DNA from: Nitrospirota bacterium
GTDB taxonomy: Bacteria; Nitrospirota; Thermodesulfovibrionia; Thermodesulfovibrionales; UBA6898
DNA: 64,000 nt
Assembly (NCBI GenBank): GCA_004321925.1
Contig: SCQH01000017.1
Coordinates: 32,276 to 96,275 of the forward strand
Direction: 5' to 3'
The notes under the pieces: model-generated
Seen by the model: only the letters and a program-made list of their open reading frames with translations
The model's database searches: none
What the model was told of the DNA's origin: nothing
Program-made: the position numbers and the translations under genes
Part shown: in pieces, positions 1 to 64,000 of the stretch
How the letters are laid out: the number at the start of each line of letters is the position of its first letter
Numbering within the stretch: the stretch's first letter is position 1

Positions 1-2046
1 GGGGCTGATGCCGGCACAATTCTTTCTAAAGAGGCCTACAGATACATAGACCGCTGGAACCACGCAGAAGAGGAGCTTGCAGCGCTTCTGCAGTTCAGCC
101 TCTCACGACCCATCCCGACCGTGGTGCTCGCCGGAGGGGTGACCGATGTTACCTATCAGCATGGTATGCCGTACAGTCTCGGGTGGAAAGGGGTCTATCT
201 GGATGCCCCCTTAAGGGTGATCGAGGCAACCCCGTTCCACTCCCCCGTGACTCAGGGGGAAGAGGCAGACCGGAAAAAGACCTTTATGCAGATTTCAGGC
301 ATGCAGGGTTCAATCCTCGCAAACAGGGTATTTGAAGACGACTTCGGTGTGGAGGGCATATCAGCTGCAAAGCTGATGGCGGTTGCCCGGGGGATGCAGG
401 TCCCGGTCCTCAGTATTGATAAGACAAACATCTCAGCAGTCCTCCCGTCCCTCAATCTTTGGCCTGATATGAAGATGGACATAACAGACGCCGTTAATCA
501 GGGCCTCGGGGTGACCGCCCCTCAATCGGAGATCACCTATTTGGATTGGAAATGGACAGGCTATATAAAGAAAGACCCTGCAACGGAAGGATCAGGTTAT
601 ATGCTCCCCGGGGAGATAGCAGGGGGGATGACAGCGGTTTCACCGGACAACTGGCCTTCCCAATATCTTGCGAAGGTCCTGGCTAAGCCGTACAGCTCGG
701 AATACACTCTGGTGGCCATAACCTATCCCGCACACAATGCTGTCTTAGCGGCCGCGAGAACCACGGTGACGGGAAAGGTCCTGGACCCTGATGCGCAGGT
801 GAATGTCAACGGTGTACAGGCAATGATGTTTGATAATACCTTTACCGCAGCCGGGATACCTCTTGTCCGAGGCCTGAACACGATAACGGCAACAGCGACC
901 ACCAGCAAAGGAAATATCATTTCTCAGAGCATTCAGGTGAAATATAAGGTACCGCTAAAGACATATATATCCTTCCCTTTTTACGGACTCGCCGTCTCAG
1001 GCCCATCAGTTGATGTTGAAGGAATGGTCAGCGATAACCTGGCCACAGTAGAGGTCAATGGGATCAAGGCAGCAGTATCAGCAGACGGCAGGTTCATCGC
1101 ACGCGGCGTGGCACTGGCAGTCGGGAGCAATCTGATAACGGCCACTGCGGTCAACCAGGAGGGTGAAGCAGATACCTTCAGCATCAGCGTCGAATGCAGT
1201 ACCCAGCAGACCAGAACAATTCCTATCACGATAACCTCGCCTCAGAACAATGCAGTGATAAGCAGGACTTCGGTGATGGTGACCGGGACAATAACGATAG
1301 ATGACCCAGAGGTATCGATAAAGGTCAACGGAGTGCCTGCAGAGATATATAACGGACAGTTCACGGCCAATAGGGTTTCATTGGATGAAGGGGAGAACAG
1401 CATCATCGTAAATGCCACGGACAGCTCCGGGGCGATCGGCAGGGCCGAGGTCATGGTCAGGGCAGATACGACACTACCATATGTGACCCTTACCGCAAAC
1501 ATAACCAGCGGGATTCCTGACCTTACGACATACTTTGCTGCGGGCACCGCAATCCCGAATCCCGTTGCAATGTATCAAATAGATTATAATGGAGACGGTG
1601 TGATCGACTATACGGGGACAACTTTTGAGGATATGCAGTATACCTATACCACCGGAGGGATATACTTTCCGACGATAACTGTCACCGATGACCAGGGAAA
1701 TGTCTATACGGATACCATTGCAATTACTCTGCTGAACAAAGATAAGATCAATGCCCTCCTGAAAGGCAAGTGGGAAAAGATGAAGGGGGCCTTGATACAG
1801 GGGGATATTGAAGGGGCGCTAGTTTATTTTATGGAAAGATCAAAAGAGCGCTATAGGAGTTTATTTGCTGCGCTTAAAGACCAACTGCCAATGATATTCG
1901 GAACATTCGTCGAATTCAACATTACTGATATATATGAAGTTATCGCTGAAATTGAAATTGTTGCAAACGAAGACGGGAAACTTTATTCATATCCCGGGGT
2001 GTTTATCAAGGATGGGAACGGTATCTGGAAATTAAAAAACTATTAG
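1..2046 (+). CDS. Large secreted/surface protein, 5'-truncated by the window edge: three tandem Ig-like repeats, a PKD-like domain and a C-terminal ~100-aa domain shared with the 5133..5699 product
   Basis: Frame 1 is open from nt 1 (GADAGTILSKEAYRYIDRWNH...) into the listed 121..2046 ORF, so the GTG at 121 is probably not the start. Three ~95-aa repeats fit the pattern V.G.V...V.VNG..A...F.A..V.L..G.N.I.A.A (roughly nt 720-1530). PKD-like 'IDYNGDGVIDY...GGIYFPTITVTDDQGNVYTDTIAITL'. The C-terminal domain is 1744..2043. Confidence 0.7.
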   Translation, partial: GADAGTILSKEAYRYIDRWNHAEEELAALLQFSLSRPIPTVVLAGGVTDVTYQHGMPYSLGWKGVYLDAPLRVIEATPFHSPVTQGEEADRKKTFMQISGMQGSILANRVFEDDFGVEGISAAKLMAVARGMQVPVLSIDKTNISAVLPSLNLWPDMKMDITDAVNQGLGVTAPQSEITYLDWKWTGYIKKDPATEGSGYMLPGEIAGGMTAVSPDNWPSQYLAKVLAKPYSSEYTLVAITYPAHNAVLAAARTTVTGKVLDPDAQVNVNGVQAMMFDNTFTAAGIPLVRGLNTITATATTSKGNIISQSIQVKYKVPLKTYISFPFYGLAVSGPSVDVEGMVSDNLATVEVNGIKAAVSADGRFIARGVALAVGSNLITATAVNQEGEADTFSISVECSTQQTRTIPITITSPQNNAVISRTSVMVTGTITIDDPEVSIKVNGVPAEIYNGQFTANRVSLDEGENSIIVNATDSSGAIGRAEVMVRADTTLPYVTLTANITSGIPDLTTYFAAGTAIPNPVAMYQIDYNGDGVIDYTGTTFEDMQYTYTTGGIYFPTITVTDDQGNVYTDTIAITLLNKDKINALLKGKWEKMKGALIQGDIEGALVYFMERSKERYRSLFAALKDQLPMIFGTFVEFNITDIYEVIAEIEIVANEDGKLYSYPGVFIKDGNGIWKLKNY

Positions 2047-2056
2047 AGGGTGACTA

Positions 2057-2614
2057 ATGAAAAACAATAGATTGGCGAAAATCCTTATGCTTCTGCTTTT
2101 AGCTGTTATATCCTCCTCCTGTTGCAGGCATGACGGACCTTACAAGGGCAGGGTCATTGACTCAGAAACAAAGCAGCCGCTTGAGGGGGTGGTGGTGCTC
2201 GGCGTATGGTATAAGGAACTGCCGGGTCCTGGTGGTTCCACGGGTACATATTTTGATGCGCAGGAAACCGTAACGGATAAAAAAGGAGACTTTGAACTAA
2301 AAGGGCAGGGTCTACAGATACTCAGCACCGTGAGCATGATGCATGTGCTTATATTCAAAGCAGGGTACAAATATGTAGGTTCGGGGATGTGGGTATCGCT
2401 TAAGGTCGATGGGGGACTGATGGAGAAGAAAGCCGACTGGGAAGGTGATAGAGCGATTATTCCATTGAGGAAGTTGACGAGGGATGAGAGAAGGAGAAAC
2501 ACCCCTCCTTCTCCTCCTAACGAAGTACATAAAGAAAAAATTAAATCAATACTCAGTGAGATAAATAAAGATCGAATTGAACTGGGCTTCGACCCTATTA
2601 ACGTAGGGAGGTAA
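2057..2614 (+). CDS. Secreted protein or probable lipoprotein with a carboxypeptidase-regulatory-like beta-sandwich motif
   Basis: N-terminal signal 'MKNNRLAKILMLLLLAVISSSCC'. 'GRVIDSETKQPLEGVVVLGVW' and '...LIFKAGYKYV' resemble CarboxypepD_reg-type domains. A 10-nt gap separates it from the upstream gene. Confidence 0.6.
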   Translation: MKNNRLAKILMLLLLAVISSSCCRHDGPYKGRVIDSETKQPLEGVVVLGVWYKELPGPGGSTGTYFDAQETVTDKKGDFELKGQGLQILSTVSMMHVLIFKAGYKYVGSGMWVSLKVDGGLMEKKADWEGDRAIIPLRKLTRDERRRNTPPSPPNEVHKEKIKSILSEINKDRIELGFDPINVGR

Positions 2615-2620
2615 GTTCAA

Positions 2621-5095
2621 TTGAAGGAAATAACAAGATCTATCGTTGTATTTCTATGTATGTTCTTAATTCTTAACAATAGCGAGGTATTATCGTGGGA
2701 TGACAAAGTTACACATAAGGAGATTTCGCGCTATGCAGCAGAGAATTCTGCTGTGAAAATAGCCCAAGATGATTATTTGAAGAGATTGGGATTTAAAAAA
2801 GGATTAGAGGAAACATTGCAGTGGGAGACAACCACGGACAGAATCAAAGAATGGATTGCAAAAGGCGGAGAACTTGAAGACGCAGGCAACAAAGTAGATT
2901 TATTATTAAAGCGGGCCAGAAGTTATAACCACTTTCATAATCCTCTAAAGCAGTGGGATCAGGCAGGCTTGAATGATTACTATCTGGTAACGAAACCCTA
3001 TCCGCCATTTATTACCAAGTTTTCCATGACCGGCGAATCAGCCCTTTTATGGGCACAGGACTGGAATTATCAGGGGAAATATACAACCCTTGAAGGCGAC
3101 CAGACTTGGGGAAAGAGCAAAGCCTTATATTTAAAAGCGCTTACATCAAAAAGGGACGACGAAAGACAGGCATATTTCGCACAGACATTCAAAGGCCTTG
3201 GCCATCAGATGCATCTCTTGCAGGACATGGCCGTTCCTGCACATGTTAGAAATGATGCTCATGTAATAGAAGCCGTTGATGATTGGCGGGTGAAAAATGA
3301 CCTGCCGGTCGGCGACTTACACTTTGAGACATGGTCTAAAAAACATGCCGATAAAATCAATCTATTTGCCGCAACGCCTGTAATTCCGCAAATTGATTTG
3401 ACGAAAAACCCCGGCGTAATGGGACCTATTGCAAAGTTTTATGATACTGACCAATATACAGTGTATGTTGCACCGCGCACGAGTCTTTCCTGGGGTTTGT
3501 CGGAATATACGAACGCAAACTTTGTCAGCGACGATACGATCTTTACCGAGCAGTTTAATCAGGATGACCGCCACCATTTCCCATATCCAAGATATACAGA
3601 CTATAACACGTGCTATGAACGATTTGACGAGCGATATCTTCCGACAAATAAAATGCGAAAGTATTGGAGAAAGAAGCAGCCGTGCCCCGGGGAGTCCGTT
3701 AATCATTTTGTTCAGGTTGGGCCGTGGTTCAAGTATGCACTTACCTGGGACCTCCAGAGGTTAAGCATACATCTTGACGAAGCGACGAATATGGACTACG
3801 CAGCTCTGCTGGTTCCTCGTGCTGTCGGATACTCAGCAGCTCTGCTTGATTACTTCTTCCGGGCTAAGATCCGGCTGGTGCCGGACTTGAACAACGAAGG
3901 GTGGTTTCTTATCAGGAACGATTCTGATGAGAATATGCGGGGAGTTTTTAGTCTTTATTATGACGACATTTATGGTGACCGTAACCTTCTCCTGAGATTC
4001 CCCCCAGGGGTCATGAGCATCGACGCCCATGGCCAAAGTGCGCCGGTGACCTTTACTGAGCCGGCTGACATAAGGGAGAGAGGGAAGTATATGCTGGTGT
4101 TTCAGGGGACCCATGGGGCTGAATCCGGGGCCATTGCCGGGAGTGTTGTTCAGGATACCCTTGAGATCACCCCGCCCGGACGCTTTGCCTATGCTGTACT
4201 CGACGGAGTTGCGACACCTCTTGAGTTTAGCGAGGTCAAGGCGAAGGTCAGAAATACGGACCCTGAGAAAATAATCAAGAAAGGGGCGTTGCAGGCGATA
4301 ATCCAGTTCAAAAAGCGGGATGATGAAAAAAATATCTACTATGCACGATCTGCCCCTGTCGCAATAAACTCCCTCGATGCCGTGACTCCCGCTGAATACA
4401 GCTTTGATTTTTCAGCAGATCCGGTCGATATCAGTGTGAATAGCGTCTATCTGAAGGTCACATTCAGGGGTAATATCGGAGCGGAGACTGATGTGGTTGC
4501 GGCAGGGAGCCGGGACATCAGTGAACCGACACCGATAGATGTCTTTAATAATATGGACAAGGTCTGTATCAATGGGCAGTGGCATGCTGCAGGGAGTCAG
4601 GAGGCAATTGCCTTAGTCGATACGAATCAGGACCACAGGGCCGAGGAGTATGACGTGTATGGTCATAGCTTAAGGGATATTTACCTGAAGCTTGCGCCTG
4701 CAGATGACTCGCAGCATGCATCGCCCACGGATCATACCCTTTATATCCCATCGCTTGCGGCAGGTAAATTATACCGGGCCTATGTATTGAGCGAGTATGG
4801 GTTGAGCCACAGCGACTATATGACTGCAGTGGCCAGGGACGCTGGGGACATGTGGACGCATACAAAGGCCATCCTGAAGGGCAACTGGGCCGGATCAGCC
4901 CTCAGGGACCAGGACGAATACCATACAAAACAGGCTGTCTGCGCGCAATATCAGCTCGCAGCCCCCTGTATCATCAGAAAATACGTTACGTATTTTCAGT
5001 TCAGAGGCAAGTCCTTGTGGGGAGCCGCAGGAAACATTATCGATAACCCAAAGTATCCACCCGACTCACAATGCAGTTGGGCTCTGTTGAAATAG
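2621..5095 (+). CDS. Large secreted protein with an N-terminal zinc-dependent phospholipase C / S1-P1 nuclease-like domain
   Basis: TTG start. The signal peptide ends '...NNSEVLS' immediately before 'WDDKVTHKEI'. Further motifs are 'YNHFHNP' and 'GHQMHLLQDMAVPAHVRND', matching the W1/H/D/H zinc-ligand pattern of Zn-dependent PLC. The C-terminal ~600 aa has no motif I recognise. Confidence 0.65.
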   Translation: MKEITRSIVVFLCMFLILNNSEVLSWDDKVTHKEISRYAAENSAVKIAQDDYLKRLGFKKGLEETLQWETTTDRIKEWIAKGGELEDAGNKVDLLLKRARSYNHFHNPLKQWDQAGLNDYYLVTKPYPPFITKFSMTGESALLWAQDWNYQGKYTTLEGDQTWGKSKALYLKALTSKRDDERQAYFAQTFKGLGHQMHLLQDMAVPAHVRNDAHVIEAVDDWRVKNDLPVGDLHFETWSKKHADKINLFAATPVIPQIDLTKNPGVMGPIAKFYDTDQYTVYVAPRTSLSWGLSEYTNANFVSDDTIFTEQFNQDDRHHFPYPRYTDYNTCYERFDERYLPTNKMRKYWRKKQPCPGESVNHFVQVGPWFKYALTWDLQRLSIHLDEATNMDYAALLVPRAVGYSAALLDYFFRAKIRLVPDLNNEGWFLIRNDSDENMRGVFSLYYDDIYGDRNLLLRFPPGVMSIDAHGQSAPVTFTEPADIRERGKYMLVFQGTHGAESGAIAGSVVQDTLEITPPGRFAYAVLDGVATPLEFSEVKAKVRNTDPEKIIKKGALQAIIQFKKRDDEKNIYYARSAPVAINSLDAVTPAEYSFDFSADPVDISVNSVYLKVTFRGNIGAETDVVAAGSRDISEPTPIDVFNNMDKVCINGQWHAAGSQEAIALVDTNQDHRAEEYDVYGHSLRDIYLKLAPADDSQHASPTDHTLYIPSLAAGKLYRAYVLSEYGLSHSDYMTAVARDAGDMWTHTKAILKGNWAGSALRDQDEYHTKQAVCAQYQLAAPCIIRKYVTYFQFRGKSLWGAAGNIIDNPKYPPDSQCSWALLK

Positions 5096-5132
5096 GACGA
5101 CAAACAGCCATAAATTAACCGGGAGGGTTGCT

Positions 5133-5699
5133 ATGTATAAATTCGCAATAATTTTGTTGAACCTTATTATTGCTTCTGCTGTTTTTGCCGAAAAACAACA
5201 GGACGCAGCAATCTTTACGGATCAAGATCTGATGAAATATAAGAGATCATCTGAACCCGACCTGCCGCCACTAGATCTTGGCCATCATAAGAATGAATCG
5301 ATAAAGAAAAATTCAGGTGATAAAGCTGCTGATGCTCAGGGAAGCGCTGTTACTAAAGCGAAGGATGAGATAAGTGAGTCAGAGAAAAAAAATATAGAAA
5401 GAGAGTTCACGGCAATAGTGGCCTCTATGCTTTCTCAGTTGAAAGCCGGAAATATAGAAGGGGCCTTAGCTTTCTTTGTGGAGTCGCGGAAGGAAAGACA
5501 TAGAAAAATATTTACGGCACTGAAAGACAACAACACCCTAAAACTTGCCGCTGAAGGTTACATGGGCGTAGACATTGCGTGGATAGGTGACCATCTCGCA
5601 GAAGGCGGCGTCAGCCGTAATGAAGACGGCAAAATATATTCTTATGGTATTAAATTTATGGAGACAGCAAAAGGGGTATGGAAGATTTATGATTTTTAG
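5133..5699 (+). CDS. Secreted protein whose C-terminal ~100 aa is homologous to the C-terminus of the 1..2046 product
   Basis: Signal peptide 'MYKFAIILLNLIIASAVFA'. The C-terminal 'GNIEGALAFFVESRKERHRKIFTALKD...NEDGKIYSYGIKFMETAKGVWKIYDF' aligns with 'GDIEGALVYFMERSKERYRSLFAALKD...NEDGKLYSYPGVFIKDGNGIWKLKNY'. Confidence 0.6.
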   Translation: MYKFAIILLNLIIASAVFAEKQQDAAIFTDQDLMKYKRSSEPDLPPLDLGHHKNESIKKNSGDKAADAQGSAVTKAKDEISESEKKNIEREFTAIVASMLSQLKAGNIEGALAFFVESRKERHRKIFTALKDNNTLKLAAEGYMGVDIAWIGDHLAEGGVSRNEDGKIYSYGIKFMETAKGVWKIYDF

Positions 5700-5708
5700 C
5701 GAGGCGTC

Positions 5709-5948
5709 ATGGCAGAAAATCCAATGGGTGACTCTGAAAGGTTTCTACGGAGAATGAAATCTAAAACACAAATGCGCGTCTACAGGCTTCAGGATGGTGA
5801 GGTCGCTGCAACGGTTCTTGATGGTAATGGCGAACTGCTGGATGTGTTGTACCTCGGAAAATTCACCGAGGACCAGTATGCGAGCTTAAGGAAGGTTATC
5901 GACAAACATTCCTCAACTTACAGTATCGGCCAGTACGATGGGAAATGA
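5709..5948 (+). CDS. Small hypothetical protein (79 aa), last gene of the co-directional cluster
   Basis: ATG start 9 nt after the upstream stop, same strand. No recognisable motif. Confidence 0.4.
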   Translation: MAENPMGDSERFLRRMKSKTQMRVYRLQDGEVAATVLDGNGELLDVLYLGKFTEDQYASLRKVIDKHSSTYSIGQYDGK

Positions 5949-5961
5949 AAATGGAGCAATG

Positions 5962-6501
5962 CTACGTGCCGTTATTTATGTCATTTTTTTCCAGCCGTTG
6001 ACAAGCTGGAAGAAAGAAACCATTCTTAAGACCCAGAAATGCTGCTGCTACTCTGTTTGAACAGTCAAGCTTCTCATAGATTTTGTCCAGGTAGCTGTTC
6101 ACTGTTTCTGGTGTTATCTTCATGGCGGCTGCTATTTCTTTGTTCGAAAACCCTTTTACGAGATAGCGGAGGACTTCTCTTTCTCTGTCGGTCAGAACGG
6201 GTTTTTCGCTTACTTGATCTGCATCAAGGCCTGTGAGAAATGCGATTACGCTGTTCCCGGGCAAGCGCATCATGGAGATGGTAATATCACCATAACGGAA
6301 GTTCTGCAGGTGAGCGGATCCGATCATAAGCCATTCCATAAGGTCCTTGAGAGGTATATTCCGTTCAGAAATAAAAACGTCTGCGTGATCGTTGAGCCAG
6401 TAACTGCCGTTGTCGTCAATCAATATAAGAGGTTTTGTTGTGGAAGCTTCTTCAACTGTCTTTAACGAGTCCTTTATTCTTGCCACTATCTTGTCATTCA
6501 T
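5962..6501 (-). CDS. LuxR-family transcriptional regulator with an unassigned ~110-aa N-terminal domain
   Basis: C-terminal HTH 'LTDREREVLRYLVKGFSNKEIAAAMKITPETVNSYLDKIYEKLDCSNRVAAAF'. Confidence 0.8.
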   Translation of the reverse strand: MNDKIVARIKDSLKTVEEASTTKPLILIDDNGSYWLNDHADVFISERNIPLKDLMEWLMIGSAHLQNFRYGDITISMMRLPGNSVIAFLTGLDADQVSEKPVLTDREREVLRYLVKGFSNKEIAAAMKITPETVNSYLDKIYEKLDCSNRVAAAFLGLKNGFFLPACQRLEKNDINNGT

Positions 6502-6793
6502 ATTCCCCTGTCCCCCGAATTATACGCTGTCTATATAATTGTTATTCGAAACGGAACTCAATTGAAATCCCCCATTTGGGGGCTTGCACTATCCATCCCT
6601 CGCTATTATCATAGCGCAATCACGAATAAATGCAATTTTAATTGAGGTTGAGGGGTTTCACGGTCGGCAGTTTAGTTTCGCTCTCCCGGATACATTTTGC
6701 AGATAATCTGACATTGTTAAATTGGCGTAACATCAGTGTACAGAAAATAAGCGTGAGCTGAAGACGGGTCACAAAAAGAAAGGCTTATATAGA

Positions 6794-8149
6794 TTGACAG
6801 AAATAAATGAAACAGAGTATTACAGAATTATTCAGTCCTCCATCGATGGGTTTTGGATTAATGATATTCAGGGACGGGTTCTGGATGTAAACGAGGCCTA
6901 TTGTGCTTTAGTAGGCTACAGCCGTGATGAGCTGCTGGATATGCATATCGCCGATCTCGAGGTGGTTGAAAAGCCGGAGGAGGCAGCGGCGCGCATCCAA
7001 AAGGTAATGGAAATTGGTTCGGACCGTTTTGCGGCGCGTCATCGCTGCAAGGACGGCAAAATTGTCGATATTGAGATCAGCGTCACTTATCTGCCCGCCC
7101 CCAATGGAAAATTTTTTGTGTTTGTCAGAGATATCACCGGGCGTATGCAGGTCGAAGAGGCTCTGCAGCAATCTGAGCAGAGGTACAGAAGTGTCATCAA
7201 CAATATAGCCATAGGAATAGCTGTAATAAGCCCGAATATGGAGATATTGTCCTTGAATGGTCAGATGATGAAATGGTTCCCGGAGATTAATATCTTAGAT
7301 AAACCGATATGCTACAAGACATTTAATACCCCCCAAAGAGAAACGATCTGTTCCTATTGCCCCACAATATTGACCCTGAAGGACGGCCTGGTGCATGAGA
7401 CAATAACCGACACGCCTGCCGGCGATAAGGTAATTAATTTCAGAGTGCTTTCTTCACCCATTCGAAATAAAGACGGGGAAGTTGTCGCTGCGATCGAGAT
7501 GGTTGAAGATGTCACAGAGCTCAGGCGTGCAGAGCAGGCCTTAAAAGAATCCGAGAACAAATTCAGGGACCTGTCGGAAAAATCGTTAGTCGGGATTTAT
7601 CTGATACAGGATGGTATTTTCGAGTATGTTAATCCGGTGATGGCTGAGATATTTGGCTATAGCGTTGATGAGTTAACAGGCAAGAAAGGCCCGGTTGATC
7701 TCGTTCTGCCGGAGGATTGGCCGAATGTGAAGGAAAATATCCGTAAGAGGAACACTGGAGAAATGAAAGCTGCCCATTATGAATTCAGAGGGCTGAAAAA
7801 AAATAGCGACGTTCTTTTTATAGAGGCCTATGGATCGAGAACGGTGTATAAAGAGCGTCCAGCTGTGATCGGGTCCCTGTTGGACATCACGCAGCGCAAA
7901 AAAGATATGGAGGAGCGTGAAAGGCTTATAGGAGAACTGAGAGAGGCTGTTGTCACAATCAAGACGCTTCAGGGGATATTGCCCATATGCTCTTCCTGCA
8001 AGAAGATACGGGATGACAAGGGGTATTGGAGTCAGCTCGAAAAATACATAACTGAACATTCATCAGCAGAATTCAGTCACAGCATTTGCCCCGATTGCAC
8101 AAAAAAATTATATCCTGATTATTATGACAGGCTGTTCGAAGGTGATTAG
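6794..8149 (+). CDS. Sensor protein with three PAS domains and a Cys/His-rich C-terminal tail; no kinase, GGDEF or HTH output
   Basis: PAS-like blocks: 'IIQSSIDGFWINDIQGRVLDVNEAYCALVGYSRDELL', 'YRSVINNIAIGIAVISPNMEILSLNGQM', 'FRDLSEKSLVGIYLIQDGIFEYVNPVMAEIFGYSVDEL'. The tail is 'LPICSSCKKIRDDKGYWSQLEKYITEHSSAEFSHSICPDCTKKLY'. TTG start, so the start is uncertain. Confidence 0.8.
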   Translation: MTEINETEYYRIIQSSIDGFWINDIQGRVLDVNEAYCALVGYSRDELLDMHIADLEVVEKPEEAAARIQKVMEIGSDRFAARHRCKDGKIVDIEISVTYLPAPNGKFFVFVRDITGRMQVEEALQQSEQRYRSVINNIAIGIAVISPNMEILSLNGQMMKWFPEINILDKPICYKTFNTPQRETICSYCPTILTLKDGLVHETITDTPAGDKVINFRVLSSPIRNKDGEVVAAIEMVEDVTELRRAEQALKESENKFRDLSEKSLVGIYLIQDGIFEYVNPVMAEIFGYSVDELTGKKGPVDLVLPEDWPNVKENIRKRNTGEMKAAHYEFRGLKKNSDVLFIEAYGSRTVYKERPAVIGSLLDITQRKKDMEERERLIGELREAVVTIKTLQGILPICSSCKKIRDDKGYWSQLEKYITEHSSAEFSHSICPDCTKKLYPDYYDRLFEGD

Positions 8150-8329
8150 AACCGCTCTGCTTGCCGCATCCGAAGTCAGACAGACTCCTGATTGCTAAAA
8201 TAGATGCTTCCGGCTTCTCGATGAGTCCGCAACGTATCCGGATGGATGGGGGACAGACAAGCGTCGGTGGAATCCCCTGTTGAGTCATTGCCTGTAAATA
8301 TTTTCTCGATCTGGGCATCAGCCCCCAGG

Positions 8330-9151
8330 TCAGACCTTTTTATCAAGCAATGCGGCGAGCCGCTCCAGGTGTTTCAGTTCCTCTTCTGCCAGGAGCAGGA
8401 ATACTTTCTTTGCATCACCTTCCAGTTTCCGTTCCATCCTGATATACGCGTCATAGGCATTTGCCTCAAGAGAGAGGCTGAACTCGAGGATGTCGGTAAG
8501 GTCTTTTCCCCGTGCCCAGAGCAGGGCTTCGTCCACCTTTATTCCGCCTTCCATGATGTCATCGCGGCCGGAGTGGAGGTCCGCTTCGACTGATCTGCCC
8601 CCGGAAAAACTTTTATAGAGTTCGGCAACGGTCTGTTCATGGCTCACCTCCGCCTTGGCAAGCTCCAGAAAAAGCCTCTTTGCGTCATCGTCGCGGAGAA
8701 ACTCATCCAGCCGGACATAAAACAGACGGGAACCGTCCTCAAGCAGCCAGGCCAGATGAGCCAGCTCCTGCGGCGTCACTGCATCATCAAAGTAGGCTGT
8801 CCCTGCCTCGGGTGACCCGTGGGCGACCAGACCTTCCCAGGCAGATATCCCTCCCTGCATGGTATAAGCCTTCTCAAATCCGGAGGTGGTCAGAAGCGCC
8901 GCAGCCGCACGGCTGCGCATGCCCGATCCTCAGTAGGTTATCGTTGGTTTGCTGCGGTCGATCTTGTTGAGATTCCGGGCAAGGTCGGACATAGGTATCA
9001 GCTCTGCTCCCGCAAGATGGCCCCGCTCATATTCCTTTGGCTGGCGCACATCGACCAGGTTATAATCCTCAGGAGATTTTCCCTTCATGAACTTCCTGGC
9101 CTCTTCGGCTGTCATCGAAAGAACTGGTTTGAAATAATCACTCAGTCCCAT
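8330..9151 (-). CDS. Rhodanese-domain / rubrerythrin-like (ferritin-like di-iron) fusion protein; predicted selenoprotein with an in-frame UGA at 8930..8932
   Basis: ORFs 8930..9151 and 8330..8920 are in the same frame, separated only by TGA-GGA-TCG-GGC. The joined sequence reads '...RSKPTITY-U-GSGMRSRAAAALL', so UGA occupies the Cys of the rhodanese C-x4-R-(S/T) loop. The C-terminal half has two ExxH motifs ('AEVSHE', 'EELKHLE') plus helices carrying single Glu residues. Confidence 0.6.
8901..8916 (-). promoter_or_regulatory. Candidate SECIS stem-loop downstream of the in-frame UGA
   Basis: Minus-strand RNA reads UGA-GGAUCGGGCAUGC-GCAGCC-GUGC-GGCUGC. This is a 6-bp perfect stem (extendable by C-G) with a GUGC loop, starting 13 nt after the UGA. 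Confidence 0.45.
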
Positions 9152-9172
9152 GCAGCTGCCTCCCCGGCCATC

Positions 9173-9625
9173 CTAATTGCCTGGGACCAGGACCAGGTCG
9201 AATACTGCTTTTTGTGAGCCCTGCAGGGGGTAATGCTGGGTGACCAGTGTTTGATGGCCCGGGGCCGAGACCCTGATATGAATATGCGGAGGTCTGCCGG
9301 CATAGGGCGGTGGAAAATGACTCCCGAAACTGTATGAACCGGACTTGTCGGATAAGAGCGTTGAGCGGTATCTGTCCAGATACTCCCCGTCCGGCCCGGC
9401 CATCCAGAATTCTATCTTTGCCCCTTCGATCGGGTTGCAGTCCTTTGCAGACCTGACGGAGCCTTGAAGCAGATAACCCTTCCCGACGCTGCTGCGGACA
9501 GGGGCATCCGGTTTGTAGAAGGGGCCGAGGATGTCGGCAGGCGTAGGGCTGCAGGTTGCAGCATACGCGGGCAAGGCCGTTGTCATACAGAGTAATATCA
9601 GCGCGGTATTCACAATCTTCCTCAT
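9173..9625 (-). CDS. Secreted intradiol ring-cleavage dioxygenase-like protein
   Basis: Start moved to the internal ATG giving signal peptide 'MRKIVNTALILLCMTTALPAYA'. Motifs 'ILGPFY' and 'GRPPHIHIRV' are typical of the intradiol dioxygenase fold. Confidence 0.7.
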   Translation of the reverse strand: MRKIVNTALILLCMTTALPAYAATCSPTPADILGPFYKPDAPVRSSVGKGYLLQGSVRSAKDCNPIEGAKIEFWMAGPDGEYLDRYRSTLLSDKSGSYSFGSHFPPPYAGRPPHIHIRVSAPGHQTLVTQHYPLQGSQKAVFDLVLVPGN

Positions 9626-9711
9626 ACTCACAATGATATCCCAAAACAGGCCGTTAATCCATACTGAAAAGCAGCAGGGGCTCAAAAAAATGACCGTACA
9701 GAGCTTGCCTG

Positions 9712-9936
9712 CTACTTCCCATCCATTGGAGCGAACGTTATCTCCTCCCTCCTGAGGACCGGCATGGTGAGCGCCCGGAGGAAATACTCTACATCGTCCT
9801 TCAATTCCTCAAGAGTCTGACCTGACGGCCCCATCGGCTCTTCGGAGATGGCTGTTATGGCATCCTTGTCGTTGTAATGGACCTCGTGGATCGTGAATGT
9901 CCCGCCGGATTCAATGACCCGATAATCCCAGCTCAT
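9712..9936 (-). CDS. Small hypothetical protein (74 aa)
   Basis: ATG at 9934..9936 is preceded by GAGGAGG plus a 6-nt spacer. The listed TTG start lies inside that RBS. The protein begins 'MSWDYRVIESGGTFTIHEVHY'. Confidence 0.5.
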   Translation of the reverse strand: MSWDYRVIESGGTFTIHEVHYNDKDAITAISEEPMGPSGQTLEELKDDVEYFLRALTMPVLRREEITFAPMDGK

Positions 9937-10072
9937 TTTTTTCCTCCTCTTCAAATCTTTTTTGAATTTCAGTATACTGATATTATGCTTTATCCCGTGG
10001 CAGCATTTCTCAGGAGAGTATCGGTGTCTGTATTATATCTGCGTATAAACCGTCAGTAATCAGGAGGCCACC

Positions 10073-11296
10073 ATGATCGCACAAATAGTCCTGCTTGCCG
10101 TTCTGCTGATCGTCCCGTCACTGTCGTATGGAGAAAAAGCAGCCTCCATCGACGAGCTTGTAAAGCGTTATGATTCCACAAGCTGTAAGCAATGCCATGC
10201 AGAGATCCATACCCAATGGGAGAGGTCGCATCATCATAAGACCCTTATCGGCACAAAAGGCAGGACCGCCTCGACCTGGGCAGCCTATCTGACGCTGGCG
10301 CTTCCGGAAGACAAGGTATTGAAGAAATCAGGGGTAAAGGATATAAAAGATGTGCAGTTCCGCCATATGAAACCCTGCACTGTCTGTCATCTGCCCCAGC
10401 TGGAGGATGCCACGGATGAGGTGGCAAATGAGGTGGCAAAGGCGATCGTCAATAATGATACCAAAATCCTTGAGAAGCTGAGCATCAATTGCATCATCTG
10501 TCATAACAAAAGGGCCATTGTCCGGCACTTCAGGGACGGCGACCCTGAAAAAGGGGTGATCTACGGGCCCCGGGGAATCGGCGCTCATGGTGACAAGGGT
10601 TTCCCGACCGCAAAGAAAAGCAATATCATGACCGACCCTGCCTTCTGCGGACAGTGCCATTCAGGGCCGAACCTGATAGGGTTTGATGAGCCGATGTACT
10701 GTGTATCCAACTTCGACAGCTATCTCCACGGGTATGTCCCGCTGGGGAAGACCGAAACCTGTCAGGACTGCCATATGAGGGGAGAGAACCTCGGCCATTC
10801 GTTCCCGCCTGTTTACGACGATGAGAAACTTACCGTGGAGAGGCTGAAAAAATGGATAGACCTGGAGGTTTCCACCCTCGGCTATGAATTCAGGCCGACA
10901 GTGCAGAGCCTGGTCCCTGGGGTCGTCATAAAGACAAAGGTGACAAGCCGCATCGGTCACCGGTATCCTGACGGCTGCCCGTCGCCAAACAGGGTCACCC
11001 TCGACGTGCTGGTCAGGGATGCGGGGGGCAAAGAGCTTTTTAAGGACCAGAAGATATATATGCCCCAATCGGGCAATGGCTACAGCCAGGCAATGGTCTA
11101 TGGCGCTTTTGCTAAGCTCGGTCTGCTGCGCGATACGAGTCTCCAGCCCTTTATGCCGGCCCAGGAGACCTTTGAGATCAAACTTCCGGAAGAGGTGAGA
11201 AAGGTAGTGGCAGAGGTAAAGCTTGTCTTTCGGCATCTGCCGGGAGATGAGGTCGTTATCCATAAAGTGACCAGAGAGGTAAGCCTGGACCGGTAG
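10073..11296 (+). CDS. Periplasmic multiheme (five CxxCH) c-type cytochrome
   Basis: Signal peptide 'MIAQIVLLAVLLIVPSLSYG'. Heme-binding motifs: CKQCH, CTVCH, CIICH, CGQCH, CQDCH. Confidence 0.85.
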   Translation: MIAQIVLLAVLLIVPSLSYGEKAASIDELVKRYDSTSCKQCHAEIHTQWERSHHHKTLIGTKGRTASTWAAYLTLALPEDKVLKKSGVKDIKDVQFRHMKPCTVCHLPQLEDATDEVANEVAKAIVNNDTKILEKLSINCIICHNKRAIVRHFRDGDPEKGVIYGPRGIGAHGDKGFPTAKKSNIMTDPAFCGQCHSGPNLIGFDEPMYCVSNFDSYLHGYVPLGKTETCQDCHMRGENLGHSFPPVYDDEKLTVERLKKWIDLEVSTLGYEFRPTVQSLVPGVVIKTKVTSRIGHRYPDGCPSPNRVTLDVLVRDAGGKELFKDQKIYMPQSGNGYSQAMVYGAFAKLGLLRDTSLQPFMPAQETFEIKLPEEVRKVVAEVKLVFRHLPGDEVVIHKVTREVSLDR

Positions 11297-11336
11297 CAGA
11301 AGAAGGGACTACGGACCCTCAGGATGTCTTATCAGT

Positions 11337-11368
11337 AAAAAAACATAGGCAGCAGACGGTCTGCTGCC
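11337..11368 (-). terminator. Rho-independent terminator downstream of fba
   Basis: Minus strand GGCAGCAGAC-C-GTCTGCTGCC (near-perfect palindrome), followed by TATG and TTTTTTT. Confidence 0.55.
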
Positions 11369-11382
11369 CATGCTGTGGCTGA

Positions 11383-12381
11383 CTATGCCTGGTTGGCAGA
11401 CCCGAGCACTGTCTGGTTCTTATGGATGATCATCTTGGTCAGTTCATCCCGTGCAGGGCCAAGGTATTTTCTCGGGTCAAACTCGGCAGGCTTTTCAGCG
11501 AAGACCTTCCGGACGAGGGCAGTCATGGCAAGCCGGCCGTCGCTGTCGATGTTGATCTTGCAGACCGCACTCCGTGCCGCCCTCCTGAGCTGCTCTTCAG
11601 GGATGCCGACCGCGTCCTTGAGAGCCCCGCCATGCTTATTGATCATATCGACATATTCCGGCACGACCGATGAGGCCCCATGCAGGACGATCGGGAAGCC
11701 GGGGATGCGCCGTTCGATCTCCTCGAGGATGTCGAAACGCAGCGGCGGCGGAACCAGGACGCCCTGGTCGTTGCGCGTGCACTGGGAAGGCTTGAACTTC
11801 ATTGCGCCGTGGGAGGTCCCGATCGAGATCGCCAGGGAGTCCACGCTCGTTTTTTTGACGAAGTCCTCCACCTCTTCAGGCCGGGTATAGGTTGAATGTT
11901 CGGCAGAGACCTCGTCCTCGATGCCGGCGAGGACCCCGAGTTCCCCCTCAACGGTAACGTCATAATCGCGCGCGTATTCGACGACCTGCCGGGTGAGCTT
12001 CACGTTTTCGTCATAGGGATGGTGTGAGCCGTCGATCATGACCGAGGAGAAGCCCGAGTCGATGCAGGACTTGCAGAGTTCGAAGGTATCGCCGTGGTCA
12101 AGGTGAAGGGCAAATTTGACAGGGGAGCCGGCATCCTTTATCATTGCGACCGCGCCCATGGCGAGAAATCGCAGCAGGGTCTGATTGGCATACTTCCGTG
12201 CGCCGCTCGATACCTGCAGGATGAAGGGGGATCTTGATTCCACGCATCCCATGACAATGGCCTGGAGCTGCTCCATATTATTGAAGTTGTACGCCGGGAT
12301 CGCGTATTTGCCCGCCATGGCCTTTTTGAACATCTCACGTGTGTTGACGAGACCTATGTCCTTGTACGAAACCTTGTCCAT
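11383..12381 (-). CDS. fba: Class II fructose-bisphosphate aldolase
   Basis: 'AIPAYNFNNMEQLQAI', 'KFALHLDHGD', 'SVMIDGSH', 'VEGELG', 'LAISIGTSHG', 'VLHGASS'. Confidence 0.9.
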   Translation of the reverse strand: MDKVSYKDIGLVNTREMFKKAMAGKYAIPAYNFNNMEQLQAIVMGCVESRSPFILQVSSGARKYANQTLLRFLAMGAVAMIKDAGSPVKFALHLDHGDTFELCKSCIDSGFSSVMIDGSHHPYDENVKLTRQVVEYARDYDVTVEGELGVLAGIEDEVSAEHSTYTRPEEVEDFVKKTSVDSLAISIGTSHGAMKFKPSQCTRNDQGVLVPPPLRFDILEEIERRIPGFPIVLHGASSVVPEYVDMINKHGGALKDAVGIPEEQLRRAARSAVCKINIDSDGRLAMTALVRKVFAEKPAEFDPRKYLGPARDELTKMIIHKNQTVLGSANQA

Positions 12382-12522
12382 CTCAGTCCTCCGGGAATTT
12401 GGGATTTAGTAACTTCAGTATTACATGCTATCATCTTGACCGCCCGGACTGCAAGAGCAGAATTTGGCAGTGCATAATACGCTGCTGCAGATGTTTCCGC
12501 CGCTGTCACGTATAATAAGGGT

Positions 12523-13338
12523 ATGTGCGAGTTTTGTACGAAACACGGTGACGGCAAGATCTGGTATAAGAATGCCTCCAACTATTCGCAGGACCTGCTG
12601 TCCGATCTGAACAGGCGGCGCTATATCGGCAGCTTTTTCGAGGAGACCATCCAAAACGGGTTTGAGACGCTCGGCAGGCTTGAGACCATCGTCCGCAAAA
12701 AGGGCCGCCTGCCCGAGCAGGTGAAAAGAGCCATGGCAGAGCGGGCGAAGGCCGAACACTTCGGCCAGGTACTCCCGCTTGAAGAGATCCGTGACCTGGT
12801 GATGAGGTCCGCCACGATCGTCCGCATGCCCTGTGCCTGCCGGTGGGCCGCTGACAAAAAAGAACTGCGCTGCTGTTATGGCATCAGTTTCGGCCCTGAT
12901 CCCTGGTACAAGGGCTGTGATATGAGTTATTTCGGCACGTCCCCGGATGCCGGCCTCGAGGCGCTTTCGCGCGAGGAGGCTGTCGGGCAGATGGAGGAGC
13001 TCGAGGCCTATGGCGCAATCCATACGATATGGACCCTGATGACGCCTTTTATCGGCTCGATCTGCAACTGCTCTCTCCGGGATTGTCTTGCCATGAGAAC
13101 GCTGACCGGGATAGGGGTTGAGACCATGGCGCGGGCTGAATATGTTGCACAGCTGGACGAGGGCCGCTGCTCCGGCTGCGGACTCTGCACTGAACGCTGT
13201 CAGTTCAGTGCCATTGACTCTGTCGTGAAAGGCGGCCGGGATATTCCGGTCATCGACCCTGCCCGGTGTTTTGGCTGCGGTCTCTGCCGGCAGACCTGCC
13301 CTGTAGAAGCGCTTGCCCTGGTCCCGAGACATTCTTAG
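12523..13338 (+). CDS. 4Fe-4S dicluster domain protein with a Cys-rich N-terminus
   Basis: 'CSGCGLCTERCQFSAI' and 'CFGCGLCRQTCPVEAL' are ferredoxin motifs. The N-terminus is 'MCEFCTKHGDGKIWY'. This frame is preferred over the overlapping minus-strand ORF 12421..13356. Confidence 0.75.
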   Translation: MCEFCTKHGDGKIWYKNASNYSQDLLSDLNRRRYIGSFFEETIQNGFETLGRLETIVRKKGRLPEQVKRAMAERAKAEHFGQVLPLEEIRDLVMRSATIVRMPCACRWAADKKELRCCYGISFGPDPWYKGCDMSYFGTSPDAGLEALSREEAVGQMEELEAYGAIHTIWTLMTPFIGSICNCSLRDCLAMRTLTGIGVETMARAEYVAQLDEGRCSGCGLCTERCQFSAIDSVVKGGRDIPVIDPARCFGCGLCRQTCPVEALALVPRHS

Positions 13339-13494
13339 TGCCGTTCCCTGCCGCAAGCCCGCACCTTACTGATTAGGATTATTTATTTGTTGATAGATTT
13401 TCCTTATTAGTCTAAAATACAGCATCACGACGCGGTAATTGCCCGAAGAAAAAAAGGTCTCCTGAGATCCTGCATATAAAAAGGGCGAGGTAAT

Positions 13495-16428
13495 ATGAGG
13501 CGCTATACACGGAACGTTCTGACATGGGTGAAGCTTATGTCACCTGTCCTTATCGCTATTCCCTTTTTCTTTGGCCTTGCACTTCTCGCCTTCCTCGGCA
13601 TTACGCAGCAGAAAAATATCGTTGCTGAGATCTTCCTCCAGAGGTCCACCGGGTACGAAAACAGTTCAAAGATCATGGGCGATATCACCGGCGTCCACCG
13701 AAGCATCCTTACAGCCCTTCGCAAGGATGCCGGAGCGCGGCCGGGACAGGAAGGGTCCGGCAGGGTAGCTGCCATTATTGATTTCATTCAGGGGATACTG
13801 TCCGGCACCGCTCTCCATGATAATGAGCGCCGGGGATATATGGTGCTCCTCGAAGAGATAAAAGAGTATAAAAAGCTGGCCGAAGCCGCGGAGGAGACTG
13901 CACGGAGTGAGGCGGTTGCTGCAGGGCTGAACGAGAGGTACCTGTCGGTGCTTACCCGGCTGCGGGCCCTCCAGAGCACCGAATATATGCTGACCAGGGA
14001 GAGCTACGAACTCTCGATGACGTCGTTTGCTGCAGCCCGCTGGACCCTTGTTCTGCTCGTTCTTGTCTCGGTTATCTTCTCTCTCTGGTTCACCCGCCTG
14101 ATGATGAACAGGAGAATAATCGGGCCGATCAGGCTGATCGAGCAGGCTGCCAGGAAGGTTACAGAGGGTGACCTCTCTTTTGATGTCGGCGCCGGGGGCA
14201 CCGATGATATAAAGGAGATGGGGGCGCTCCTGAATGAGGCCTTCGCGACCCTCGAAGGTGTCCTGCAGAGGATCAAGGAGTTATCAGACAGGATCCTGCT
14301 GGTGGTCGAGCAGGTCGAGGCAGAGTCTGCAAAGGTTCTCAGCGGCGCCGAGGCAGAGGCAGAGGCGACCAGCAGCATATCGAGTTCCGTCAATGAGCTC
14401 AATGCAACGGCAGCCGAGATCGCCGACAGTACGGAGGGGTTGACGGCCTCGGCCGGGGAGGCCTCAGCCTCGATCGAGCAGATGGTCTCGAGCATAAAGA
14501 GCATCAATGAAAGCCTGCAGGACCTCAACGGTCACGTGGAATCGACGTCCGCCTCAATAGAGCAACTCTCACAATCGATACAGGAGGTTGCCTCACATTC
14601 CGAGAACCTGGCAGGCACCTCCGTTGAAACGCTCAATACCATCTCCGAGATCGCAACGACGATCAGGGATGTTGAGGTGAAGGCGAGGGATTCTGCGCGG
14701 CTCTCGGCAGAGGTGACGAACGATGCCTCGACCCTTGGCATGGTCTCGATCCATAAGACTATCGAAGGCATCAGGAATATAGCCTCATCAGTCCGGGAGA
14801 CCTCTGAATGTATCCGTATCCTCGGCAACAGGTCAAAGGAGATCGAGGGCATCCTGAACGTTATCGAGTCGGTCAATGACGAGACGAACCTCCTCTCCCT
14901 CAATGCCGCGATCCTGGCTGCAGAGGCGGGCGAGCATGGCAAGGGGTTCGCTGTCGTGGCCGAAGAGATCAAAAATCTCTCGGACAGGACCGAGACCTCC
15001 ACCAAAGAGATAGAGGCGCTGATTAAGGCAGTCCAGCAGGAGATCGAAAATGCGGAGGAGAAGATGCATAAAGGCATCAACTCGGTGGCGGACGGACTGA
15101 GGCTGGCCCGTGAGGGAGAAAACGCCCTGAAGAAGATCCTGAGCAGTTCGCAAAAGGCCTCCGAGATGACCCTGTCGATAAAGCGGACCACTGAGGCGCA
15201 GGCGCTTTCAGCCCGCTTCGTAGAGCAGGCAACCCAGAGCATCAGGACCATGATCGAGAGCATAGCAAAAGAGACGGCGGAGCAGTCAAAGGGTGTCGTC
15301 CTGATCACTGACGCGGCTGACATGATGAAGAAACTGACACAGCAGGTCAGCAAGGCGACAGGGGAACAGGCCAGGAGCAGCGGGTTGATAGCCCAGATCA
15401 CGGAATTTGTCTCTGAAAAGAGCAAGCAGATATCCAAATCCCTGCTGGAACATAAGAAAGGCTCACAAAACATACTCAGCAGTGTCGAGGCGGTAAAGGA
15501 CATCCCTGAAGAGAACAAGAAGCTTGCCTTCAGGATCAGCAAGACCCTCTGGAACCTCCAGAAGGACGCCGAACTCCTGAAGGCCGAGATGGAGCGGTTC
15601 AAATTCTCGGCAAAAAAAGGGCAGTCGCTGCGGCTCGGCGTTGTCCCGCTCAAGGAACCGTCGGTCATGTTCAGGAAGTTCATGCCTTTTGCCGTTTATC
15701 TCACCGAAAGACTAGGCAGGAAGGTGGACCTCAAGGTCGCGATCGATATGGAGAGCGCGGTGAAGGATATCGGCCAGGATGAGACACAGATATGCGCCAT
15801 GGGCCCTGCAAACTATATCGAGGCCAATATGAAATACGGGGTGACCGTGATAGCCAAGGCACTGAGGAAAGGCAGGCCGTTCCATCATGCTGCTGTCGTG
15901 GTCAGGGAAAAATCGGACATGCTGGCGCTGAGGGACCTGAAAGGAAAGAGGCTGGCGCTGGGCAGCTCCGGTTCCTCGACCGGCCATATCATGCCGCTTG
16001 CGACGTTGAAGGATGCAGGCATATCAGTCCGTGATCTTCAGTATTTCGACTTTCTCGGGCATCATGAAAAAATAGCGCGGGCCGTGCTTGAGGGCGATTT
16101 TGATGCCGGGGTGCTCATCGATGAAGTGGCAGAGTCCTATATCCCCAAGGGCCTGAGGGTCCTGGCCCTTTCTATAGACATACCGGAATTCAATATCTGC
16201 TGTAACCCCTCGGTGGACAGGCAGACCAGAAAGACGATCCTGGAAGCGCTTACCGCCCTGAACATCTCAAGCCCCGCTGAGGCAGAGATACTTAAATCCC
16301 TCGGCAAGGACTGCACCGGCTTTGTGCCGGCCTATGACGAGGAATATGCGGTCTTTAAGGAAAAGACCCTCGCCATAGAGGCGGAGATCAGTACGGCACA
16401 GAGCCGCAGTCCCCAAAAGCGGTCCTGA
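13495..16428 (+). CDS. MCP-like transducer: 2 TM + HAMP + methyl-accepting signalling domain + C-terminal PhnD-type solute-binding domain
   Basis: TM segments '[21 protein letters not shown]' and '[17 protein letters not shown]'. HAMP '[22 protein letters not shown]'. Hairpin tip '[37 protein letters not shown]'. From ~15628, '[38 protein letters not shown]...GPANYIEA...GSSTGHIMP' is PhnD-like. Confidence 0.85.
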
Positions 16429-16540
16429 GGAGGACCGGGGGAACTTCACTGCCCCGGGACCTGGCCCGGTATTGTTTTTTTCAGGCAGCCGCCTTTATAG
16501 TAATTACGTTCAAAATCTAATCATATCCCAGGGGGTAGTT

Positions 16541-17749
16541 GTGGCAGTTCATGTGAAGAATCCGATAGTAGAGCTCGATGGAGATGAGATGACCAGGATC
16601 ATCTGGCATTCGATCAGGGAAAAACTGATCAAGCCGTTCCTGGACCTGGAATTAAAATATTTTGACCTTGGCATGAAGCACCGGGACGATACAGACGACC
16701 GGGTGACGGTCGAGGCGGCAGAGGCGATCAAGGAGTTCGGCGTCGGGGTGAAGTGTGCGACGATCACCCCCAACGCAGCCAGGGTTAAAGAATATGATCT
16801 CAAGCAGCAGTGGAAGAGCCCCAACGGGACGATCCGCTCCATCCTCGACGGGACGGTCTTCAGAAAACCGATCATTATAAAGAACATCCCCCCGGCAGTG
16901 GCAACATGGAAGAAGCCGATCATCATCGGCCGTCATGCCTATGGCGATATTTATAAGAACAGCGAACTGGTCGTTGATTCGGCCGGGACAGCCGAGATCG
17001 TCTTCACCCCCGCCTCCGGGGGTGAAAAGAAGGTGGTCAGGATCCATGACTTCAAGGGCCCCGGTGTTGTCATGGGGATGCATAACACCGAGAATTCCAT
17101 CAGGAGCTTTGCGCAGGCCTGCATCAACTATGCGGTGAGTGAGAAGATCGATATCTGGTTCGGCGCGAAGGACACGATATCGAAGCAGTATCACGGCTTC
17201 TTCCGGGACATCTTTGCCGGGGAGATCAAAAAGGCAGAAGGCCAGTTGCAGGAGGCAGGTATCCAGTACCGCTTTATGCTGATAGACGATGCGGTCGCCC
17301 AGGTGATGAAATCGTCCGGCGGCATGCTCTGGGCCTGTATGAACTATGATGGTGACGTGATGTCCGATATGGTCGCCTCAGGCTTCGGCAGCCTCGGACT
17401 GATGACCTCGGTGCTTGTCTCACCGGACGGGAAATTCGAGTATGAGGCTGCCCACGGGACGGTCATGAGGCATTACTATGAACACCTCAAGGGCAACCCT
17501 ACCTCGACAAATTCAGTTGCCTCGATCTTTGCCTGGACCGGGGCGATCGCAAAGCGCGGGGAGCTCGACCATACCCCCGAGGTCGTCAGCTTCGCACAGA
17601 CCCTCGAAAGAACGGTCATCGAAACGGTCGAAAGCGGTATTATGACCAAGGACCTGATGCTGATCGCCGCTCCGAAGGTTGACCGGTATGCCCTGACAGA
17701 AGAGTTCATCGATGTCGTCGCCGGACGGCTGGCAAAGGCGGTTGCGTAA
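16541..17749 (+). CDS. icd: NADP-dependent isocitrate dehydrogenase (monomer of the eukaryote-like dimeric type)
   Basis: '[17 protein letters not shown]', 'GVKCATITP', '[14 protein letters not shown]', 'IIGRHAYGD', '[12 protein letters not shown]'. The start is set to the in-frame GTG at 16541, behind GGGGG; the upstream extension is not IDH-like. Confidence 0.9.
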
Positions 17750-17752
17750 GGG

Positions 17753-18328
17753 CTATTCCTTTTTACCCCTGATCCACCAGTCGCTCTTGTCCGAAAACCA
17801 CCAGAGGGACGAGTCGGTCTCGAGGACCGTTGCCGCCAGCTCCCGCGCAACATCGGTCTTAAGCCTCTTGAGGGCGAATTCAAGCCACTCGTCGGCATAG
17901 GCGTTGCCGAGGTCCTTGCATTCTTTCAGCGCCAGGATCATCTCGAGCTGGTCAGCGTCATAGGCCAGTTGTGCCTCTATGGTCCTGCCCTCGAGGAATT
18001 CAAAGAGCGTGGCCCTGATGTCCTCACCGAAAGGCAGGGTGTCGGCCAGGTCATTGATCGCCTTCTTCTCATCCGCCTTGACATACTTTTTGTTGACGTA
18101 GTTCAGGTCGCCGGTCCGGGCCTCCGGGAGATCATGGAACAGGCACATCCTCAGAAGCTTGTCCGAATCCACATCCTTGACGAGATGCCCGAGGGTATAC
18201 CCGATGCAGACGGTCCTGAAGATATGCTCTGCCACAGACTCCGCGCCTGAGCCAAGGAACTGGAATCCCGACCGGGGCGTGCGCTTGAGCATCCCCGCCT
18301 CGAAGAGAAAATTAGCTATTCTTTTCAT
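17753..18328 (-). CDS. HD-domain phosphohydrolase (YfbR-like 5'-nucleotidase family)
   Basis: 'FLFEAGMLKRTPRSGFQFLG...ESVAEHIFR' and 'LFHDLPEARTGDLNYV'. The start is taken at the internal 'MKRIANF'. Confidence 0.8.
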   Translation of the reverse strand: MKRIANFLFEAGMLKRTPRSGFQFLGSGAESVAEHIFRTVCIGYTLGHLVKDVDSDKLLRMCLFHDLPEARTGDLNYVNKKYVKADEKKAINDLADTLPFGEDIRATLFEFLEGRTIEAQLAYDADQLEMILALKECKDLGNAYADEWLEFALKRLKTDVARELAATVLETDSSLWWFSDKSDWWIRGKKE

Positions 18329-18504
18329 AGTGATCCTTTTGATATATGGCTGTATGCGGTCTGCCGAGTACCTGAGACTGCCCATTGATATGCCTACATG
18401 ATAACAGATATTCTCCCGAGTCTCAAAAAACTATTCCGGCGCCGGGAGGTCTTCAGTAAATGCGGCGTCCTCTTCCCCTGAGTCCATAACCCGGAATATG
18501 AAAT

Positions 18505-18540
18505 AAAAAAAGGCGGGAGCCTGTAACACAGGCACCCGCC
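18505..18540 (-). terminator. Rho-independent terminator of the 18581..18871 gene
   Basis: Minus strand GGCGGGTGCCTGT-GTT-ACAGGCTCCCGCC (13-bp stem, one mismatch) followed by TTTTTTT. Confidence 0.6.
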
Positions 18541-18580
18541 TCAATAAATCAATGCTCTGTCTCTACCCGGTCTTTTTGTA

Positions 18581-18871
18581 CTAGCTTGCCAAGGCGGAGA
18601 GTATGGTCGCGGAAAGCTTAAATGAGCCTTTTTCCTCTTCCTTGACCATCTTGTAGAAATCACACTCCATGCAGTTGCTGAGCTTGCTGCCAAAGCTTCC
18701 CTGTGTCCTGCCGCCGCATTTTGTGTGGGGGATGGTCCAGCAGGCCCTGCCCCCGTTTATTCCATCATGTATGCCGTGCAGTTTGGTTTCCTTACAGACA
18801 GGACAGGCATCATCCCCCAGCGCAGTTGTACATCTCTCGCAGGATTTCACTTCCCAGCAATTTTTTTTCAA
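18581..18871 (-). CDS. 96-aa nine-cysteine protein with two CW motifs (resembles what I recall as the 'two-CW' domain), copy 1
   Basis: 'MKKNCWEVKSCERC...ACPVCKETKLHGIHDGINGGRACWTIPHTKCGG...CMECDFYKMVKEEEKGS'. It has its own terminator and is divergent from the PhnD-like gene. Confidence 0.75.
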   Translation of the reverse strand: MKKNCWEVKSCERCTTALGDDACPVCKETKLHGIHDGINGGRACWTIPHTKCGGRTQGSFGSKLSNCMECDFYKMVKEEEKGSFKLSATILSALAS

Positions 18872-19077
18872 GACCTGATCTCTCCCATAGCGTATTTGAG
18901 TACCAACGAAAACTTCGTTGCAGATATATGCGCTTTTATTATAAGTGAATCACTTTTCCCGGGGCAAATGAATTAATCTTATTATATCATATATTTTCTT
19001 TATATAATGCTTTCCCCTGGCCTATGAGTTTGTGATGTCTGAATATGCAGGGTCCTGGCTTTAAGCGTCAGACATTT

Positions 19078-19106
19078 TTGACAAGGAGCAGAATCTCTGA
19101 TATGTT
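19078..19106 (+). promoter_or_regulatory. Candidate sigma-70 promoter for the PhnD-like gene
   Basis: TTGACA (19078..19083), a 17-nt spacer, then TATGTT (19101..19106), about 65 nt upstream of the start codon. Confidence 0.3.
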
Positions 19107-19171
19107 GTAACTATACGTATCATGCGGCATCAACAAAATAATCCAAAGTCTGACATATGCAAGGAGGAAGT

Positions 19172-20035
19172 ATGATGGACTCAAGGATACAACAGTTTAC
19201 GGTTGCGATTCTGTTCGTAACCGCGATATTCGGCATAGGACCCGATCTGGCGTCTGCTGAGGTCAGGTTCGGTTTACTGCCCCGTCTGACCGCAGTCGAG
19301 ATGTTTGCAATGTTCAAACCCCTTGAGGAGTATCTCACCAAGGAGGTAGGAGAAAAGGTGAACATCGTAACGGCGAAAGATTTTGCCGCCTATAAAGAGA
19401 TGGTGACATCCGGGCAGGTCGATATCGGATTTGCAAATCCGCTTATCTATGTTGAGCTGAAAAAAAACATGGACCTGCTGCCCCTTGCGTTGGCATCGGA
19501 ATTGAAAGCGGGTACCAAATTCCGCGGGATCATCATTGCGAGGAAGGACAGCCCCATCAACAGCCTGCAGGACCTGAAGGGTAAAAAGCTGATATTTGTT
19601 GATAAGGATTCTGCTGCAGGGTATATCTTTCAGGTCCTCCTGCTCAGCAAAGCCGGAATGGATGTCCATAAAGATTTTGTTACCCTGCCCTTCGCAAAGA
19701 AACATGACAATGTCACTATTGCCGTGGTCAATGGCACAGCCGATGCCGGCGGCATTCGTGAGGATGACCTCGAGAAGATGAAGGGGAAGGTCGATATTTC
19801 GAAAATAAAGATAGTCGGCCATACCGAATATTTCCCTAATTGGCCTGTTTTTGCAACTCCCCGGCTGAACAGGGACACGGCGATGAAGATACAGGCAGCC
19901 CTGCTCAAGCTGAAGCCCAAGGACCCGCAGTCCGAAAAGATCCTGGGGAGCGCCAAGCTTGACGGTTTTACGACGGTAAGAGATAAAGACTATGATGAAC
20001 TGCGGAAGGCTGCAAAACTGGTGGGTGCGTATTAG
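19172..20035 (+). CDS. Periplasmic PhnD-family (phosphonate/oxyanion-type) substrate-binding protein with no adjacent ABC components
   Basis: AGGAGG at 19162..19167 favours the ATG at 19172 or 19175. Signal peptide '...VAILFVTAIFGIGPDLASA'. 'VRFGLLPRLTAVEMFAMFKPLEEYL', 'GQVDIGFANP', 'LKGKKLIFVDKDSAAGY'. Confidence 0.8.
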   Translation: MMDSRIQQFTVAILFVTAIFGIGPDLASAEVRFGLLPRLTAVEMFAMFKPLEEYLTKEVGEKVNIVTAKDFAAYKEMVTSGQVDIGFANPLIYVELKKNMDLLPLALASELKAGTKFRGIIIARKDSPINSLQDLKGKKLIFVDKDSAAGYIFQVLLLSKAGMDVHKDFVTLPFAKKHDNVTIAVVNGTADAGGIREDDLEKMKGKVDISKIKIVGHTEYFPNWPVFATPRLNRDTAMKIQAALLKLKPKDPQSEKILGSAKLDGFTTVRDKDYDELRKAAKLVGAY

Positions 20036-20069
20036 GGCCCGGAAAAGACCACTGCAGGAGTGATGGACC

Positions 20070-20291
20070 TTGAAACGGTTGTCCGAAGATGAGCTGAGAA
20101 AAGCCCCGGACTATGCAGAGCTGAAATGGTATAACGGCATCCCGGTGATCGTCAGCGCGCTAGGGGAGACCTGGAAGAGGGTGGCGGCTACGGAGGAGTA
20201 CTCGCCCTACTTCGTCGTTTCTGATGACGACGACGGGGATGATTTCTACGGCACCTATTCTGACGCTGAATCGATCGAGCCGAGCGAGTGA
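20070..20291 (+). CDS. Small acidic hypothetical protein (73 aa)
   Basis: TTG start 9 nt after GGAG. The C-terminal half is acidic ('VVSDDDDGDDFYGTYSDAESIEPSE'). No motif, so support is weak. Confidence 0.3.
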   Translation: MKRLSEDELRKAPDYAELKWYNGIPVIVSALGETWKRVAATEEYSPYFVVSDDDDGDDFYGTYSDAESIEPSE

Positions 20292-20299
20292 CGCGCTGC

Positions 20300-20587
20300 C
20301 TATTCAGTGTTCTTCGTGATCAGTCGTGTGCCGGCGATATAATAATTGCCGAGATTCCTGATCCATAGGACAACGCCGTGGCTGGACTCGCGGACCTGGT
20401 GTTTGAATTCAAGTACATATCCCGTTTTGAGCGGATACCGAGTGATAAGGCAGAGGCCGTTCCTAGATATGTTGATGGCCTTCCCTGTCAGGTCAAGAAA
20501 CTTCAGTCTCCCGTCTTTCAACACAACCACGGTATAGCTGATAAGGGCATGGAAGGGTTTTCTGTCAGAACTTCTGTCAGAAGCCAC
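20300..20587 (-). CDS. PilZ-domain-like small protein
   Basis: 'DRKPFHALISYTVV...GKAINISRNGLCLITRYPLKTGYVLEF' resembles the R/K...(D/N).S.GG PilZ pattern, although the N-terminal RxxxR motif is not clear. Confidence 0.5.
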   Translation of the reverse strand: MASDRSSDRKPFHALISYTVVVLKDGRLKFLDLTGKAINISRNGLCLITRYPLKTGYVLEFKHQVRESSHGVVLWIRNLGNYYIAGTRLITKNTE

Positions 20588-20858
20588 AGCACCTCCTGCA
20601 TTTTCTGTTTTGCTATCCCTGAAGAAAAATGATCAAGAACAGATCGGCTTAGTATCAGTATAAGCCCGGCTGCCGCCTGAGTCCACTTAAATATAGTTAA
20701 TGAAATCCGGCATGAACAGCCTCTAACCATCGTGCATTATTCATGGCGGTACATCCTGCCGCAACAATGATACCCGCCGTTTTTCCTGCCTGCATTTTTT
20801 GATTGTACCTCATATTTTATAACTGCTATGATAACACCATGTCTCAGGGCTATCTTCC

Positions 20859-23723
20859 ATGAGTTTTAAGAAAAGTCTGGAATTCAAAGTGCTCAGCGTC
20901 GTGGGGACGATACTCGTTGCCGGTGTTATTATCGCCTCTGTCATGTCTGTTTCGATCCAGAAAGAAACCCTCTACCGCGTCACCGAATTCAGCACGGAAA
21001 AGACGGCGGACGTCATCTTTCAGAACATAGAGACGACCATGATCGATGGCAAGGCCGATATCACAAAGAAGATCGTCGATAAGCTCAGCCGGATCAGGGG
21101 CATCGAGGAGATAACCGTTCTCAACGACGAGGGGCGCGAGGCATTTAAGCAGGACGCACCTGCCCGCGAAACCGCTGCCATGGCCGAACTGAAGTCCGGG
21201 AAGGAGCGGCTGGTCACGAGGGAAGGGGTCCGGCTGACCATGTATATGCCTTTGAAGAATACAGAGTCCTGTTTCTCCTGTCATGGGCAGGAAAAAAAGG
21301 TGCTTGGGGCGGTAAAGGTCGCCGTCACCATTGAGAAGGAATACCGGAAGGCGATGTCCCTTATAGCTCTGGTCATTGCCATCACGATCATCGCATCACT
21401 TGGCTTCAGTCTCCTGCTCTGGATCATGCTCAGAAAGATGGTCATCTCCCCGGTCAAATCCATCGCTGCCGCCGCTGCCACCATCGCTGAAGGTGACCTC
21501 TCCTTTAATGTGACAGCTCAGGGAGACGATGAAATAGGAAGGCTCAGCTCAGACCTTAAGGAGTCTTTTTCGGCCCTGGAGACCGTCCTCCAGCGGATCA
21601 AGGAGCTCTCTGCCAGGATCATGACGGTAGTGGAAGAGGTGGAACAGGAGGCGGTCAGGGTCATGAAGGGGGCCGAGGCCGAGGCCGAGGCTACCAGCAA
21701 CATATCGAGTTCCGTTGCTGAGCTCACTGTGACCACGACCGAGATCGCATTCAACACAGACGACCTGGCCGCTTCGGCGGGGAATGCCTCAGCCTCGATT
21801 GACGAGATGGTTTCGAGCATCAGGCATATCAACGAGAGCATTCAGGAACTCGACGGGATCGTGGATTCGACATCCGCTTCCATAGGACAGCTTTCCTCAA
21901 CGATCAAAGAGGTTGCGGACAGTTCGGCAGAACTTTCCGTCGCCTCGGATGAGACCCTTGCCGCGATCAGTGAAATAGCAGCCGCGATAAGGGAGGTCGA
22001 AGCCAGCGCAAAGGATTCCGCGGCCCTGTCTGAACAGGTGGCAAGCGACGCCTCGACCCTGGGCATGGCCTCGATCGCCAAGACCGTTGAAGGAATGAAA
22101 GAGATTGAGTCGTCCGTTCAGAACACGGCCCAGTGCATAAGCGCGCTGGGAAACAGGTCCAAGGAGATCGAGAAGATACTGGGTGTCATCCAATCGGTGA
22201 ACGATGAGACTGGCCTGCTCTCCCTCAATGCCGCAATACTGGCGTCCAAGGCCGGGGAGCACGGCAGGGGGTTCGCTATTGTCGCCTCGGAGATGAAGGA
22301 CCTCTCGCAGAGGACGGAAACTTCCACGGGGGATATAGCGGCCCTTATCCGGGCGGTCCAGAATGAGGTGGTAAACGCTGAACGTGCTATGAACAAAGGC
22401 GTCCGTGCTGTTGAAACGGGCCTTGTGCTGACGCAGGAGGCCTACGAGGCATTGAGCAACGTCCTTGGCAGTTCCCGGAAAGCCTCTGAGATGACCCTCT
22501 CGATAAAACGCTCAACGACGGAGCAGGCGAAGGCCGCCGGACAGGTGATGGAGGCTACTGAGCGCGTGAAGAAGATGATAGAGACCATTGCCGGCGCTAC
22601 CCGGGATCAGGCGAAGGGCATCGAGGTCATCTCTGCGGCGGCTGAGAGGATGAAAAAACTCTCCTTTGAGGTGAGCAAGGCAACAGCAGAGCAGGCGACA
22701 AGCAGCGGGCAGATCGCTGAGGCAACTGAAACCGTCTCGGAGAAGAGCCGCCAGATATCAAGGTCCCTGAGTGAGCAGAAGACGGGCGCCGACAGCATTC
22801 TGACCAGCATCGAGGAGGTCAAGGACATACCCGTCGCAAACAAGAACCTGGCCTCAAGGATAAGCGCCACGATATGGAACCTCCAGAAAGATGCAGTGCT
22901 TCTTAAGGCCGAGTTGGAGCGGTTCAGGTTCTCTGAAAAGGGCAGTCAGTCGCTGCGGCTCGGGGTGGTTCCCCTGCAGGACCCCTCTGTCATGTTCAGG
23001 AAATTCAGCCCTCTGGCCAAATACCTCAGCGGGAAAATAGGGAAAAAGGTGGACCTCAGGGTCGCCATTGATATGGAAAGCGCGGAGAAAGACCTGGGGG
23101 AGAACACGACTCAGTTCTGCGCCATGGGCCCGGCAAACTATGTGAATGCCAACCTGAAATACGGGGTCAGGGTGGTTGCAAGGGCCTTGCGAAAAGGCAA
23201 GCCCTTCCACCGCGCCGCTATCGTTGCAAAGGAAGACTCCGGACTGCAGACCCTCAAGGACCTGAAGGGCAAGACCTTTGCCTTTATGAAGAAGGGTTCC
23301 GCAACCGGGCATATCATGCCGCTGGCTTCGCTCAAAGAGGCAGGGATCGGCATGGGCGACCTCAGCCGCCACGCATTCCTCGGGGCCAATGAGAAGATCA
23401 TCTCAGCGATCCTCTCCGGTCAGTTTGATGCCGGGGCACTGACCGAGGAAGCCGCAGTGGACTGCGCAGGGAAAGGGCTGACGGTCCTCAGGTTCTCTGC
23501 CGAAATACCGGAGTTCAATATCTGCTGCAATTCCTCTCTCGATGCCGGGACCGTTGACGCGATCAGGGACGCCCTGCTGTCCCTCGACCTCAGCAGAAAG
23601 GAAGACTCCGAGGTCCTGCTGTCGCTGGGAAGGGATTGTACCGGGTTTGTCAGGGCCGCTGAAAGTGACTACGTTGACTTCAGGAGGATACTGATGAGCA
23701 TTGATGCGGAGCACGGATCGTAG
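20859..23723 (+). CDS. MCP-like transducer, paralogue of 13495..16428, with a CxxCH motif in the extracytoplasmic sensor segment and a C-terminal PhnD-type domain
   Basis: TM 'VLSVVGTILVAGVIIASVMSV' and 'LIALVIAITIIASLGFSLLLWIML'. 'CFSCH' at 21270..21284. HAMP '...IAEGDLSF'. Hairpin tip '[37 protein letters not shown]'. From 22953, '[25 protein letters not shown]...GPANYVNA...GSATGHIMP...PEFNICCN'. Confidence 0.85.
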   Translation: MSFKKSLEFKVLSVVGTILVAGVIIASVMSVSIQKETLYRVTEFSTEKTADVIFQNIETTMIDGKADITKKIVDKLSRIRGIEEITVLNDEGREAFKQDAPARETAAMAELKSGKERLVTREGVRLTMYMPLKNTESCFSCHGQEKKVLGAVKVAVTIEKEYRKAMSLIALVIAITIIASLGFSLLLWIMLRKMVISPVKSIAAAAATIAEGDLSFNVTAQGDDEIGRLSSDLKESFSALETVLQRIKELSARIMTVVEEVEQEAVRVMKGAEAEAEATSNISSSVAELTVTTTEIAFNTDDLAASAGNASASIDEMVSSIRHINESIQELDGIVDSTSASIGQLSSTIKEVADSSAELSVASDETLAAISEIAAAIREVEASAKDSAALSEQVASDASTLGMASIAKTVEGMKEIESSVQNTAQCISALGNRSKEIEKILGVIQSVNDETGLLSLNAAILASKAGEHGRGFAIVASEMKDLSQRTETSTGDIAALIRAVQNEVVNAERAMNKGVRAVETGLVLTQEAYEALSNVLGSSRKASEMTLSIKRSTTEQAKAAGQVMEATERVKKMIETIAGATRDQAKGIEVISAAAERMKKLSFEVSKATAEQATSSGQIAEATETVSEKSRQISRSLSEQKTGADSILTSIEEVKDIPVANKNLASRISATIWNLQKDAVLLKAELERFRFSEKGSQSLRLGVVPLQDPSVMFRKFSPLAKYLSGKIGKKVDLRVAIDMESAEKDLGENTTQFCAMGPANYVNANLKYGVRVVARALRKGKPFHRAAIVAKEDSGLQTLKDLKGKTFAFMKKGSATGHIMPLASLKEAGIGMGDLSRHAFLGANEKIISAILSGQFDAGALTEEAAVDCAGKGLTVLRFSAEIPEFNICCNSSLDAGTVDAIRDALLSLDLSRKEDSEVLLSLGRDCTGFVRAAESDYVDFRRILMSIDAEHGS

Positions 23724-23743
23724 CTATTGCCGTGCCCCAGGAT

Positions 23744-24538
23744 TCAGCCCCGAGGTCCCCGCGGTTCTCCTGTCAGCTCCTCCACGAACCTTTCCAGGAG
23801 ATAGGCAAGGTATTCTATGTCTATATGATCTTCCGCGCCGCTGTCGAACAATATCCTGCAATCAGGGGCAAATTCATCATCGGCCTGCCAGCATGAAAGA
23901 TAAAGCGGAACGCGGGGAAGAAGGTCAAAACAGGCGGTATAATCAGCCCGGGTCCTGCCTTCAATAGCGGTCCCTCCCATCTCAGCACAGCGCAGCATGA
24001 GCCGTTCAAGGTCGTTCCCGAAGGTCTCCGTGATCTTCTTCTCCGCACTGGCCTGGAAGGCCTTGACGTGGGAGGCGGTGTGCGGGAAATTGCCGAGGCT
24101 GCACCATTCACCCGTTAGCGGCTTTCTCCCCTGCCTGCGGACATAGTCGTAGATAATGATCTTTGTCCATGCATCACGGCAGTATGTATTATCCAGGAAC
24201 AGACCGTCCTTACGCATCTCGTAATGCCGGGTAAGCATTGTCAGTTTTATGACCTCTCTGCCGTCACGGGAGAGGTATTCGCCCCCCACGGCCTCTGCAG
24301 CCCCTCTGAATTCTATCTTTACCGCTTCTCTTTCAAGGTCATTGCTCACCTGCCCGTAACTGCTGAAGGCCGATGCCGTCTGCTGAGATTCGGCTTCTCC
24401 GGAGGTTTCGCTTTCTGCAAAAGGGCAATCTTCCAGACGTGCCAGTGATTTTTTCACCTTCAGGGCAAAGGCCATGCAGGTTGCCTCTCCGCACCTGCCG
24501 CAGTTCGTACCCGGAAGTTTCCTGTATATGGTCAACAT
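23744..24538 (-). CDS. Fe-S protein with a corrinoid-Fe-S-protein-like N-terminal cluster motif, followed by a DUF3786-like region
   Basis: 'LPGTNCGRCGEATCMAFALKVKKSLARLEDCP' gives C-x2-C-x4-C-x16-C, as in the N-terminus of CODH/ACS gamma (CFeSP large subunit). Confidence 0.6.
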   Translation of the reverse strand: MLTIYRKLPGTNCGRCGEATCMAFALKVKKSLARLEDCPFAESETSGEAESQQTASAFSSYGQVSNDLEREAVKIEFRGAAEAVGGEYLSRDGREVIKLTMLTRHYEMRKDGLFLDNTYCRDAWTKIIIYDYVRRQGRKPLTGEWCSLGNFPHTASHVKAFQASAEKKITETFGNDLERLMLRCAEMGGTAIEGRTRADYTACFDLLPRVPLYLSCWQADDEFAPDCRILFDSGAEDHIDIEYLAYLLERFVEELTGEPRGPRG

Positions 24539-24551
24539 CCGAGAACCCGTG

Positions 24552-25694
24552 TCACGAAAACCTGTCCCTGATCAGCGTCATCGGTCTTTCATAAGACTTG
24601 TAAAGAGCTGTTGAACAGAGAATCGAAAGGATCCAGAACAGGAGATAATGGATATGATAAGTGCCCATTACCGGGGGGGTCATCCAGAGAAACATGAGTA
24701 TGGTCGAGTTGTGGAGAAGATAGGCAGAGTACGAGATGATGCTCAGATGGGAGACAGCACTGGCGAGAGGTCCCGGACGTCCTTTTTTTACATTATTAAC
24801 TGCAGGCAGCAGGCAGGCCATCCCGAAGCTATTGAATGAGTAGAGGAAAGTCTTTGTAAAGAAGTCCTTTTTGTCCTCAATGATGTTGCCGACAAGATAG
24901 CCTGAACATAATACTATCAGCACCGTGCCCAAATAAAACAGGGGCCGCCGATATCTCTCTTCAAGGGAGCGATAGTAGTAGTAAACATAGGCGAACAATA
25001 CTCCGTACATAATTGAATCTATTCTGAACATCACGATCCCGCCGAGATTCGAAATCTCAGGCAGGTTGGCCAGACTGGCAGCGACCCTTAAGAATAAGCC
25101 TGCAGCAAGATAAAACAGAATTACCACCAGGAAGGTGACCCGCTTGCTGAGTTGCCTCGGGAGAAGCCAGCTGCATGCAATAATGCTGACCGGGAGCAGA
25201 AGATAAAACCATTCCTCAACCGCCAGTGTCCAGGCCTCATAAAAAAAAGGGGGGTGGTCCATAAAGAGATTCTGGCTGAAGATAAGAAATCTGGAGTAAG
25301 ATTGCGGGATACTCCCGTTCAGGACATAAAGAAGTACAAATTGACTGGCCAGTATCAGATAGTAGTTGGGGAGAGTTCTGAACCATCTCCTGATCCAGAA
25401 GGACTTCGCAGTGGCCAGAGTAAAACCGCTCTTCGAGTCCATTGTCCTTATGATGATCTGGCCGACCAGAAACCCGCTTAATACAAAAAACAATTCTACT
25501 CCGAGAAACCCCAGAAGATGAAAGAGTACCTTCGAGAGTGCCTTCGGCAGAGAAGGGAGCAGCACAAGGCTGTGGGCAAAAAGGACGAGAAAAATGGCCA
25601 GGGCCCTGAGCATGTCAAGCCCGAAGATCCTCTTTGAATAATCGACCTTAATTGAGAAAATATTCTGTATGCTGTTGCCCCTTAACATAACCAC
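24552..25694 (-). CDS. Membrane acyltransferase, family 3 (O-acyltransferase)
   Basis: 'FGLDMLRALAIFLVLFAHS' and about 10 hydrophobic segments throughout. Confidence 0.8.
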   Translation of the reverse strand: MVMLRGNSIQNIFSIKVDYSKRIFGLDMLRALAIFLVLFAHSLVLLPSLPKALSKVLFHLLGFLGVELFFVLSGFLVGQIIIRTMDSKSGFTLATAKSFWIRRWFRTLPNYYLILASQFVLLYVLNGSIPQSYSRFLIFSQNLFMDHPPFFYEAWTLAVEEWFYLLLPVSIIACSWLLPRQLSKRVTFLVVILFYLAAGLFLRVAASLANLPEISNLGGIVMFRIDSIMYGVLFAYVYYYYRSLEERYRRPLFYLGTVLIVLCSGYLVGNIIEDKKDFFTKTFLYSFNSFGMACLLPAVNNVKKGRPGPLASAVSHLSIISYSAYLLHNSTILMFLWMTPPVMGTYHIHYLLFWILSILCSTALYKSYERPMTLIRDRFS

Positions 25695-25728
25695 GGGATA
25701 GATTCCGAATTTATAATAAAATAGCCTG

Positions 25729-26361
25729 CTATCTCAACCCCGGCAGGAGCACGGTCAGTCCGCCGGTGATGAACTCGACGGCAATGGCTGCCAGCAGCAG
25801 GCCCATCAGGCGGGTTGCGATATTGATCGACGTTTTGCTCATGACGCTTCTCAGAGGACTGGCGATGCTGAGGGAGACCCAGGTCAGTGCAGCCACCAGG
25901 GCGCTGCTGATAATGAGCAGGGTAAGATGCAGAACATGGGGCGACGCGTCCGCATATATGATTATGGTCGATATGGCACCCGGTCCTGCCAGCAGCGGCA
26001 TGGCGATCGGGACCACGGCGATACTTCCCTTCTCTTCTGCCTCAGCCTCCTCTTCGGGGGTCTGCTTTGTCTGCGCGTATTTTGCCTGCATCATCGAGAT
26101 CGCCATGAGCAGAAGCAGAATGCCCCCTCCTACCTTGAATGAGGCGATACTGATACCGAAAAAATCAAGCAGCGGCTTGCCGAGCAGCGCGGCCACGGTC
26201 AGGATCACGACGACAGTCATGCTTGCGGTGTTGATGACGCGTTTGCGGTCCCCTGACGCCATAGAGCCTGTCATGCTGATAAAGATCGGGATCGCCCCGA
26301 GAGGGTTCACGATCGCAAGAAGCGTGGTGAATATTTTGACGTAGGCTGTCCATTCAAGCAT
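25729..26361 (-). CDS. MarC-family (UPF0056) integral membrane protein
   Basis: 'FTTLLAIVNPLGAIPIFISMT' and 'IAVVPIAMPLLAGPGAISTIII' are typical of the MarC family. Confidence 0.85.
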   Translation of the reverse strand: MLEWTAYVKIFTTLLAIVNPLGAIPIFISMTGSMASGDRKRVINTASMTVVVILTVAALLGKPLLDFFGISIASFKVGGGILLLLMAISMMQAKYAQTKQTPEEEAEAEEKGSIAVVPIAMPLLAGPGAISTIIIYADASPHVLHLTLLIISSALVAALTWVSLSIASPLRSVMSKTSINIATRLMGLLLAAIAVEFITGGLTVLLPGLR

Positions 26362-26583
26362 GGCTATGCCTTGGTGTCAGTCTGATAATTGTTGCCTGAC
26401 TGAAGAGATATGACCTGCATGTTTTATACTCACATATGTGCTGCGGAATTACAAGAGCAGGTTGATCGTGCCGGCTTCAGACCGAAAGAAGGACCAAGAG
26501 AGGCCCTATCTCATCCAAGACGAGAAGTGCTGAAATAACAATTGTAAAAGGTGTAGTCCTGACCTTTGGTCTTTGTCGAGCGG

Positions 26584-27492
26584 TTATTTTTTCTTAAGAT
26601 TGTAGGTTTTCAGGTTAATGCCGGCTTTTTTTGCCAACTCAAAGACATTTTTATAGTCTTCATGCACGTCTGCAGCAGCATATCCTGTTATATCCAGGTT
26701 CTTCAGAATGGCCCTGCCTTCGGTGTCCCCATGCATTTCAAGCAGGGTCTTCCTGACAGCGCTCCGGATATCAGGGGGTACGGACTTTCCCAGAAACAGG
26801 CCGTGAGAAGGGAATTCCGGAGATTCATCAATAATTTTCAGTTCTTTCTCGATACGCGGATTGGCAGCTTGCAATGAAGAATAAACCGTGCTCTTTGCCA
26901 CCCCGACATCGACCCGCCCGTTAAGCACTGCAATAATTGCAGCATCATGGCTGCCGGCAAAATAGTGCTCGCTGAAAAATGTGGAGATATTGGTTATTCC
27001 ATGACGTCCGAGATAGGCCAGCGGGTAAATATATCCGCAGGAAGACCCTTTATCAATGAAAACCATGGACTTTCCCTTCATGTCGGCCGCATTATTGATC
27101 CTGCTGTCCTTTCTCACAAAGATATGCCCGTGATAGGTAGTCTTCCCCCCGATGGAAATAGACCGCACCAGTGCTTCGGCGCCAAGCCTTTCATGGGCAA
27201 CGGCACCTGACAGGGATCCAAAAAAGGCACCGTCGATGCCTCCTGACAGCATAGTGTTTATAACACTGCCGTAATCGCTCAGGACCAATATGCTGACCTT
27301 TATGCCGGTCTTGCTGTTTATATAGTGAGCCAATGCATTATATTTCTGATTTTGCCTGAAGATATTTTGCTCGGGGATAATACCGATCCGAAGCTCGGAG
27401 GCCTTAATCTCAGGATATGAAAAAGCAGGATTGCAAAGACTTGAAGCTATGAATAGAACAGCAATTATGAACGTGCGCCGGAGCAATGACAT
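26584..27492 (-). CDS. Periplasmic PhnD-family substrate-binding protein, second orphan copy
   Basis: Signal peptide 'MSLLRRTFIIAVLFIASSLCNPAFS'. 'LRIGIIPEQNIFRQNQKYNALAHYI', 'GGIDGAFFGS', 'MKGKSMVFIDKGSSCGYIYP'. No permease or ATPase gene is nearby. Confidence 0.8.
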   Translation of the reverse strand: MSLLRRTFIIAVLFIASSLCNPAFSYPEIKASELRIGIIPEQNIFRQNQKYNALAHYINSKTGIKVSILVLSDYGSVINTMLSGGIDGAFFGSLSGAVAHERLGAEALVRSISIGGKTTYHGHIFVRKDSRINNAADMKGKSMVFIDKGSSCGYIYPLAYLGRHGITNISTFFSEHYFAGSHDAAIIAVLNGRVDVGVAKSTVYSSLQAANPRIEKELKIIDESPEFPSHGLFLGKSVPPDIRSAVRKTLLEMHGDTEGRAILKNLDITGYAAADVHEDYKNVFELAKKAGINLKTYNLKKK

Positions 27493-27814
27493 TTATTATC
27501 CTTAACTGATACGCGGATTGTGCAGAGCAACATTTACGTCTTCTTCATGGTGTGCTCTTCGGTTTGTCAAGTGTATTTATTATATGCAGCTCTATATAAA
27601 TTATAATACACGGAAGCCGAGGATTTGTACAGACGTATGTTTTGGCGGGAAGCGATTTTTAAAAAAAAGAATTGCTGTGGCGAAATTGAAGCATCCATGG
27701 ATCATCTCCCCGTAAAGGGGGGGGCAAAGTTAAGCTGGGCTCCGGCCCGGCAGGACAAGCACTGGGCCGGAGGATTCCTTGAGGAATCCTGTCCCGGCGA
27801 CCTGGGTCACAAGG

Positions 27815-28105
27815 CTAGGTTCTCAGCTTAGACAGTATGGTGGCTGAAAGCTGATACGAACCTTTTTCCTCTTCTTTTACCAGCTTATAAAAATCGCACT
27901 CCATACAGATACGGAGCTCCTTGGCGAAATCTCCGTGACCGCTGCCCCCGCATTTTGTGTGGGGAACGGTCCAGCAGGCCCTGCCCCCGTTGATGCCGTC
28001 ATGCGTCCCGTGTAATTTCGTCTCTTTGCAGACAGGACAGGCGTTGCTCCCGGAGACCGATCCGCATCTCCCGCAGGATTTTACTTCCCAGCAATTTGCT
28101 TTCAT
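27815..28105 (-). CDS. 96-aa nine-cysteine two-CW-motif protein, copy 2
   Basis: The start is at the ATG at 28103..28105, behind GGGGGGA plus 7 nt. 'MKANCWEVKSCGRC...ACPVCKETKLHGTHDGINGGRACWTVPHTKCGG...CMECDFYKLVKEEEKGS'. It aligns without gaps to 18581..18871. Confidence 0.75.
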   Translation of the reverse strand: MKANCWEVKSCGRCGSVSGSNACPVCKETKLHGTHDGINGGRACWTVPHTKCGGSGHGDFAKELRICMECDFYKLVKEEEKGSYQLSATILSKLRT

Positions 28106-28291
28106 GGTTCGATCCCCCCGGAAAGAAGTTACTGACTCTGAATCCATAATAATCAGTATATCTACTAATTATAATTTTAGGAAAATGAATTATTTTTATT
28201 GATCCATTAGTGCATTTTATGTTTTTCCTCTGTTTCGAGGGGGTGACATGAGCGAAGTCGAAAGGCTGCTTAAAGCACCAACTGCTGGTCG

Positions 28292-28328
28292 ACAAAAGGC
28301 GGAAGACTTTATTTACAAGTCTTCCGCC
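28292..28328 (-). terminator. Hairpin terminator immediately 3' of the tRNA (could act in both directions)
   Basis: GGCGGAAGACTT-TATTTAC-AAGTCTTCCGCC, a 12-bp perfect stem. It is followed by TTTTGT on the minus strand and TTTGTATTTT on the plus strand. Confidence 0.5.
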
Positions 28329-28337
28329 TTTGTATTT

Positions 28338-28413
28338 TGGTGGCGGTGCAGGGAGTTGAACCCCGGACACTGCGAATATGAGTCGCATGCTCTACCAACT
28401 GAGCTACACCGCC
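28338..28413 (-). tRNA. tRNA with anticodon CAT (Met, or Ile2 if lysidine-modified), CCA encoded
   Basis: The reverse complement folds as GGCGGTG-TA-GCTC-AGTTGGTA-GAGC-A-TGCGA-CTCATAT-TCGCA-GTGTC-CGGGG-TTCAACT-CCCTG-CACCGCC-ACCA. All four stems are complementary (one G-T pair). Confidence 0.9.
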
Positions 28414-28463
28414 TTCATGAAGAGGCACGAATAAGAAATGAAATTATAACAAAAAAGGGTCTT

Positions 28464-29585
28464 CTAATAAAAGAGGCTGAACCTGCGGGTGCGGACATTG
28501 ATCAGGACGCCCATGGAGATGAAGTTTGAAAGCAGCGCCGTGCCCCCATAGCTCATGAACGGCAGAGGGATGCCGACGACCGGCATCATCCCGAGGGTCA
28601 TCCCGATATTGACGAAGAAATAGATGCTGAACATAAAGGTTATCCCGAGCGCAAGTGTCCGTCCGAAGACGTCCTTCGCCTTGCGGGCCGTGTCCAGCCC
28701 CCGCAGGATCAGGATGAGATACAGTGACAGCAGGAACAGCGTCCCCATGGCCCCCCACTCTTCGGCAAAGGCAGAGAATATGAAGTCGGTATGTCTTTCA
28801 GGAAGGAACCTGAAGGGTCCCTGGGTGCCGTTGAGGTACCCCTTGCCGAAAAACCCGCCCGACCCCACGGCCACTTTTGACTGGTTTATCTGATAGCCTA
28901 TGCCTGAAGGGTCTGCCTCGGGATCGACAAAGGCGATCAGCCGGTTCTTCTGGTAGCCCTTGAGCCCGCTCCAGACAATATTTCCGACAAAGGGAAGTGA
29001 GACCAGCGAGGCAATAAGAAGAAAGACCAGCGCTTTTTTCTGAAGTCCGCGCGCCAGCACCATGAAAAAGAATATGAGCAGGATGACCACGCCTGTCCCG
29101 AGGTCAGGCTGCTTGAAGAGAAGGATGAACGGGACAAAGACAATGACAAGGAATATCCTCAGCAGCTGGATCAGGTCAATTTCCCCGCTAACCAGGCTGA
29201 GATACTGGGCGACCATGATGATGAACATGAGCTTGAAGAACTCGGACGGCTGAAAGGCGATCGGGCCGAGGTTGATCCACCTTTGGGCGCCCATGCCGGT
29301 CTTTCCGGATATCATGACGATCAGGAGGAGCAGTATCCCGGCGAGATACAGATGGACCGAGATCCTGCTGAGCCAGATATAGTCGAAGCTGAGGAAGGCT
29401 GTCATGCCGGCTATCCCGATGAACATCCAGATGATCTGCTTGATATACAGCGGCGACTGGGCCGCCTCCGACGGCTGCCTCGTCGCGCTGAAGATCGTCA
29501 TGATCCCGATCAGGGTAATCGCGAGGACGGTCGCAAAGGAGAGCCAGTCAAAGTTCTGCAGCAGCCGCCGGTCAATTCTGAACAT
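28464..29585 (-). CDS. rodA: SEDS-family peptidoglycan glycosyltransferase RodA
   Basis: FtsW/RodA/SpoVE-type polytopic protein ('QPSEFFKL', 'PDLGT', 'TDFIFSAFAEEWG', 'GIPLPFMSYGGT'), directly downstream of PBP2. Confidence 0.9.
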   Translation of the reverse strand: MFRIDRRLLQNFDWLSFATVLAITLIGIMTIFSATRQPSEAAQSPLYIKQIIWMFIGIAGMTAFLSFDYIWLSRISVHLYLAGILLLLIVMISGKTGMGAQRWINLGPIAFQPSEFFKLMFIIMVAQYLSLVSGEIDLIQLLRIFLVIVFVPFILLFKQPDLGTGVVILLIFFFMVLARGLQKKALVFLLIASLVSLPFVGNIVWSGLKGYQKNRLIAFVDPEADPSGIGYQINQSKVAVGSGGFFGKGYLNGTQGPFRFLPERHTDFIFSAFAEEWGAMGTLFLLSLYLILILRGLDTARKAKDVFGRTLALGITFMFSIYFFVNIGMTLGMMPVVGIPLPFMSYGGTALLSNFISMGVLINVRTRRFSLFY

Positions 29586-31353
29586 TGATCAACTCCTTCT
29601 TCTTATCGTCCGGAAGCAGGTAGGCCTCGATAGCCTTCTTCGCTATCGGAGCTGCCGCGCTGCCGCCATGGCCGCCATGCTCGACCATGACCGATACGGC
29701 GATTGCCGGTTTTTCAACCGGTGCAAAGGCAACAAACCAGGCATGGTCCCTGAATTTCTCCGCGAGGAACTTGGAGTCTTTCCGAATGCTGACGACCTGC
29801 GCCGTGCCTGTTTTGCCGCCGACGGTCGCCAGCGCTGATCGAGCAGCGCCGCCGGTCCCGCCGGGTTCGTTGACGACGCCGGCAAGATGTCTTTTTATTT
29901 CATCAAGGGTGGAGGGCCTGACACCGGCCTCACTGAGGAGTGCGGGGGCCGCATCCCTGAGAAGGGTTGGCTGCAATACCCTGCCGCCATTAGATACAGC
30001 CTGCATCATGACCGCCATCTGGAGCGGGGTTGCCGCCACATAGCCCTGCCCGATCGCATTGACGAAGGTCTCCCCGAGGAACCAGGGTGATTTTTTCTTT
30101 TCTGCCTTCCATTGGGTATCCGGAATGAGCCCTTTCTTCTCATTTCCCAGCATAATGCCGGTCTCTTTGCCCAGCCCTAAGCGTGTCGCATAATCATGGA
30201 TCCGGTCGATGCCAAGCCGCTTGCCGGCCTCGTAAAAATAGACGTCACACGACTCGACGAGCGCCCGGTGGAGCATGACCGTATTATGTCCTCCCTTTTT
30301 CCAGCAGCCGAAGTGCCATTTTCCGAAACTGATCCCGCCCCTGCAGGTGACCGCTGTCTCATCGCTGAGGGTCCCTTCTTCAAGGCCGGCTATCGCCGTT
30401 ATGATCTTAAAGGTGGACCCCGGCGGGTACTGGCTCTGGACCGCCCTGTTGAGCATCGGGAGCTTCTTATCCAGCATGAGACCGGACCATTCATCAGAGG
30501 TTATGCCCTTTGCAAATTTATTCGGATCAAAGGAAGGGGCGCTTGCAAGTCCGAGGACCTCGCCGGTATCGACCTTGAGCGCGACCATAGCTCCGGCCCT
30601 GCCTTCAAAGGCCTTTTCCACCTCCTTCTGGAGTGCGATATCGATGCTGAGGGTGAGGTCCTGCCCTTTTACCGGTGTGGTCTCCTTCAGAAGCCTGATC
30701 TCCCTGCCGAAGGCATCCACTTCGATGATCCTCTGCCCGGCAGTCCCTCTGAGCGACTGGTCATATATCTTCTCAACCCCCCACTGTCCGATAAAGGCCG
30801 CTGGGGGGACGTCCCTGAACGCAGGGTTCTGTGACTGTTCCGGGCTCAGCCTGCCAAGGTAGCCGATGACATGCGCGCCGACACTCCCGTATATGTACTG
30901 CCTGCTGACCTCGATCTCGATGATAAGGCCGGGGAAGTCTGAACGTCTTGCCTCGATAAAGCTGACCTCGTTAAACGAGAGGCCCTCCTTCAGTCTGACC
31001 GGGGTGAACGGACTCTGCCCTTTCCTGTTGATCTTCCTGGAAAGCTCCTCCTCGGAAAGCTTCAGGAGTTTTGCCAGCATCGGGACATTCCGGAAATCGA
31101 ATTCCTCGGGGATGAGCGAGGCACAGAAATAGGAGGTGTTCTTGACCAGGGGCACGTTATTGCGGTCAAAGATTATACCCCGGGGCGCAGGCACCCCGAA
31201 GACACGGAGCCGGTTAGACTCAGAGATCTTTCTGAGCTCGGCCCCCTGCAGGATCTGCAGCTGCCAGAGCCGCATGATAACGACCAGGAAGCCAATGATG
31301 ATCACAATCATTGCGATCCTGATCCTTTCAGCCGTTGTCTGTTCAGTCAGCAT
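29572..31353 (-). CDS. mrdA: Penicillin-binding protein 2 (elongasome transpeptidase)
   Basis: 'PPGSTFK' (SxxK) and 'GGKTGTAQV' (KTG). Sits in the mreBCD-mrdA-rodA gene order. Confidence 0.9.
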   Translation of the reverse strand: MLTEQTTAERIRIAMIVIIIGFLVVIMRLWQLQILQGAELRKISESNRLRVFGVPAPRGIIFDRNNVPLVKNTSYFCASLIPEEFDFRNVPMLAKLLKLSEEELSRKINRKGQSPFTPVRLKEGLSFNEVSFIEARRSDFPGLIIEIEVSRQYIYGSVGAHVIGYLGRLSPEQSQNPAFRDVPPAAFIGQWGVEKIYDQSLRGTAGQRIIEVDAFGREIRLLKETTPVKGQDLTLSIDIALQKEVEKAFEGRAGAMVALKVDTGEVLGLASAPSFDPNKFAKGITSDEWSGLMLDKKLPMLNRAVQSQYPPGSTFKIITAIAGLEEGTLSDETAVTCRGGISFGKWHFGCWKKGGHNTVMLHRALVESCDVYFYEAGKRLGIDRIHDYATRLGLGKETGIMLGNEKKGLIPDTQWKAEKKKSPWFLGETFVNAIGQGYVAATPLQMAVMMQAVSNGGRVLQPTLLRDAAPALLSEAGVRPSTLDEIKRHLAGVVNEPGGTGGAARSALATVGGKTGTAQVVSIRKDSKFLAEKFRDHAWFVAFAPVEKPAIAVSVMVEHGGHGGSAAAPIAKKAIEAYLLPDDKKKELINVQN

Positions 31354-31798
31354 TCTTTGAAACCAGGAAGATCCCTGCCGGGGCGTTTATGAGGGCCTGC
31401 ATGACCGAGGTGTACACAACAGTCGAAAAAAGGGCGGGCACTTTATCAAAGATGGACTTCGCCGCAAAAACGATAATATTGTCCGCCACGGTCAGGGTAG
31501 CCACGGCAATGACCCCGAGCAGCGCTGTCCAGCGGAAAAGTGCGCCCGAAACCAGAAATGCGGACGTATACCCGATGATCGCATGCGACATGAGATGCGG
31601 CCCGATAAGCGAATACGACAGACTGTCCTCGAAAAAGCCTATCAGGATGCCCGCCAGCAGGCCCCTGGTCTCACCATGTCTGAGTCCCGCATAATAGACA
31701 GGGAGGATCGTAAAGTTCGGCGCTACGCCAAGGACAGAGAGCTTTCCCTGGAGCAGGAAACAACAAAAGGTTGCGGCTATCCAGAGGAGATATCTCAT
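31343..31798 (-). CDS. mreD: Rod shape-determining protein MreD
   Basis: Small polytopic membrane protein immediately after mreC; the starts and stops overlap. Confidence 0.75.
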   Translation of the reverse strand: MRYLLWIAATFCCFLLQGKLSVLGVAPNFTILPVYYAGLRHGETRGLLAGILIGFFEDSLSYSLIGPHLMSHAIIGYTSAFLVSGALFRWTALLGVIAVATLTVADNIIVFAAKSIFDKVPALFSTVVYTSVMQALINAPAGIFLVSKNAD

Positions 31799-32574
31799 CG
31801 GATGACGAGGACTTCCTCTATGCGTGAGGAGTCCTGAAAAGGGGTGAGCTCGATATACTGAAAGTTCCCGCCAAGGCCTTTATTGTCGACCTTGGAGACA
31901 TAGCCAACCGGGACACCGGGAACGAACAGTGAGTCGAGGCCGGAGGTTGCGATGACATCCCCTGTCTTGATCTCTTCTTCATAGGGCACATACTTCAGCA
32001 TGCAGGTCCTTGTCCCTGTCCCGGCCAGGACACCTTCTTTTCTCGTCTCCCGGACCCTGACCGCTGCGGAAAAGTTGATGTCACTGAGCAGCAGCATTCT
32101 CGAAAAAGAGTCTGTAACGCTGATGATCTTCCCCGCGAGGCCCATAGGGGTGATGACCGTCATGTCCTTTGCAACGCCGTCCTTAAGGCCTTTGTCGAGG
32201 ACCAGGGTATGTTCCCAGTGGCCGGTGCCCCTGGCTACCACCCGTGCCGCAGCCACCGTGGTCTTGCTGCTCTCCTGAAGTTTGAGCAGTTCCTTTAACC
32301 GCTTGTTCTCAAGGACCGCATCCAGATAGCGATCCCTTTCCAGAAGCAGTTCATCGACACGCTGCCGCAGTCGCGTATTTTCTTCTTCACGCAGGGCGAG
32401 GCGTTTGAACGGTTGCGATAGTGATCCGGTGAGGGAGGCAATGGTCTTGTGGGCAGAGTCAAGGAGCGAGCTGATCTGAGCCGGAGAGCCGAAATGGCCC
32501 TTCTTGCTCTGGTAGGTCATCAGGATGAAAGAGATTATGACAACAATGGGAAGAAGGGCCTTTTTGCGCGACAT
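31795..32574 (-). CDS. mreC: Rod shape-determining protein MreC
   Basis: N-terminal anchor, a coiled-coil 'LRQRVDELLLERDRYLDAVLENKRLKELL', then the beta-rich 'GLAGKIISV...GDVIATSGLDSLFVPGVPVG'. Confidence 0.85.
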   Translation of the reverse strand: MSRKKALLPIVVIISFILMTYQSKKGHFGSPAQISSLLDSAHKTIASLTGSLSQPFKRLALREEENTRLRQRVDELLLERDRYLDAVLENKRLKELLKLQESSKTTVAAARVVARGTGHWEHTLVLDKGLKDGVAKDMTVITPMGLAGKIISVTDSFSRMLLLSDINFSAAVRVRETRKEGVLAGTGTRTCMLKYVPYEEEIKTGDVIATSGLDSLFVPGVPVGYVSKVDNKGLGGNFQYIELTPFQDSSRIEEVLVIR

Positions 32575-32576
32575 TC

Positions 32577-34056
<1,480 letters not shown>

Positions 34057-34149
34057 AAGGCCCCTCTTTTTTTCAATAAACCCCGGCGCCTCGCCGGCCA
34101 GGACGCGGCCGCAAAGGTTGTTTCCGGAAGACCTGATAGCTTACAATAA

Positions 34150-35880
34150 TTGGCTATGACCGACACGGAAGCTGTCCTGCTTGAACTGACCAAGGAACCG
34201 AAGATCGCCTATTTCTCGATGGAGATCGGGGTGCATAACGATATACCGACCTACAGCGGCGGTCTCGGTGTGCTTGCCGGGGACACCATACGGTCGAGCG
34301 CTGACCTGAAACTGCCCCTGGTTGCGGTGACCCTGCTTACCAAAAAGGGATATTTTACCCAGGACATCAATGAATCCGGCTGGCAGGTGGAACATCCCAC
34401 TCTCTGGGACCCTGCACAGTATATGCAGCTGCTTGCTCCCCGGACAACGGTCCAGATCGGGGGGAAGGACGTCCATGTCCAGGCCTGGCTCTATAACGTG
34501 CAGAGCCTCACCGGCGGCAATATCCCGGTATTCTTTCTCGACACGGATATCCCCGCCAACTCGCCTGAGGACAGGGAGATAACCTCGAGCCTCTACGGAG
34601 GCGATCTCGCCTACCGTCTGAAGCAGGAGATCGTGCTCGGCATAGGCGGTGTGAGGATACTCCATGAAATGGGCTTTGAGATAAAAAAATTTCATATGAA
34701 TGAGGGCCATGCCAGCCTGCTGACCCTTGAACTGCTGAACCGGTTCAAAAAGCCGATAGAGGATGTCTGGGATGAAAAGCTTGTCTGGGACAAGCGGAGC
34801 GTGACAAACCTCTGCGTATTTACGACGCACACCCCTGTTGAGGCCGGCCACGACAAGTTCCCGTATGATCTGGTTGCCAGGGTCATGGGCGAGATAATCC
34901 CGATCTCGACCCTCCAGGAGCTCGCAGGAAAGGATAACCTGAATCTCACGAAACTGGCCCTGAATCTGAGCCGATATATCAATGGGGTCGCCAAAAAGCA
35001 CGGAGAGGTCTCAAAGAGCATGTTCCCGGGTTATGAGATCCATGCAATAACCAACGGGGTGCATTCCTTCACCTGGACCAGCGACTATTTTAAACGGCTC
35101 TATGACGAATATCTGCCGGGCTGGGCAAATGAACCCGAGGTCTTTGTCCGGGTCGGCCGGATACCTGATGAACGGCTCTGGAAGGCACATATGGAGGCAA
35201 AGAACCATCTTGTCGGTTATATCAGGGAGCAGACCGGGGTTGAATTCTCCCCTGATATCCTGACCCTGGGGTTTGCCAGAAGGGCAACTGCCTACAAAAG
35301 GGCCGACCTCCTTTTCAGGGACCTTGACCGGCTCGAACGGATGGGCAGCGGCAAGCTTCAGATCGTCTATGCGGGCAAGGCACATCCGAAGGACGACCCC
35401 GGGAAAAAACTGATACAGAATATCATCCAGTATAAAGAACGCCTCAAAGGCAGGATCAATATTGTCTATCTGAAGAACTACAACATGGACATATCCCTGA
35501 AGATCGTCTCCGGGGTGGACATCTGGATGAATACCCCCCTGAGGCCGCTTGAGGCATCAGGCACAAGCGGGATGAAGGCCACCCATAACGGCGTCATGAA
35601 CTTCAGCGTCCTTGACGGATGGTGGATCGAGGGCCACATCGAGGGCTTCACCGGCTGGTCGATAGGCCCGCCCCCCAATGAACTGACCCCCGGCGCTGAC
35701 GCGGACGTGCGCGATTCAGAGGACCTCTATAACAAGCTCGAATACATTATCCTGCCGATGTACTACAACGACCGTCATACCTGGATCAGGATGATGCAGA
35801 ACGCGATCGGCAAGAACGCCTACTATTTCAATACGCACCGCATGATGCGCCGGTACGTTACCGAAGCCTACATCCGCTGA
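34150..35880 (+). CDS. glgP: Alpha-glucan (glycogen/maltodextrin) phosphorylase, short GT35 type
   Basis: 'YSGGLGVLAGD' and 'EASGTSGMKATHNG' (PLP-lysine motif). Confidence 0.9.
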   Translation: MAMTDTEAVLLELTKEPKIAYFSMEIGVHNDIPTYSGGLGVLAGDTIRSSADLKLPLVAVTLLTKKGYFTQDINESGWQVEHPTLWDPAQYMQLLAPRTTVQIGGKDVHVQAWLYNVQSLTGGNIPVFFLDTDIPANSPEDREITSSLYGGDLAYRLKQEIVLGIGGVRILHEMGFEIKKFHMNEGHASLLTLELLNRFKKPIEDVWDEKLVWDKRSVTNLCVFTTHTPVEAGHDKFPYDLVARVMGEIIPISTLQELAGKDNLNLTKLALNLSRYINGVAKKHGEVSKSMFPGYEIHAITNGVHSFTWTSDYFKRLYDEYLPGWANEPEVFVRVGRIPDERLWKAHMEAKNHLVGYIREQTGVEFSPDILTLGFARRATAYKRADLLFRDLDRLERMGSGKLQIVYAGKAHPKDDPGKKLIQNIIQYKERLKGRINIVYLKNYNMDISLKIVSGVDIWMNTPLRPLEASGTSGMKATHNGVMNFSVLDGWWIEGHIEGFTGWSIGPPPNELTPGADADVRDSEDLYNKLEYIILPMYYNDRHTWIRMMQNAIGKNAYYFNTHRMMRRYVTEAYIR

Positions 35881-35906
35881 CAGGATCGGCCGGACGGTAT
35901 CCCGGT

Positions 35907-36698
35907 CTACTCCGGCCAGAGAAGTTTCAGGGCCCTGTCATGCAGCTCCTGATTCCCGGCGGCAAGGAGCGCTGCGCTCCGCTCAAGCCCCAGCTGCACT
36001 CCTTCGATGCTTCGACCTTTCGTATCGGTCATCACACCGCCGGCCTCTCTTGCGAGGAGCCATCCGCCGGCAAAATCAAAGCTCCGGGACGGAGAAGGGC
36101 ATATAAAGACACTCACTGCCCCTGCGGCAAGATGCGCCAGGTCAAGGGCGGTTGAACCGAAACAGCGGGTCTTGCGGGCCCGGCCCAGAAGGGGCAGTGC
36201 CGCAGGGATGTCATGCCCCGGTGCCTGCGCCTCATAGGCGACGAGGGAGAGCTCCCCGCCTTTTTGTGTAAAAATCTGCCGATCATTGAGGAAGGCCCCT
36301 TCGCCCCTGACGGCGCTGAATTGATCACCGGTCAGCAGGTTGATGATATAGGCGAGCCTGAGGTCACCTATCGTCTCCCCGTCAGCAACCGCAATGGAGG
36401 TGCAGTAAAACGGAATGCCTGATACTGCATTTTTGCTCCCGTCCACCGGGTCGATGATGACCTTCGGCCCTCCGCCATGCAGAGCAATGATACCGGCCTC
36501 TTCAGAGATCATGGTGAGCGGTATGGCAAGTTCCTTCAGGCCCCTGATGATGATCTCCTCCGCGATCCTGTCGATCCCGAAGGTCATGTCCCCGCCTGCC
36601 CCAATGCCGGAGGAGACCCTGCTCGTATCAGAATGCAGAATGCCGGGCATCTCCTGATAGAGCCTGCTCCCTATGTTCTGTAGGTCCTTTATCTGCAT
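35907..36698 (-). CDS. Inositol monophosphatase / fructose-1,6-bisphosphatase family protein
   Basis: 'MISEEAG', 'IIDPVDGSKNA' and 'GSTALDLAHLAAG' are IMPase family signatures. Confidence 0.85.
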   Translation of the reverse strand: MQIKDLQNIGSRLYQEMPGILHSDTSRVSSGIGAGGDMTFGIDRIAEEIIIRGLKELAIPLTMISEEAGIIALHGGGPKVIIDPVDGSKNAVSGIPFYCTSIAVADGETIGDLRLAYIINLLTGDQFSAVRGEGAFLNDRQIFTQKGGELSLVAYEAQAPGHDIPAALPLLGRARKTRCFGSTALDLAHLAAGAVSVFICPSPSRSFDFAGGWLLAREAGGVMTDTKGRSIEGVQLGLERSAALLAAGNQELHDRALKLLWPE

Positions 36699-36781
36699 AC
36701 AAGCCTATTGTACCAGATAGAACAGGCCTTTGACCGACACCGGTGTTTGTCATGGCCCGCTGAAAAAGATTAGAATAATTA

Positions 36782-38098
36782 ATGAGGATCATAAGGACAT
36801 TCATACTTTTTATCTGCATCTGCCTGCCCGTTCCCGCCTCTGCGATCAACGTCAGGGAGCATATCCTTGACAACGGGCTCAAGCTGCTGGTCCTCGAGGA
36901 CCATAAGGCCCCGACTGCCACCTTCCAGGTCTGGTACCGGGTCGGGTCCAGGGACGAGCAGATCGGCAAGACAGGTTTGAGTCACCTGCTTGAGCACCTG
37001 ATGTTCAAAGGCACGAAAGAGAACGGGCCGAAGACCTTTTCCCAGACGATACAAAGGGCAGGCGGCACTGACAACGCCTTTACCACCCATGAGCATACAG
37101 GATATTTTGAGCTCATATCCTCGGACCGGATCAGCATCCCCCTGAGGCTTGAGGCGGACAGGATGCAGAACCTTGTCCTGACCCCGGATGGCGTGCTGTC
37201 TGAACGGGATGTTGTCATGGAAGAAAGAAGGCTGCGCTATGACGATAACCCTCAGAACCTGCTGCATGAGGAGGTCAGTGCAACGGCATTTACGAACCAC
37301 CCGTACCGCTGGCCGGTGATCGGCTGGATGTCCGACCTGAAGACCCTGAACCCGGCTGACCTCATTGCTCATTACCGGACCTATTATGCTCCGAACAATG
37401 CGGTGGTGATCGTTGTGGGGGATGTCGATCCGGAGGCTGTCCTCACGCAGGTCAGGGAAACCTTCGGAAAGATACCGCGGGGCCCGGAAATAAAAGAGAA
37501 CAGCATCACCGAAGACATGCAGCATGGCGAAAAGCGGATCTTTGTCAAAAAAGAGGCAGAGCTCCCTGGGGTCATCATGGCTTTCAAGACCCCTTCCCTG
37601 AAACATGAAGACACCTATGCCCTCGAGGTGCTCGGCAGCATCCTCTCGGGAGGAAAGAGCTCCCGTCTCCATAATGCACTTGTCTACGAAAAGCAGCTTG
37701 CACTCTCTGCCTGGGCCAGCTATGAAAATATGTACCGGGACCCTTATCTCTTCCTTGTTGGCGGCACTGCAGCACAGGGCAGGGAAATAAGCGAGGTTGA
37801 GAAGGCCCTGCAGCTTGAGATAGAAAAAATAAAGAATGCGCCCCCGTCCGAGTATGAGGTAAAAAAGGCAAAGAACCAGATAGAGGCCTCCTTTGTCATG
37901 GAGCAGGACTCTATTTATATGCTGGCTAAACTTATCGGGACCTTCGAAATGCTCGGCGGCTGGCAGCTGATCAACACCTATCTCGAGGGGGTCAGGAGCG
38001 TGACCCCGAGCGATGTCCAACGGGTCGCAAAAAAATATCTCATCCCCGAGACAGGGACCACCGGCATCCTCGTCCCGCTGAGGTCAGCGAAAAAGTGA
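36782..38098 (+). CDS. M16 (pitrilysin) family zinc peptidase, catalytic subunit
   Basis: 'GLSHLLEHLMFKGT' (HxxEH), with a signal peptide. Confidence 0.85.
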   Translation: MRIIRTFILFICICLPVPASAINVREHILDNGLKLLVLEDHKAPTATFQVWYRVGSRDEQIGKTGLSHLLEHLMFKGTKENGPKTFSQTIQRAGGTDNAFTTHEHTGYFELISSDRISIPLRLEADRMQNLVLTPDGVLSERDVVMEERRLRYDDNPQNLLHEEVSATAFTNHPYRWPVIGWMSDLKTLNPADLIAHYRTYYAPNNAVVIVVGDVDPEAVLTQVRETFGKIPRGPEIKENSITEDMQHGEKRIFVKKEAELPGVIMAFKTPSLKHEDTYALEVLGSILSGGKSSRLHNALVYEKQLALSAWASYENMYRDPYLFLVGGTAAQGREISEVEKALQLEIEKIKNAPPSEYEVKKAKNQIEASFVMEQDSIYMLAKLIGTFEMLGGWQLINTYLEGVRSVTPSDVQRVAKKYLIPETGTTGILVPLRSAKK

Positions 38099-39456
38099 GA
38101 GACCACTGCGCTTGCAGGGCCGGCCTGAGACCAGTTCTCCCTGCGGCAGTCTTCTGCCTGCTCCTCTTCTTTGCATGCATCACCCCTTCCTTTGCGGCGG
38201 AGATCGCTGAACGTGAGGTCCTGCCCAACGGGATAATACTCCTCCATGCCGAAAAAAAAGCTGTGCCGATCATCAAGGTCGTGGTTGCCATCAGGGCAGG
38301 CAGCACGGCGGAATCCCCGGATAAGGCAGGCCTTGCTAACCTGACCGCAGACCTCCTGAATGAAGGGACCCTCAAGCGGTCCTCACAGGAAATAAGCGAG
38401 GCCATTGAATTTGTCGGAGGTGCGCTGCATACCTCGGGAGGTGCTGATTCGGCTACGGTCACGCTTTCGGTCCTGAAAAAAGATGTTGAGCTCGGCTTTG
38501 ACCTTCTTGCCGATGTGATCCTTGCCCCTGCCTTTAAACAGGAGGAGATAGCCAGAAGGAAGGCACTCCTGATCAGCTCTATCAGGCAGCAGAAGGAGGA
38601 ACCCGGTTCAATTGCCTCCAAGACGTTCTATAAGGCAGTCTTCGGGGAGCATCCTTATGGCTGGCCTGTTGAAGGGACCGAAGAATCTCTTGAAACGATA
38701 ACCAGGGAGGATATTGCCGGCTTTTACCGGATGCACTATCTGCCCAACAATACCATCATGGCGGTCGTGGGCGATATCAGCAGGGATGAGCTCAAAGCAC
38801 TCCTCAATAAATACTTCAGGAGCTGGCAGAAGCAGGAGGTGCTTCAGAAGCCACTGGCAGCTCCGGAGCCGGTTGTTGGTCCTCACGTGGTGAAGATCAG
38901 CAAGAAGACGAAACAGGCGCATATCATGCTTGGACATACAGGGTTCCGGCGGGACAATCCCGATTATTATGCCGTGTCGGTCATGAATTATATATTGGGC
39001 GGCGGCGGCTTTGCGTCAAGGCTAATGGACAATATCAGGGATAACCGGGGGCTCGCCTACAGTGTGCATAGTTCGTTCAATGCGATGAAACAGGCAGGTA
39101 TATTCCAGGCAGGGCTCCAGACCAAGAACGAATCGGCAAATACTGCTATCGGCGAGATACTCAATGAAATGGTCAGGATACAGACCGAGCCTGTCAGCGA
39201 CCGTGAGCTCAGTGACGCAAAGGCATATCTGACCGGCAGTTTCCCCCTGCGGCTCGATTCGAACAGCAAGATGGCAAACTTTCTCGTTGCCATCGAGATG
39301 TATGACCTCGGGCTCGATTATATCGAACGATACCGGGACCTGATCAATAAGGTGACCCCGGAAGATGTCCTGAGGGTCGCCCGGAAGTACTTACATACAA
39401 AAGATTATGTCCTTGTCGTGGTGGGTGATCTTGAAAAGGCTTCGCTGAAATACTGA
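38095..39456 (+). CDS. M16-family peptidase partner subunit lacking the HxxEH motif
   Basis: It has the same fold pattern, but 'GLANLTADLLNEGT' replaces HxxEH. It overlaps the upstream stop by 4 nt. Confidence 0.8.
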   Translation: MRDHCACRAGLRPVLPAAVFCLLLFFACITPSFAAEIAEREVLPNGIILLHAEKKAVPIIKVVVAIRAGSTAESPDKAGLANLTADLLNEGTLKRSSQEISEAIEFVGGALHTSGGADSATVTLSVLKKDVELGFDLLADVILAPAFKQEEIARRKALLISSIRQQKEEPGSIASKTFYKAVFGEHPYGWPVEGTEESLETITREDIAGFYRMHYLPNNTIMAVVGDISRDELKALLNKYFRSWQKQEVLQKPLAAPEPVVGPHVVKISKKTKQAHIMLGHTGFRRDNPDYYAVSVMNYILGGGGFASRLMDNIRDNRGLAYSVHSSFNAMKQAGIFQAGLQTKNESANTAIGEILNEMVRIQTEPVSDRELSDAKAYLTGSFPLRLDSNSKMANFLVAIEMYDLGLDYIERYRDLINKVTPEDVLRVARKYLHTKDYVLVVVGDLEKASLKY

Positions 39457-39480
39457 GCAGTACCGTCCCCGGCCGCTTCT

Positions 39481-40806
39481 CTACAACGTTCTTCTGCGGT
39501 CCATGATGCAGAGGCTCTTTGCAAAGGTCTTTGCATACTGCTTGAGCTCGGTCACCTTCAGTGCAACTTCCTTCGGTTCGCGTATCAGGGTCCGGTCGGT
39601 ATTGACGACTGCGATCGAAACCGTCATGATGCCGAAGATGGTCGGCTTGTCATTTCTGTCGATAGAGACGATAAACCCTTTTTTCAGGTCCTCCGGATCA
39701 TAGTGGCTGCCGATCCCCCGGTCAAAATCAGAGATGATGCGGTTGCATATCGCCTGGACCCTGTCAGGGTCGCAGATGATGACATAATCATCCCCTCCGA
39801 TATGTCCCAGAAAATCCTCAGGGGTGCCGAGCTCTTTCTTGATCTCCAGCAGAAGCTCGCCCATCCATTTGATGACGTCGCTCCCCCGCGCATAGCCGTA
39901 CCGGTCATTGAATCCCTTGAAATTATCCAGGTCGACCAGGCAGAAAGAAAACTTCTGGGTCTCGTTCAGACGCGTCAGGAGCTCTTTTTCGATGGCCAGG
40001 TTCCCGGGGAGCTTGGTGAGGGGATTGGCGTCGAGGTTCATCTCTTCAAGCTCTTTCAGCCTCACCGACATCTCCTTGAAGGATATGGCAAGATCTGCCA
40101 GCTCATCGGCCCCCTTGATCTCCGGCAGGTTGTCAAAGTCGCCGGTCCGTATGGAATGGGTTGCCGCCTTGAGGTGCTCGATGGCCGTGGACAGATGATC
40201 GGTTATCAGGTAGGCAAAGAGAATCCCGAAGAGCACCGCGATGACGCTCAGCACGATCGTGCTCGTCAGGGCCTTTTCCCCCAGCGAATTGGACCTGCCG
40301 ATATGCTGGTTCTGCTGGCGCTTGATCTTCAGGTCGATGTCCTTTATGGTGAGCAGCATCTTGTTAAAGCTGTTTTTCAGTTCTCCCGCAGAAAGGACCG
40401 TCGCCTCGTTCATTCTGCCTGCTTTGATAAGAGCCGATTCCTCAGAAAAGAACTGATTGTAGGCGTCATGGTGGACGCTGAGTGTGTCGAGCGATGTTTT
40501 CAGGGAGCTGCTGAGGCCCCCTATCTCGGTCAGCAGGGACGTGAACTCCCGGCTCTTGTTCCAGAAGAGGTTCTCTGATTCTGCCTGATGCAGGGTGAGA
40601 AAGCGTTTTTCATGCAGGTCCTGGGCAAGGATGCTGTCGTTGAGCTTCGAAAGTTTCTCGCCGATCGACAGGTCCCCGACGATGATATCGGTTGTTATGG
40701 TATTGAGTTCCTTGAAGTTCCAGATCGCATAGATGCCGACAACAAGGTTAAACAATATCATGACGATATAGCTGAGGAATATCTGATTTCTTAGTGTAAG
40801 TTTCAT
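39481..40806 (-). CDS. Membrane sensor with HAMP and a GGDEF-family domain carrying a GGDDY variant motif
   Basis: The start is taken at the internal 'MKLTLRNQIFLSYIVMILFNLVVGIYAIW'; the 533-aa extension collides with the divergent permease gene. HAMP 'AIEHLKAATHSIRTGDF'. 'NPLTKLPGN', 'DLDNFKGFNDRYGYARGS', 'HIGGDDYVII'. Confidence 0.75.
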   Translation of the reverse strand: MKLTLRNQIFLSYIVMILFNLVVGIYAIWNFKELNTITTDIIVGDLSIGEKLSKLNDSILAQDLHEKRFLTLHQAESENLFWNKSREFTSLLTEIGGLSSSLKTSLDTLSVHHDAYNQFFSEESALIKAGRMNEATVLSAGELKNSFNKMLLTIKDIDLKIKRQQNQHIGRSNSLGEKALTSTIVLSVIAVLFGILFAYLITDHLSTAIEHLKAATHSIRTGDFDNLPEIKGADELADLAISFKEMSVRLKELEEMNLDANPLTKLPGNLAIEKELLTRLNETQKFSFCLVDLDNFKGFNDRYGYARGSDVIKWMGELLLEIKKELGTPEDFLGHIGGDDYVIICDPDRVQAICNRIISDFDRGIGSHYDPEDLKKGFIVSIDRNDKPTIFGIMTVSIAVVNTDRTLIREPKEVALKVTELKQYAKTFAKSLCIMDRRRTL

Positions 40807-41085
40807 AGTGCCATTGCCAACGCTTACGATAAACCCGCCAAAGATTATATTAGGGAATTCCCGGGTGAAAAGGCAAGGTAAAAGCGGCAGATCAGCCCTT
40901 GACGTGTTGAATTTGCAGGGCATAGCTGACATAATACAGGCATTTGCTGGAAGATATTGAGAGGAATCATCGGAATTCCGGGAAACGGGGGGCGATATGA
41001 GGCAGAAGATCGACAGCATCATCCGGCAGCGGCTGACCGATCTGCTGCATGTGGTCAGGATCGTTTCTCTCAGGCGCGGCATATC

Positions 41086-42216
41086 ATGCTCTGGCTTGCG
41101 TTAAAGACACTGATCCATGAAAAGGGGCGGATGGTCATCACCCTGACGGGGATAATATTTTCTACCGTGCTTACCCTCACCCAGGTCTCCATGTACCTCG
41201 GGATGATGGGCAATGCCACCGCGGTCATCAGGCATGTCAATGCCGATATCTGGGTGATGTCCAAGAATGTGCAGAACTTCGATTTTGCAAACCCCTTCCC
41301 CGAAGACAGAATTAACAGGGTGCGGTCCAGCGCTGATGTCGTATGGGCAGACAGGCTCATCCTGACGTGGGGCTTTCTCAAGCTGGCCGGCGGCGGACAG
41401 GAGCAGGTCCAGATAATCGGGTTCAATCCCGACACCGGGGTCGGGGCGCCCTGGGAGATGGTCTCGGGCAAGCCGGCGGATGTGAAGGGCGGCCGGTATT
41501 TCATCATAGACAAGACCGCGGAGAAGAGGCTCGGGGGTCTCACGCTGGGGACGCTCTGGGAGCTTAACGAGAACCGGTTCAAGCTTGTCGGACTGTCACA
41601 GGGAGTAAAGAGCTTTACGACCGCCCCGGTCCTTTTTATGGCATATAATGAGGTGCATAATGTGCTTTCGGGGCTTGTGCGCCAGAACCAGACCTCGTAC
41701 ATCGTTGCGAAGCTGAAGGACCGTGCGAGGATGCAGGAGGTCGTTGCCGGACTGAGGAACTCCATGAAGAACAATGACGTGCTCACAACGGAGGAGTTCG
41801 TCAATAAGACCGTGTATTACTGGACGGTCCAGACAGGCATGGGCATGGGTTTTTTCCTGACCGCTATCCTCGGCCTGATCGTCGGCGGCGCGATCGTCGG
41901 CCAGACGGTCTATGCCAATACCATGGAGCACCTGCGCGAATACGGGACGCTCAAGGCGCTTGGCGCGAGGAATTCTGATATCTACAGCGTCATCTTCAGC
42001 CAGGTGGCCATAAGCGCTGTTGCAGGCTTTGCGGCCGGCTCCGTGATCATCCTTTTCCTGCGGGGAGGCATTGAAAAGGCCGGAGTGTCGCTGTATCTGA
42101 GCCCCGTTATCTTTGGTTCGATCTTTTGTGTGATCCTGGTCACCTGCCTCCTGTCGGCATTTTTTTCGATCAGGAAGGTCAGGACCCTGGACCCGGTGAC
42201 GGTCTTCAGGACATAG
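41086..42216 (+). CDS. ABC transporter permease, FtsX/MacB type
   Basis: 'MLWLALKTLIHEKGRMVITLTGIIFSTVL' is followed by a large extracytoplasmic loop and three C-terminal TM helices with 'GTLKALGARN'. Confidence 0.8.
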   Translation: MLWLALKTLIHEKGRMVITLTGIIFSTVLTLTQVSMYLGMMGNATAVIRHVNADIWVMSKNVQNFDFANPFPEDRINRVRSSADVVWADRLILTWGFLKLAGGGQEQVQIIGFNPDTGVGAPWEMVSGKPADVKGGRYFIIDKTAEKRLGGLTLGTLWELNENRFKLVGLSQGVKSFTTAPVLFMAYNEVHNVLSGLVRQNQTSYIVAKLKDRARMQEVVAGLRNSMKNNDVLTTEEFVNKTVYYWTVQTGMGMGFFLTAILGLIVGGAIVGQTVYANTMEHLREYGTLKALGARNSDIYSVIFSQVAISAVAGFAAGSVIILFLRGGIEKAGVSLYLSPVIFGSIFCVILVTCLLSAFFSIRKVRTLDPVTVFRT

Positions 42217-42222
42217 CGTGCC

Positions 42223-42897
42223 ATGACCGTGATACTCGAGGCAGAGGGCGTCAGCAAGATATATGGCAAGGGGGAAAATAGCATCCTGGCGGTCGATGAC
42301 GTGAGCCTGAGCGTCAGAAGAAATGAGATGCTCCTGATCATGGGGCCCTCCGGTTCGGGTAAGACCACACTGCTTTCGATCATGGGCTGCATCCTCCACC
42401 CTACAAGCGGAGAAGTGCGGATCGAGGGCAAGGCAGTGACCGGACTTCATGAAGATGCCCTGCCTGACATCAGGAAACAGTATTTCGGCTTTGTGTTTCA
42501 GGCCTTTAATCTCTTCCCTTCCCTGAGGGCGGTCGAAAATGTGGAGCTGGTCCTGAGACTCAAAAAAACGGATAAAACAGGGATACGGGCCGAGGCGCTG
42601 GAGCTCCTCAAAAAGGTGGGCCTCGGGAAAAGGTCGCATTTTTATCCTGCAGACATGAGCGGAGGAGAAAAACAGCGCGTGGCCTTTGCCAGGGCACTGG
42701 CCGGTGACCCGCCTATCATTATGGCGGACGAACCCACGGCAAACCTCGATTCCAGGACCGGACAGGACGTCCTGAAACTGTTGCGGGACATGTCTGAAGA
42801 GTCCCATAAGGGGATAGTTATTGTGAGTCACGACCCGAAGGCCGAGGCACTAGCCCACCGGGTAGTCTTTCTTGAAGACGGGAGAATAAGATCATGA
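42223..42897 (+). CDS. ABC transporter ATP-binding protein (MacB/LolD-like)
   Basis: Walker A 'GPSGSGKTT', signature 'MSGGEKQR', Walker B 'IIMADEPT'. Confidence 0.9.
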   Translation: MTVILEAEGVSKIYGKGENSILAVDDVSLSVRRNEMLLIMGPSGSGKTTLLSIMGCILHPTSGEVRIEGKAVTGLHEDALPDIRKQYFGFVFQAFNLFPSLRAVENVELVLRLKKTDKTGIRAEALELLKKVGLGKRSHFYPADMSGGEKQRVAFARALAGDPPIIMADEPTANLDSRTGQDVLKLLRDMSEESHKGIVIVSHDPKAEALAHRVVFLEDGRIRS

Positions 42898-43937
42898 AAA
42901 GAACATTGATAGCTGGTATGGTCCTGCTCGGGCTGATCGCTTTGTATGCGGGGGTCAGCCATAAAAGGGGCCTGCAGGAGAAGGCCGCTCAAAAGGCGGC
43001 TGTACAGGAGAGCGCTGCGGTGCAGTATGCCGCTGCAGAGGGGAGGGTCGAGACCCTTCCCGGATTTGAAGTGGAGGTCGGCAGCGAGATAGAGGGCAGG
43101 ATAGCAGAGGTCCTGGTGAGCGAGGGGAGCCAGGTAAAGAAGGGAGACCTCATAGCGCGGATCGAGAACAGCGACATTCAGGCCAAGCTCCATGAGGCCA
43201 GGGCCGCCCTGACGGTCGCCAGGTCAAGGCTGCTGGAGACGTCCTCGGGGTCGAGGCAGGAGGAGATAAGGAAGGCGGCAGCAGCGCTCGAAAGCGCGGT
43301 CGCAGACCGGGAGATCTCAGCAAAGGAACTCAAGCGGCATGAAGGGCTCGCCGAAAAAGGGATCATCTCACGTTCATTTCTGGATGAAAAAGAGAGGTCC
43401 TTCAGGGTCGCTGCTGCACGGGTGAAGGAGGCTGAAGAAGAGAAGACCCTCAGGGATAAAGGTCCCAAACAGGAGACCGTGAAGGTGCTTGAGGATTCGG
43501 TCCTTCAGGCAGAGGCGACCGTCGCTTATTATAAGAGCGTCCTCGACAAGACCTATATAGCCGCGCCGATATCGGGCAAGGTCATCAGAAAATATCTCAG
43601 TAAGGGAGAAATGGTCAGCAAGGAGGTCCAGCCGTATCTCGTCACGGTCGCAGACATAGAAAAGGTGCGCATAAACGCAGAAGTGGACGAGACCGACATC
43701 GGCAGGATCTCGCTCGGGGACCAGGTCGAGGTGACCACCTATGCCTTCCCCGATACGGTATTCAAGGGTGTTGTCCGGGAGATCTCGGACTATGCCGGCA
43801 TAAGGAAGGTGACCCCGAACAACCCGGCCAAGAACCGCGATATGAAGATCGTTCAGGTCAAGATCGATCTCGCTGAGAAGACCCCCCTGAAACTCGGCAT
43901 GACCGTGGATGTCAGGATAATCCCCGGCAAACACTGA
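42894..43937 (+). CDS. HlyD-family periplasmic adaptor (membrane fusion protein)
   Basis: N-terminal anchor, 'GRIAEVLVSEGSQVKKGDLIARIE', a coiled-coil hairpin, and 'GMTVDVRI'. Confidence 0.85.
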   Translation: MKRTLIAGMVLLGLIALYAGVSHKRGLQEKAAQKAAVQESAAVQYAAAEGRVETLPGFEVEVGSEIEGRIAEVLVSEGSQVKKGDLIARIENSDIQAKLHEARAALTVARSRLLETSSGSRQEEIRKAAAALESAVADREISAKELKRHEGLAEKGIISRSFLDEKERSFRVAAARVKEAEEEKTLRDKGPKQETVKVLEDSVLQAEATVAYYKSVLDKTYIAAPISGKVIRKYLSKGEMVSKEVQPYLVTVADIEKVRINAEVDETDIGRISLGDQVEVTTYAFPDTVFKGVVREISDYAGIRKVTPNNPAKNRDMKIVQVKIDLAEKTPLKLGMTVDVRIIPGKH

Positions 43938-44085
43938 GCCGGCTTAACCCCATTCCGGCCATCCGGCTGGTTGCTGTTTTTGTCTCCCTGAAGCTGCCGG
44001 CGGCCGTGTCCGGGAATGCGGCAGGAAGCATGCCGAATATGTTAAAATATGCAGATTTTACTGAGATGGAAGGCGGGGTGCATGT

Positions 44086-46494
44086 ATGTCCAAGTTACCG
44101 ATAAATATAGAAGAAGAGATGAAGGTCAGCTACCTCGATTACGCGATGAGCGTGATCATCGGCAGGGCGCTGCCCGAGGTAAGGGACGGGCTTAAGCCTG
44201 TCCAGAGAAGGATCCTCTATGCGATGTTCCGCGAGGGGCTCCTCCCGAACAAGAAATATTCAAAAAGCGCCGGAGTCGTCGGCGAGGTCCTGAAGAAATA
44301 CCATCCCCATGGCGATACTGCGGTCTATGACGCCATGGTCAGGCTTGCCCAGGATTTTAATATGCGGTATATGCTCGTCGACGGCCAGGGCAACTTCGGG
44401 TCTATCGACGGCGACCGTGCTGCAGCATACCGGTATACCGAGGCGAGGCTCGCAAAGATCTCCGAGGAGCTTTTGTCCGATATCGACAAGGAGACCGTCG
44501 ATTTTTCCCCCAACTTTGACGAGACCACGGAAGAGCCGAAGGTCCTGCCCTCCCGGGTCCCGAACCTTATCATCAATGGGGCCGCCGGCATTGCCGTCGG
44601 CATGGCTACCAATATCCCTCCCCATAACCTGGGTGAGATCATTGACGGTCTGACCATGCTCCTCGATAATCCCGAGACGACCACCGAGGACCTGCTCACC
44701 GTTGTAAAAGGTCCGGATTTTCCGACCGGCGGCATAATCCACGGTACAGCCGGCATCAAGAGCGCATATGCTACGGGCCGGGGACTTCTGAGGATCAGGG
44801 CACGCGCACGGATAGAGAGGGAGCACCGGGGCGGGGAAAGCATCATAATCACCGAGATGCCTTACCAGGTCAACAAGGCACGGCTCATCGAGAAGATGGC
44901 AGAGCTTGTCCGGGAGAAGAAGATCGAGGGCATCTCCGACATCCGTGACGAATCCGACAGGGACGGCATCAGGGTCGTCATCGAAATGAAGCGGGGCGAG
45001 ATGGCCGAAGTGGTCCTTAACAACCTCTATAAACATACGCAGATGGAGACCACCTTCGGCATCATCATGCTTGCTCTGGTCGGCGGTCAGCCGCATGTCC
45101 TCGGCCTTAAAAAGATACTCGGCCATTTCCTGCAGCACCGGCGGGACGTGATCCTCAGGCGGACCAGGTTCGAGCTGAGGAAGGCAGAGGAACGGGCCCA
45201 TATTTTGGAAGGCCTGAAGATAGCCCTTGATAACCTTGACGAGATCATCGCGCTGATCAGGGCGGCCAAGAGCCCGGAAGAAGCACGTCAGGGGCTGATG
45301 GGCAGCTACCCGCTCTCCGAGGTCCAGGCCCAGGCCATCCTCGACATGAAGCTCCAGAGACTGACCGGCCTTGAACGCGACAAGATCATTGCCGAATATA
45401 AAGAGGTCCTGAAGGAGATCGAGAAGCTGAAGGCCATCCTCAAGAGCGACGCCCTTGTATCGAAGATCATCAAGAACGAGCTGCTTGAGATCCGTTCCAA
45501 GTATGCGGACGAAAGAAGGACTGAAATAAACGAAGATACAAAGGAGATAACGATCGAGGACCTCATCACTGAGGAGGAGATGGTCATCACCCTGTCGCAT
45601 GGCGGCTATATCAAGCGGAACCCCCTGAGCGCCTATCGCAGCCAGAGGCGCGGCGGCAAGGGCCTCATCGGGATGGAGACCAAAGAAGAAGACTTTGTCG
45701 CAGAGCTCTTTATCGGCTCCACCCATGACTATATGCTCTTCTTTTCGAACCTCGGGAGACTTTACTGGCTGAAGATCTACCAGATCCCTGAGGCAGGCCG
45801 TGCCGCAAAAGGCAAGGCCCTGATCAACCTCCTGCAGCTTTCAGAGGGCGAGCGCATTACCACGGCTCTCCCGGTGAGAGACTTCAAGGAGGGGTATCTG
45901 GTCATGTTCACCAAGAACGGGACGGTCAAAAAGACGGCCCTGACCGCATACAGCAACCCGCGGGGCAAGGGCATCATCGCCATCAGCATCGACGAGGGGG
46001 ATGAGCTCATTGCCGTCAGAAAAACAACCGGGAAGAACGACCTTATCATCGGCACCCGTAACGGCATGTCCATTAAGTTCAATGAAGAGGATGTGCGGGA
46101 CATGGGCAGGTCTGCTAAAGGTGTCCGGGGCATGAGGCTTTCCGGGGATGATGAGGTCGTCTCCGGAGAGGTCGCCGAGGTAAAGACCTCTATCCTGACG
46201 GTCGCTGAGAACGGCTTCGGCAAGAGGACAAAGATCGAGGACTACCGTCTGCAGACCAGAGGCGGCAAGGGCATCCTCTCGATCAAGCTTACCAAAAAGG
46301 GCGGCAAGGTCGTCGGCATGCTCCTGGTGAGGGACGAGGACGAGGTCGTCATGATCACCAGCGGCGGCAAGCTTATCAGGACGACCGCCGAGAATATATC
46401 GACCCATGGCAGAAATACCCAGGGCGTCAAGCTCATGGATACCACGGCGGACGACATGATCGTCAGTATCGCCAAGGTCGTTGAAAAGGACTGA
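44086..46494 (+). CDS. gyrA: DNA gyrase subunit A
   Basis: '[32 protein letters not shown]', 'HPHGD', '[10 protein letters not shown]', and C-terminal beta-pinwheel repeats. Confidence 0.97.
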
Positions 46495-46523
46495 ACCCGA
46501 AGGGCTTCGGGTGACATGACAAA

Positions 46524-47165
46524 GTGCGGACGCAGGCGCTGACCGCTGAAGAGCTCCTGTCGCAGGGGATGACAGAGCTCGGGCTTCAGCATACCACGGC
46601 AGAGATCGCAGCCTTTATTACCTATCTTGGGGAGCTCAGGAAATGGAGCAGGGCCTATAATCTGACCGGGCTTAAGACCGACCGGGACATTGTCATCAAA
46701 AACTTCCTCGACTCCCTTCTTTTCAGGACAGTCCTGCCTGCGGGAGTCCGGTCTCTTGCAGACATCGGCAGCGGCGCCGGCTTTCCCGGGCTGCCGCTGA
46801 AGATACTCGACCCGGCCCTCCGTCTCATCCTGATCGAACCGACCGAAAAGAAGGCCGCCTTTCTCAGGCATATCTGCAGCAGGCTCGGCCTCGAAAGCGT
46901 GGAGGTCGTCAATCAAAGGGCAGAGGAGGTCTGGGGCATCCAGGCCGAGGTTGTCGTGACGAGAGCCCTGTTTACGGTCGCTGAACTGATAAAAAAGGCA
47001 GGACATATCTGTGCAGAGAACGGTTGTATGATCCTCAGCAAAGGCCCGAAGCTCTCTGAAGAACTGAAGGATGTCACAACAGAAGAGATATCAGTGACCG
47101 ACCGGGAGCTGCCTTTCGAGCATGTTGTCAGGCATCTGGTGGTGGTGAAAAAAGCGTCCGGCTAG
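46524..47165 (+). CDS. rsmG: 16S rRNA m7G527 methyltransferase RsmG
   Basis: 'WSRAYNLTGLKTDRDIVIKNFLDSL' and the SAM motif 'DIGSGAGFPGLPLKI'. The GTG start is uncertain. Confidence 0.85.
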   Translation: MRTQALTAEELLSQGMTELGLQHTTAEIAAFITYLGELRKWSRAYNLTGLKTDRDIVIKNFLDSLLFRTVLPAGVRSLADIGSGAGFPGLPLKILDPALRLILIEPTEKKAAFLRHICSRLGLESVEVVNQRAEEVWGIQAEVVVTRALFTVAELIKKAGHICAENGCMILSKGPKLSEELKDVTTEEISVTDRELPFEHVVRHLVVVKKASG

Positions 47166-47356
47166 CGCAGCGCCTCATGGTAGGCCAGTCCGAAGGCCAT
47201 AAGCGAAAAGAAGGCTGCCAGCAGGCCAAGGACGAGATACTTGATCCCCTGGCCGGTCCTTTGGGCCTTGAATTCAAAATAAGACTTCGGCAGGAGTGTG
47301 GCTGCCCCGAAGATAAGCATCAGACCGGCAAGTACCTGTGTGACCACCCTTACCAT
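47162..47356 (-). CDS. Small two-helix membrane protein (64 aa), hypothetical
   Basis: Two hydrophobic stretches. Tightly packed between rsmG and the endonuclease III-like gene. Confidence 0.35.
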   Translation of the reverse strand: MVRVVTQVLAGLMLIFGAATLLPKSYFEFKAQRTGQGIKYLVLGLLAAFFSLMAFGLAYHEALR

Positions 47357-47362
47357 GACGGA

Positions 47363-47998
47363 TCAGAGCCCCTCAAGCGGACATCCGCCGCAGAGCGGCC
47401 GTGTCCAGCAATGCTCCTTGGCGAGCCTGACGAACAGCGCGTGATACTCATTGAAGAGCTGAAGGTCCTGCCTGAGCCCTTTATGAAAGAGCCCCTGAAA
47501 TTCATCATATGATGCGTCATGGTCCATGATATTATGTCTCGAAAGCACCCTTTTTGTATAGGCATCGATCACAAATACCGGTTTGTCGAGCGCATACAGA
47601 AGGATAGAGTCGGCCGTCTCAGGCCCTATCCCGTTGACCGCAAGAAGCTTCTTTCTGATATCCGGAAGCTGCTCCGCGGCCATCTTTTTCATGCTCCCGC
47701 CATATTCTCCTGAAAGCAGTGTGATAAAGTTCTTCAGCCTTTTTGCCTTGATGTTATAGTATCCGGCCGGCCGGATCAATATGGCAAGTTCCTCTGCAGG
47801 CATGGCATGCAGGGTTTGAGCATGTAGTTTCCCCGCTTTTTTCAGGTTCCTGATCGCCTTTTCGACATTTCCCCAGTTGGTGTTCTGCGTGAGAATGGCG
47901 CCGACAGCAACCTCAAAGGGAGTATCACCCGGCCACCAGTGCTGCGGCCCGAAATGTCCGGAAAGTCTACGGTATATCTGCTGAAGCTCACGCTTCAT
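47363..47998 (-). CDS. Endonuclease III-related HhH-GPD DNA glycosylase family protein
   Basis: 'ILTQNTNWGNVEKAI' and the helix-hairpin-helix 'LLAVNGIGPETADSILLYAL'. Confidence 0.8.
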   Translation of the reverse strand: MKRELQQIYRRLSGHFGPQHWWPGDTPFEVAVGAILTQNTNWGNVEKAIRNLKKAGKLHAQTLHAMPAEELAILIRPAGYYNIKAKRLKNFITLLSGEYGGSMKKMAAEQLPDIRKKLLAVNGIGPETADSILLYALDKPVFVIDAYTKRVLSRHNIMDHDASYDEFQGLFHKGLRQDLQLFNEYHALFVRLAKEHCWTRPLCGGCPLEGL

Positions 47999-48407
47999 GC
48001 CCTGATACCGGAGCCCTCATCTTTTTCTTCTCGCTGGTCATCCTCTTGTCGGCCAGCAGCTTTTCCTTTGACCTCTTCGAGCGCTTCCGCTTCTGCCTCC
48101 TGATCTTCTCTATCCGCTGGACCTCTTCGCTCTCCTTCCCCCTGAGGAGCTGGTCGATCTTCTTAACGAGCAGCAGGCGTGCCCGGTAACGGTTCAGGGA
48201 CTGGGAGCGGCCTTCCTGGCATTTGACCTCAAGGCCTGTCGGCAGGTGCCTGAGATAGACGCAGGTCGAGGTCTTGTTCACATGCTGCCCGCCCTTCCCT
48301 GAGGAGCGGATAAAGGACTCATGAACATCCTCTTCACGGATATTAAGGCTTTTCATCTTTTCCGCCAGGGCCTCTTCTTTGGCCTGGCTCACCGAAAACA
48401 GTCCCAT
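47988..48407 (-). CDS. arfB: GGQ-domain peptidyl-tRNA hydrolase, ArfB-like ribosome rescue factor
   Basis: 'SSGKGGQHVNKTSTCVYLRH', 'GRSQSLNR', and a lysine/arginine-rich C-terminal tail; 139 aa. Confidence 0.75.
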   Translation of the reverse strand: MGLFSVSQAKEEALAEKMKSLNIREEDVHESFIRSSGKGGQHVNKTSTCVYLRHLPTGLEVKCQEGRSQSLNRYRARLLLVKKIDQLLRGKESEEVQRIEKIRRQKRKRSKRSKEKLLADKRMTSEKKKMRAPVSGHEA

Positions 48408-48514
48408 AATTAAATACTATAGCAGAACTCTCTTTGATTTCATGATTTGACCCTGATACCACGTAAGTTGTTATAATATCGATGTTGTGCAACTAACGAA
48501 AAGAGAGGTTTTAT

Positions 48515-48703
48515 ATGAGTTTTTTAAAGAAAATAGGTGAATGGCTGCTTCCCCAGGATGATATGGACCTTGCCAGGAACAGGCCGGGCCGCAACGACAA
48601 CTGCTGGTGCGGATCTGAAAAAAAATATAAGAGATGCCATCTCGATGAGGACGCAAAGAAGATCTCAAAGGCCAACGCCTTAAAATGCAAGACCAGCAGC
48701 TGA
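48515..48703 (+). CDS. Small SEC-C motif protein
   Basis: 'GRNDNCWCGSEKKYKRCH' is the SEC-C metal-binding motif. Confidence 0.55.
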   Translation: MSFLKKIGEWLLPQDDMDLARNRPGRNDNCWCGSEKKYKRCHLDEDAKKISKANALKCKTSS

Positions 48704-48760
48704 AAGGCCTCCTGAGCTGATTTTCAGCTTAACTGCTTATTTCCCCATGACACTGAGTGC

Positions 48761-48790
48761 AAACGACTGATATTCCGGTATCAGTCGTTT
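48761..48790. terminator. Perfect 12-bp hairpin between convergent genes
   Basis: AAACGACTGATA-TTCCGG-TATCAGTCGTTT. Confidence 0.4.
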
Positions 48791-48803
48791 GAGTGTAGAC
48801 ACA

Positions 48804-49121
48804 TTAGACGTGAGCAAAGGCAGGCAATCTTTTTATCTTCTTTATCTCGTTTGCGGTTGATGAGTGGGCTGCCTGATAAAGATCCCATGCCAGCTGTAAA
48901 TTAAGCCAGAACTGAGCCTCCATGCCGAATAGTTTCTCCAGTCGAAGCGCCGTGTCAGGGGTTATCCCCCGCTTCCCATGGATCAGCTCATTCACACGGG
49001 GATACGAAACCCCAAGTTTTTCGGCTAATTCAGTCTGTGTCATTTCCAGAGGCCTGAGGAACTCCTCCAACAGCATTTCGCCGGGATGTGTCGGCGGACC
49101 ATTTTTGGGTATTCGGACCAT
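48804..49121 (-). CDS. higA: HigA-family antitoxin / XRE-type HTH protein, with no HigB partner visible
   Basis: The ATG at 49119..49121 is preceded by AAGGAGGTG plus 6 nt. 'THPGEMLLEEFLRPLEMTQTELAEKLGVSYPRVNELIHGKRGITPDTALRLEKLFGMEAQFWLNLQ'. Confidence 0.8.
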   Translation of the reverse strand: MVRIPKNGPPTHPGEMLLEEFLRPLEMTQTELAEKLGVSYPRVNELIHGKRGITPDTALRLEKLFGMEAQFWLNLQLAWDLYQAAHSSTANEIKKIKRLPAFAHV

Positions 49122-49161
49122 TTCATCCACCTCCTTGTATAGTGGTATTGCAAACTTCTTC

Positions 49162-49767
49162 TTACTCATTGTCCTGTCTTAAAACCCTTTTGCTATTTGC
49201 GCTTTTATTCCTGATCTCTTTGTATCTGAAACAGCTCATGACATGATCGTTTACCATGCCGACTGCCTGCATGAAGGCGTAACAGATGGTCGTTCCAACG
49301 AATTTGAATCCCCGTTTAATCAGATCTTTGCTCATGGCATCAGACTCAGGGGTGCTGGAGGGGATATCAGTCATTCTCTTCCATCTGTTCCGGACGGGCC
49401 GTCCATTGACGAATTGCCAGATGTAATTATCAAAGGTTCCGAATTCCTTCTGCACCATCAGGAATGCTTTGGCGTTCGTGACCGCCGCGTTTATCTTGAG
49501 CCTGTTTCTGACGATCTCAGGGTTGGTGAGCAGGCGGGATACGGTCGCCTCGGAGTATCGGGAGATCTTCTGGGCATCAAAGTTGTCAAACGCCTTCCTG
49601 TAGCCTTCCCGCTTTCGAAGTATGGTGGACCAGCTGAGACCGGCCTGCGCGCCTTCCAGGATAAGAAACTCAAAAAGGCTCCTGTCGTCATGGACCGGCA
49701 CGCCCCATTCATGATCATGATAGGATTGCTCTGGCTCGCTCTTATCGGCCCATTCACAACGCTTCAT
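49162..49767 (-). CDS. tag: DNA-3-methyladenine glycosylase I
   Basis: 'RCEWA', 'YHDHEWGVPVHDDRSLFEFLILEGAQAGLSWSTILRKREGYRKAF'. Confidence 0.9.
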   Translation of the reverse strand: MKRCEWADKSEPEQSYHDHEWGVPVHDDRSLFEFLILEGAQAGLSWSTILRKREGYRKAFDNFDAQKISRYSEATVSRLLTNPEIVRNRLKINAAVTNAKAFLMVQKEFGTFDNYIWQFVNGRPVRNRWKRMTDIPSSTPESDAMSKDLIKRGFKFVGTTICYAFMQAVGMVNDHVMSCFRYKEIRNKSANSKRVLRQDNE

Positions 49768-50195
49768 CCGTCAGTCTGCTTCAGCCAATAATCATCCCGC
49801 CAATAATAGAGATGCAGTGAGGGCTCGTCCTTATAGGCCTGCCAGCGGTCGTGGTCTTCGGCAGAGTCCCAATGCAGGTAATTGTCTTTGTCTGTATCGA
49901 TCGGCCGCCAGGAATGATCTCTTTTATCTTTTGCTGTTGCTCCACGAACATTCTTCCTGAATTCCTCTTCACTGAAGCCAAAGGCAATAAAGTTATTCTG
50001 TGCCTCAATGAGAGATACTTTGTTCGCACCACCTGCCATGTCGGGATATCCGAGCTGCACGATATCATCCTCCCAATAGCAGATCGGGCAGACCTCATAC
50101 GATCCGGGGGACTCCGAAAATACCAGATATCCGCAGGCCGGACAGGGATAAAATCCTCTATTTTCTGTCATAGAGATAAACCCTGCAATGGTCAT
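49764..50195 (-). CDS. CPCC-type cysteine-rich domain protein with a C-terminal extension
   Basis: 'YPCPACGYLVFSESPGSYEVCPICYWEDDIVQL'. The start (50195 or 50171) is unresolved. Its stop overlaps the tag start by 4 nt. Confidence 0.6.
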   Translation of the reverse strand: MTIAGFISMTENRGFYPCPACGYLVFSESPGSYEVCPICYWEDDIVQLGYPDMAGGANKVSLIEAQNNFIAFGFSEEEFRKNVRGATAKDKRDHSWRPIDTDKDNYLHWDSAEDHDRWQAYKDEPSLHLYYWRDDYWLKQTDG

Positions 50196-50324
50196 ATGGA
50201 CTGCCGTTTAGTGATCCCATGGACTGAGTATACCATAACGACCGGGCTGACAGGCGCGCCGAACGAACGAATGAATCACGTGCAAGCCCGCCGGTTGGTC
50301 ATAGCACTCAGTGTGTTGTGCTTT

Positions 50325-50798
50325 TTAGAAAGCCAGCAGCCACAGTAATCTTGATTGCTCGGTCACCCAGAAGAAATCATACAGTCTGTGCCTCGAGCTT
50401 AACGAAAAGAAATGGGTCTGTTCGGTATTGTCAACATCTCTGAGAACGGCCTTGACCATAAACACTCTGCCGGACGAAAAGGGCAGGTATGGAAGTCGCC
50501 CAACCTTCAGAGACGCAAAGGCAAGATTATCGATACGCTTATGCTGTTCTGCCCAGCGGGAGGCCATCGCGTGATCCGGCACAACCAGGCCAGCGGCACG
50601 CAGCTCAGCCAGCTGTTTATCCCCCAGTTGCCGCTTGAGATATTGGCGCACTTCCTGTTTGGCGCGGCCGGCGTCAAGCGACTGCGCCAGTAATGACGGC
50701 AACGACAGAAACGCCAGTAGCGCCAGCAGCCCGCCTGCGCCAAAGAGGACGAACCGTCGCCGACCGGCATTGAGCTCAAAACGAAACCGTATGCCCAT
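50325..50798 (-). CDS. Hypothetical membrane-anchored or secreted protein
   Basis: N-terminal hydrophobic segment 'FVLFGAGGLLALLAFLSLPSLLA'. No other motif. Confidence 0.4.
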   Translation of the reverse strand: MGIRFRFELNAGRRRFVLFGAGGLLALLAFLSLPSLLAQSLDAGRAKQEVRQYLKRQLGDKQLAELRAAGLVVPDHAMASRWAEQHKRIDNLAFASLKVGRLPYLPFSSGRVFMVKAVLRDVDNTEQTHFFSLSSRHRLYDFFWVTEQSRLLWLLAF

Positions 50799-50933
50799 TT
50801 ATTGCCCTCCCAAGGATTAACGAACTGCGCTTTTGCGGTCCCATAGAGTGAGTATACCACACCGAGAATAAGGGATGGGAACGGAAGAATGTCCACGGGG
50901 CAATAGAAAATAAGGTATGCGTTATAATAGGGG

Positions 50934-52835
50934 ATGCTTCCGGATAAATCATATGATGTGATCGTCATCGGGGCCGGGCATGCCGGCTGCGAGGCTGCGT
51001 TAGCCTCCGCACGCATGGGCCTTTCGACCTGCATCTTTACGATGAATCTTGACCTGATAGCCCATATGTCCTGTAACCCGGCCATCGGGGGACTTGCCAA
51101 AGGGCATATGGTGCGGGAGATCGACGCCCTCGGAGGCGAGATGGCAAAGGTGACGGACCTCTCCGGCATCCAGTTTCGGATGCTGAACAAATCAAAAGGG
51201 CCTGCTGTATGGTCCCTGAGGGCACAGGCTGACAGGGTCCTTTACCGTCAGCATATGCGGCGCGCTCTTGAGCTCAGCCCGAACCTTGATATCAAGCAGG
51301 CGATGATCGAGGAGATTAACGTTGAGGACCGGACGGTCACGGGGGTGAGAACCTCCCTCGGCATCACCTATAATGCGAAGGTCGTCATTGTCACGACCGG
51401 GACCTTCCTGAAAGGTCTTATCCATGTGGGCCATGAAAGCCACCAGGCAGGCCGGGCAGGGGAGTTCCCGTCTGTCGGGCTATCGGACTGCCTGGCGGGG
51501 CTGGGGCTGAAGCTTGGGCGGCTCAAGACAGGGACCCCGCCGCGGCTCGACGCAAAGACGATAGACTTTTCGAAGACCGAACCGCAGTACGGTGATGATC
51601 CTCCGGTCCCGTTCTCGCATAGCACGGAGAGGATCGAAAACCCGCAGCTCCCCTGCTATATAACCTATACCAACCAAGAGACCCACCGCATCATCCGGGA
51701 TAATATCACCCGCTCTGCCATGTACAGCGGAAAGATAACCGGCATCGGGCCGAGGTACTGTCCCTCCATCGAGGACAAGGTGGTCCGCTTTGCCGAGCGG
51801 GAGAGGCACCAGGTCTTTCTTGAACCTGAAGGGCTTCAGACGAACGAGTATTACGCAAACGGGATATCCACAAGCCTCCCGTTCGATGTACAGGTGGAAC
51901 TCGTCAGGACCATCCCCGGCCTGGAACAGGCAGAGATCATGAGGCCTGCCTATGCCATTGAATATGATTTCGTCTTTCCGACTCAGCTCCGGCATTCGCT
52001 TGAGACAAAATCCATACATGGCCTTTTCCTGGCCGGACAGATAAACGGGACCTCCGGGTATGAAGAGGCTGCGGCCCAGGGGCTGATGGCAGGCATCAAT
52101 GCCGGCCTGAGACTGCAGGGAAAAGAGCCGCTGGTCCTTGGAAGGCATGAGGCCTATACCGGGGTGCTGATCGACGACCTGGTGACCAAAGGCACTGAGG
52201 AGCCCTACCGGATGTTCACGTCGCGTGCGGAGTACCGGCTGCTCCTGCGGCATGACAATGCTGACCTGAGGCTCATGCAGAAGGGCTATGACATCGGGCT
52301 GCTCGATGCCGGTATCCATCGCCGCTTTCTTGACAAAAAAAGGGCTATAGAGCTTGAGACGGATAGGCTCCGGTCAACGAGGATAAAGCCGGAGGCTATC
52401 AATGAGGTCCTGAAGGGGCTCGGCACAACGCCGGTCAATGAGGCCATAACGCTTGTCAGCCTGCTGAAAAGGCCAGAGGTGACCTATGCAGTAATCAGGG
52501 AGGCGATGCCGCCGGAACATCCTCTTGCGGAAGAGGTCGAAATGCAGGTCGAGATCCAGGTCAAATACGAAGGCTATATCACCAGGCAGCTTGAGGCGGC
52601 CGAAAAACTCGCGAAGCTTGATGACCGGAAGATCCCGGACGAAATCGATTACCGGACCCTGCCCGGGATCTCAAAAGAGATCCTCTGTAAACTGCAAGAG
52701 GTCAGGCCCGCGAGCCTCGGCCAGGCAGGCAGGATACCGGGCATGACCCCCGCCGCTTTATCGCTTATCATGGTCGCCTCTGAAAAACTGCGCAGAAGCA
52801 GGCCCGGACCTCAGACCGACGGCATTGTTGTCTGA
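50934..52835 (+). CDS. mnmG: tRNA uridine-5-carboxymethylaminomethyl modification enzyme MnmG (GidA)
   Basis: 'YDVIVIGAGHAGCEAALASARMG', 'NPAIGGLAKGHMVREIDALGG', 'GPRYCPSIEDK', 'LFLAGQINGTSGYEEAAAQG'. Confidence 0.95.
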   Translation: MLPDKSYDVIVIGAGHAGCEAALASARMGLSTCIFTMNLDLIAHMSCNPAIGGLAKGHMVREIDALGGEMAKVTDLSGIQFRMLNKSKGPAVWSLRAQADRVLYRQHMRRALELSPNLDIKQAMIEEINVEDRTVTGVRTSLGITYNAKVVIVTTGTFLKGLIHVGHESHQAGRAGEFPSVGLSDCLAGLGLKLGRLKTGTPPRLDAKTIDFSKTEPQYGDDPPVPFSHSTERIENPQLPCYITYTNQETHRIIRDNITRSAMYSGKITGIGPRYCPSIEDKVVRFAERERHQVFLEPEGLQTNEYYANGISTSLPFDVQVELVRTIPGLEQAEIMRPAYAIEYDFVFPTQLRHSLETKSIHGLFLAGQINGTSGYEEAAAQGLMAGINAGLRLQGKEPLVLGRHEAYTGVLIDDLVTKGTEEPYRMFTSRAEYRLLLRHDNADLRLMQKGYDIGLLDAGIHRRFLDKKRAIELETDRLRSTRIKPEAINEVLKGLGTTPVNEAITLVSLLKRPEVTYAVIREAMPPEHPLAEEVEMQVEIQVKYEGYITRQLEAAEKLAKLDDRKIPDEIDYRTLPGISKEILCKLQEVRPASLGQAGRIPGMTPAALSLIMVASEKLRRSRPGPQTDGIVV

Positions 52836-53065
52836 CTGCTGTAGATCTGCGTCATGAGCTCCCGCTGAATGGCTTCCCAGCCGCCCTCGGTATGCGGCAG
52901 GACGCAGGTCGAACAGTCCTTGACCCCTGAGGGCAGGACCGTGAAGCTCCCGGGACAGGAGAGAAGAAAAAGCGGGCAGTAACAAAAAAGGCAGGAATGC
53001 CAGTCCTTGAGGTCGTGGCAGGGCAGAAACTCGCACTTCGTATTGATGAAATGTTTATAGCTCAT
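52811..53065 (-). CDS. Cysteine-rich small domain protein
   Basis: 'CEFLPCHDLKDWHSCLFCYCPLFLLSCPG...CSTCVLPH'. The 3' end overlaps the mnmG 3' end by 25 nt (convergent). Confidence 0.55.
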   Translation of the reverse strand: MSYKHFINTKCEFLPCHDLKDWHSCLFCYCPLFLLSCPGSFTVLPSGVKDCSTCVLPHTEGGWEAIQRELMTQIYSSQTTMPSV

Positions 53066-53865
53066 GGTTTCTCTTCCCCCGCCTTTATATGTTCATGTGT
53101 CTTCAGGTGGTCCATGCAATATTCGTGGTCGCCTTCGCAGAAGGAGCAATACCGGAACTCAAGGGTAATATCATCAGCCTCGGTCCTGCTGCATATGGTG
53201 CAGGAATGTATGGTGGCCTTGCGGGCCGGGGCAAAGGCCCGTCTGCGGTTATAGGAAGACCCCCTGCGTCGTATGGTCGCAAGGATGTCCCCGCCGAAAA
53301 AGAGGAAATAATTCGAGATAGAGACCACGGCGGCAACCTTGTTAGGAAGCGGCGCTGTCAGGACGGTAAAGGCTATGAAGGCCCAGTTGATCCAGGCCAG
53401 ATACTTCATCTTGACCGGGAGTATGAAGAAGAGCAGGATCTCATAATCCGGATAGATATAGGCAAAGGCGAGGAAGAGCGAGAGGTTCAGATAGAGCGCT
53501 GTCGTACCCTCGCCGGTGATAAAGGCCGCAAGGGCGGTCCCCAGCACGCCGGTCAGATAAAAGATGTTGAACCTGAAGCTCCCCCACTCGCGCTCAAGCC
53601 CGGTGCCGACCATATAGTAAAAATAGAAGATGAAGAAGATCCAGAAGAGCGAGGCGGATGGAGGGATGAATACCCAGCTTATGAGCCGCCAGACCTCGCC
53701 CTGCAGGATGAGCCGCGGATCGAGCATCAACTTGCTGATCGCCTCGCTCTGCGGCATGCCAAAGCGCAGGAAATAGATCAGCGCATTGATGCCGATGATA
53801 TACACCATCAGCTCCCTGACCGCAAACCGCCCTAACTTTCTTTCGAGTTTATTTAGTATATCCAT
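53062..53865 (-). CDS. Rhomboid-like polytopic membrane protein with a C-terminal Cys/His-rich tail
   Basis: 'GEVWRLISWVFIP' and 'MVGTGLEREWGSFRFNIFYLTGVLGTAL' resemble rhomboid TM1-3. I could not find a GxSG catalytic serine motif. The tail is 'CTICSRTE...YCSFCEGDHEYCMDHLKTHEH'. Confidence 0.55.
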   Translation of the reverse strand: MDILNKLERKLGRFAVRELMVYIIGINALIYFLRFGMPQSEAISKLMLDPRLILQGEVWRLISWVFIPPSASLFWIFFIFYFYYMVGTGLEREWGSFRFNIFYLTGVLGTALAAFITGEGTTALYLNLSLFLAFAYIYPDYEILLFFILPVKMKYLAWINWAFIAFTVLTAPLPNKVAAVVSISNYFLFFGGDILATIRRRGSSYNRRRAFAPARKATIHSCTICSRTEADDITLEFRYCSFCEGDHEYCMDHLKTHEHIKAGEEKP

Positions 53866-53909
53866 AGCACAGCCTTACCGATGTGGTCGGAGAGATGCAG
53901 TGCCAATCT

Positions 53910-54290
53910 TCAGGGTTCGACGGCAGGGCAGGACATCCGGAAGTTGAAATGGCCTGCTGAGGTCTGGTCGTAGATATAGATGGTGTCCCCCCGTACGGTC
54001 CCCATGAAGTGAGTGGCGTTGCCCTGCATATAGACGATGAACGTCTTGCCCTTTATCGAGATGTTGATCTGGTTGTTGGCACCGAGATCGTATTTGTATT
54101 TACTGATCCCGGCGCCTGATTTCATATGGCTCCAGCTCACATAGTCAAACCCGGTCTTTTCCTCGGCTACCGGGAGGCTCGGTATATCAATGCTGCAGGC
54201 CCGGTTATAATCATAGAGCGAGACGATGTCCCTGCCCGAGATCAGCCGCCCTGCGATATAGGCTATGGACGCATGGGTGATATGGGGCAT
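53910..54290 (-). CDS. Hypothetical protein (126 aa), 12 nt downstream of nrdJ
   Basis: Its position suggests co-transcription with nrdJ. No motif recognised. Confidence 0.4.
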   Translation of the reverse strand: MPHITHASIAYIAGRLISGRDIVSLYDYNRACSIDIPSLPVAEEKTGFDYVSWSHMKSGAGISKYKYDLGANNQINISIKGKTFIVYMQGNATHFMGTVRGDTIYIYDQTSAGHFNFRMSCPAVEP

Positions 54291-54302
54291 AGCGTCACCC
54301 CC

Positions 54303-56528
54303 TCAGCCGCACTTCGTGAAGCCGCAGCTATGACAGACAGCACATCCTCCCTCATGCTCGACCGCACCTCCGCATTCAGGACAGGCCCCAATACGCATGA
54401 CATCTCCGTGGCCGTTGCCGCCGTTGCCGTTGCCTGCGCCGCCCTTCTCCACATACCTCTCAAGGGCCTTTGCTATGGCGTCGGAACATGAGGTGATCTT
54501 CCCTCCGCTCGTCCAGGCCTGGTTGTGGCAGGTTATTCCCTTGAGCTGTTTCATGATGACCTCAGGCTCAATATTTGAACGCAGGGCGAGGCTCACAAGC
54601 CTGCCGATCGCCTCTGCCTGGCTCGAGGCGCAGCCGCCCGCCTTGCCCATATGGGTGAAGAGCTCAAAGAGCTGGCCATGCTCGTCTTCGTTGATGGTCA
54701 CATAGATATTGCCGCAGCCTGTCTTCATGTGGCGGGTTGCCCCGACTATGTTCTCGGGCCTCTTGCGGGGGACGATCTTGGCCTGGACAGGCGCCTCGGC
54801 CTCGCCCTTTGTCTTGCCGGTCGAAAGGACCTGGTCATCGCGGGAACCGTCCCGGTAGACCGTGACCCCTTTGCAGTTGAGCTGATAGGCAAGCATATAA
54901 ACGTCTTCAACATCCTTCGATGTAGCTGAATGCGGAAAGTTGACCGTCTTTGAGACCGCGTTGTCGACATATTTCTGGAAGGCCGCCTGCATGGTCACAT
55001 GTTCAAGAGGTGAGATGTCATGGGCCGTCACGAAGACCGCCTTCACATCGTCGGGGATCTCGTCAAAATCGTGAAGCGACCCCTTCTCGGCTACCCGCTC
55101 CATAAGCTCCCGGGACCAGAACCCGCGCTCTTTGGCAACTGCTTCGAAATAAGGGTTGACCTCAAGGAGCTTTGTCCCTTCCATGACATTCCTGACGAAC
55201 GAGACCGCAAAAAGCGGCTCTATGCCGGAGGAACAGGTGGCGATGATCGAAAGGGTGCCGGTTGGTGCGATGGTCGTCACGGTCGCGTTCCTCATCTTCA
55301 CACTGCCGTCGTAGATGCTGCCTTTATAGTTCGGGAAGACGCCCCGCTCCTCTGCAAGAGCTGAAGAGGCGCTCTTGGCCTCCCGCTGAATAAAGCTCAT
55401 GACCTCTTCTGCAAGGCTTATGGCACTGTCGGAATTATAGGGGACATTCATCTGGATGAGCATGTCGGCCCAACCCATGACCCCGAGGCCGATCTTCCTG
55501 TTCGCCCTGGTCGTCTCGTCTATCTTTTTTATCGGATATTTATTGACCTCGATCACGTTATCAAGGAAATGCACCGCCTTCCAGACCGTCTTTTTCAGTT
55601 TCTGAAAGTCCACGGCCCTGTCCGCAACCATGCGTGCAAGGTTGATCGAGCCGAGGTTGCAGGACTCATACGGCAGAAGGGGCTGCTCGCCGCACGGGTT
55701 CGTCGATTCTATCTGGCCGATATGCGGGGTAGGGTTCGAGGCATTGATCCGGTCGATGAAGACAAGGCCGGGCTCGCCGTTCTTCCAGGCATGGTTGACG
55801 ATCTGCTCAAAGACCTCCCGCGCTTTAAGGCTCCGCACGACCTTTTTGGTCCTCGGGTTGACCAGGTCATATTCAGTATCGTCCGCGACCGCCTGCATAA
55901 AGCCGTCGGTGATGGCAACGGATATATTAAAGTTATTGAAACGTTCGCTGTCGTCCTTGGCCGTAATGAATTCAAGGATGTTGGGATGGTCGACCCGGAG
56001 AATGCCCATGTTAGCCCCGCGCCTGGTCCCTCCCTGCTTCACCGCCTCGGTGGCCGTATCGAACACGGTCATAAAGGAGATGGGGCCGGAGGATACGCCC
56101 TTTGTAGAGCCGACGATATCACCGCTGGGCCTGAGGCTGGAGAAGCTGAAACCGGTCCCTCCCCCGGATTTGTGAATGATGGCCGTGCTCTTTACCGCAT
56201 CGAATATCGAGTCCATGGAATCCTCGACCGGCAGCACAAAACAGGCTGAAAGCTGGCCGAGCTTTCTCCCTGCATTCATGAGCGTGGGACTGTTGGGGAG
56301 AAACTCCAGGGACGAGGTCATCGCATAAAAGTCCTCTTCCAGGAGGACGAGTTCAGCCTCCGACTTCCCGTAGATCCGGTCAGCAGCGGCTATGGCCCGC
56401 GCAACCCTCCGGAACAGGGAATCGACGGTCTCGGTGACCTTGCCCTCTTCATTTTTTTTCAGATACCTCTTTTCAAGGACCTTCAGTGCGTTTGATGAAA
56501 GGTGTGTTGCCGCAGAACTAGCTCCCAT
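54303..56528 (-). CDS. nrdJ: Adenosylcobalamin-dependent (class II) ribonucleotide reductase
   Basis: 'LEKRYLKK', '[12 protein letters not shown]', '[22 protein letters not shown]', and the C-terminal zinc-ribbon '[21 protein letters not shown]'. Confidence 0.92.
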
Positions 56529-56569
56529 GCCCCCCCCTTTGTTTTCTATATTTGGATTTATGATGGATA

Positions 56570-56585
56570 TAACTACACATTGTGT
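56570..56585 (-). promoter_or_regulatory. NrdR-box-like site 2
   Basis: Minus strand ACACAATGTGTAGTTA matches my recollection of the acaCwAtATaTwGtgt consensus at 12/16. It lies just downstream of the -10. Confidence 0.45.
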
Positions 56586-56594
56586 TGAGACTTA

Positions 56595-56623
56595 ATTAAA
56601 CCACAACATCTTGTGGATGTCAA
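56595..56623 (-). promoter_or_regulatory. Sigma-70-type promoter of nrdJ
   Basis: Minus strand TTGACA (56618..56623), a 17-nt spacer, then TTTAAT (56595..56600), about 65 nt upstream of the ATG. Confidence 0.5.
56601..56616 (-). promoter_or_regulatory. NrdR-box-like palindrome 1, inside the promoter spacer
   Basis: CCACAAGATGTTGTGG (arms CCACAA/TTGTGG) matches the consensus at 12/16, including all conserved core positions. Its centre is 31 bp from the centre of site 2. Confidence 0.5.
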
Positions 56624-56741
56624 GGCAAATAATAAGGCTAAAAAACCCTTTGATTTTTAATGGTTTTCAGGACGTTCTGCGGGGCAAACACCCCTGGTCC
56701 CTGTCTCCTGCGGAAAGAAAAAACTGCTTTTCAGGCGCTGA

Positions 56742-57008
56742 TCAGTCGAAGAGCCTTGTGAGGACGTCGGCACGCTCTTCAATGTTCCTGGCAATATTCT
56801 CCTGCTCTTCGCGAAGCTTGTGCAGCTCGTCGGCTATGTCAAGAGAGGCCAGGATAGCGGCCTTGAGCGGGGCAATGCCCGGCGTGGCATTATAGACCTC
56901 CTTCATCCGTGTATCGACGAAGTTGGCCAGTTTCTTAATATGTTCTTCGGACGCGTCCCCTTTGATCGTATACTTCTGTCCGAGTATCATGACGTCGATG
57001 CTCCCCAT
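56742..57008 (-). CDS. zapA: Cell division protein ZapA
   Basis: 'MGSIDVMILGQKYTIKGDASEEHIKKLANFVDTRMKEV...LKAAILASLDIADEL'. The ATG at 57006..57008 lies behind GAGG, 7 nt after the upstream stop. Confidence 0.8.
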   Translation of the reverse strand: MGSIDVMILGQKYTIKGDASEEHIKKLANFVDTRMKEVYNATPGIAPLKAAILASLDIADELHKLREEQENIARNIEERADVLTRLFD

Positions 57009-57015
57009 GCCGACC

Positions 57016-57336
57016 TCAGACCTCGATAGTATTGAGTTCATCCAGAAGCCCCTGGATCTGGCTCCCGATAGAACTCTTTTCAGACTTTAAGGTCTCTATT
57101 TCCTGGTTCTTTACATTCAGCATCGTCTCGAGGTCCGCGATCTTTCTTTCGAGCAGGACCTTCTCCTCTTTCAGGGTCTTTACCCTCTCGACAACGGCAT
57201 TGATCTTTTCCTCAAGGTTCTTCAGTCTGTCCAATGGCAGGCCCTCCTTCTTAACCGGTGCTTGTTTGTAGCTGGAATGGGAAAGAGATCTGATCTCGAC
57301 CGGCTGATCATCAAAAAGCGTTTCCCTGAATTCCAT
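57016..57336 (-). CDS. ZapB-like coiled-coil cell division protein
   Basis: Heptad-rich 'LKNLEEKINAVVERVKTLKEEKVLLERKIADLETMLNVKNQEIETLKSEK', directly upstream of zapA. Confidence 0.55.
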   Translation of the reverse strand: MEFRETLFDDQPVEIRSLSHSSYKQAPVKKEGLPLDRLKNLEEKINAVVERVKTLKEEKVLLERKIADLETMLNVKNQEIETLKSEKSSIGSQIQGLLDELNTIEV

Positions 57337-57396
57337 TTCATAAAATAACAGATGCAGGCAGCTGCTGTCTATAGCAGAGAAAAGTCTGCTGCCCGG

Positions 57397-57915
57397 TTAC
57401 TGGTCGAGCTTATGCATCCCCCCGTGCAGCATATTTTCAACAGCCGGGTCGAGCCGTATCCTGATGACCATCCTCTCGCCCCGCAGCCGGTAATCCGTAA
57501 GCAGGATGTCATCGAGGCCGTAGGTATACGGCAGGTACAGCGGCCGCAGCTCGTAGCCCAGGACACCGCCTTTCTCAGCGAAAATACTGCTTATCTGCGA
57601 GCTCCGGAACGAGGTGTTGCAGGCGACGAAATGCCCGGCCGCCGCAAGGGCCTCGGCCGCAGAAAGCCCCTTTATCGTTCGGTAATTGAAGTCTGCCGTA
57701 TAGGGTTCAAAGGTTATGCCGTCGCCTTCCCTGTCGAGAAAAGCTATGGTCTCGGGATCGTCCAGGTATCTGCAGCCATGCAGGACCAGCGTGTAGTTCC
57801 CGGGAATGCCGGGGTCAGTGACCCGCTCGGTCCTCAGACCGCCCCTGACTGAGCAGCCCGCTGCACCGAGCAGCAGGAAAAGCAGCAGTACAGCAAATGG
57901 CATATGCTTTTTCAT
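57397..57915 (-). CDS. Hypothetical lipoprotein
   Basis: 'MKKHMPFAVLLLFLLLGAAGC' is a signal peptide with a lipobox-like motif. Confidence 0.55.
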   Translation of the reverse strand: MKKHMPFAVLLLFLLLGAAGCSVRGGLRTERVTDPGIPGNYTLVLHGCRYLDDPETIAFLDREGDGITFEPYTADFNYRTIKGLSAAEALAAAGHFVACNTSFRSSQISSIFAEKGGVLGYELRPLYLPYTYGLDDILLTDYRLRGERMVIRIRLDPAVENMLHGGMHKLDQ

Positions 57916-57945
57916 GTTTATGTCCATACTTTATTGTACCACTGG

Positions 57946-58617
57946 TTACCATGGGCCGGCCAAAAGCTCACTGAAGTCGTCAAGCACCGGGAACTCGGCT
58001 GAACTGCCTTTTTCAGCCCGCGAGCTTGCGTTGGCGTTATAGAGTATGTATCTGATACCGAAGGCCTTCGCGGTCTTAAGGACCGCTTCCGTGTCATCGA
58101 TGAAGAGGGTCCGCTCCTTATCAAAGCCGATGACCGGCTGGACCTTTTCCCAGAACTCAAGCCTCTCTTTCGGATAGCCTGTTTCAAAGGAGGTGATGGC
58201 CGCATTGAAATATTTGCCGAGATCAGTCTTTCTGAACTTCAGGTCCAGCACCTTGTAATGGGCGTTCGTTACCAGAAATACCTTCTTCCTGTGACGTCTC
58301 AGGAGCTTCAGGAAATCCTCCACGTGCGGATGGACCTCGATGAGATGCCTGATCTGCTCCTTGAGGGCAGGGATGTCCAGATCGACCTCCCTGGACCAGA
58401 AATCAATATCGGTCCAGTTCAGCGTCCCCTCGTGGGCCTCATATTTGGCGAGCAGTTCTTCCCTGGCCCTGCCGAAGGTGATGTGGTTCTTCTCGGCATA
58501 TTTTTCAGGCAGCAGGTGTCTCCAGAAGTAGTCATCAAAATATTTGTCAAGCAGGGTCCCGTCCATATCAAGCAGGACATGGTCGATCTCCCGAAACGGT
58601 ATCTTCGCTTCAAGCAT
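57946..58617 (-). CDS. HAD-superfamily hydrolase (subfamily IA-like phosphatase)
   Basis: 'HVLLDMDGTLLD' (DxDGT), 'VTNA', 'LFIDDT'. Confidence 0.8.
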   Translation of the reverse strand: MLEAKIPFREIDHVLLDMDGTLLDKYFDDYFWRHLLPEKYAEKNHITFGRAREELLAKYEAHEGTLNWTDIDFWSREVDLDIPALKEQIRHLIEVHPHVEDFLKLLRRHRKKVFLVTNAHYKVLDLKFRKTDLGKYFNAAITSFETGYPKERLEFWEKVQPVIGFDKERTLFIDDTEAVLKTAKAFGIRYILYNANASSRAEKGSSAEFPVLDDFSELLAGPW

Positions 58618-58638
58618 CAGGATCCCTTGCCCAAGGCT

Positions 58639-59739
58639 CTATACGTTAAAGAGGAAATGCATCACATCCCCGTTGCTGACGACATATTCCCTGCCTTCTG
58701 TGCGGAGCTTGCCTGCGGTGCGTGCGCCTGCCTCTCCGCGGGCCTCGATAAAATCGTCAAAGGCCATGACCTCGGCCCGGATAAAACCGCGTTCAAAATC
58801 GTCATGGATGACCGCCGCGGCCTTCGGCGCCTTCCAGCCGCGTTCGATGGTCCAGGCCCTGACCTCTTTTACCCCTGCGGTAAAATAACTGATAAGCCCG
58901 AGTGCATGATACCCGTGGTTGATTATCTGGTCGAGACCGCTTTCAGACTGGCCGAGAGAGGCAAGAAATTCATTGCGCTCCCCATCGCTCATGCCTGCCA
59001 TCTCTTCCTCTATCTTTGCGCAGATCTTCACTGCCTCGGCATTATGCTCCGCTGCAAATCTGCGGACGGCCCTGACATGTTCGTTGTCTGCCCCCAGCCC
59101 GTCCTCATCGACATTGGCCGCATATATCACCGGCTTTAACGAGATGAGCCTGGTCTCCTTCAGGAGTTCTTTAAAGGCCTCGGATTCCCTGCCGTCAAAA
59201 AGGATGGCCGGCGCACCGGTGTTGAGATGCTCCAGGAGCCTCTGTGCGGTATCGAGCAGCGGCTGGACCTTTTTGTCTCCCCGGGCCTGTTTTTCGAGCC
59301 TGCCGACCCTGTTTTCAAGCGTCTGGATGTCGGCCAGGACCAGCTCAGTGTTGATGACCTCAATGTCGCGCAGCGGATCGACCGTGCCGTCCACATGCAC
59401 GACTGCGTCGTCCTCGAAACATCTCACCACATGCACGATGGCCGACGTTTCCCGGATATGGGAAAGGAACTGGTTGCCGAGGCCCTCGCCTTTTGAAGCC
59501 CCCTTTACCAGCCCGGCAATGTCGGTAAATTCGACGATAGCGTTCTGGACCCTTTGCGGGTTTACGATATCCGACAGCAGGTCGAGGCGCCTGTCGGGGA
59601 CCCCGACAACAGCCTTGTTCGGCTCTATGGTGCAGAACGGATAATTTGCCGCGACCGCATGCTGCTCTTTGGTGAGTGCGTTGAAAAGTGTCGACTTGCC
59701 TACGTTGGGCAGCCCGACGATACCGATACTTAAAGCCAT
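58639..59739 (-). CDS. ychF: Ribosome-binding ATPase YchF
   Basis: 'GIVGLPNVGKSTLFNALT', 'DIAGLVKGAS', and the C-terminal TGS-like 'RAWTIERGWKAPKAAAVIHDDFERGFIRAEV'. Confidence 0.95.
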   Translation of the reverse strand: MALSIGIVGLPNVGKSTLFNALTKEQHAVAANYPFCTIEPNKAVVGVPDRRLDLLSDIVNPQRVQNAIVEFTDIAGLVKGASKGEGLGNQFLSHIRETSAIVHVVRCFEDDAVVHVDGTVDPLRDIEVINTELVLADIQTLENRVGRLEKQARGDKKVQPLLDTAQRLLEHLNTGAPAILFDGRESEAFKELLKETRLISLKPVIYAANVDEDGLGADNEHVRAVRRFAAEHNAEAVKICAKIEEEMAGMSDGERNEFLASLGQSESGLDQIINHGYHALGLISYFTAGVKEVRAWTIERGWKAPKAAAVIHDDFERGFIRAEVMAFDDFIEARGEAGARTAGKLRTEGREYVVSNGDVMHFLFNV

Positions 59740-59820
59740 GATCTTCTCCTGTCTCCAGCCTGTTTATGCATTTTGATGAAAGGGGCGTTCCGTATGTACA
59801 GCATCCATCTCACAGCGGGG

Positions 59821-59850
59821 AAAATCAAAAGGGGTTACTTTCGTAACCCC
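59821..59850 (-). terminator. Terminator-like hairpin in the ychF upstream region, on the ychF coding strand
   Basis: Minus strand GGGGTTAC-GAAA-GTAACCCC (8-bp perfect stem, GNRA loop) followed by TTTTGATTTT. It lies about 80 nt upstream of the ychF ATG. Confidence 0.45.
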
Positions 59851-60076
59851 CTGAAAGTCTCAAACCTGCGGTCTGCGTTCATGGGCCCTCTAAGCGGATC
59901 TCAATGAGATCCCAGACAGATAGTATACCCAATCTCCATGCCGCTTATCCACCTCTCCGGGCCGGGCACACTTATCCTTGACGGCCGGGCGATAAAATGT
60001 GATTATATTGACTAATGACAGATATTCATTATGAAAGGCACTGGTTCCGGCAGGCGGCAAAGGGATCCCTCACGAT

Positions 60077-61123
60077 ATGACTAAATTTACTTCCCTGCTT
60101 CCTGTTGCGATCATTACCCTGCTGGGGTATCTTACCTACCAGATCTTCTCTCCGTTTTTAACGGCGATCGCCTGGGCAGTCGTCTTTTGTGTCATCTTCT
60201 ACCCTGTCCATCACTTTCTCATGAAATATACCCGCTTTGCCTCCCTGGCCTCAGGGATCACCATACTGCTTATCGTGGCCCTGATAATCGGGCCGCTTTC
60301 CTATATGTCCTTTGCCCTTGTCTCTGAGGTCACTGACCTGGTGACCATGACAGACAGGGGAGAGGGTTCGATCTTTGAGAAGATACTCAGCGACAGCAGG
60401 GTGCTTGGGCTCATCAACAGTATCGGGCCCTATACCGGGATCAGCGAAGGGTCTGCCCGGGAGTTCCTGATCGAGGGCGGGAAAAAGCTCGGTCAGGGCA
60501 GCCTCGAGCATTTATCCGCAGGTTTCTCGAATATGGTGCAGGTTGCGGTCAACTTCGTCCTCATGCTCTTTACGGTCTTCTTCCTTTTCAGGGACGGTAC
60601 ACGCCTTGCAGACTGGGTGAGGGACTGGCTGCCGTTCCCTGATGAGCAGAAAGACCGGCTCTTCGGCCAGACAAAAGACCTGATCGTCTCTACCATATAT
60701 GGGGGAGTGGTCGTTGCGCTCAGCCAGGGGATACTTGGTGGTATTGCCTTTGCGATCTTCGGGATTGGAGCGCCGGTGCTCTGGGGGAGTGTTATGGCCC
60801 TCTGCTCCTTTCTGCCTGCCATCGGCACTGCCCTTGTCTGGGCCCCCGCGAGTCTCTTCCTGTTCATTCAGGGCGCCTATCTGAAGGCCCTGGGACTCGT
60901 CCTTGTCGGTGTTTTTGTGATCGGCATGGTCGACAATATCCTGCGGCCGCTTATCATAGGCAGCCGCATCAAGATGCCGGCAATCATCATATTCTTTGCG
61001 GTCATGGGCGGAATTAAGTTCTTCGGGCTTCTCGGGCTCATCCTCGGCCCTCTTGTCTTTACCCTCTTTATTTCGATCTTCGGGATTCTGAGGAACATGG
61101 AAGCTGAGAAGGGCGGTTTATGA
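60077..61123 (+). CDS. AI-2E family transporter (PerM/UPF0118)
   Basis: Eight hydrophobic segments. 'LPAIGTALVWAPASLFLF' and 'MVDNILRPLIIGSRIKMP' are typical of the family. Confidence 0.85.
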   Translation: MTKFTSLLPVAIITLLGYLTYQIFSPFLTAIAWAVVFCVIFYPVHHFLMKYTRFASLASGITILLIVALIIGPLSYMSFALVSEVTDLVTMTDRGEGSIFEKILSDSRVLGLINSIGPYTGISEGSAREFLIEGGKKLGQGSLEHLSAGFSNMVQVAVNFVLMLFTVFFLFRDGTRLADWVRDWLPFPDEQKDRLFGQTKDLIVSTIYGGVVVALSQGILGGIAFAIFGIGAPVLWGSVMALCSFLPAIGTALVWAPASLFLFIQGAYLKALGLVLVGVFVIGMVDNILRPLIIGSRIKMPAIIIFFAVMGGIKFFGLLGLILGPLVFTLFISIFGILRNMEAEKGGL

Positions 61124-61150
61124 CGGGCAGGGAGGCATTGCGCGGGCAAT

Positions 61151-61181
61151 AAAAAAAGGGGTCGGATCGACCCCTTTTTTT
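61151..61181. terminator. Bidirectional Rho-independent terminator between convergent genes
   Basis: AAAAAAA-GGGGTCG-GAT-CGACCCC-TTTTTTT. Confidence 0.65.
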
Positions 61182-61200
61182 ATTGCTCCTTCTGTTCTGC

Positions 61201-61449
61201 CTAACTTTTCTGGATAAAGAGCTCCCAGGTATCGCCTGCCTGCTTGACCGACTCAAACTTGTAGCCCTGCTTTTCTGCAAACTTCGGAAGTGAATCTTCT
61301 GCAGATGCCGGAGCATCGCAGAGGATCTTCAATAACTGCCCGCTGCTCATCTTTTCAAGGGCCTTCTTTGAAAGGACGAGCGGGTAGGGGCATACCCTCC
61401 CGAGAACATCGAGTACCTGGTCCGGCGTCTTACTGCTTAATTCTCCCAT
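61201..61449 (-). CDS. tusA: TusA/SirA-family sulfur carrier protein
   Basis: 'LDVLGRVCPYPLVLSKKALEKMSSGQLLKILCD' contains the CPxP active-site motif. Confidence 0.8.
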   Translation of the reverse strand: MGELSSKTPDQVLDVLGRVCPYPLVLSKKALEKMSSGQLLKILCDAPASAEDSLPKFAEKQGYKFESVKQAGDTWELFIQKS

Positions 61450-61475
61450 GGTTAAATCCTCCTTTTAATTTTTTA

Positions 61476-61886
61476 TTAGAAGAAAAGAACGTGCTTAGCT
61501 TCTTCCATTGCCTTCTGAATTTCAGTGAACGGTACGACCTGTATCTTTTTGTCAGCACCCATCTCGTCCGCATCAGGCATCGCATCTTCCGGTATGCCGT
61601 AGCGGTCGAGGTCTTCCTTGCAGACAAGCACATCGAGGTCCACGAGAAGGGTGTTCTTCATATGACTTTCCGTGCTGGTTATGCCGTAAAGCTCCATGGC
61701 ATTCTGGCCCTTCTGGAGGCCGAGCACCCCCTCGCCAATGAAGCAGAGCTTCGGGGTCACGGTCTCGCCGTCCTCAAGCAGTATCTCTACCGTCTGATAC
61801 GAGATGGCATGTGTGATGGCAAGCCGTGAGGTCTCACCCTTGTACTGGGGTTTCTGGACGATAAAAGCGAGTTTTACATCAGCCAT
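61476..61886 (-). CDS. DsrE/DsrF-like family protein
   Basis: The ATG at 61884..61886 lies behind AGGAGGTG. 'KLAFIVQKPQYKGE...LCFIGEGVLGL...VLVCKEDLDRYGI' resembles DsrF/TusC-type proteins. Confidence 0.6.
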   Translation of the reverse strand: MADVKLAFIVQKPQYKGETSRLAITHAISYQTVEILLEDGETVTPKLCFIGEGVLGLQKGQNAMELYGITSTESHMKNTLLVDLDVLVCKEDLDRYGIPEDAMPDADEMGADKKIQVVPFTEIQKAMEEAKHVLFF

Positions 61887-61887
61887 C

Positions 61888-62247
61888 TTACTCACCTCCT
61901 ATCAGAAGGACCCGGTCGGCTGCATGGATCTTTCCAAGGTACCAGTGCATTGCGTTCCACTGGACGCCCTCGATGCCTTCCGGCTTCTGGATTCCCCTGG
62001 CCACGGTGCAGGCCTCGCAGGTGCAGATCTCGACGCCCTTGGCCACAAGGGCCAGCAGGTGCTTTTCGCCCGTTGAATAGTCCTTTAAATGTTTCTGGTG
62101 AGACTTGACCGAACCGGTTGCATTGCCGGAAAACCATATGCTGACCGTATGCCCCTTGCTGACTGCCGCATCTGCAAGCTTCAGGGCAAAGTCATATGAC
62201 ATATTGCCGACAAGCCCGGGATAACATCCTAATGCCAATTTACCCAT
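61888..62247 (-). CDS. DsrE/DsrF-like family protein
   Basis: The ATG at 62245..62247 lies behind AGGAGG plus 7 nt. '...VSIWFSGNATG...GVEICTCEACTVARGI' resembles the DsrE family. Confidence 0.6.
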   Translation of the reverse strand: MGKLALGCYPGLVGNMSYDFALKLADAAVSKGHTVSIWFSGNATGSVKSHQKHLKDYSTGEKHLLALVAKGVEICTCEACTVARGIQKPEGIEGVQWNAMHWYLGKIHAADRVLLIGGE

Positions 62248-62258
62248 GTCAGTGCCTC

Positions 62259-62555
62259 CTATAGCCACGCGACTTTATCGTAGTCGTTGAAGATCAGATC
62301 CACGATGTCGCTGTAGTTCACTACCTTTACCCTCTTGTCAACATCCGTCACTTTTAATCCCCTTATCTGTATGTCGTCTGACAGGGCATACAGGTTCGGT
62401 GTCTTCTCAAGCAGGGATGATGCCTTCCCGTTCTCTTTTGTGGTCGCATGATACACACCGTTCTGTACAAGTATCAAACCGAGCTTTTCGGCCTTCAACC
62501 TGTCGAGAGTGTCAACCGTCAGTTTAAAGTCACTTACAAATACGCCTAATTTCAT
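62259..62555 (-). CDS. DsrH/TusB-like protein
   Basis: The ATG at 62553..62555 lies behind AGGAGGAG plus 5 nt. 'LILVQNGVYHA...LYALSDDIQIRGL...VNYSDIVDLI...KVAWL' fits the DsrH pattern. Confidence 0.6.
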   Translation of the reverse strand: MKLGVFVSDFKLTVDTLDRLKAEKLGLILVQNGVYHATTKENGKASSLLEKTPNLYALSDDIQIRGLKVTDVDKRVKVVNYSDIVDLIFNDYDKVAWL

Positions 62556-62723
62556 ACGGTCTCCTCCTGTTTGGATTTGGGTCTGCAAGGATAATTTTAT
62601 AACAGGAGACCGGCCAATTTGTCAATAAATACAGTGATAAGAATAGCTTATAGGTTTTGGGCTGCGATCAGGTGGTCGGGCCGGGAGAAATCAGGGAGGG
62701 TGATCAGGGAAGTTAATACAGGG

Positions 62724-63221
62724 TCAGCGGCAGGCAGAACGCTCTTCGTATATCCTTTCTTCGTCTGTTTTGATCTCCCCATTGAAGACGGCCTGATGCA
62801 TGACCCCGGTGATGGTCATCATGGCAGTGCAATCAAGCTCCTTAAGTTTTCTGAGCGTAAAGAACAGCGTCATTCCCAGAGCAGAGGCCCCGCACACCAC
62901 GTCGAGCGACGGGATTCCGTAGAGGCTGCCAGCTATATGCCCGGCAGCTGCCCCGGCAAGAAGGAAGATGAGCGGGATGATATATGCCAGAAAATATCCG
63001 CGGATCTTGGTTCCCGTATCAAGGCCTATCCTGACCGTATCGCCGACCTTTGCCCCGGCCCCGTTGGTCACCGTCAGCTGCATGGAGGTGTCGGCCGCCC
63101 TGCAGAGCCCGATGGCTGCAGCTCCGCAGCCCTTGCAGGAATGTCCGCCCTTCATATGGACCACCGCTTTATCGCCCTTCAGGGCGATGACATTTCCAAA
63201 TTCCGGGACTGTCGGTTTCAT
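62724..63221 (-). CDS. RseC/MucC (SoxR-reducing system) family membrane protein
   Basis: 'GNVIALKGDKAVVHMKGGHSCKGCGAAAIGLC...' is followed by two TM helices. The start is taken at the internal 'MKPTVPEF'. Confidence 0.7.
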   Translation of the reverse strand: MKPTVPEFGNVIALKGDKAVVHMKGGHSCKGCGAAAIGLCRAADTSMQLTVTNGAGAKVGDTVRIGLDTGTKIRGYFLAYIIPLIFLLAGAAAGHIAGSLYGIPSLDVVCGASALGMTLFFTLRKLKELDCTAMMTITGVMHQAVFNGEIKTDEERIYEERSACR

Positions 63222-63324
63222 GATTTTAGTATATGCCGGGCAGGCAGCGGCCGCTATGACACGGATCATAATCAGGCCAGGGTATTCGATAAATTTTCAG
63301 GGCCGGGCATGCTAATATACCGTC

Positions 63325-64000
63325 ATGAACATCCTTGAGAGGCTCTATTATTCGGGGTTTCTGCTGATAAAGAAGTACCGGGAGGGGCAGAGTAAGACCC
63401 TCCCCTGCAGGGTCGTCAGTATCGGCAATCTGACGGTCGGAGGGACAGGAAAAACACCGGCCGCCATCGCTGTTGCCGGGGAAGCGCTCAGCCGCGGATT
63501 CTCCCCGGTCGTCCTGACGCGGGGATACCGGGGAAATGCCTCAGGTCCCTGTTTTGTCACAAGGGGGGAGGGGCCGCTGCTGACCGTGGAGGAGGCAGGG
63601 GACGAACCGTATCTTATGGCGACGGTGATGAAGGGTGTGCCGGTGGTCAAGGCATCAAACCGGTATGAGGGCGGCATGTTTGCGGTCAGCAGGCTGGGAG
63701 AGGGGGACCCCGGTTTTATATCCAGGGCCCTGTTCATCCTGGACGACGGGTTCCAGCATACGCAGCTCTACAGGGACAGGGACGTCCTGCTGATCGATGC
63801 TGATGACCCCTTCGGCAACGGCAGATTACTTCCGCTCGGGAGACTGCGGGAGCCGGTAACGTCTCTGGAGCGGGCGGATATCATTGTCATAACCAAAGGG
63901 GGCGTCCTGTTTGAGGGCAGGGGGCCGGCCATCGAGCGCTTGATCAATCTCATACGGGAGAACAACACAAAGGCACCGCTCTTTATTGCCGACCATGTCC
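63325..64000 (+). CDS. lpxK: Tetraacyldisaccharide 4'-kinase, 3'-truncated by the window edge (absent from the ORF track)
   Basis: My own translation from the ATG at 63325: 'MNILERLYYSGFLLIKKYREGQSKTLPCRVVSIGNLTVGGTGKTPAAIAVA...LTRGYRG...EAGDEPYLMA...LDDGFQH...DPFGNGRLLPLGRLREP'. The frame has no stop through nt 64000. Confidence 0.85.
   Translation, partial: MNILERLYYSGFLLIKKYREGQSKTLPCRVVSIGNLTVGGTGKTPAAIAVAGEALSRGFSPVVLTRGYRGNASGPCFVTRGEGPLLTVEEAGDEPYLMATVMKGVPVVKASNRYEGGMFAVSRLGEGDPGFISRALFILDDGFQHTQLYRDRDVLLIDADDPFGNGRLLPLGRLREPVTSLERADIIVITKGGVLFEGRGPAIERLINLIRENNTKAPLFIADHV

Follow-up and report, generated by a model that had tools for sequence, protein, structure and literature searches.

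Two chemoreceptors of a Nitrospirota bacterium end in a cytoplasmic PhnD/PtxB-like binding-protein domain

Methyl-accepting chemotaxis proteins (MCPs) with a cytoplasmic sensor domain at the C-terminus are an established kind of receptor, for instance DcrH with its hemerythrin domain and the proteins that carry a CZB domain, such as TlpD. In DcrH of Desulfovibrio vulgaris a periplasmic domain, HAMP and the MCP domain are followed by the cytoplasmic sensor (PMC13401364), as in the two receptors described in this study, and the route of the signal from the C-terminal domain to the MCP domain is unresolved (PMC13401364). The sensor itself is a four-helix diiron hemerythrin that binds O2, whereas ours is a bilobed flytrap, and the ligand chemistry and likely motion differ. 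CZB is the most populated family of sensors placed C-terminal to the signalling domain (PMC7390727). The zinc-binding CZB receptors and the PilZ receptors share with our pair a cytoplasmic sensor of small molecules or ions after the signalling domain, but they use other folds and ligands, many of the CZB receptors are soluble, and none has a binding-protein fold. Ortega & Krell 2020 (PMC7390727, Supp. Fig. 2) list Pf12974 among at least 17 domain types C-terminal to MCPsignal, with no function given, and describe C-terminal-LBD receptors as a “poorly characterized chemoreceptor subfamily” (PMC7390727). The domain order of that entry is identical to that of our receptors; the entry is a Pfam listing without topology, heptad class, pocket, phylogenetic distribution, gene context or function. 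It was all that a literature search on Phosphonate-bd domains with chemoreceptors, on C-terminal LBDs and on the 64H class with HEAT proteins returned; the architecture was without an assigned function, an outcome in favour of the original prediction. The architecture is thus not new, and the receptors reported here add members to a catalogued, uncharacterised kind.

Binding proteins of the same fold are best known from transport. PtxB, HtxB and PhnD, which serve phosphite, hypophosphite and phosphonate ABC transporters, share both the Pfam family and the fold of our C-terminal domain, although the latter has no signal peptide, no ABC partner genes and is fused to a receptor. AioX (with AioS) and ArrX are members of PF12974 employed for arsenite/arsenate sensing and not for transport (PMC8050422), and are structural neighbours of the fused domain, but these are periplasmic proteins in their own right, each docking on a histidine kinase. 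An intracellular precedent is offered by the NrtA-like protein NasS (PMC3795266), which has a solute-binding protein (SBP) fold, has lost its export signal and serves signal transduction as a cytoplasmic sensor of the oxyanions nitrate and nitrite; it is however free-standing, belongs to a different SBP family, acts on an ANTAR antiterminator (NasS-NasT) and works apart from any chemoreceptor. The original prediction had noted that such folds normally act outside the cytoplasm and that here one follows a cytoplasmic signalling hairpin. The placement was borne out, but NasS shows that the rule is not exclusive, and the novelty of the present finding is lower on this account as well as through the earlier catalogue entry.

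The window, by which we mean the whole 64,000-nucleotide stretch of contig SCQH01000017.1 (assembly GCA_004321925.1) that was analysed, encodes the two receptors, MCP-A (13495..16428, 977 aa) and MCP-B (20859..23723, 954 aa). All features given below lie on the forward strand. The coordinates and lengths first proposed for both open reading frames proved correct, every motif quoted with them was found, and Pfam and hydropathy analysis recovered in each the order foreseen: a transmembrane segment (TM), an extracytoplasmic segment, a second TM, HAMP, an MCP hairpin and a PhnD-type domain, which in MCP-A amounts to a helical periplasmic domain ahead of a 64H hairpin and PF12974, and in MCP-B to the same architecture with a different periplasmic sensor. 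A chemoreceptor ending in a cytoplasmic binding-protein domain is a real design, and a rare one. From TM2 to the end the two proteins are 59% identical over 783 aa (BLASTP), while their periplasmic parts give no alignment, again as anticipated. Upstream of MCP-A there is a sigma-70-like promoter match (13390..13418; 10/12 positions), and a terminator-like hairpin with a T-run directly follows its stop (16454..16469); both are weak indications.

Only two hydrophobic segments are present in each protein (Kyte-Doolittle, 19-aa window), as had been claimed: in MCP-A approximately residues 18-36 (TM1, 13546..13602, peak 2.68) and 185-203 (TM2, 14047..14103, peak 2.31), and in MCP-B approximately residues 11-29 and 168-186. 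Both TMs are flanked by Lys/Arg at their cytoplasmic ends, and HAMP follows TM2, a two-TM, N-in topology (MCP-A HAMP: residues 204-254, 14104..14256, PF00672, 35.5 bits; MCP-B HAMP: residues 191-240, 21429..21578, Pfam). Between the TMs, MCP-A has a segment without a Pfam match (approximately residues 37-184, 13603..14046) which is probably all-helical, a suggestion from a single-sequence model whose pLDDT of 58 is too low for structure search. MCP-B carries instead a predicted haem-c PAS-like sensor (20946..21359; PF21563, 39.7 bits against a cut-off of 27), homologous to the sensor domains of GSU0582 and GSU0935 (PDB 3b47, E 1.3e-5; also 3b42), with a CFSCH motif (C138..H142, 21270..21284) that aligns with CQSCH of 3b47 and 3b42 and is the predicted site of haem c attachment. 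GSU0582 and GSU0935 are themselves MCPs with this type of periplasmic sensor, but have no C-terminal binding-protein domain.

The signalling region of both receptors is an MCPsignal domain (PF00015; residues 412-584 in MCP-A and 395-573 in MCP-B; 121.1 and 121.7 bits against a cut-off of 34.6) within a long coiled-coil hairpin, which spans residues 255-704 in MCP-A (14257..15606, tip Glu480) and 241-691 in MCP-B (21579..22931, tip Glu467). The predicted canonical tip, LLSLNAAI..AGEHGxGFAVVA, is present in both and invariant across 32 relatives. The arms, with 226+224 residues around E480 and 227+224 around E467, are symmetric and comprise some 64 heptads, and their length, together with co-linearity with plain MCPs of 64H length, would place both receptors in the 64H (40+24H) class. 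The MCP methylation-site consensus is [ASTG][ASTG]xx[EQ][EQ]xx[ASTG][ASTG]; applied strictly, it matches once in MCP-A (at residue 324) and not at all in MCP-B, and shuffled sequences do no worse. The 64H (40+24H) class is named in PMC3543383, PMC8235581 and PMC9796306; Tran et al. 2008 (PMC2577667) discuss neither this class nor C-terminal domains. Plain 64H MCPs of Geobacter, Desulfuromonas and Nitrospirota have the long hairpin in common with our receptors but lack the C-terminal binding-protein domain. Hundreds of such plain MCPs, of approximately 700 aa, match MCP-A only to about residue 704 and then end, and at one related locus (L012) a plain 64H MCP lies beside a fused one and aligns with residues 187-703 of MCP-A before the alignment stops. 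Since the plain receptors end where the fused domain begins, the binding-protein domain would seem to have been appended to a complete receptor.

The claim that the last approximately 250 residues adopt a binding-protein fold is supported by profile searches as well as by structure prediction and comparison. PF12974 (Phosphonate-bd) matches residues 714-951 of MCP-A and 701-938 of MCP-B (181 and 180 bits; E 2e-53 and 5e-53), and its profile is covered end to end (1-242 of 242) in both. We delimit the PhnD/PtxB-like type II domain as residues 712-955 of MCP-A (15628..16359; Pfam, AlphaFold, Foldseek) and approximately residues 699-942 of MCP-B (22953..23684; Pfam, family alignment). The AlphaFold (AF2) model of the C-terminal domain has a pLDDT of 93.1 and a pTM of 0.85, and Foldseek matches it at probability 1.0 to the type II fold of PtxB, PhnD, HtxB, ArrX and AioX (PtxB 5o2j, E 8e-25; TM-scores of 0.82-0.83 for HtxB and ArrX). 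The best sequence matches are likewise PtxB, HtxB and PhnD (E 1.5e-19). With the TIGR01098 model MCP-A scores 107.4 and MCP-B 115.2, below and above the cut-off of 112.05, while the PhnD equivalog model (TIGR03431) gives 92.2 and 94.0 bits and its cut-off of 261.1 is not reached. As the PhnD, selenate-type, SsuA, TAXI and TtrS subfamily models all score far under their cut-offs, no ligand specificity can be transferred to the fused domain. In the AF2 model the last signalling helix runs to about residue 705 and is followed by approximately 6 coil residues and then beta-1. Among 32 family members the linker measures 5-12 aa in the 64H group and approximately 0 in the short-MCP group, so by the model the binding-protein domain would be joined to that helix with almost no flexibility.

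Of the pocket residues of PtxB, some are retained in this domain and others replaced. In PtxB oxygen is bound by Y49, Y94, S124-T125-S126, H155 and a capping Tyr (Ps_PtxB numbering; PMC5700983). At the pocket positions MCP-A has L719, M752, H797, S827-S828-T829, H857 and F899, with C902 conserved, and MCP-B has M, H, S814-A815-T816, N and F, Asn844 replacing the otherwise conserved His. Of the STS-H anion motif of PtxB (PMC5700983) the fused domain keeps S..H, and the Ser and His scaffold of the site survives in MCP-A. Both pocket tyrosines are gone from MCP-A, MCP-B and the rest of their group (Y49 to M752, Y94 to H797), as are the capping Tyr, now Phe, and the latch Asp (D16), now Leu. Across the fused proteins, which are 26-59% identical overall, the equivalents of S124 and H155 are retained in 31 of 32 and the hinge/cap segment in 29 of 32, and a DAG motif, Y774, P834, S893 and F899 are conserved as well. 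The short-MCP group has Y49, Y94, S124, T125 and H155 almost intact. Given these losses, and the Asn in place of the conserved His and the Ala in the S-T-S loop of MCP-B, at least MCP-B may have a very different ligand or none.

Relatives of the two receptors fall into at least 35 clusters at 50% identity, a lower bound resting on the best 150 matches listed, and almost all come from Nitrospirota MAGs; no relative among those found is from a cultured organism. Their fused PF12974 domains form essentially one clade in a neighbour-joining (NJ) tree, which suggests that the fusion arose once. The two orphan PF12974 genes of the window were considered as the source of the fused domain and rejected, as they are only 26-27% identical to it and distant in the NJ tree. 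Between MCP-A and its homologues, identity is 56-66% in the binding-protein domain, 54-65% in the coiled-coil arms and 11-25% in the periplasmic domain; conservation of the appended domain as strong as that of the arms, and far above that of the periplasmic domain, points to selection. Consistent with the original prediction, Pfam identified no cheA, cheW, cheY, cheR or cheB among approximately 50 open reading frames of the window, and tblastn of the window with CheA, CheW, CheY, CheR and CheB of a related che cluster found only the two MCP genes. Relatives are nevertheless located in che clusters: L011 has the order CheY-CheA-ATPase-CheW-[fused MCP]-MCP-CheW-HEAT-CheR-RR-CheB-GAF-RR, L012 the order fused MCP-64H MCP-CheW-HEAT-CheR..GAF-RR, and L013 a CheW downstream of the fused MCP, which argues for a genuine chemosensory role. 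No ABC permease or ATPase gene adjoins the window copies, whose neighbours encode an Fe-S protein, an isocitrate/isopropylmalate dehydrogenase, an HD protein and a DUF3786 protein. A BLASTP comparison of 10 related loci with the window's open reading frames found nothing in common except the MCP, so no operon partner can be proposed for the window copies; the neighbours at L003, L008 and L009 are unrelated by Pfam and include a helicase, an RR-PilZ protein, HDOD, PALP and a TupA/PstS-like SBP.

Could the binding-protein domain nonetheless be an ordinary periplasmic sensor of the SBP type, brought outside by an unrecognised membrane passage or export? Its nearest stand-alone relatives (P0122 and P0176) have signal peptides, and the two orphan PF12974 proteins of the window are secreted. 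In both receptors, however, the domain is internal, comes after the cytoplasmic hairpin and has neither TM nor signal peptide. Beyond residue 260 the Kyte-Doolittle maximum is only 1.07 in MCP-A and 1.18 in MCP-B, hence there is no third TM; just 6 residues of linker separate the domain from a helix that has to pair within the cytoplasmic bundle, and a reducing compartment fits the four unpaired Cys, the family-conserved C902 among them. The C-terminal domain of both receptors must be cytoplasmic, a recognised sensor fold following MCPsignal without an intervening TM (Pfam, hydropathy, AF2), and an extracytoplasmic position is very unlikely. Nor is the fusion an artefact of assembly or annotation or a decaying gene, the least credible of the alternatives: a homologue at L011 is broken into three calls in three frames, but two intact copies occur in the window, intact orthologues of 950-994 aa occur at 8 independent MAG loci, and approximately 24 representatives of the 50%-identity clusters cover both halves among the matches listed. 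Uninterrupted reading frames conserved across genomes refute it.

Alternatively, the domain might be catalytic, like the enzymes THI5/NMT1, which have the type II fold in common with it. Weak secondary matches to NMT1 and NMT1_3 (23-27 bits) could be taken this way, as could the presence of Thi5 far down the Foldseek ranking (rank 49-50, TM 0.45). Yet PF12974 scores 180 bits against approximately 25 for NMT1, every one of the top structural matches is a binding protein of transport or sensing and no catalytic context is apparent, so that this too is highly improbable. A more serious competitor, if still an unlikely one, is that the domain has given up small-ligand binding and now serves protein-protein contacts at the end of the receptor nearest the membrane, where it might organise 64H arrays, take over from a C-terminal pentapeptide the docking of adaptation enzymes, or contact another membrane protein. 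A number of the canonical pocket residues of PtxB have been substituted, and MCP-B is without the conserved His; the MCP C-terminus is the usual tether site for CheR/CheB (PMC7390727), and neither receptor ends in the aromatic pentapeptide. Weighing against such a module, the near-invariance of the S124/H155 equivalents and of the hinge/cap in so divergent a family is the pattern that a retained pocket predicts, and the short-MCP group has the site of PtxB almost complete.

We therefore favour, with a probability of roughly 0.6, the reading that MCP-A and MCP-B are dual-input chemoreceptors in which the cytoplasmic flytrap domain senses a small intracellular anion. The first input would enter through the periplasmic domain, all-helical in MCP-A and haem-c PAS-like in MCP-B, and the second through the Venus-flytrap domain of the PhnD/PtxB family, attached where the last signalling helix ends. 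Because the arms of the hairpin are equal, this domain would sit beside HAMP, just under the membrane. There it may bind a small ligand present inside the cell, with an oxyanion the best candidate, and closure of its lobes might change how the C-terminal helix packs, or the tension in it, where the four-helix bundle lies closest to HAMP; on the coupling itself we can only speculate. The altered helix would then shift the control of CheA at the tip, an effect that would be combined with the periplasmic signal, and output would presumably pass through CheA and CheW proteins whose genes lie elsewhere in the genome.

A bolder version, which we offer tentatively and hold somewhat doubtful, is that these would be the first chemoreceptors shown to measure an intracellular solute by means of a flytrap clamped to the signalling helix, in which a cytoplasmic oxyanion is compared with, or gates, the periplasmic signal and the paralogues read different ligands. 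The oxyanion would be phosphate, phosphite or a sulfur oxyanion, its periplasmic partner a redox or ligand signal, and the difference between the paralogues would lie in His857 of MCP-A as against Asn844 of MCP-B. Should it be true, the rigid attachment beside HAMP would provide a natural system for studying how an input at the C-terminal end of the bundle governs a kinase 32 heptads away.

The NCBI pipeline names these receptors of 950-990 aa [quoted passage not shown], a receptor mislabelled as a transporter component, and genome surveys by annotated name could be affected; NasS is prone to the same misannotation (PMC3795266). Even for DcrH it is unresolved how chemoreceptors read the inside of the cell and by what route a domain beyond the hairpin passes its signal on to it. 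With its well-understood open/closed motion and the ease of ligand screening, the binding-protein domain represents a tractable handle on post-hairpin signalling, and possibly also on taxis governed by intracellular anions or energy status in anaerobic Nitrospirota.

The two receptor genes are intact open reading frames on the + strand, MCP-A at 13495..16428 (977 aa) and MCP-B at 20859..23723 (954 aa), just as the original prediction had them. In each, Pfam recognizes a HAMP domain (aa 204-254 of MCP-A, 191-240 of MCP-B), an MCPsignal domain (aa 412-584 and 395-573; 121 bits vs a cut-off of 34.6) and a C-terminal Phosphonate-bd domain, PF12974 (aa 714-951 and 701-938), matched over the whole profile (1-242 of 242) at E ~1e-53. 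A Kyte-Doolittle scan gave only two hydrophobic segments per protein, the cytoplasmic ends of both TMs being bordered by basic residues; no third segment was found, with all values past residue 260 at or below 1.2 in both proteins, in agreement with the proposal that no TM separates the signalling domain from the C-terminal domain. From TM2 to the C-terminus MCP-A and MCP-B share 59% identity (783 residues), whereas no alignment is obtained for their periplasmic parts, which bears out the predicted similarity from HAMP onwards and the unrelated sensors. Split at the tip Glu, the coiled-coil arms are of 226 and 224 residues in MCP-A (E480) and 227 and 224 in MCP-B (E467), that is 64 heptads, the MCP class named 64H or 40+24H (PMC9796306, PMC3543383, PMC8235581). 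Since the arms are equal, the chain has come back to the end of the bundle nearest the membrane by the point where the PBP domain starts.

The AlphaFold2 model of MCP-A aa 676-977 (29-sequence alignment; pLDDT 93.1, pTM 0.85) comprises a long helix and, after six residues outside any helix, a two-lobe domain of alternating beta/alpha order. Foldseek matched it in the PDB, at probability 1.0, to PtxB, PhnD, HtxB, ArrX, AioX and XAC2383, with TM-scores up to 0.83, and a sequence search found PtxB (5o2j, E 1.5e-19). Model, structural matches and sequence match support a PBP fold, and its cytoplasmic placement is supported likewise; the central claim of a cytoplasmic PBP-fold domain thus stands, on Pfam, AlphaFold2 and Foldseek for the fold and on hydropathy for the placement. 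We note that the domain is not an ABC-transporter component, because it lacks an export signal, no ABC permease or ATPase is found among the neighbours of MCP-A or MCP-B, and the PhnD equivalog model scores 92-94 bits in the two proteins vs a cut-off of 261. All named family members are called [quoted passage not shown] at NCBI, including chemoreceptors of 610-990 aa such as MBI4710425.1, MCL5062407.1 and MDA8146374.1. The name comes from TIGR01098, whose cut-off MCP-B narrowly passes, and for these chemoreceptors it is a systematic misnaming.

When MCP-A aa 400-977 was searched against 1.84 billion cluster representatives, at least ~24 aligned over the 64H hairpin as well as the PBP, and in at least ~10 MCPs of lesser length (610-700 aa) the same PBP came straight after a signalling domain that is likewise shorter; a third group consisted of hundreds of plain ~700-aa MCPs, in which alignment and protein stop at MCP-A residue ~704. 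MCPsignal and PF12974 occur together in all 32 aligned fused members, and the linker from helix to strand is short, of 5-12 residues in those with the long signalling domain (64H group) and ~zero in those with the shorter one (short-MCP group). In a rough NJ tree nearly all fused PBPs form one clade, the secreted SBP P0122 (a stand-alone relative with a signal peptide) is sister of the short-MCP group, and the orphan SBPs encoded in the window itself lie far from the fused clade. Named members are nearly all from Nitrospirota, one being labelled Bacillota, and intact homologues of 950-994 aa are present in eight of ten related loci, all from Nitrospirota/Thermodesulfovibrionales MAGs.

For the binding pocket, the phosphite-binding residues of Ps_PtxB (PMC5700983) were carried by HMMER alignment onto the 32-member family alignment. 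S124 corresponds to S827 in MCP-A and S814 in MCP-B (S in 21/22 of the 64H group and 9/9 of the short-MCP group), T125 to S828 and A815 (T in 14/22 and 8/9) and S126 to T829 and T816 (S in 16/22, G in 8/9). H155 corresponds to H857 in MCP-A and N844 in MCP-B, the latter being the sole exception in the 64H group (H in 21/22, and in 9/9 short MCPs). Y49 is replaced by M752 and M739 (F in 13/22, Y in 9/9), Y94 by H797 and H784 (H in 14/22, Y in 8/9), the capping Tyr by F899 and F886 (F in 20/22 and 8/9) and the latch D16 by L719 and L706 (L in 16/22 and 5/9); C902, a Cys three positions past the cap, is kept in 28 of the 32 members. The scaffold of the pocket looks maintained in this alignment, and this speaks for a ligand that is small and anionic. 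Neither the specificity of PtxB nor that of PhnD can be transferred to the domain, and the ligand specificities of MCP-A and MCP-B probably differ from each other.

The data show the architecture, the fold, the location, the short linker, the conservation of the domain and, in relatives, the che linkage. As the more likely reading of them we propose that the PBP domain would bind a small anion in the cytoplasm, that closure of its lobes would act on the C-terminal helix at the point where this lies against the output helices of HAMP, and that the on/off equilibrium would thereby be shifted and the shift passed on to the hairpin tip. Alternatively, the domain might have lost small-ligand binding and serve as a protein-protein module, for which the altered pocket speaks, above all in MCP-B, and against which the maintained scaffold may be set; we consider this unlikely. 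An extracytoplasmic C-terminal domain, an enzymatic domain or an artefact are each weakly supported or refuted, the hydropathy profile, the structural matches and the recurrence of the fusion being the observations that bear on them.

No che genes were found in the window, either by Pfam on ~50 ORFs or by tblastn with che queries from L011, the locus of a more distant relative, as had been predicted; the surroundings are housekeeping chromosome (gyrA, gidA/B, mreBCD, PBP2/rodA, ribonucleotide reductase), and no neighbours are conserved between the window and the ten related loci. Three more distant relatives do lie in chemosensory clusters, ordered CheY-CheA-ATPase-CheW-fused MCP-MCP-CheW-HEAT protein-CheR-RR-CheB-GAF-RR in L011 and fused MCP-64H MCP-CheW-HEAT-CheR..GAF-RR in L012, with CheW downstream of the fused homologue in L013. 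These clusters connect the fused family with a CheA/CheW pathway that includes adaptation enzymes. The L011 receptor (L011:5869-8723) is split into three ORFs in three frames (sensor plus HAMP, MCPsignal, PBP), by either sequencing frameshifts in the metagenome assembly or decay of the gene. A conserved 657-aa HEAT-repeat protein stands between CheW and CheR (L011:11266-13239, L012:4107-6080), beyond the HEAT/CheR section come a GAF protein and response regulators of a single domain, and both clusters house fused and plain 64H MCPs; this looks like a pathway of its own, associated with 64H receptors. A response-regulator-PilZ fusion (L003:12288-13004) is encoded two genes downstream of the A-type homologue in L003; L004, L006 and L007 have ORFs at this position that are alike by size, and the window has no such gene.

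The window also encodes two secreted stand-alone PF12974 proteins, at 19157..20035 (+) and 26584..27492 (-) (292 and 302 aa), each with a hydrophobic signal-like segment at the N-terminus, no adjoining ABC permease or ATPase and only 26-27% identity to the fused domains. One of the genes is 824 bp upstream of MCP-B, an adjacency not kept in L008 or L009, and these proteins may be orphan SBPs with a role in signalling to receptors. Each adjoins one of two small paralogous Cys-rich ORFs without Pfam match (18581..18871 (-), 96 aa; 27815..28147 (-), 110 aa; pattern NCWEVKSC..CPVCKETKLHG..CMECDFYK), of which a homologue with 45-48% identity (L009:11843-12139) lies ~0.9 kb downstream of the MCP-B orthologue. 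A 95-aa ORF between orphan SBP and MCP-B (20300..20587 (-)) has RxxxR / NxSxxG-like motifs and scores 17.8 bits for PilZ, below the cut-off of 22.5; it could encode a small receptor for c-di-GMP, or not be a gene at all. Redox genes flank the receptors, namely a multihaem c-type cytochrome-like ORF (10073..11296 (+)), a 4Fe-4S dicluster protein (12523..13338 (+)), whose gene stops 157 bp short of the MCP-A start, and a DUF3786 plus Fe-S protein (23744..24538 (-)) convergent with MCP-B, an association not kept in the related loci. Positions 2001..8000 have a G+C of 0.44-0.48 vs ~0.55 elsewhere, hold ORFs of 824, 185 and 188 aa without family matches, a LuxR-type regulator and a PAS protein, and may be acquired DNA.

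MCPs that carry a cytoplasmic sensor domain at the C-terminus are an already established type, as with the hemerythrin domain of DcrH (PMC13401364) and the CZB and PilZ domains (PMC7390727), and NasS is a precedent for an SBP-like anion sensor in the cytoplasm (PMC3795266). Ortega & Krell 2020 already listed Pf12974 and five other SBP families among the domains that follow MCPsignal, and called MCPs with such C-terminal domains poorly characterised (PMC7390727). We found no ligand or function assigned to the MCPsignal-Pf12974 architecture in the literature, and the genes of the window are therefore further members of a catalogued architecture. The present analysis extends what is on record for it by assigning the receptors to the 64H class, describing a rigid junction, placing nearly all fused PBPs from both MCP length classes in one clade, showing how the pocket has diverged (with His changed to Asn in MCP-B), linking the family to che clusters and pointing out the misannotation.

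At the periplasmic end the N-terminal sensors of the 32 fused members are variable (Mcp40H-20_sensor in seven, 4HB in one, Cache types in a few), many having no recognised sensor family. The periplasmic domain of MCP-A, helical in a low-confidence model, has no family match, and that of MCP-B matches PF21563 and is homologous to the haem-c PAS-like sensors GSU0582/GSU0935 of Geobacter (3b47, 3b42). Its predicted haem-c attachment motif CFSCH (21270..21284, aa 138-142), absent from the original prediction, aligns with CQSCH of 3b47/3b42. MCP-B would by this match join a periplasmic redox or gas-type haem sensor to a cytoplasmic flytrap. Between MCP-A and its homologues identity is 56-66% in the PBP, 54-65% in the coiled-coil arms and 11-25% in the periplasmic domain; judged by this conservation, the family keeps its C-terminal domain as a constant input and varies the periplasmic one.

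Follow-up and report, generated by a model that had tools for sequence, protein, structure and literature searches.

Two-CW domain paralogues beside PhnD-type genes in a Nitrospirota genome: candidate metal-cofactor sensory modules

Related metal-dependent systems and the two paralogues

Among anaerobes, C-terminal accessory metal domains include a rubredoxin-like Fe(Cys)4 domain in classical rubrerythrins and a hemerythrin domain in the chemoreceptor DcrH of Desulfovibrio. The CZB domain forms a 3His/1Cys four-helix bundle. As exemplified by TlpD and DgcZ, CZB serves as a small metal-Cys sensor in the cytoplasm, located C-terminally on chemoreceptors or diguanylate cyclases, where it detects oxidants or redox state (PMC6715182, PMC8262984). 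With regard to periplasmic binding proteins, AioX has been listed as a signalling SBP (PMC8050422). AioX, which works together with AioS, is a signalling-only protein of PF12974, the family to which the PhnD-type genes described below belong; TtrS has a sensor domain that is PhnD-like.

The window analyzed here, a stretch of 64,000 nucleotides from a Nitrospirota bacterium, contains two genes for a domain, two-CW, that elsewhere occupies positions like those of CZB (NIT-MCP-CW, GGDEF-CW and CW-PAS-GGDEF) and of the rubrerythrin and DcrH accessory domains (a rubrerythrin in P0161, MCPs in P0189 and P0138). The parallel with CZB is a functional analogy only, as the two-CW domain, which has seven Cys and an N-terminal half rich in loops, shows no sequence or fold relation to it, and no homology to the rubredoxin-like Fe(Cys)4 or DcrH hemerythrin domains was detectable. 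The two genes are as follows.

18581..18871, minus strand: CW1, two-CW paralogue 1 (96 aa, TTG start, nine Cys; NF045718, 81.3 bits)
27815..28105, minus strand: CW2, two-CW paralogue 2 (96 aa, ATG start, nine Cys; NF045718, 78.9 bits)

Both ORFs were found where the sequence-only reading had placed them, and the 71 identities of its gap-free alignment were reproduced on recount (71/96); BLASTP gave 71/94 identities with 0 gaps (E = 3e-55). The nine Cys (positions 5, 11, 14, 23, 26, 44, 52, 67 and 70) and both C-W dipeptides (C5-W6 and C44-W45) that it listed are likewise present in the two copies. The TTG start of CW1 at 18871 has GGGAGAG 8 nt on its 5' side (RBS 18886..18880), and the ATG start of CW2 at 28105 is preceded by the RBS GGGGGG at 28119..28114; a longer CW2 ORF reaching 28147 was rejected, its extension being devoid of the family N-terminus MKxNCWE. 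Each product (about 10.4 kDa) consists of one two-CW domain. No signal peptide was found in either protein, which are therefore predicted to be cytoplasmic, and a hydrophobicity scan of the CW1 translation revealed no signal peptide, TM or other hydrophobic segment. The genes are 74.7% identical at the nucleotide level, with dS of about 1.3, and their dN/dS of 0.14 suggests that both copies of what appears to be an old duplication are under purifying selection. The likeness of their DNA ends at the CDS ends, save for a short promoter-region motif common to both. CW1 and CW2 are real, conserved genes.

The two-CW family and its signalling context

The assignment to the two-CW family, suggested in the earlier reading, was borne out by NCBIfam NF045718 'two_CW_domain', whose 80-position model (curated cutoff, 35 bits) is matched at positions 1-80 by CW1 and 2-80 by CW2. 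No Pfam family matches either protein at E <= 0.01. This applies to CZB, to which the likeness is in domain context only, and to the unrelated eukaryotic zf-CW zinc finger (PF07496), which has another length and Cys pattern and has only the name and Cys/Trp in common with two-CW. The family comprises 1585 clusters at 50% identity and 4037 at 90% identity, and its hosts are bacteria and archaea that are mostly anaerobic, in which the domain stands alone, is repeated in tandem or forms part of a fusion. In 402 two-CW domains, C5, C11, C23, C44, C52, C67 and C70 are at least 97% conserved. Thus, the proposed conservation of nine Cys applies to the two window copies, but family-wide only to these seven. 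C14 and C26 are specific to a minority subclade that includes CW1 and CW2, where they co-occur with H49 (47/402 domains sampled) and may constitute an extra metal site. In this subclade the 14-23 loop is 3 residues shorter than in the rest of the family, and the spacing of the seven family-wide Cys is C-x5-C-x11-C-x20-C-x7-C-x14-C-x2-C, as compared with a start of C-x5-C-x14-C in most of the family. Two Trp are invariant as well, and the core of the domain reads GxNGGRACW. An AF2 model of a two-CW protein (pLDDT 87) consists of a loop-rich N-terminal half and three C-terminal helices; no sequence or fold match was found in the PDB, nor any solved structure of the family. NF045718 is already named, and no paper on it was found in the literature searched; the family is otherwise unstudied, and its tie to bacterial signalling proteins was found here.

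Free-standing two-CW genes preferentially adjoin two-component genes. This was observed in a census of 80 two-CW loci of other genomes with about 1.2 Mb of flanks, mostly from Nitrospirota and related to each other, in which ORFs were called mechanically. The immediate neighbours (n = 124) included Response_reg (18), PAS_9 (11), HATPase_c (9), HisKA (8), GerE (6), HAMP (5), HD-GYP (4) and GAF (4), whereas among distal control genes (n = 124) Response_reg was found twice and the other signalling families were absent from the top 25. The share of REC genes fell with gene rank from two-CW (15.3, 10.5, 8.0, 4.5, 4.0 and 1.9% from rank 1 to >=6; Fisher p = 1e-7, for loci that are Nitrospirota-dominated and not phylogenetically independent), and the 19 REC neighbours at rank 1 represent 13 distinct clusters at 50% identity. 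Fusions point in the same direction. Among the best 150 two-CW representatives, 46 (about 30% fusions) have at least 185 aa, and their domains are HATPase_c (12), REC (11), HisKA (8), PAS (7), Pkinase (3), cNMP_binding (3), PilZ (3), GGDEF (2) and MCPsignal (2). The architectures seen were NIT-MCP-CW, REC-CW (P0129 and P0142), GGDEF-CW, CW-PAS-GGDEF, CW-cNMP-Pkinase, CW-HK, rubrerythrin-CW and CW-DsrC. In REC-CW and PilZ-CW the domain is located where output domains usually sit, a location as compatible with an effector or adaptor role as with that of a sensor.

On the basis of these fusions and two-component neighbours, a metal-cofactor sensory/modulator module appears to be the most likely role of two-CW. 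The seven near-invariant Cys, the two invariant Trp and the GxNGGRACW core suggest that Cys residues of the domain would ligate one or two metal centres of the Fe-S or Zn type, and the Cys pattern, the distribution among anaerobes and the presence of two-CW at the position of the rubredoxin-like domain of rubrerythrin are in agreement with metal/redox sensing. Through it, signalling proteins would be informed of redox, oxidant or metal status, fused copies acting in cis and free-standing ones such as CW1 and CW2 presumably in trans, with a receiver domain or a chemoreceptor as partner. The metal- or redox-active cytoplasmic partner envisaged earlier thus survives as a partner of sensory systems, as suggested by the REC, PAS and HK neighbours and the fusions, but not as part of a PhnD-bound unit. 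We tentatively propose, as one possibility from the sequence comparisons, that two-CW is a new-fold Cys7 metal (Fe-S/Zn) redox sensor whose free copies tune receivers or chemoreceptors, possibly the MCPs with a cytoplasmic PhnD domain.

Transcription signals, PhnD-type neighbours and a syntenic relative

The elements surrounding CW1 and CW2 are listed below.

18967..18938, minus strand: CW1 promoter-like site TTGCCC-18-TATAAT (promoter scan)
18880..18967, minus strand: CW1 upstream region with promoter-like site, 5'UTR with a 7-bp hairpin, and RBS (scan and sequence)
18503..18542, minus strand: CW1 intrinsic terminator (fold -29.3 kcal/mol, z = -3.5, 0/200 shuffles as stable)
28338..28413, minus strand: tRNA-Met (CAT), directly upstream of CW2 (ARAGORN; Rfam tRNA, 68.6 bits)
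19172..20035, plus strand: PhnD1, periplasmic PF12974 binding protein, divergent from CW1 (Pfam, 222.9 bits)
26584..27492, minus strand: PhnD2, periplasmic PF12974 binding protein, 322 bp downstream of CW2 (Pfam, 210.9 bits)
13495..16428, plus strand: MCP-PhnD_A, second MCP with a C-terminal PhnD-type domain (Pfam, TM scan)
20859..23723, plus strand: MCP-PhnD_B, with Mcp40H-20_sensor, HAMP, MCPsignal and C-terminal Phosphonate-bd (Pfam)
20300..20587, minus strand: orf95, weak PilZ-like small protein (PilZ E = 0.004, 17.8 bits, below the cutoff of 22.5)
24552..25694, minus strand: Acyltransferase_3 gene (Pfam; context only)
19009..20070: strain-specific segment with PhnD1, absent from L081 (indel boundaries)
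26462..27813: strain-specific segment with PhnD2, absent from L081 (indel boundaries)
24539..25729: strain-specific single-gene indel with the Acyltransferase_3 gene, absent from L081

The strong terminator previously ascribed to CW1 was confirmed as a GC-rich hairpin followed by U7. A terminator scan located a terminator-like hairpin at 28295..28331, between tRNA-Met and CW2, and therefore CW2 would need its own promoter; no canonical terminator was found between CW2 and PhnD2. CW1 and CW2 are monocistronic 'orphans' in this genome, and neither has a two-component gene as immediate neighbour in the window.

The orientations of PhnD1 and PhnD2 relative to the two-CW genes agree with the earlier reading. 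Their description as PhnD-type holds at the level of PF12974 (Phosphonate-bd), but their scores against the PhnD equivalog TIGR03431 (157.7 and 183.4 bits, respectively) are below its cutoff of 261.1. No PhnC/PhnE-like ABC ATPase or permease was found among the genes scanned (10 to 36.7 kb of the window), and both genes resemble AioX and TtrS in being devoid of transporter partners; TtrS also gave a partial NCBIfam match. The two binding proteins carry signal peptides (an N-terminal hydrophobic segment is present in PhnD1) and are therefore predicted to be periplasmic. Homologues elsewhere are much closer to each of them than they are to one another (57-76% identity for PhnD1 and 50-67% for PhnD2), and the GC3 of PhnD2 is 0.52 versus 0.70-0.79 in core neighbours. 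An MCP gene follows at least 10 of 26 PhnD1 orthologues, which typically pair with an MCP gene and not with two-CW. Since PhnD1 orthologues head SBP-MCP operons, the neighbourhood is better regarded as a cluster of sensing genes than as a CW/PhnD unit; the PhnD genes are accessories of signalling in their own right, but no conserved criterion marks them as partners of two-CW. MCP-PhnD_B has only two TM segments, both N-terminal.

The close syntenic relative L081 (IDH, 97% identical; CW1, 99%; CW2, about 83%) was informative in this respect. L081 has the upstream region of CW1 almost unchanged as far as about window position 19008, and the CW1 neighbour region is kept in both strains, with MCP-PhnD_B 93% identical and orf95 86% identical and, in L081, two genes from CW1. 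Nevertheless, in L081, and also in L082, a further close relative with the same gene order, the two-CW orthologues are both retained in place and neither PhnD gene is present. Strain-specific single-gene indels would thus account for the CW/PhnD adjacency, which is peculiar to this strain rather than a conserved gene pair.

The sequence-only reading had regarded two-CW and a PhnD-type binding protein as a recurring two-gene unit, duplicated in this region, in which two-CW would serve a binding-protein-based sensor as its cytoplasmic partner. PhnD genes do adjoin both copies (rough chance estimate among about 61 genes, p ~0.002), and the sole two strong PhnD matches in the census flanks of about 1.2 Mb also lie next to two-CW, at 353 bp in L062 and 421 bp in L017, loci where PhnD precedes a histidine kinase. 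In addition, L104 has an operon PhnD-MCP-two-CW, and in L098 a CW-DsrC gene lies 3.3 kb from a PhnD-MCP pair. However, PhnD adjoins two-CW in only 2-3 of the 80 census loci, is missing from L001-L007, which encode the nearest relatives of CW1 and CW2, and none of three PhnD2 homologues looked up has a two-CW neighbour. Moreover, PhnD1 and PhnD2 are 26% identical, as compared with 74% for the two-CW copies, and therefore the two genes of a pair were not duplicated together. The two pairs also differ in orientation, CW1 has its own terminator, and the binding proteins are periplasmic whereas two-CW is cytoplasmic. Hence the unit model is very improbable and, judging from the gene content of L081, largely refuted; L062, L017 and the L104 operon represent a weak residual link.

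Other possible functions of the two-CW domain

The two-CW domain might also be an output, adaptor or DNA-binding zinc module that passes a signal from REC or PilZ to a target, the free copies being small regulators. The C-terminal location of two-CW in REC-CW and PilZ fusions, the GerE/LuxR and sigma-70 region 4 genes among its neighbours and the mildly basic character of CW1 and CW2 (pI 8.4-8.6; family median, 8.8) are consistent with such a role. We nevertheless consider it unlikely, as CW-PAS-GGDEF, CW-cNMP-kinase and CW-HK have two-CW at the N-terminus, as is usual for input domains, the C-terminal position on MCPs and rubrerythrin and the fusion to DsrC poorly fit DNA binding, and there is no likeness to any known DNA-binding fold. 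The chances are lower that the free-standing form transfers electrons in the manner of rubredoxin or ferredoxin, as a small protein that serves redox enzymes and is devoid of a signalling role. Small size, abundance of Cys, occurrence mostly in anaerobes, the rubrerythrin and DsrC fusions, neighbouring prismane/hybrid-cluster, radical-SAM and Fe-S genes, and the orphan state of CW1 and CW2 would suit this function, but signalling domains dominate the fusions and neighbourhoods. A rubredoxin/ferredoxin class was also rejected for CW1 and CW2: no Fe-S or rubredoxin Pfam match and no PDB match were found, and the Cys spacing is neither CxxC...CxxC nor CxxCxxCxxxCP, unlike ferredoxin motifs. It is hardly credible that these small, Cys-rich products are RiPP precursors or secreted peptides. 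Radical SAM genes are found in only 3 of the 124 immediate neighbours (L064 being one case), and the domain sits inside large cytoplasmic signalling proteins, is conserved uniformly along its full length with no leader/core split, gives a confident globular model and has no signal peptide; the RiPP precursor class was rejected accordingly.

Taken together, these results suggest that CW1 and CW2, which are genuine, separately transcribed paralogues, probably act as metal-cofactor sensory or modulator modules, with the PhnD adjacency arising from strain indels. More tentatively, two-CW may be a redox-sensing domain that anaerobic bacteria and archaea use across two-component, chemotaxis, c-di-GMP and Ser/Thr-kinase signalling.

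The CW1 and CW2 genes and the two-CW family

Two short genes of the window had been read from the sequence as encoding gap-free 96-residue paralogues with nine shared cysteines:

18581..18871, minus strand: CW1, 96 residues, TTG start with GGGAGAG before it
27815..28105, minus strand: CW2, 96 residues, ATG start at 28105 with GGGGGG before it

Translation, BLASTP (gap-free, 71/94 identities, E = 3e-55) and our own count (71/96 identities, with Cys at positions 5, 11, 14, 23, 26, 44, 52, 67 and 70 in both products) confirmed this description. A longer CW2 ORF reaching to 28147 was rejected for its mismatch with the family N-terminus. The two-CW family that the sequence-only reading had named proved to be the correct one, with CW1 and CW2 scoring 81.3 and 78.9 bits, respectively, against a curated cutoff of 35 in the NF045718 'two-CW domain' model. 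A Pfam scan of both products matched no family, and a link to zf-CW, rubredoxin, ferredoxin or CZB was therefore not supported; the literature searched contained no relevant paper on the two-CW family or NF045718. CW1 and CW2 are additions to a family that is named but uncharacterised.

The two genes are 74.7% identical in nucleotide sequence (dS ~1.3; dN/dS = 0.14), which indicates an old duplication and constraint on both copies, and their likeness stops at the borders of the coding sequences, except for a short common motif in the promoter region. CW1 has a promoter-like TTGCCC-18-TATAAT and, as had been claimed for this copy, a strong intrinsic terminator of its own. A tRNA-Met gene and its terminator sit just upstream of CW2, which must therefore have its own promoter. 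An Rfam scan of 13-30 kb gave nothing beyond the tRNA.

A profile search of 1.84 billion representatives yielded 1585 two-CW clusters (50% identity) at E <= 1e-3, and a 90%-identity database yielded 4037 clusters at E <= 1e-5. The matches were concentrated in Nitrospirota/Thermodesulfovibrionia, with further hosts in Desulfobulbales, Omnitrophota, Ignavibacteriota, Oscillospiraceae, Methanospirillum and Methanoregula, and several genomes had three to five or more two-CW loci. In 402 aligned domains, C5, C11, C23, C44, C52, C67 and C70 were at least 97% conserved, and W6, W45, G37, G41 and R42 were essentially invariant. The subclade of the window (47/402) gains C14, C26 and H49 together, with an intervening loop three residues shorter, and these residues could form an extra metal site.

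Two or three two-CW genes lay side by side in 14 of 80 loci (13 tandem and 1 convergent pair; tandem examples are L062:9565-10378, L046:4647-5716, L012, L015, L025 and L037, among others), and two-domain proteins of 184-277 aa were common (P0116, P0117, P0119, P0266-P0287), which suggests that two-CW domains may function in pairs or as dimers. The AF2 model from a 34-sequence alignment was unusable (pLDDT 56), and that from a 150-sequence alignment was used instead (pLDDT 86.7, pTM 0.79). In this confident model a loop-rich N-terminal half precedes a small hairpin and three C-terminal helices. Foldseek found nothing similar to this model in the PDB and BFVD (best E 4.2-4.7, TM <= 0.25), and a sequence-profile search of the PDB gave only chance matches (E >= 0.18).

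Stand-alone PhnD genes beside CW1 and CW2

As had been noted, a PhnD-type binding-protein gene adjoins each copy:

19172..20035, plus strand: PhnD1, PF12974, N-terminal signal peptide
26584..27492, minus strand: PhnD2, PF12974, N-terminal signal peptide, 322 bp downstream of CW2

Both products fell under the PhnD equivalog cutoff, no ABC transporter genes were present in the scanned 10-36.7 kb region, and no canonical terminator was found between CW2 and PhnD2, so that these two genes may be co-transcribed. The proposal that a two-CW gene and a PhnD-type gene form a functional unit was refuted by comparative genomics. L081 (NCBI GCA_054640675.1, a Thermodesulfovibrionales MAG) and L082 are loci of close relatives of the window; they were reached via P0042 and were the only loci to show synteny. 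Identity to the window was 97% for IDH, 99% for MreB, 96% for RodA and 93% for MCP-PhnD_B, and the gene order of these loci is IMPase-GlgP-RDD-MreBCD-PBP2-RodA-CW2-MarC-DUF3786, continuing as MCP_PhnD_B-orf95-orf73-CW1-HD-IDH-MCP_PhnD_A. The two-CW genes thus keep their positions in these relatives, which have neither of the stand-alone PhnD genes. BLASTN of the window against L081 resolved three clean single-gene indels:

19009..20070: PhnD1
24539..25729: acyltransferase_3
26462..27813: PhnD2

The GC3 values of PhnD1, PhnD2 and the acyltransferase gene (0.60, 0.52 and 0.59, respectively, against 0.70-0.79 in core neighbours) hint that the three genes were gained, perhaps recently, in the lineage of the window. 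Between strains the paralogues diverge asymmetrically, CW1 being 99% and CW2 only ~83% identical to its L081 orthologue. The CW1 5'UTR (~18907..18925, minus strand) carries a perfect 7-bp hairpin, CAACGAA-GTTT-TCGTTG, which is identical in L081 and matches no Rfam family.

The census covered 80 two-CW loci from species-representative genomes, the best 80 of 418 confirmed matches, and a PhnD HMM found a strong match in only two of them (L062 and L017) and a weak one in L064. In the seven closest loci (L001-L007) there was neither a PhnD gene nor synteny with the window, and none of the three PhnD2 homologues inspected had a two-CW neighbour. Moreover, identity between PhnD1 and PhnD2 is only 26%, and both genes are much more similar to homologues elsewhere (57-76% and 50-67% identity, respectively); therefore, the recurrence of the pair in the window does not represent two copies of one unit.

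Some association is nevertheless seen. Random placement of PhnD genes beside both window paralogues has a roughly estimated p of ~0.002, and in L062 and L017 the PhnD gene is immediately beside the two-CW gene and forms the front end of a histidine-kinase system. Among 26 metagenome loci with PhnD1 orthologues (L084-L109), two had a two-CW gene, L104 and L098, the former in the order PhnD-MCP-two-CW with a 20-nt gap. Because these events are few, the residual link amounts to both genes occurring in one broad type of signalling neighbourhood rather than to a specific pairing, and we regard the two-gene unit as very improbable.

In at least 10 of the 26 loci an MCP gene was directly downstream of PhnD (for example L084:3920-6377, L096:4010-6671 and L104:847-3887), so a chemoreceptor is the usual partner of the PhnD1-type binding protein. 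This suggests a binding-protein-to-chemoreceptor operon, consistent with known signalling SBPs such as AioX (PMC8050422).

The window also encodes two chemoreceptors with a PhnD-type domain of their own, and other conserved genes lie near them:

13495..16428, plus strand: MCP-PhnD_A, PF12974 domain placed after the cytoplasmic MCP signalling domain
20070..20291, plus strand: orf73, acidic, 73 aa, adjoining orf95, no family match
20300..20587, minus strand: orf95, weakly PilZ-like (E = 0.004, under the Pfam cutoff), with RxxxR and NxSxxG motifs
20859..23723, plus strand: MCP-PhnD_B, same domain order as MCP-PhnD_A
23744..24538, minus strand: DUF3786 protein, N-terminal PF04060 'putative Fe-S cluster' motif

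With only two TM segments, both N-terminal, MCP-PhnD_A and MCP-PhnD_B seem to carry this 'periplasmic binding protein' fold in the cytoplasm. The two PhnD domains share 58% identity, and their identity to the stand-alone PhnD genes is ~27%. The surroundings of CW1 conserved in both strains comprise the two MCP-PhnD genes and the weak PilZ-like ORF; orf95 and orf73 are both kept in L081 between MCP-PhnD_B and CW1. The DUF3786 gene, directly downstream of MCP-PhnD_B and convergent with it, is also conserved in L081.

Signalling neighbours and fusions of the two-CW domain

Single-linkage clustering of neighbour ORFs merged all signalling proteins and was replaced by Pfam censuses and a REC HMM. 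The immediate neighbours in the 80 loci (n=124) included Response_reg (18), PAS_9 (11), HATPase_c (9), HisKA (8), GerE (6), HAMP (5), HD-GYP (4) and GAF (4), whereas the control, 124 genes of the same loci at least five positions away, had two Response_reg matches and none of the other signalling families among its top 25. The share of REC genes fell with gene rank from two-CW (15.3, 10.5, 8.0, 4.5, 4.0 and 1.9%), with an odds ratio of 6.8 for rank 1 against rank 4 and beyond (p = 1e-7, over loci that are not fully independent). The 19 rank-1 REC genes formed 13 clusters at 50% identity, and therefore the signal does not come from one expanded operon. Many signalling neighbours were on the same strand as two-CW with gaps below 150 bp. 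Selenocysteine machinery, SelB (3) and SelA (2), and Prismane/hybrid-cluster proteins (2) were also among the 124 neighbours. In the window, CW1 and CW2 have no two-component gene as immediate neighbour.

Physical coupling was seen as well. Among the best 150 representatives, 46 were at least 185 aa long, and their extra domains were HATPase_c (12), Response_reg (11), HisKA (8), PAS (7), Pkinase (3), cNMP_binding (3), PilZ (3), GGDEF (2) and MCPsignal (2), besides GAF, guanylate cyclase, STAS and PP2C. Verified fusions included NIT-MCP-CW, REC-CW, GGDEF-CW, CW-PAS-GGDEF, CW-cNMP-Pkinase, GAF-PAS-HK-REC-Hpt-CW, PAS-HK-CW, rubrerythrin-CW (P0161, with two-CW at the C-terminus of the rubrerythrin domain) and CW-DsrC (L098:47-670, DsrC-like domain PF04358, 88.7 bits). 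The census shows that two-CW is part of the signal-transduction toolkit of anaerobes.

Proposed role of the two-CW domain

Taken together, these data show that the two-CW domain is conserved, cytoplasmic and rich in Cys, folds independently, and is coupled genomically and physically to signalling proteins. The general idea of a cytoplasmic metal/redox partner of sensors thereby gains real but indirect support, from neighbourhoods and fusions, although the specific pairing with PhnD did not stand.

We propose one or two metal centres with the seven Cys as ligands. Classical rubrerythrins have a rubredoxin-like Fe(Cys)4 domain at the position taken by two-CW in the rubrerythrin fusion, and this position, the DsrC fusion and the distribution in anaerobes suggest a redox-active centre. 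A plain electron carrier seems to us quite unlikely; an output or adaptor module, possibly DNA-binding, is somewhat easier to envisage but still unlikely. A RiPP-precursor reading of the ORFs was considered and rejected as barely credible. In the sensing role that we favour, the domain would signal redox, oxidant or metal status to a transmitter to which it is fused or beside which it is encoded, and the free-standing CW1 and CW2 would act in trans, with a receiver or chemoreceptor as target. Such status reporting to a signalling protein would be analogous to that of the DcrH hemerythrin domain. The CZB domain on TlpD and DgcZ offers a further analogue (PMC6715182, PMC8262984).

The interest lies in the two-CW family rather than in the window locus, CW1 and CW2 being ordinary members of a catalogued family of more than 1500 clusters with seven invariant Cys, for which our searches turned up neither a Pfam model nor a structure nor any literature. 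Were the cofactor and signal of the family known, two-CW would join CZB and hemerythrin as a new input domain of comparable kind. In Nitrospirota, Desulfobacterota, methanogens and other groups, this would also aid the annotation of signalling proteins by the thousands, among them kinases, receivers, cyclases and chemoreceptors.
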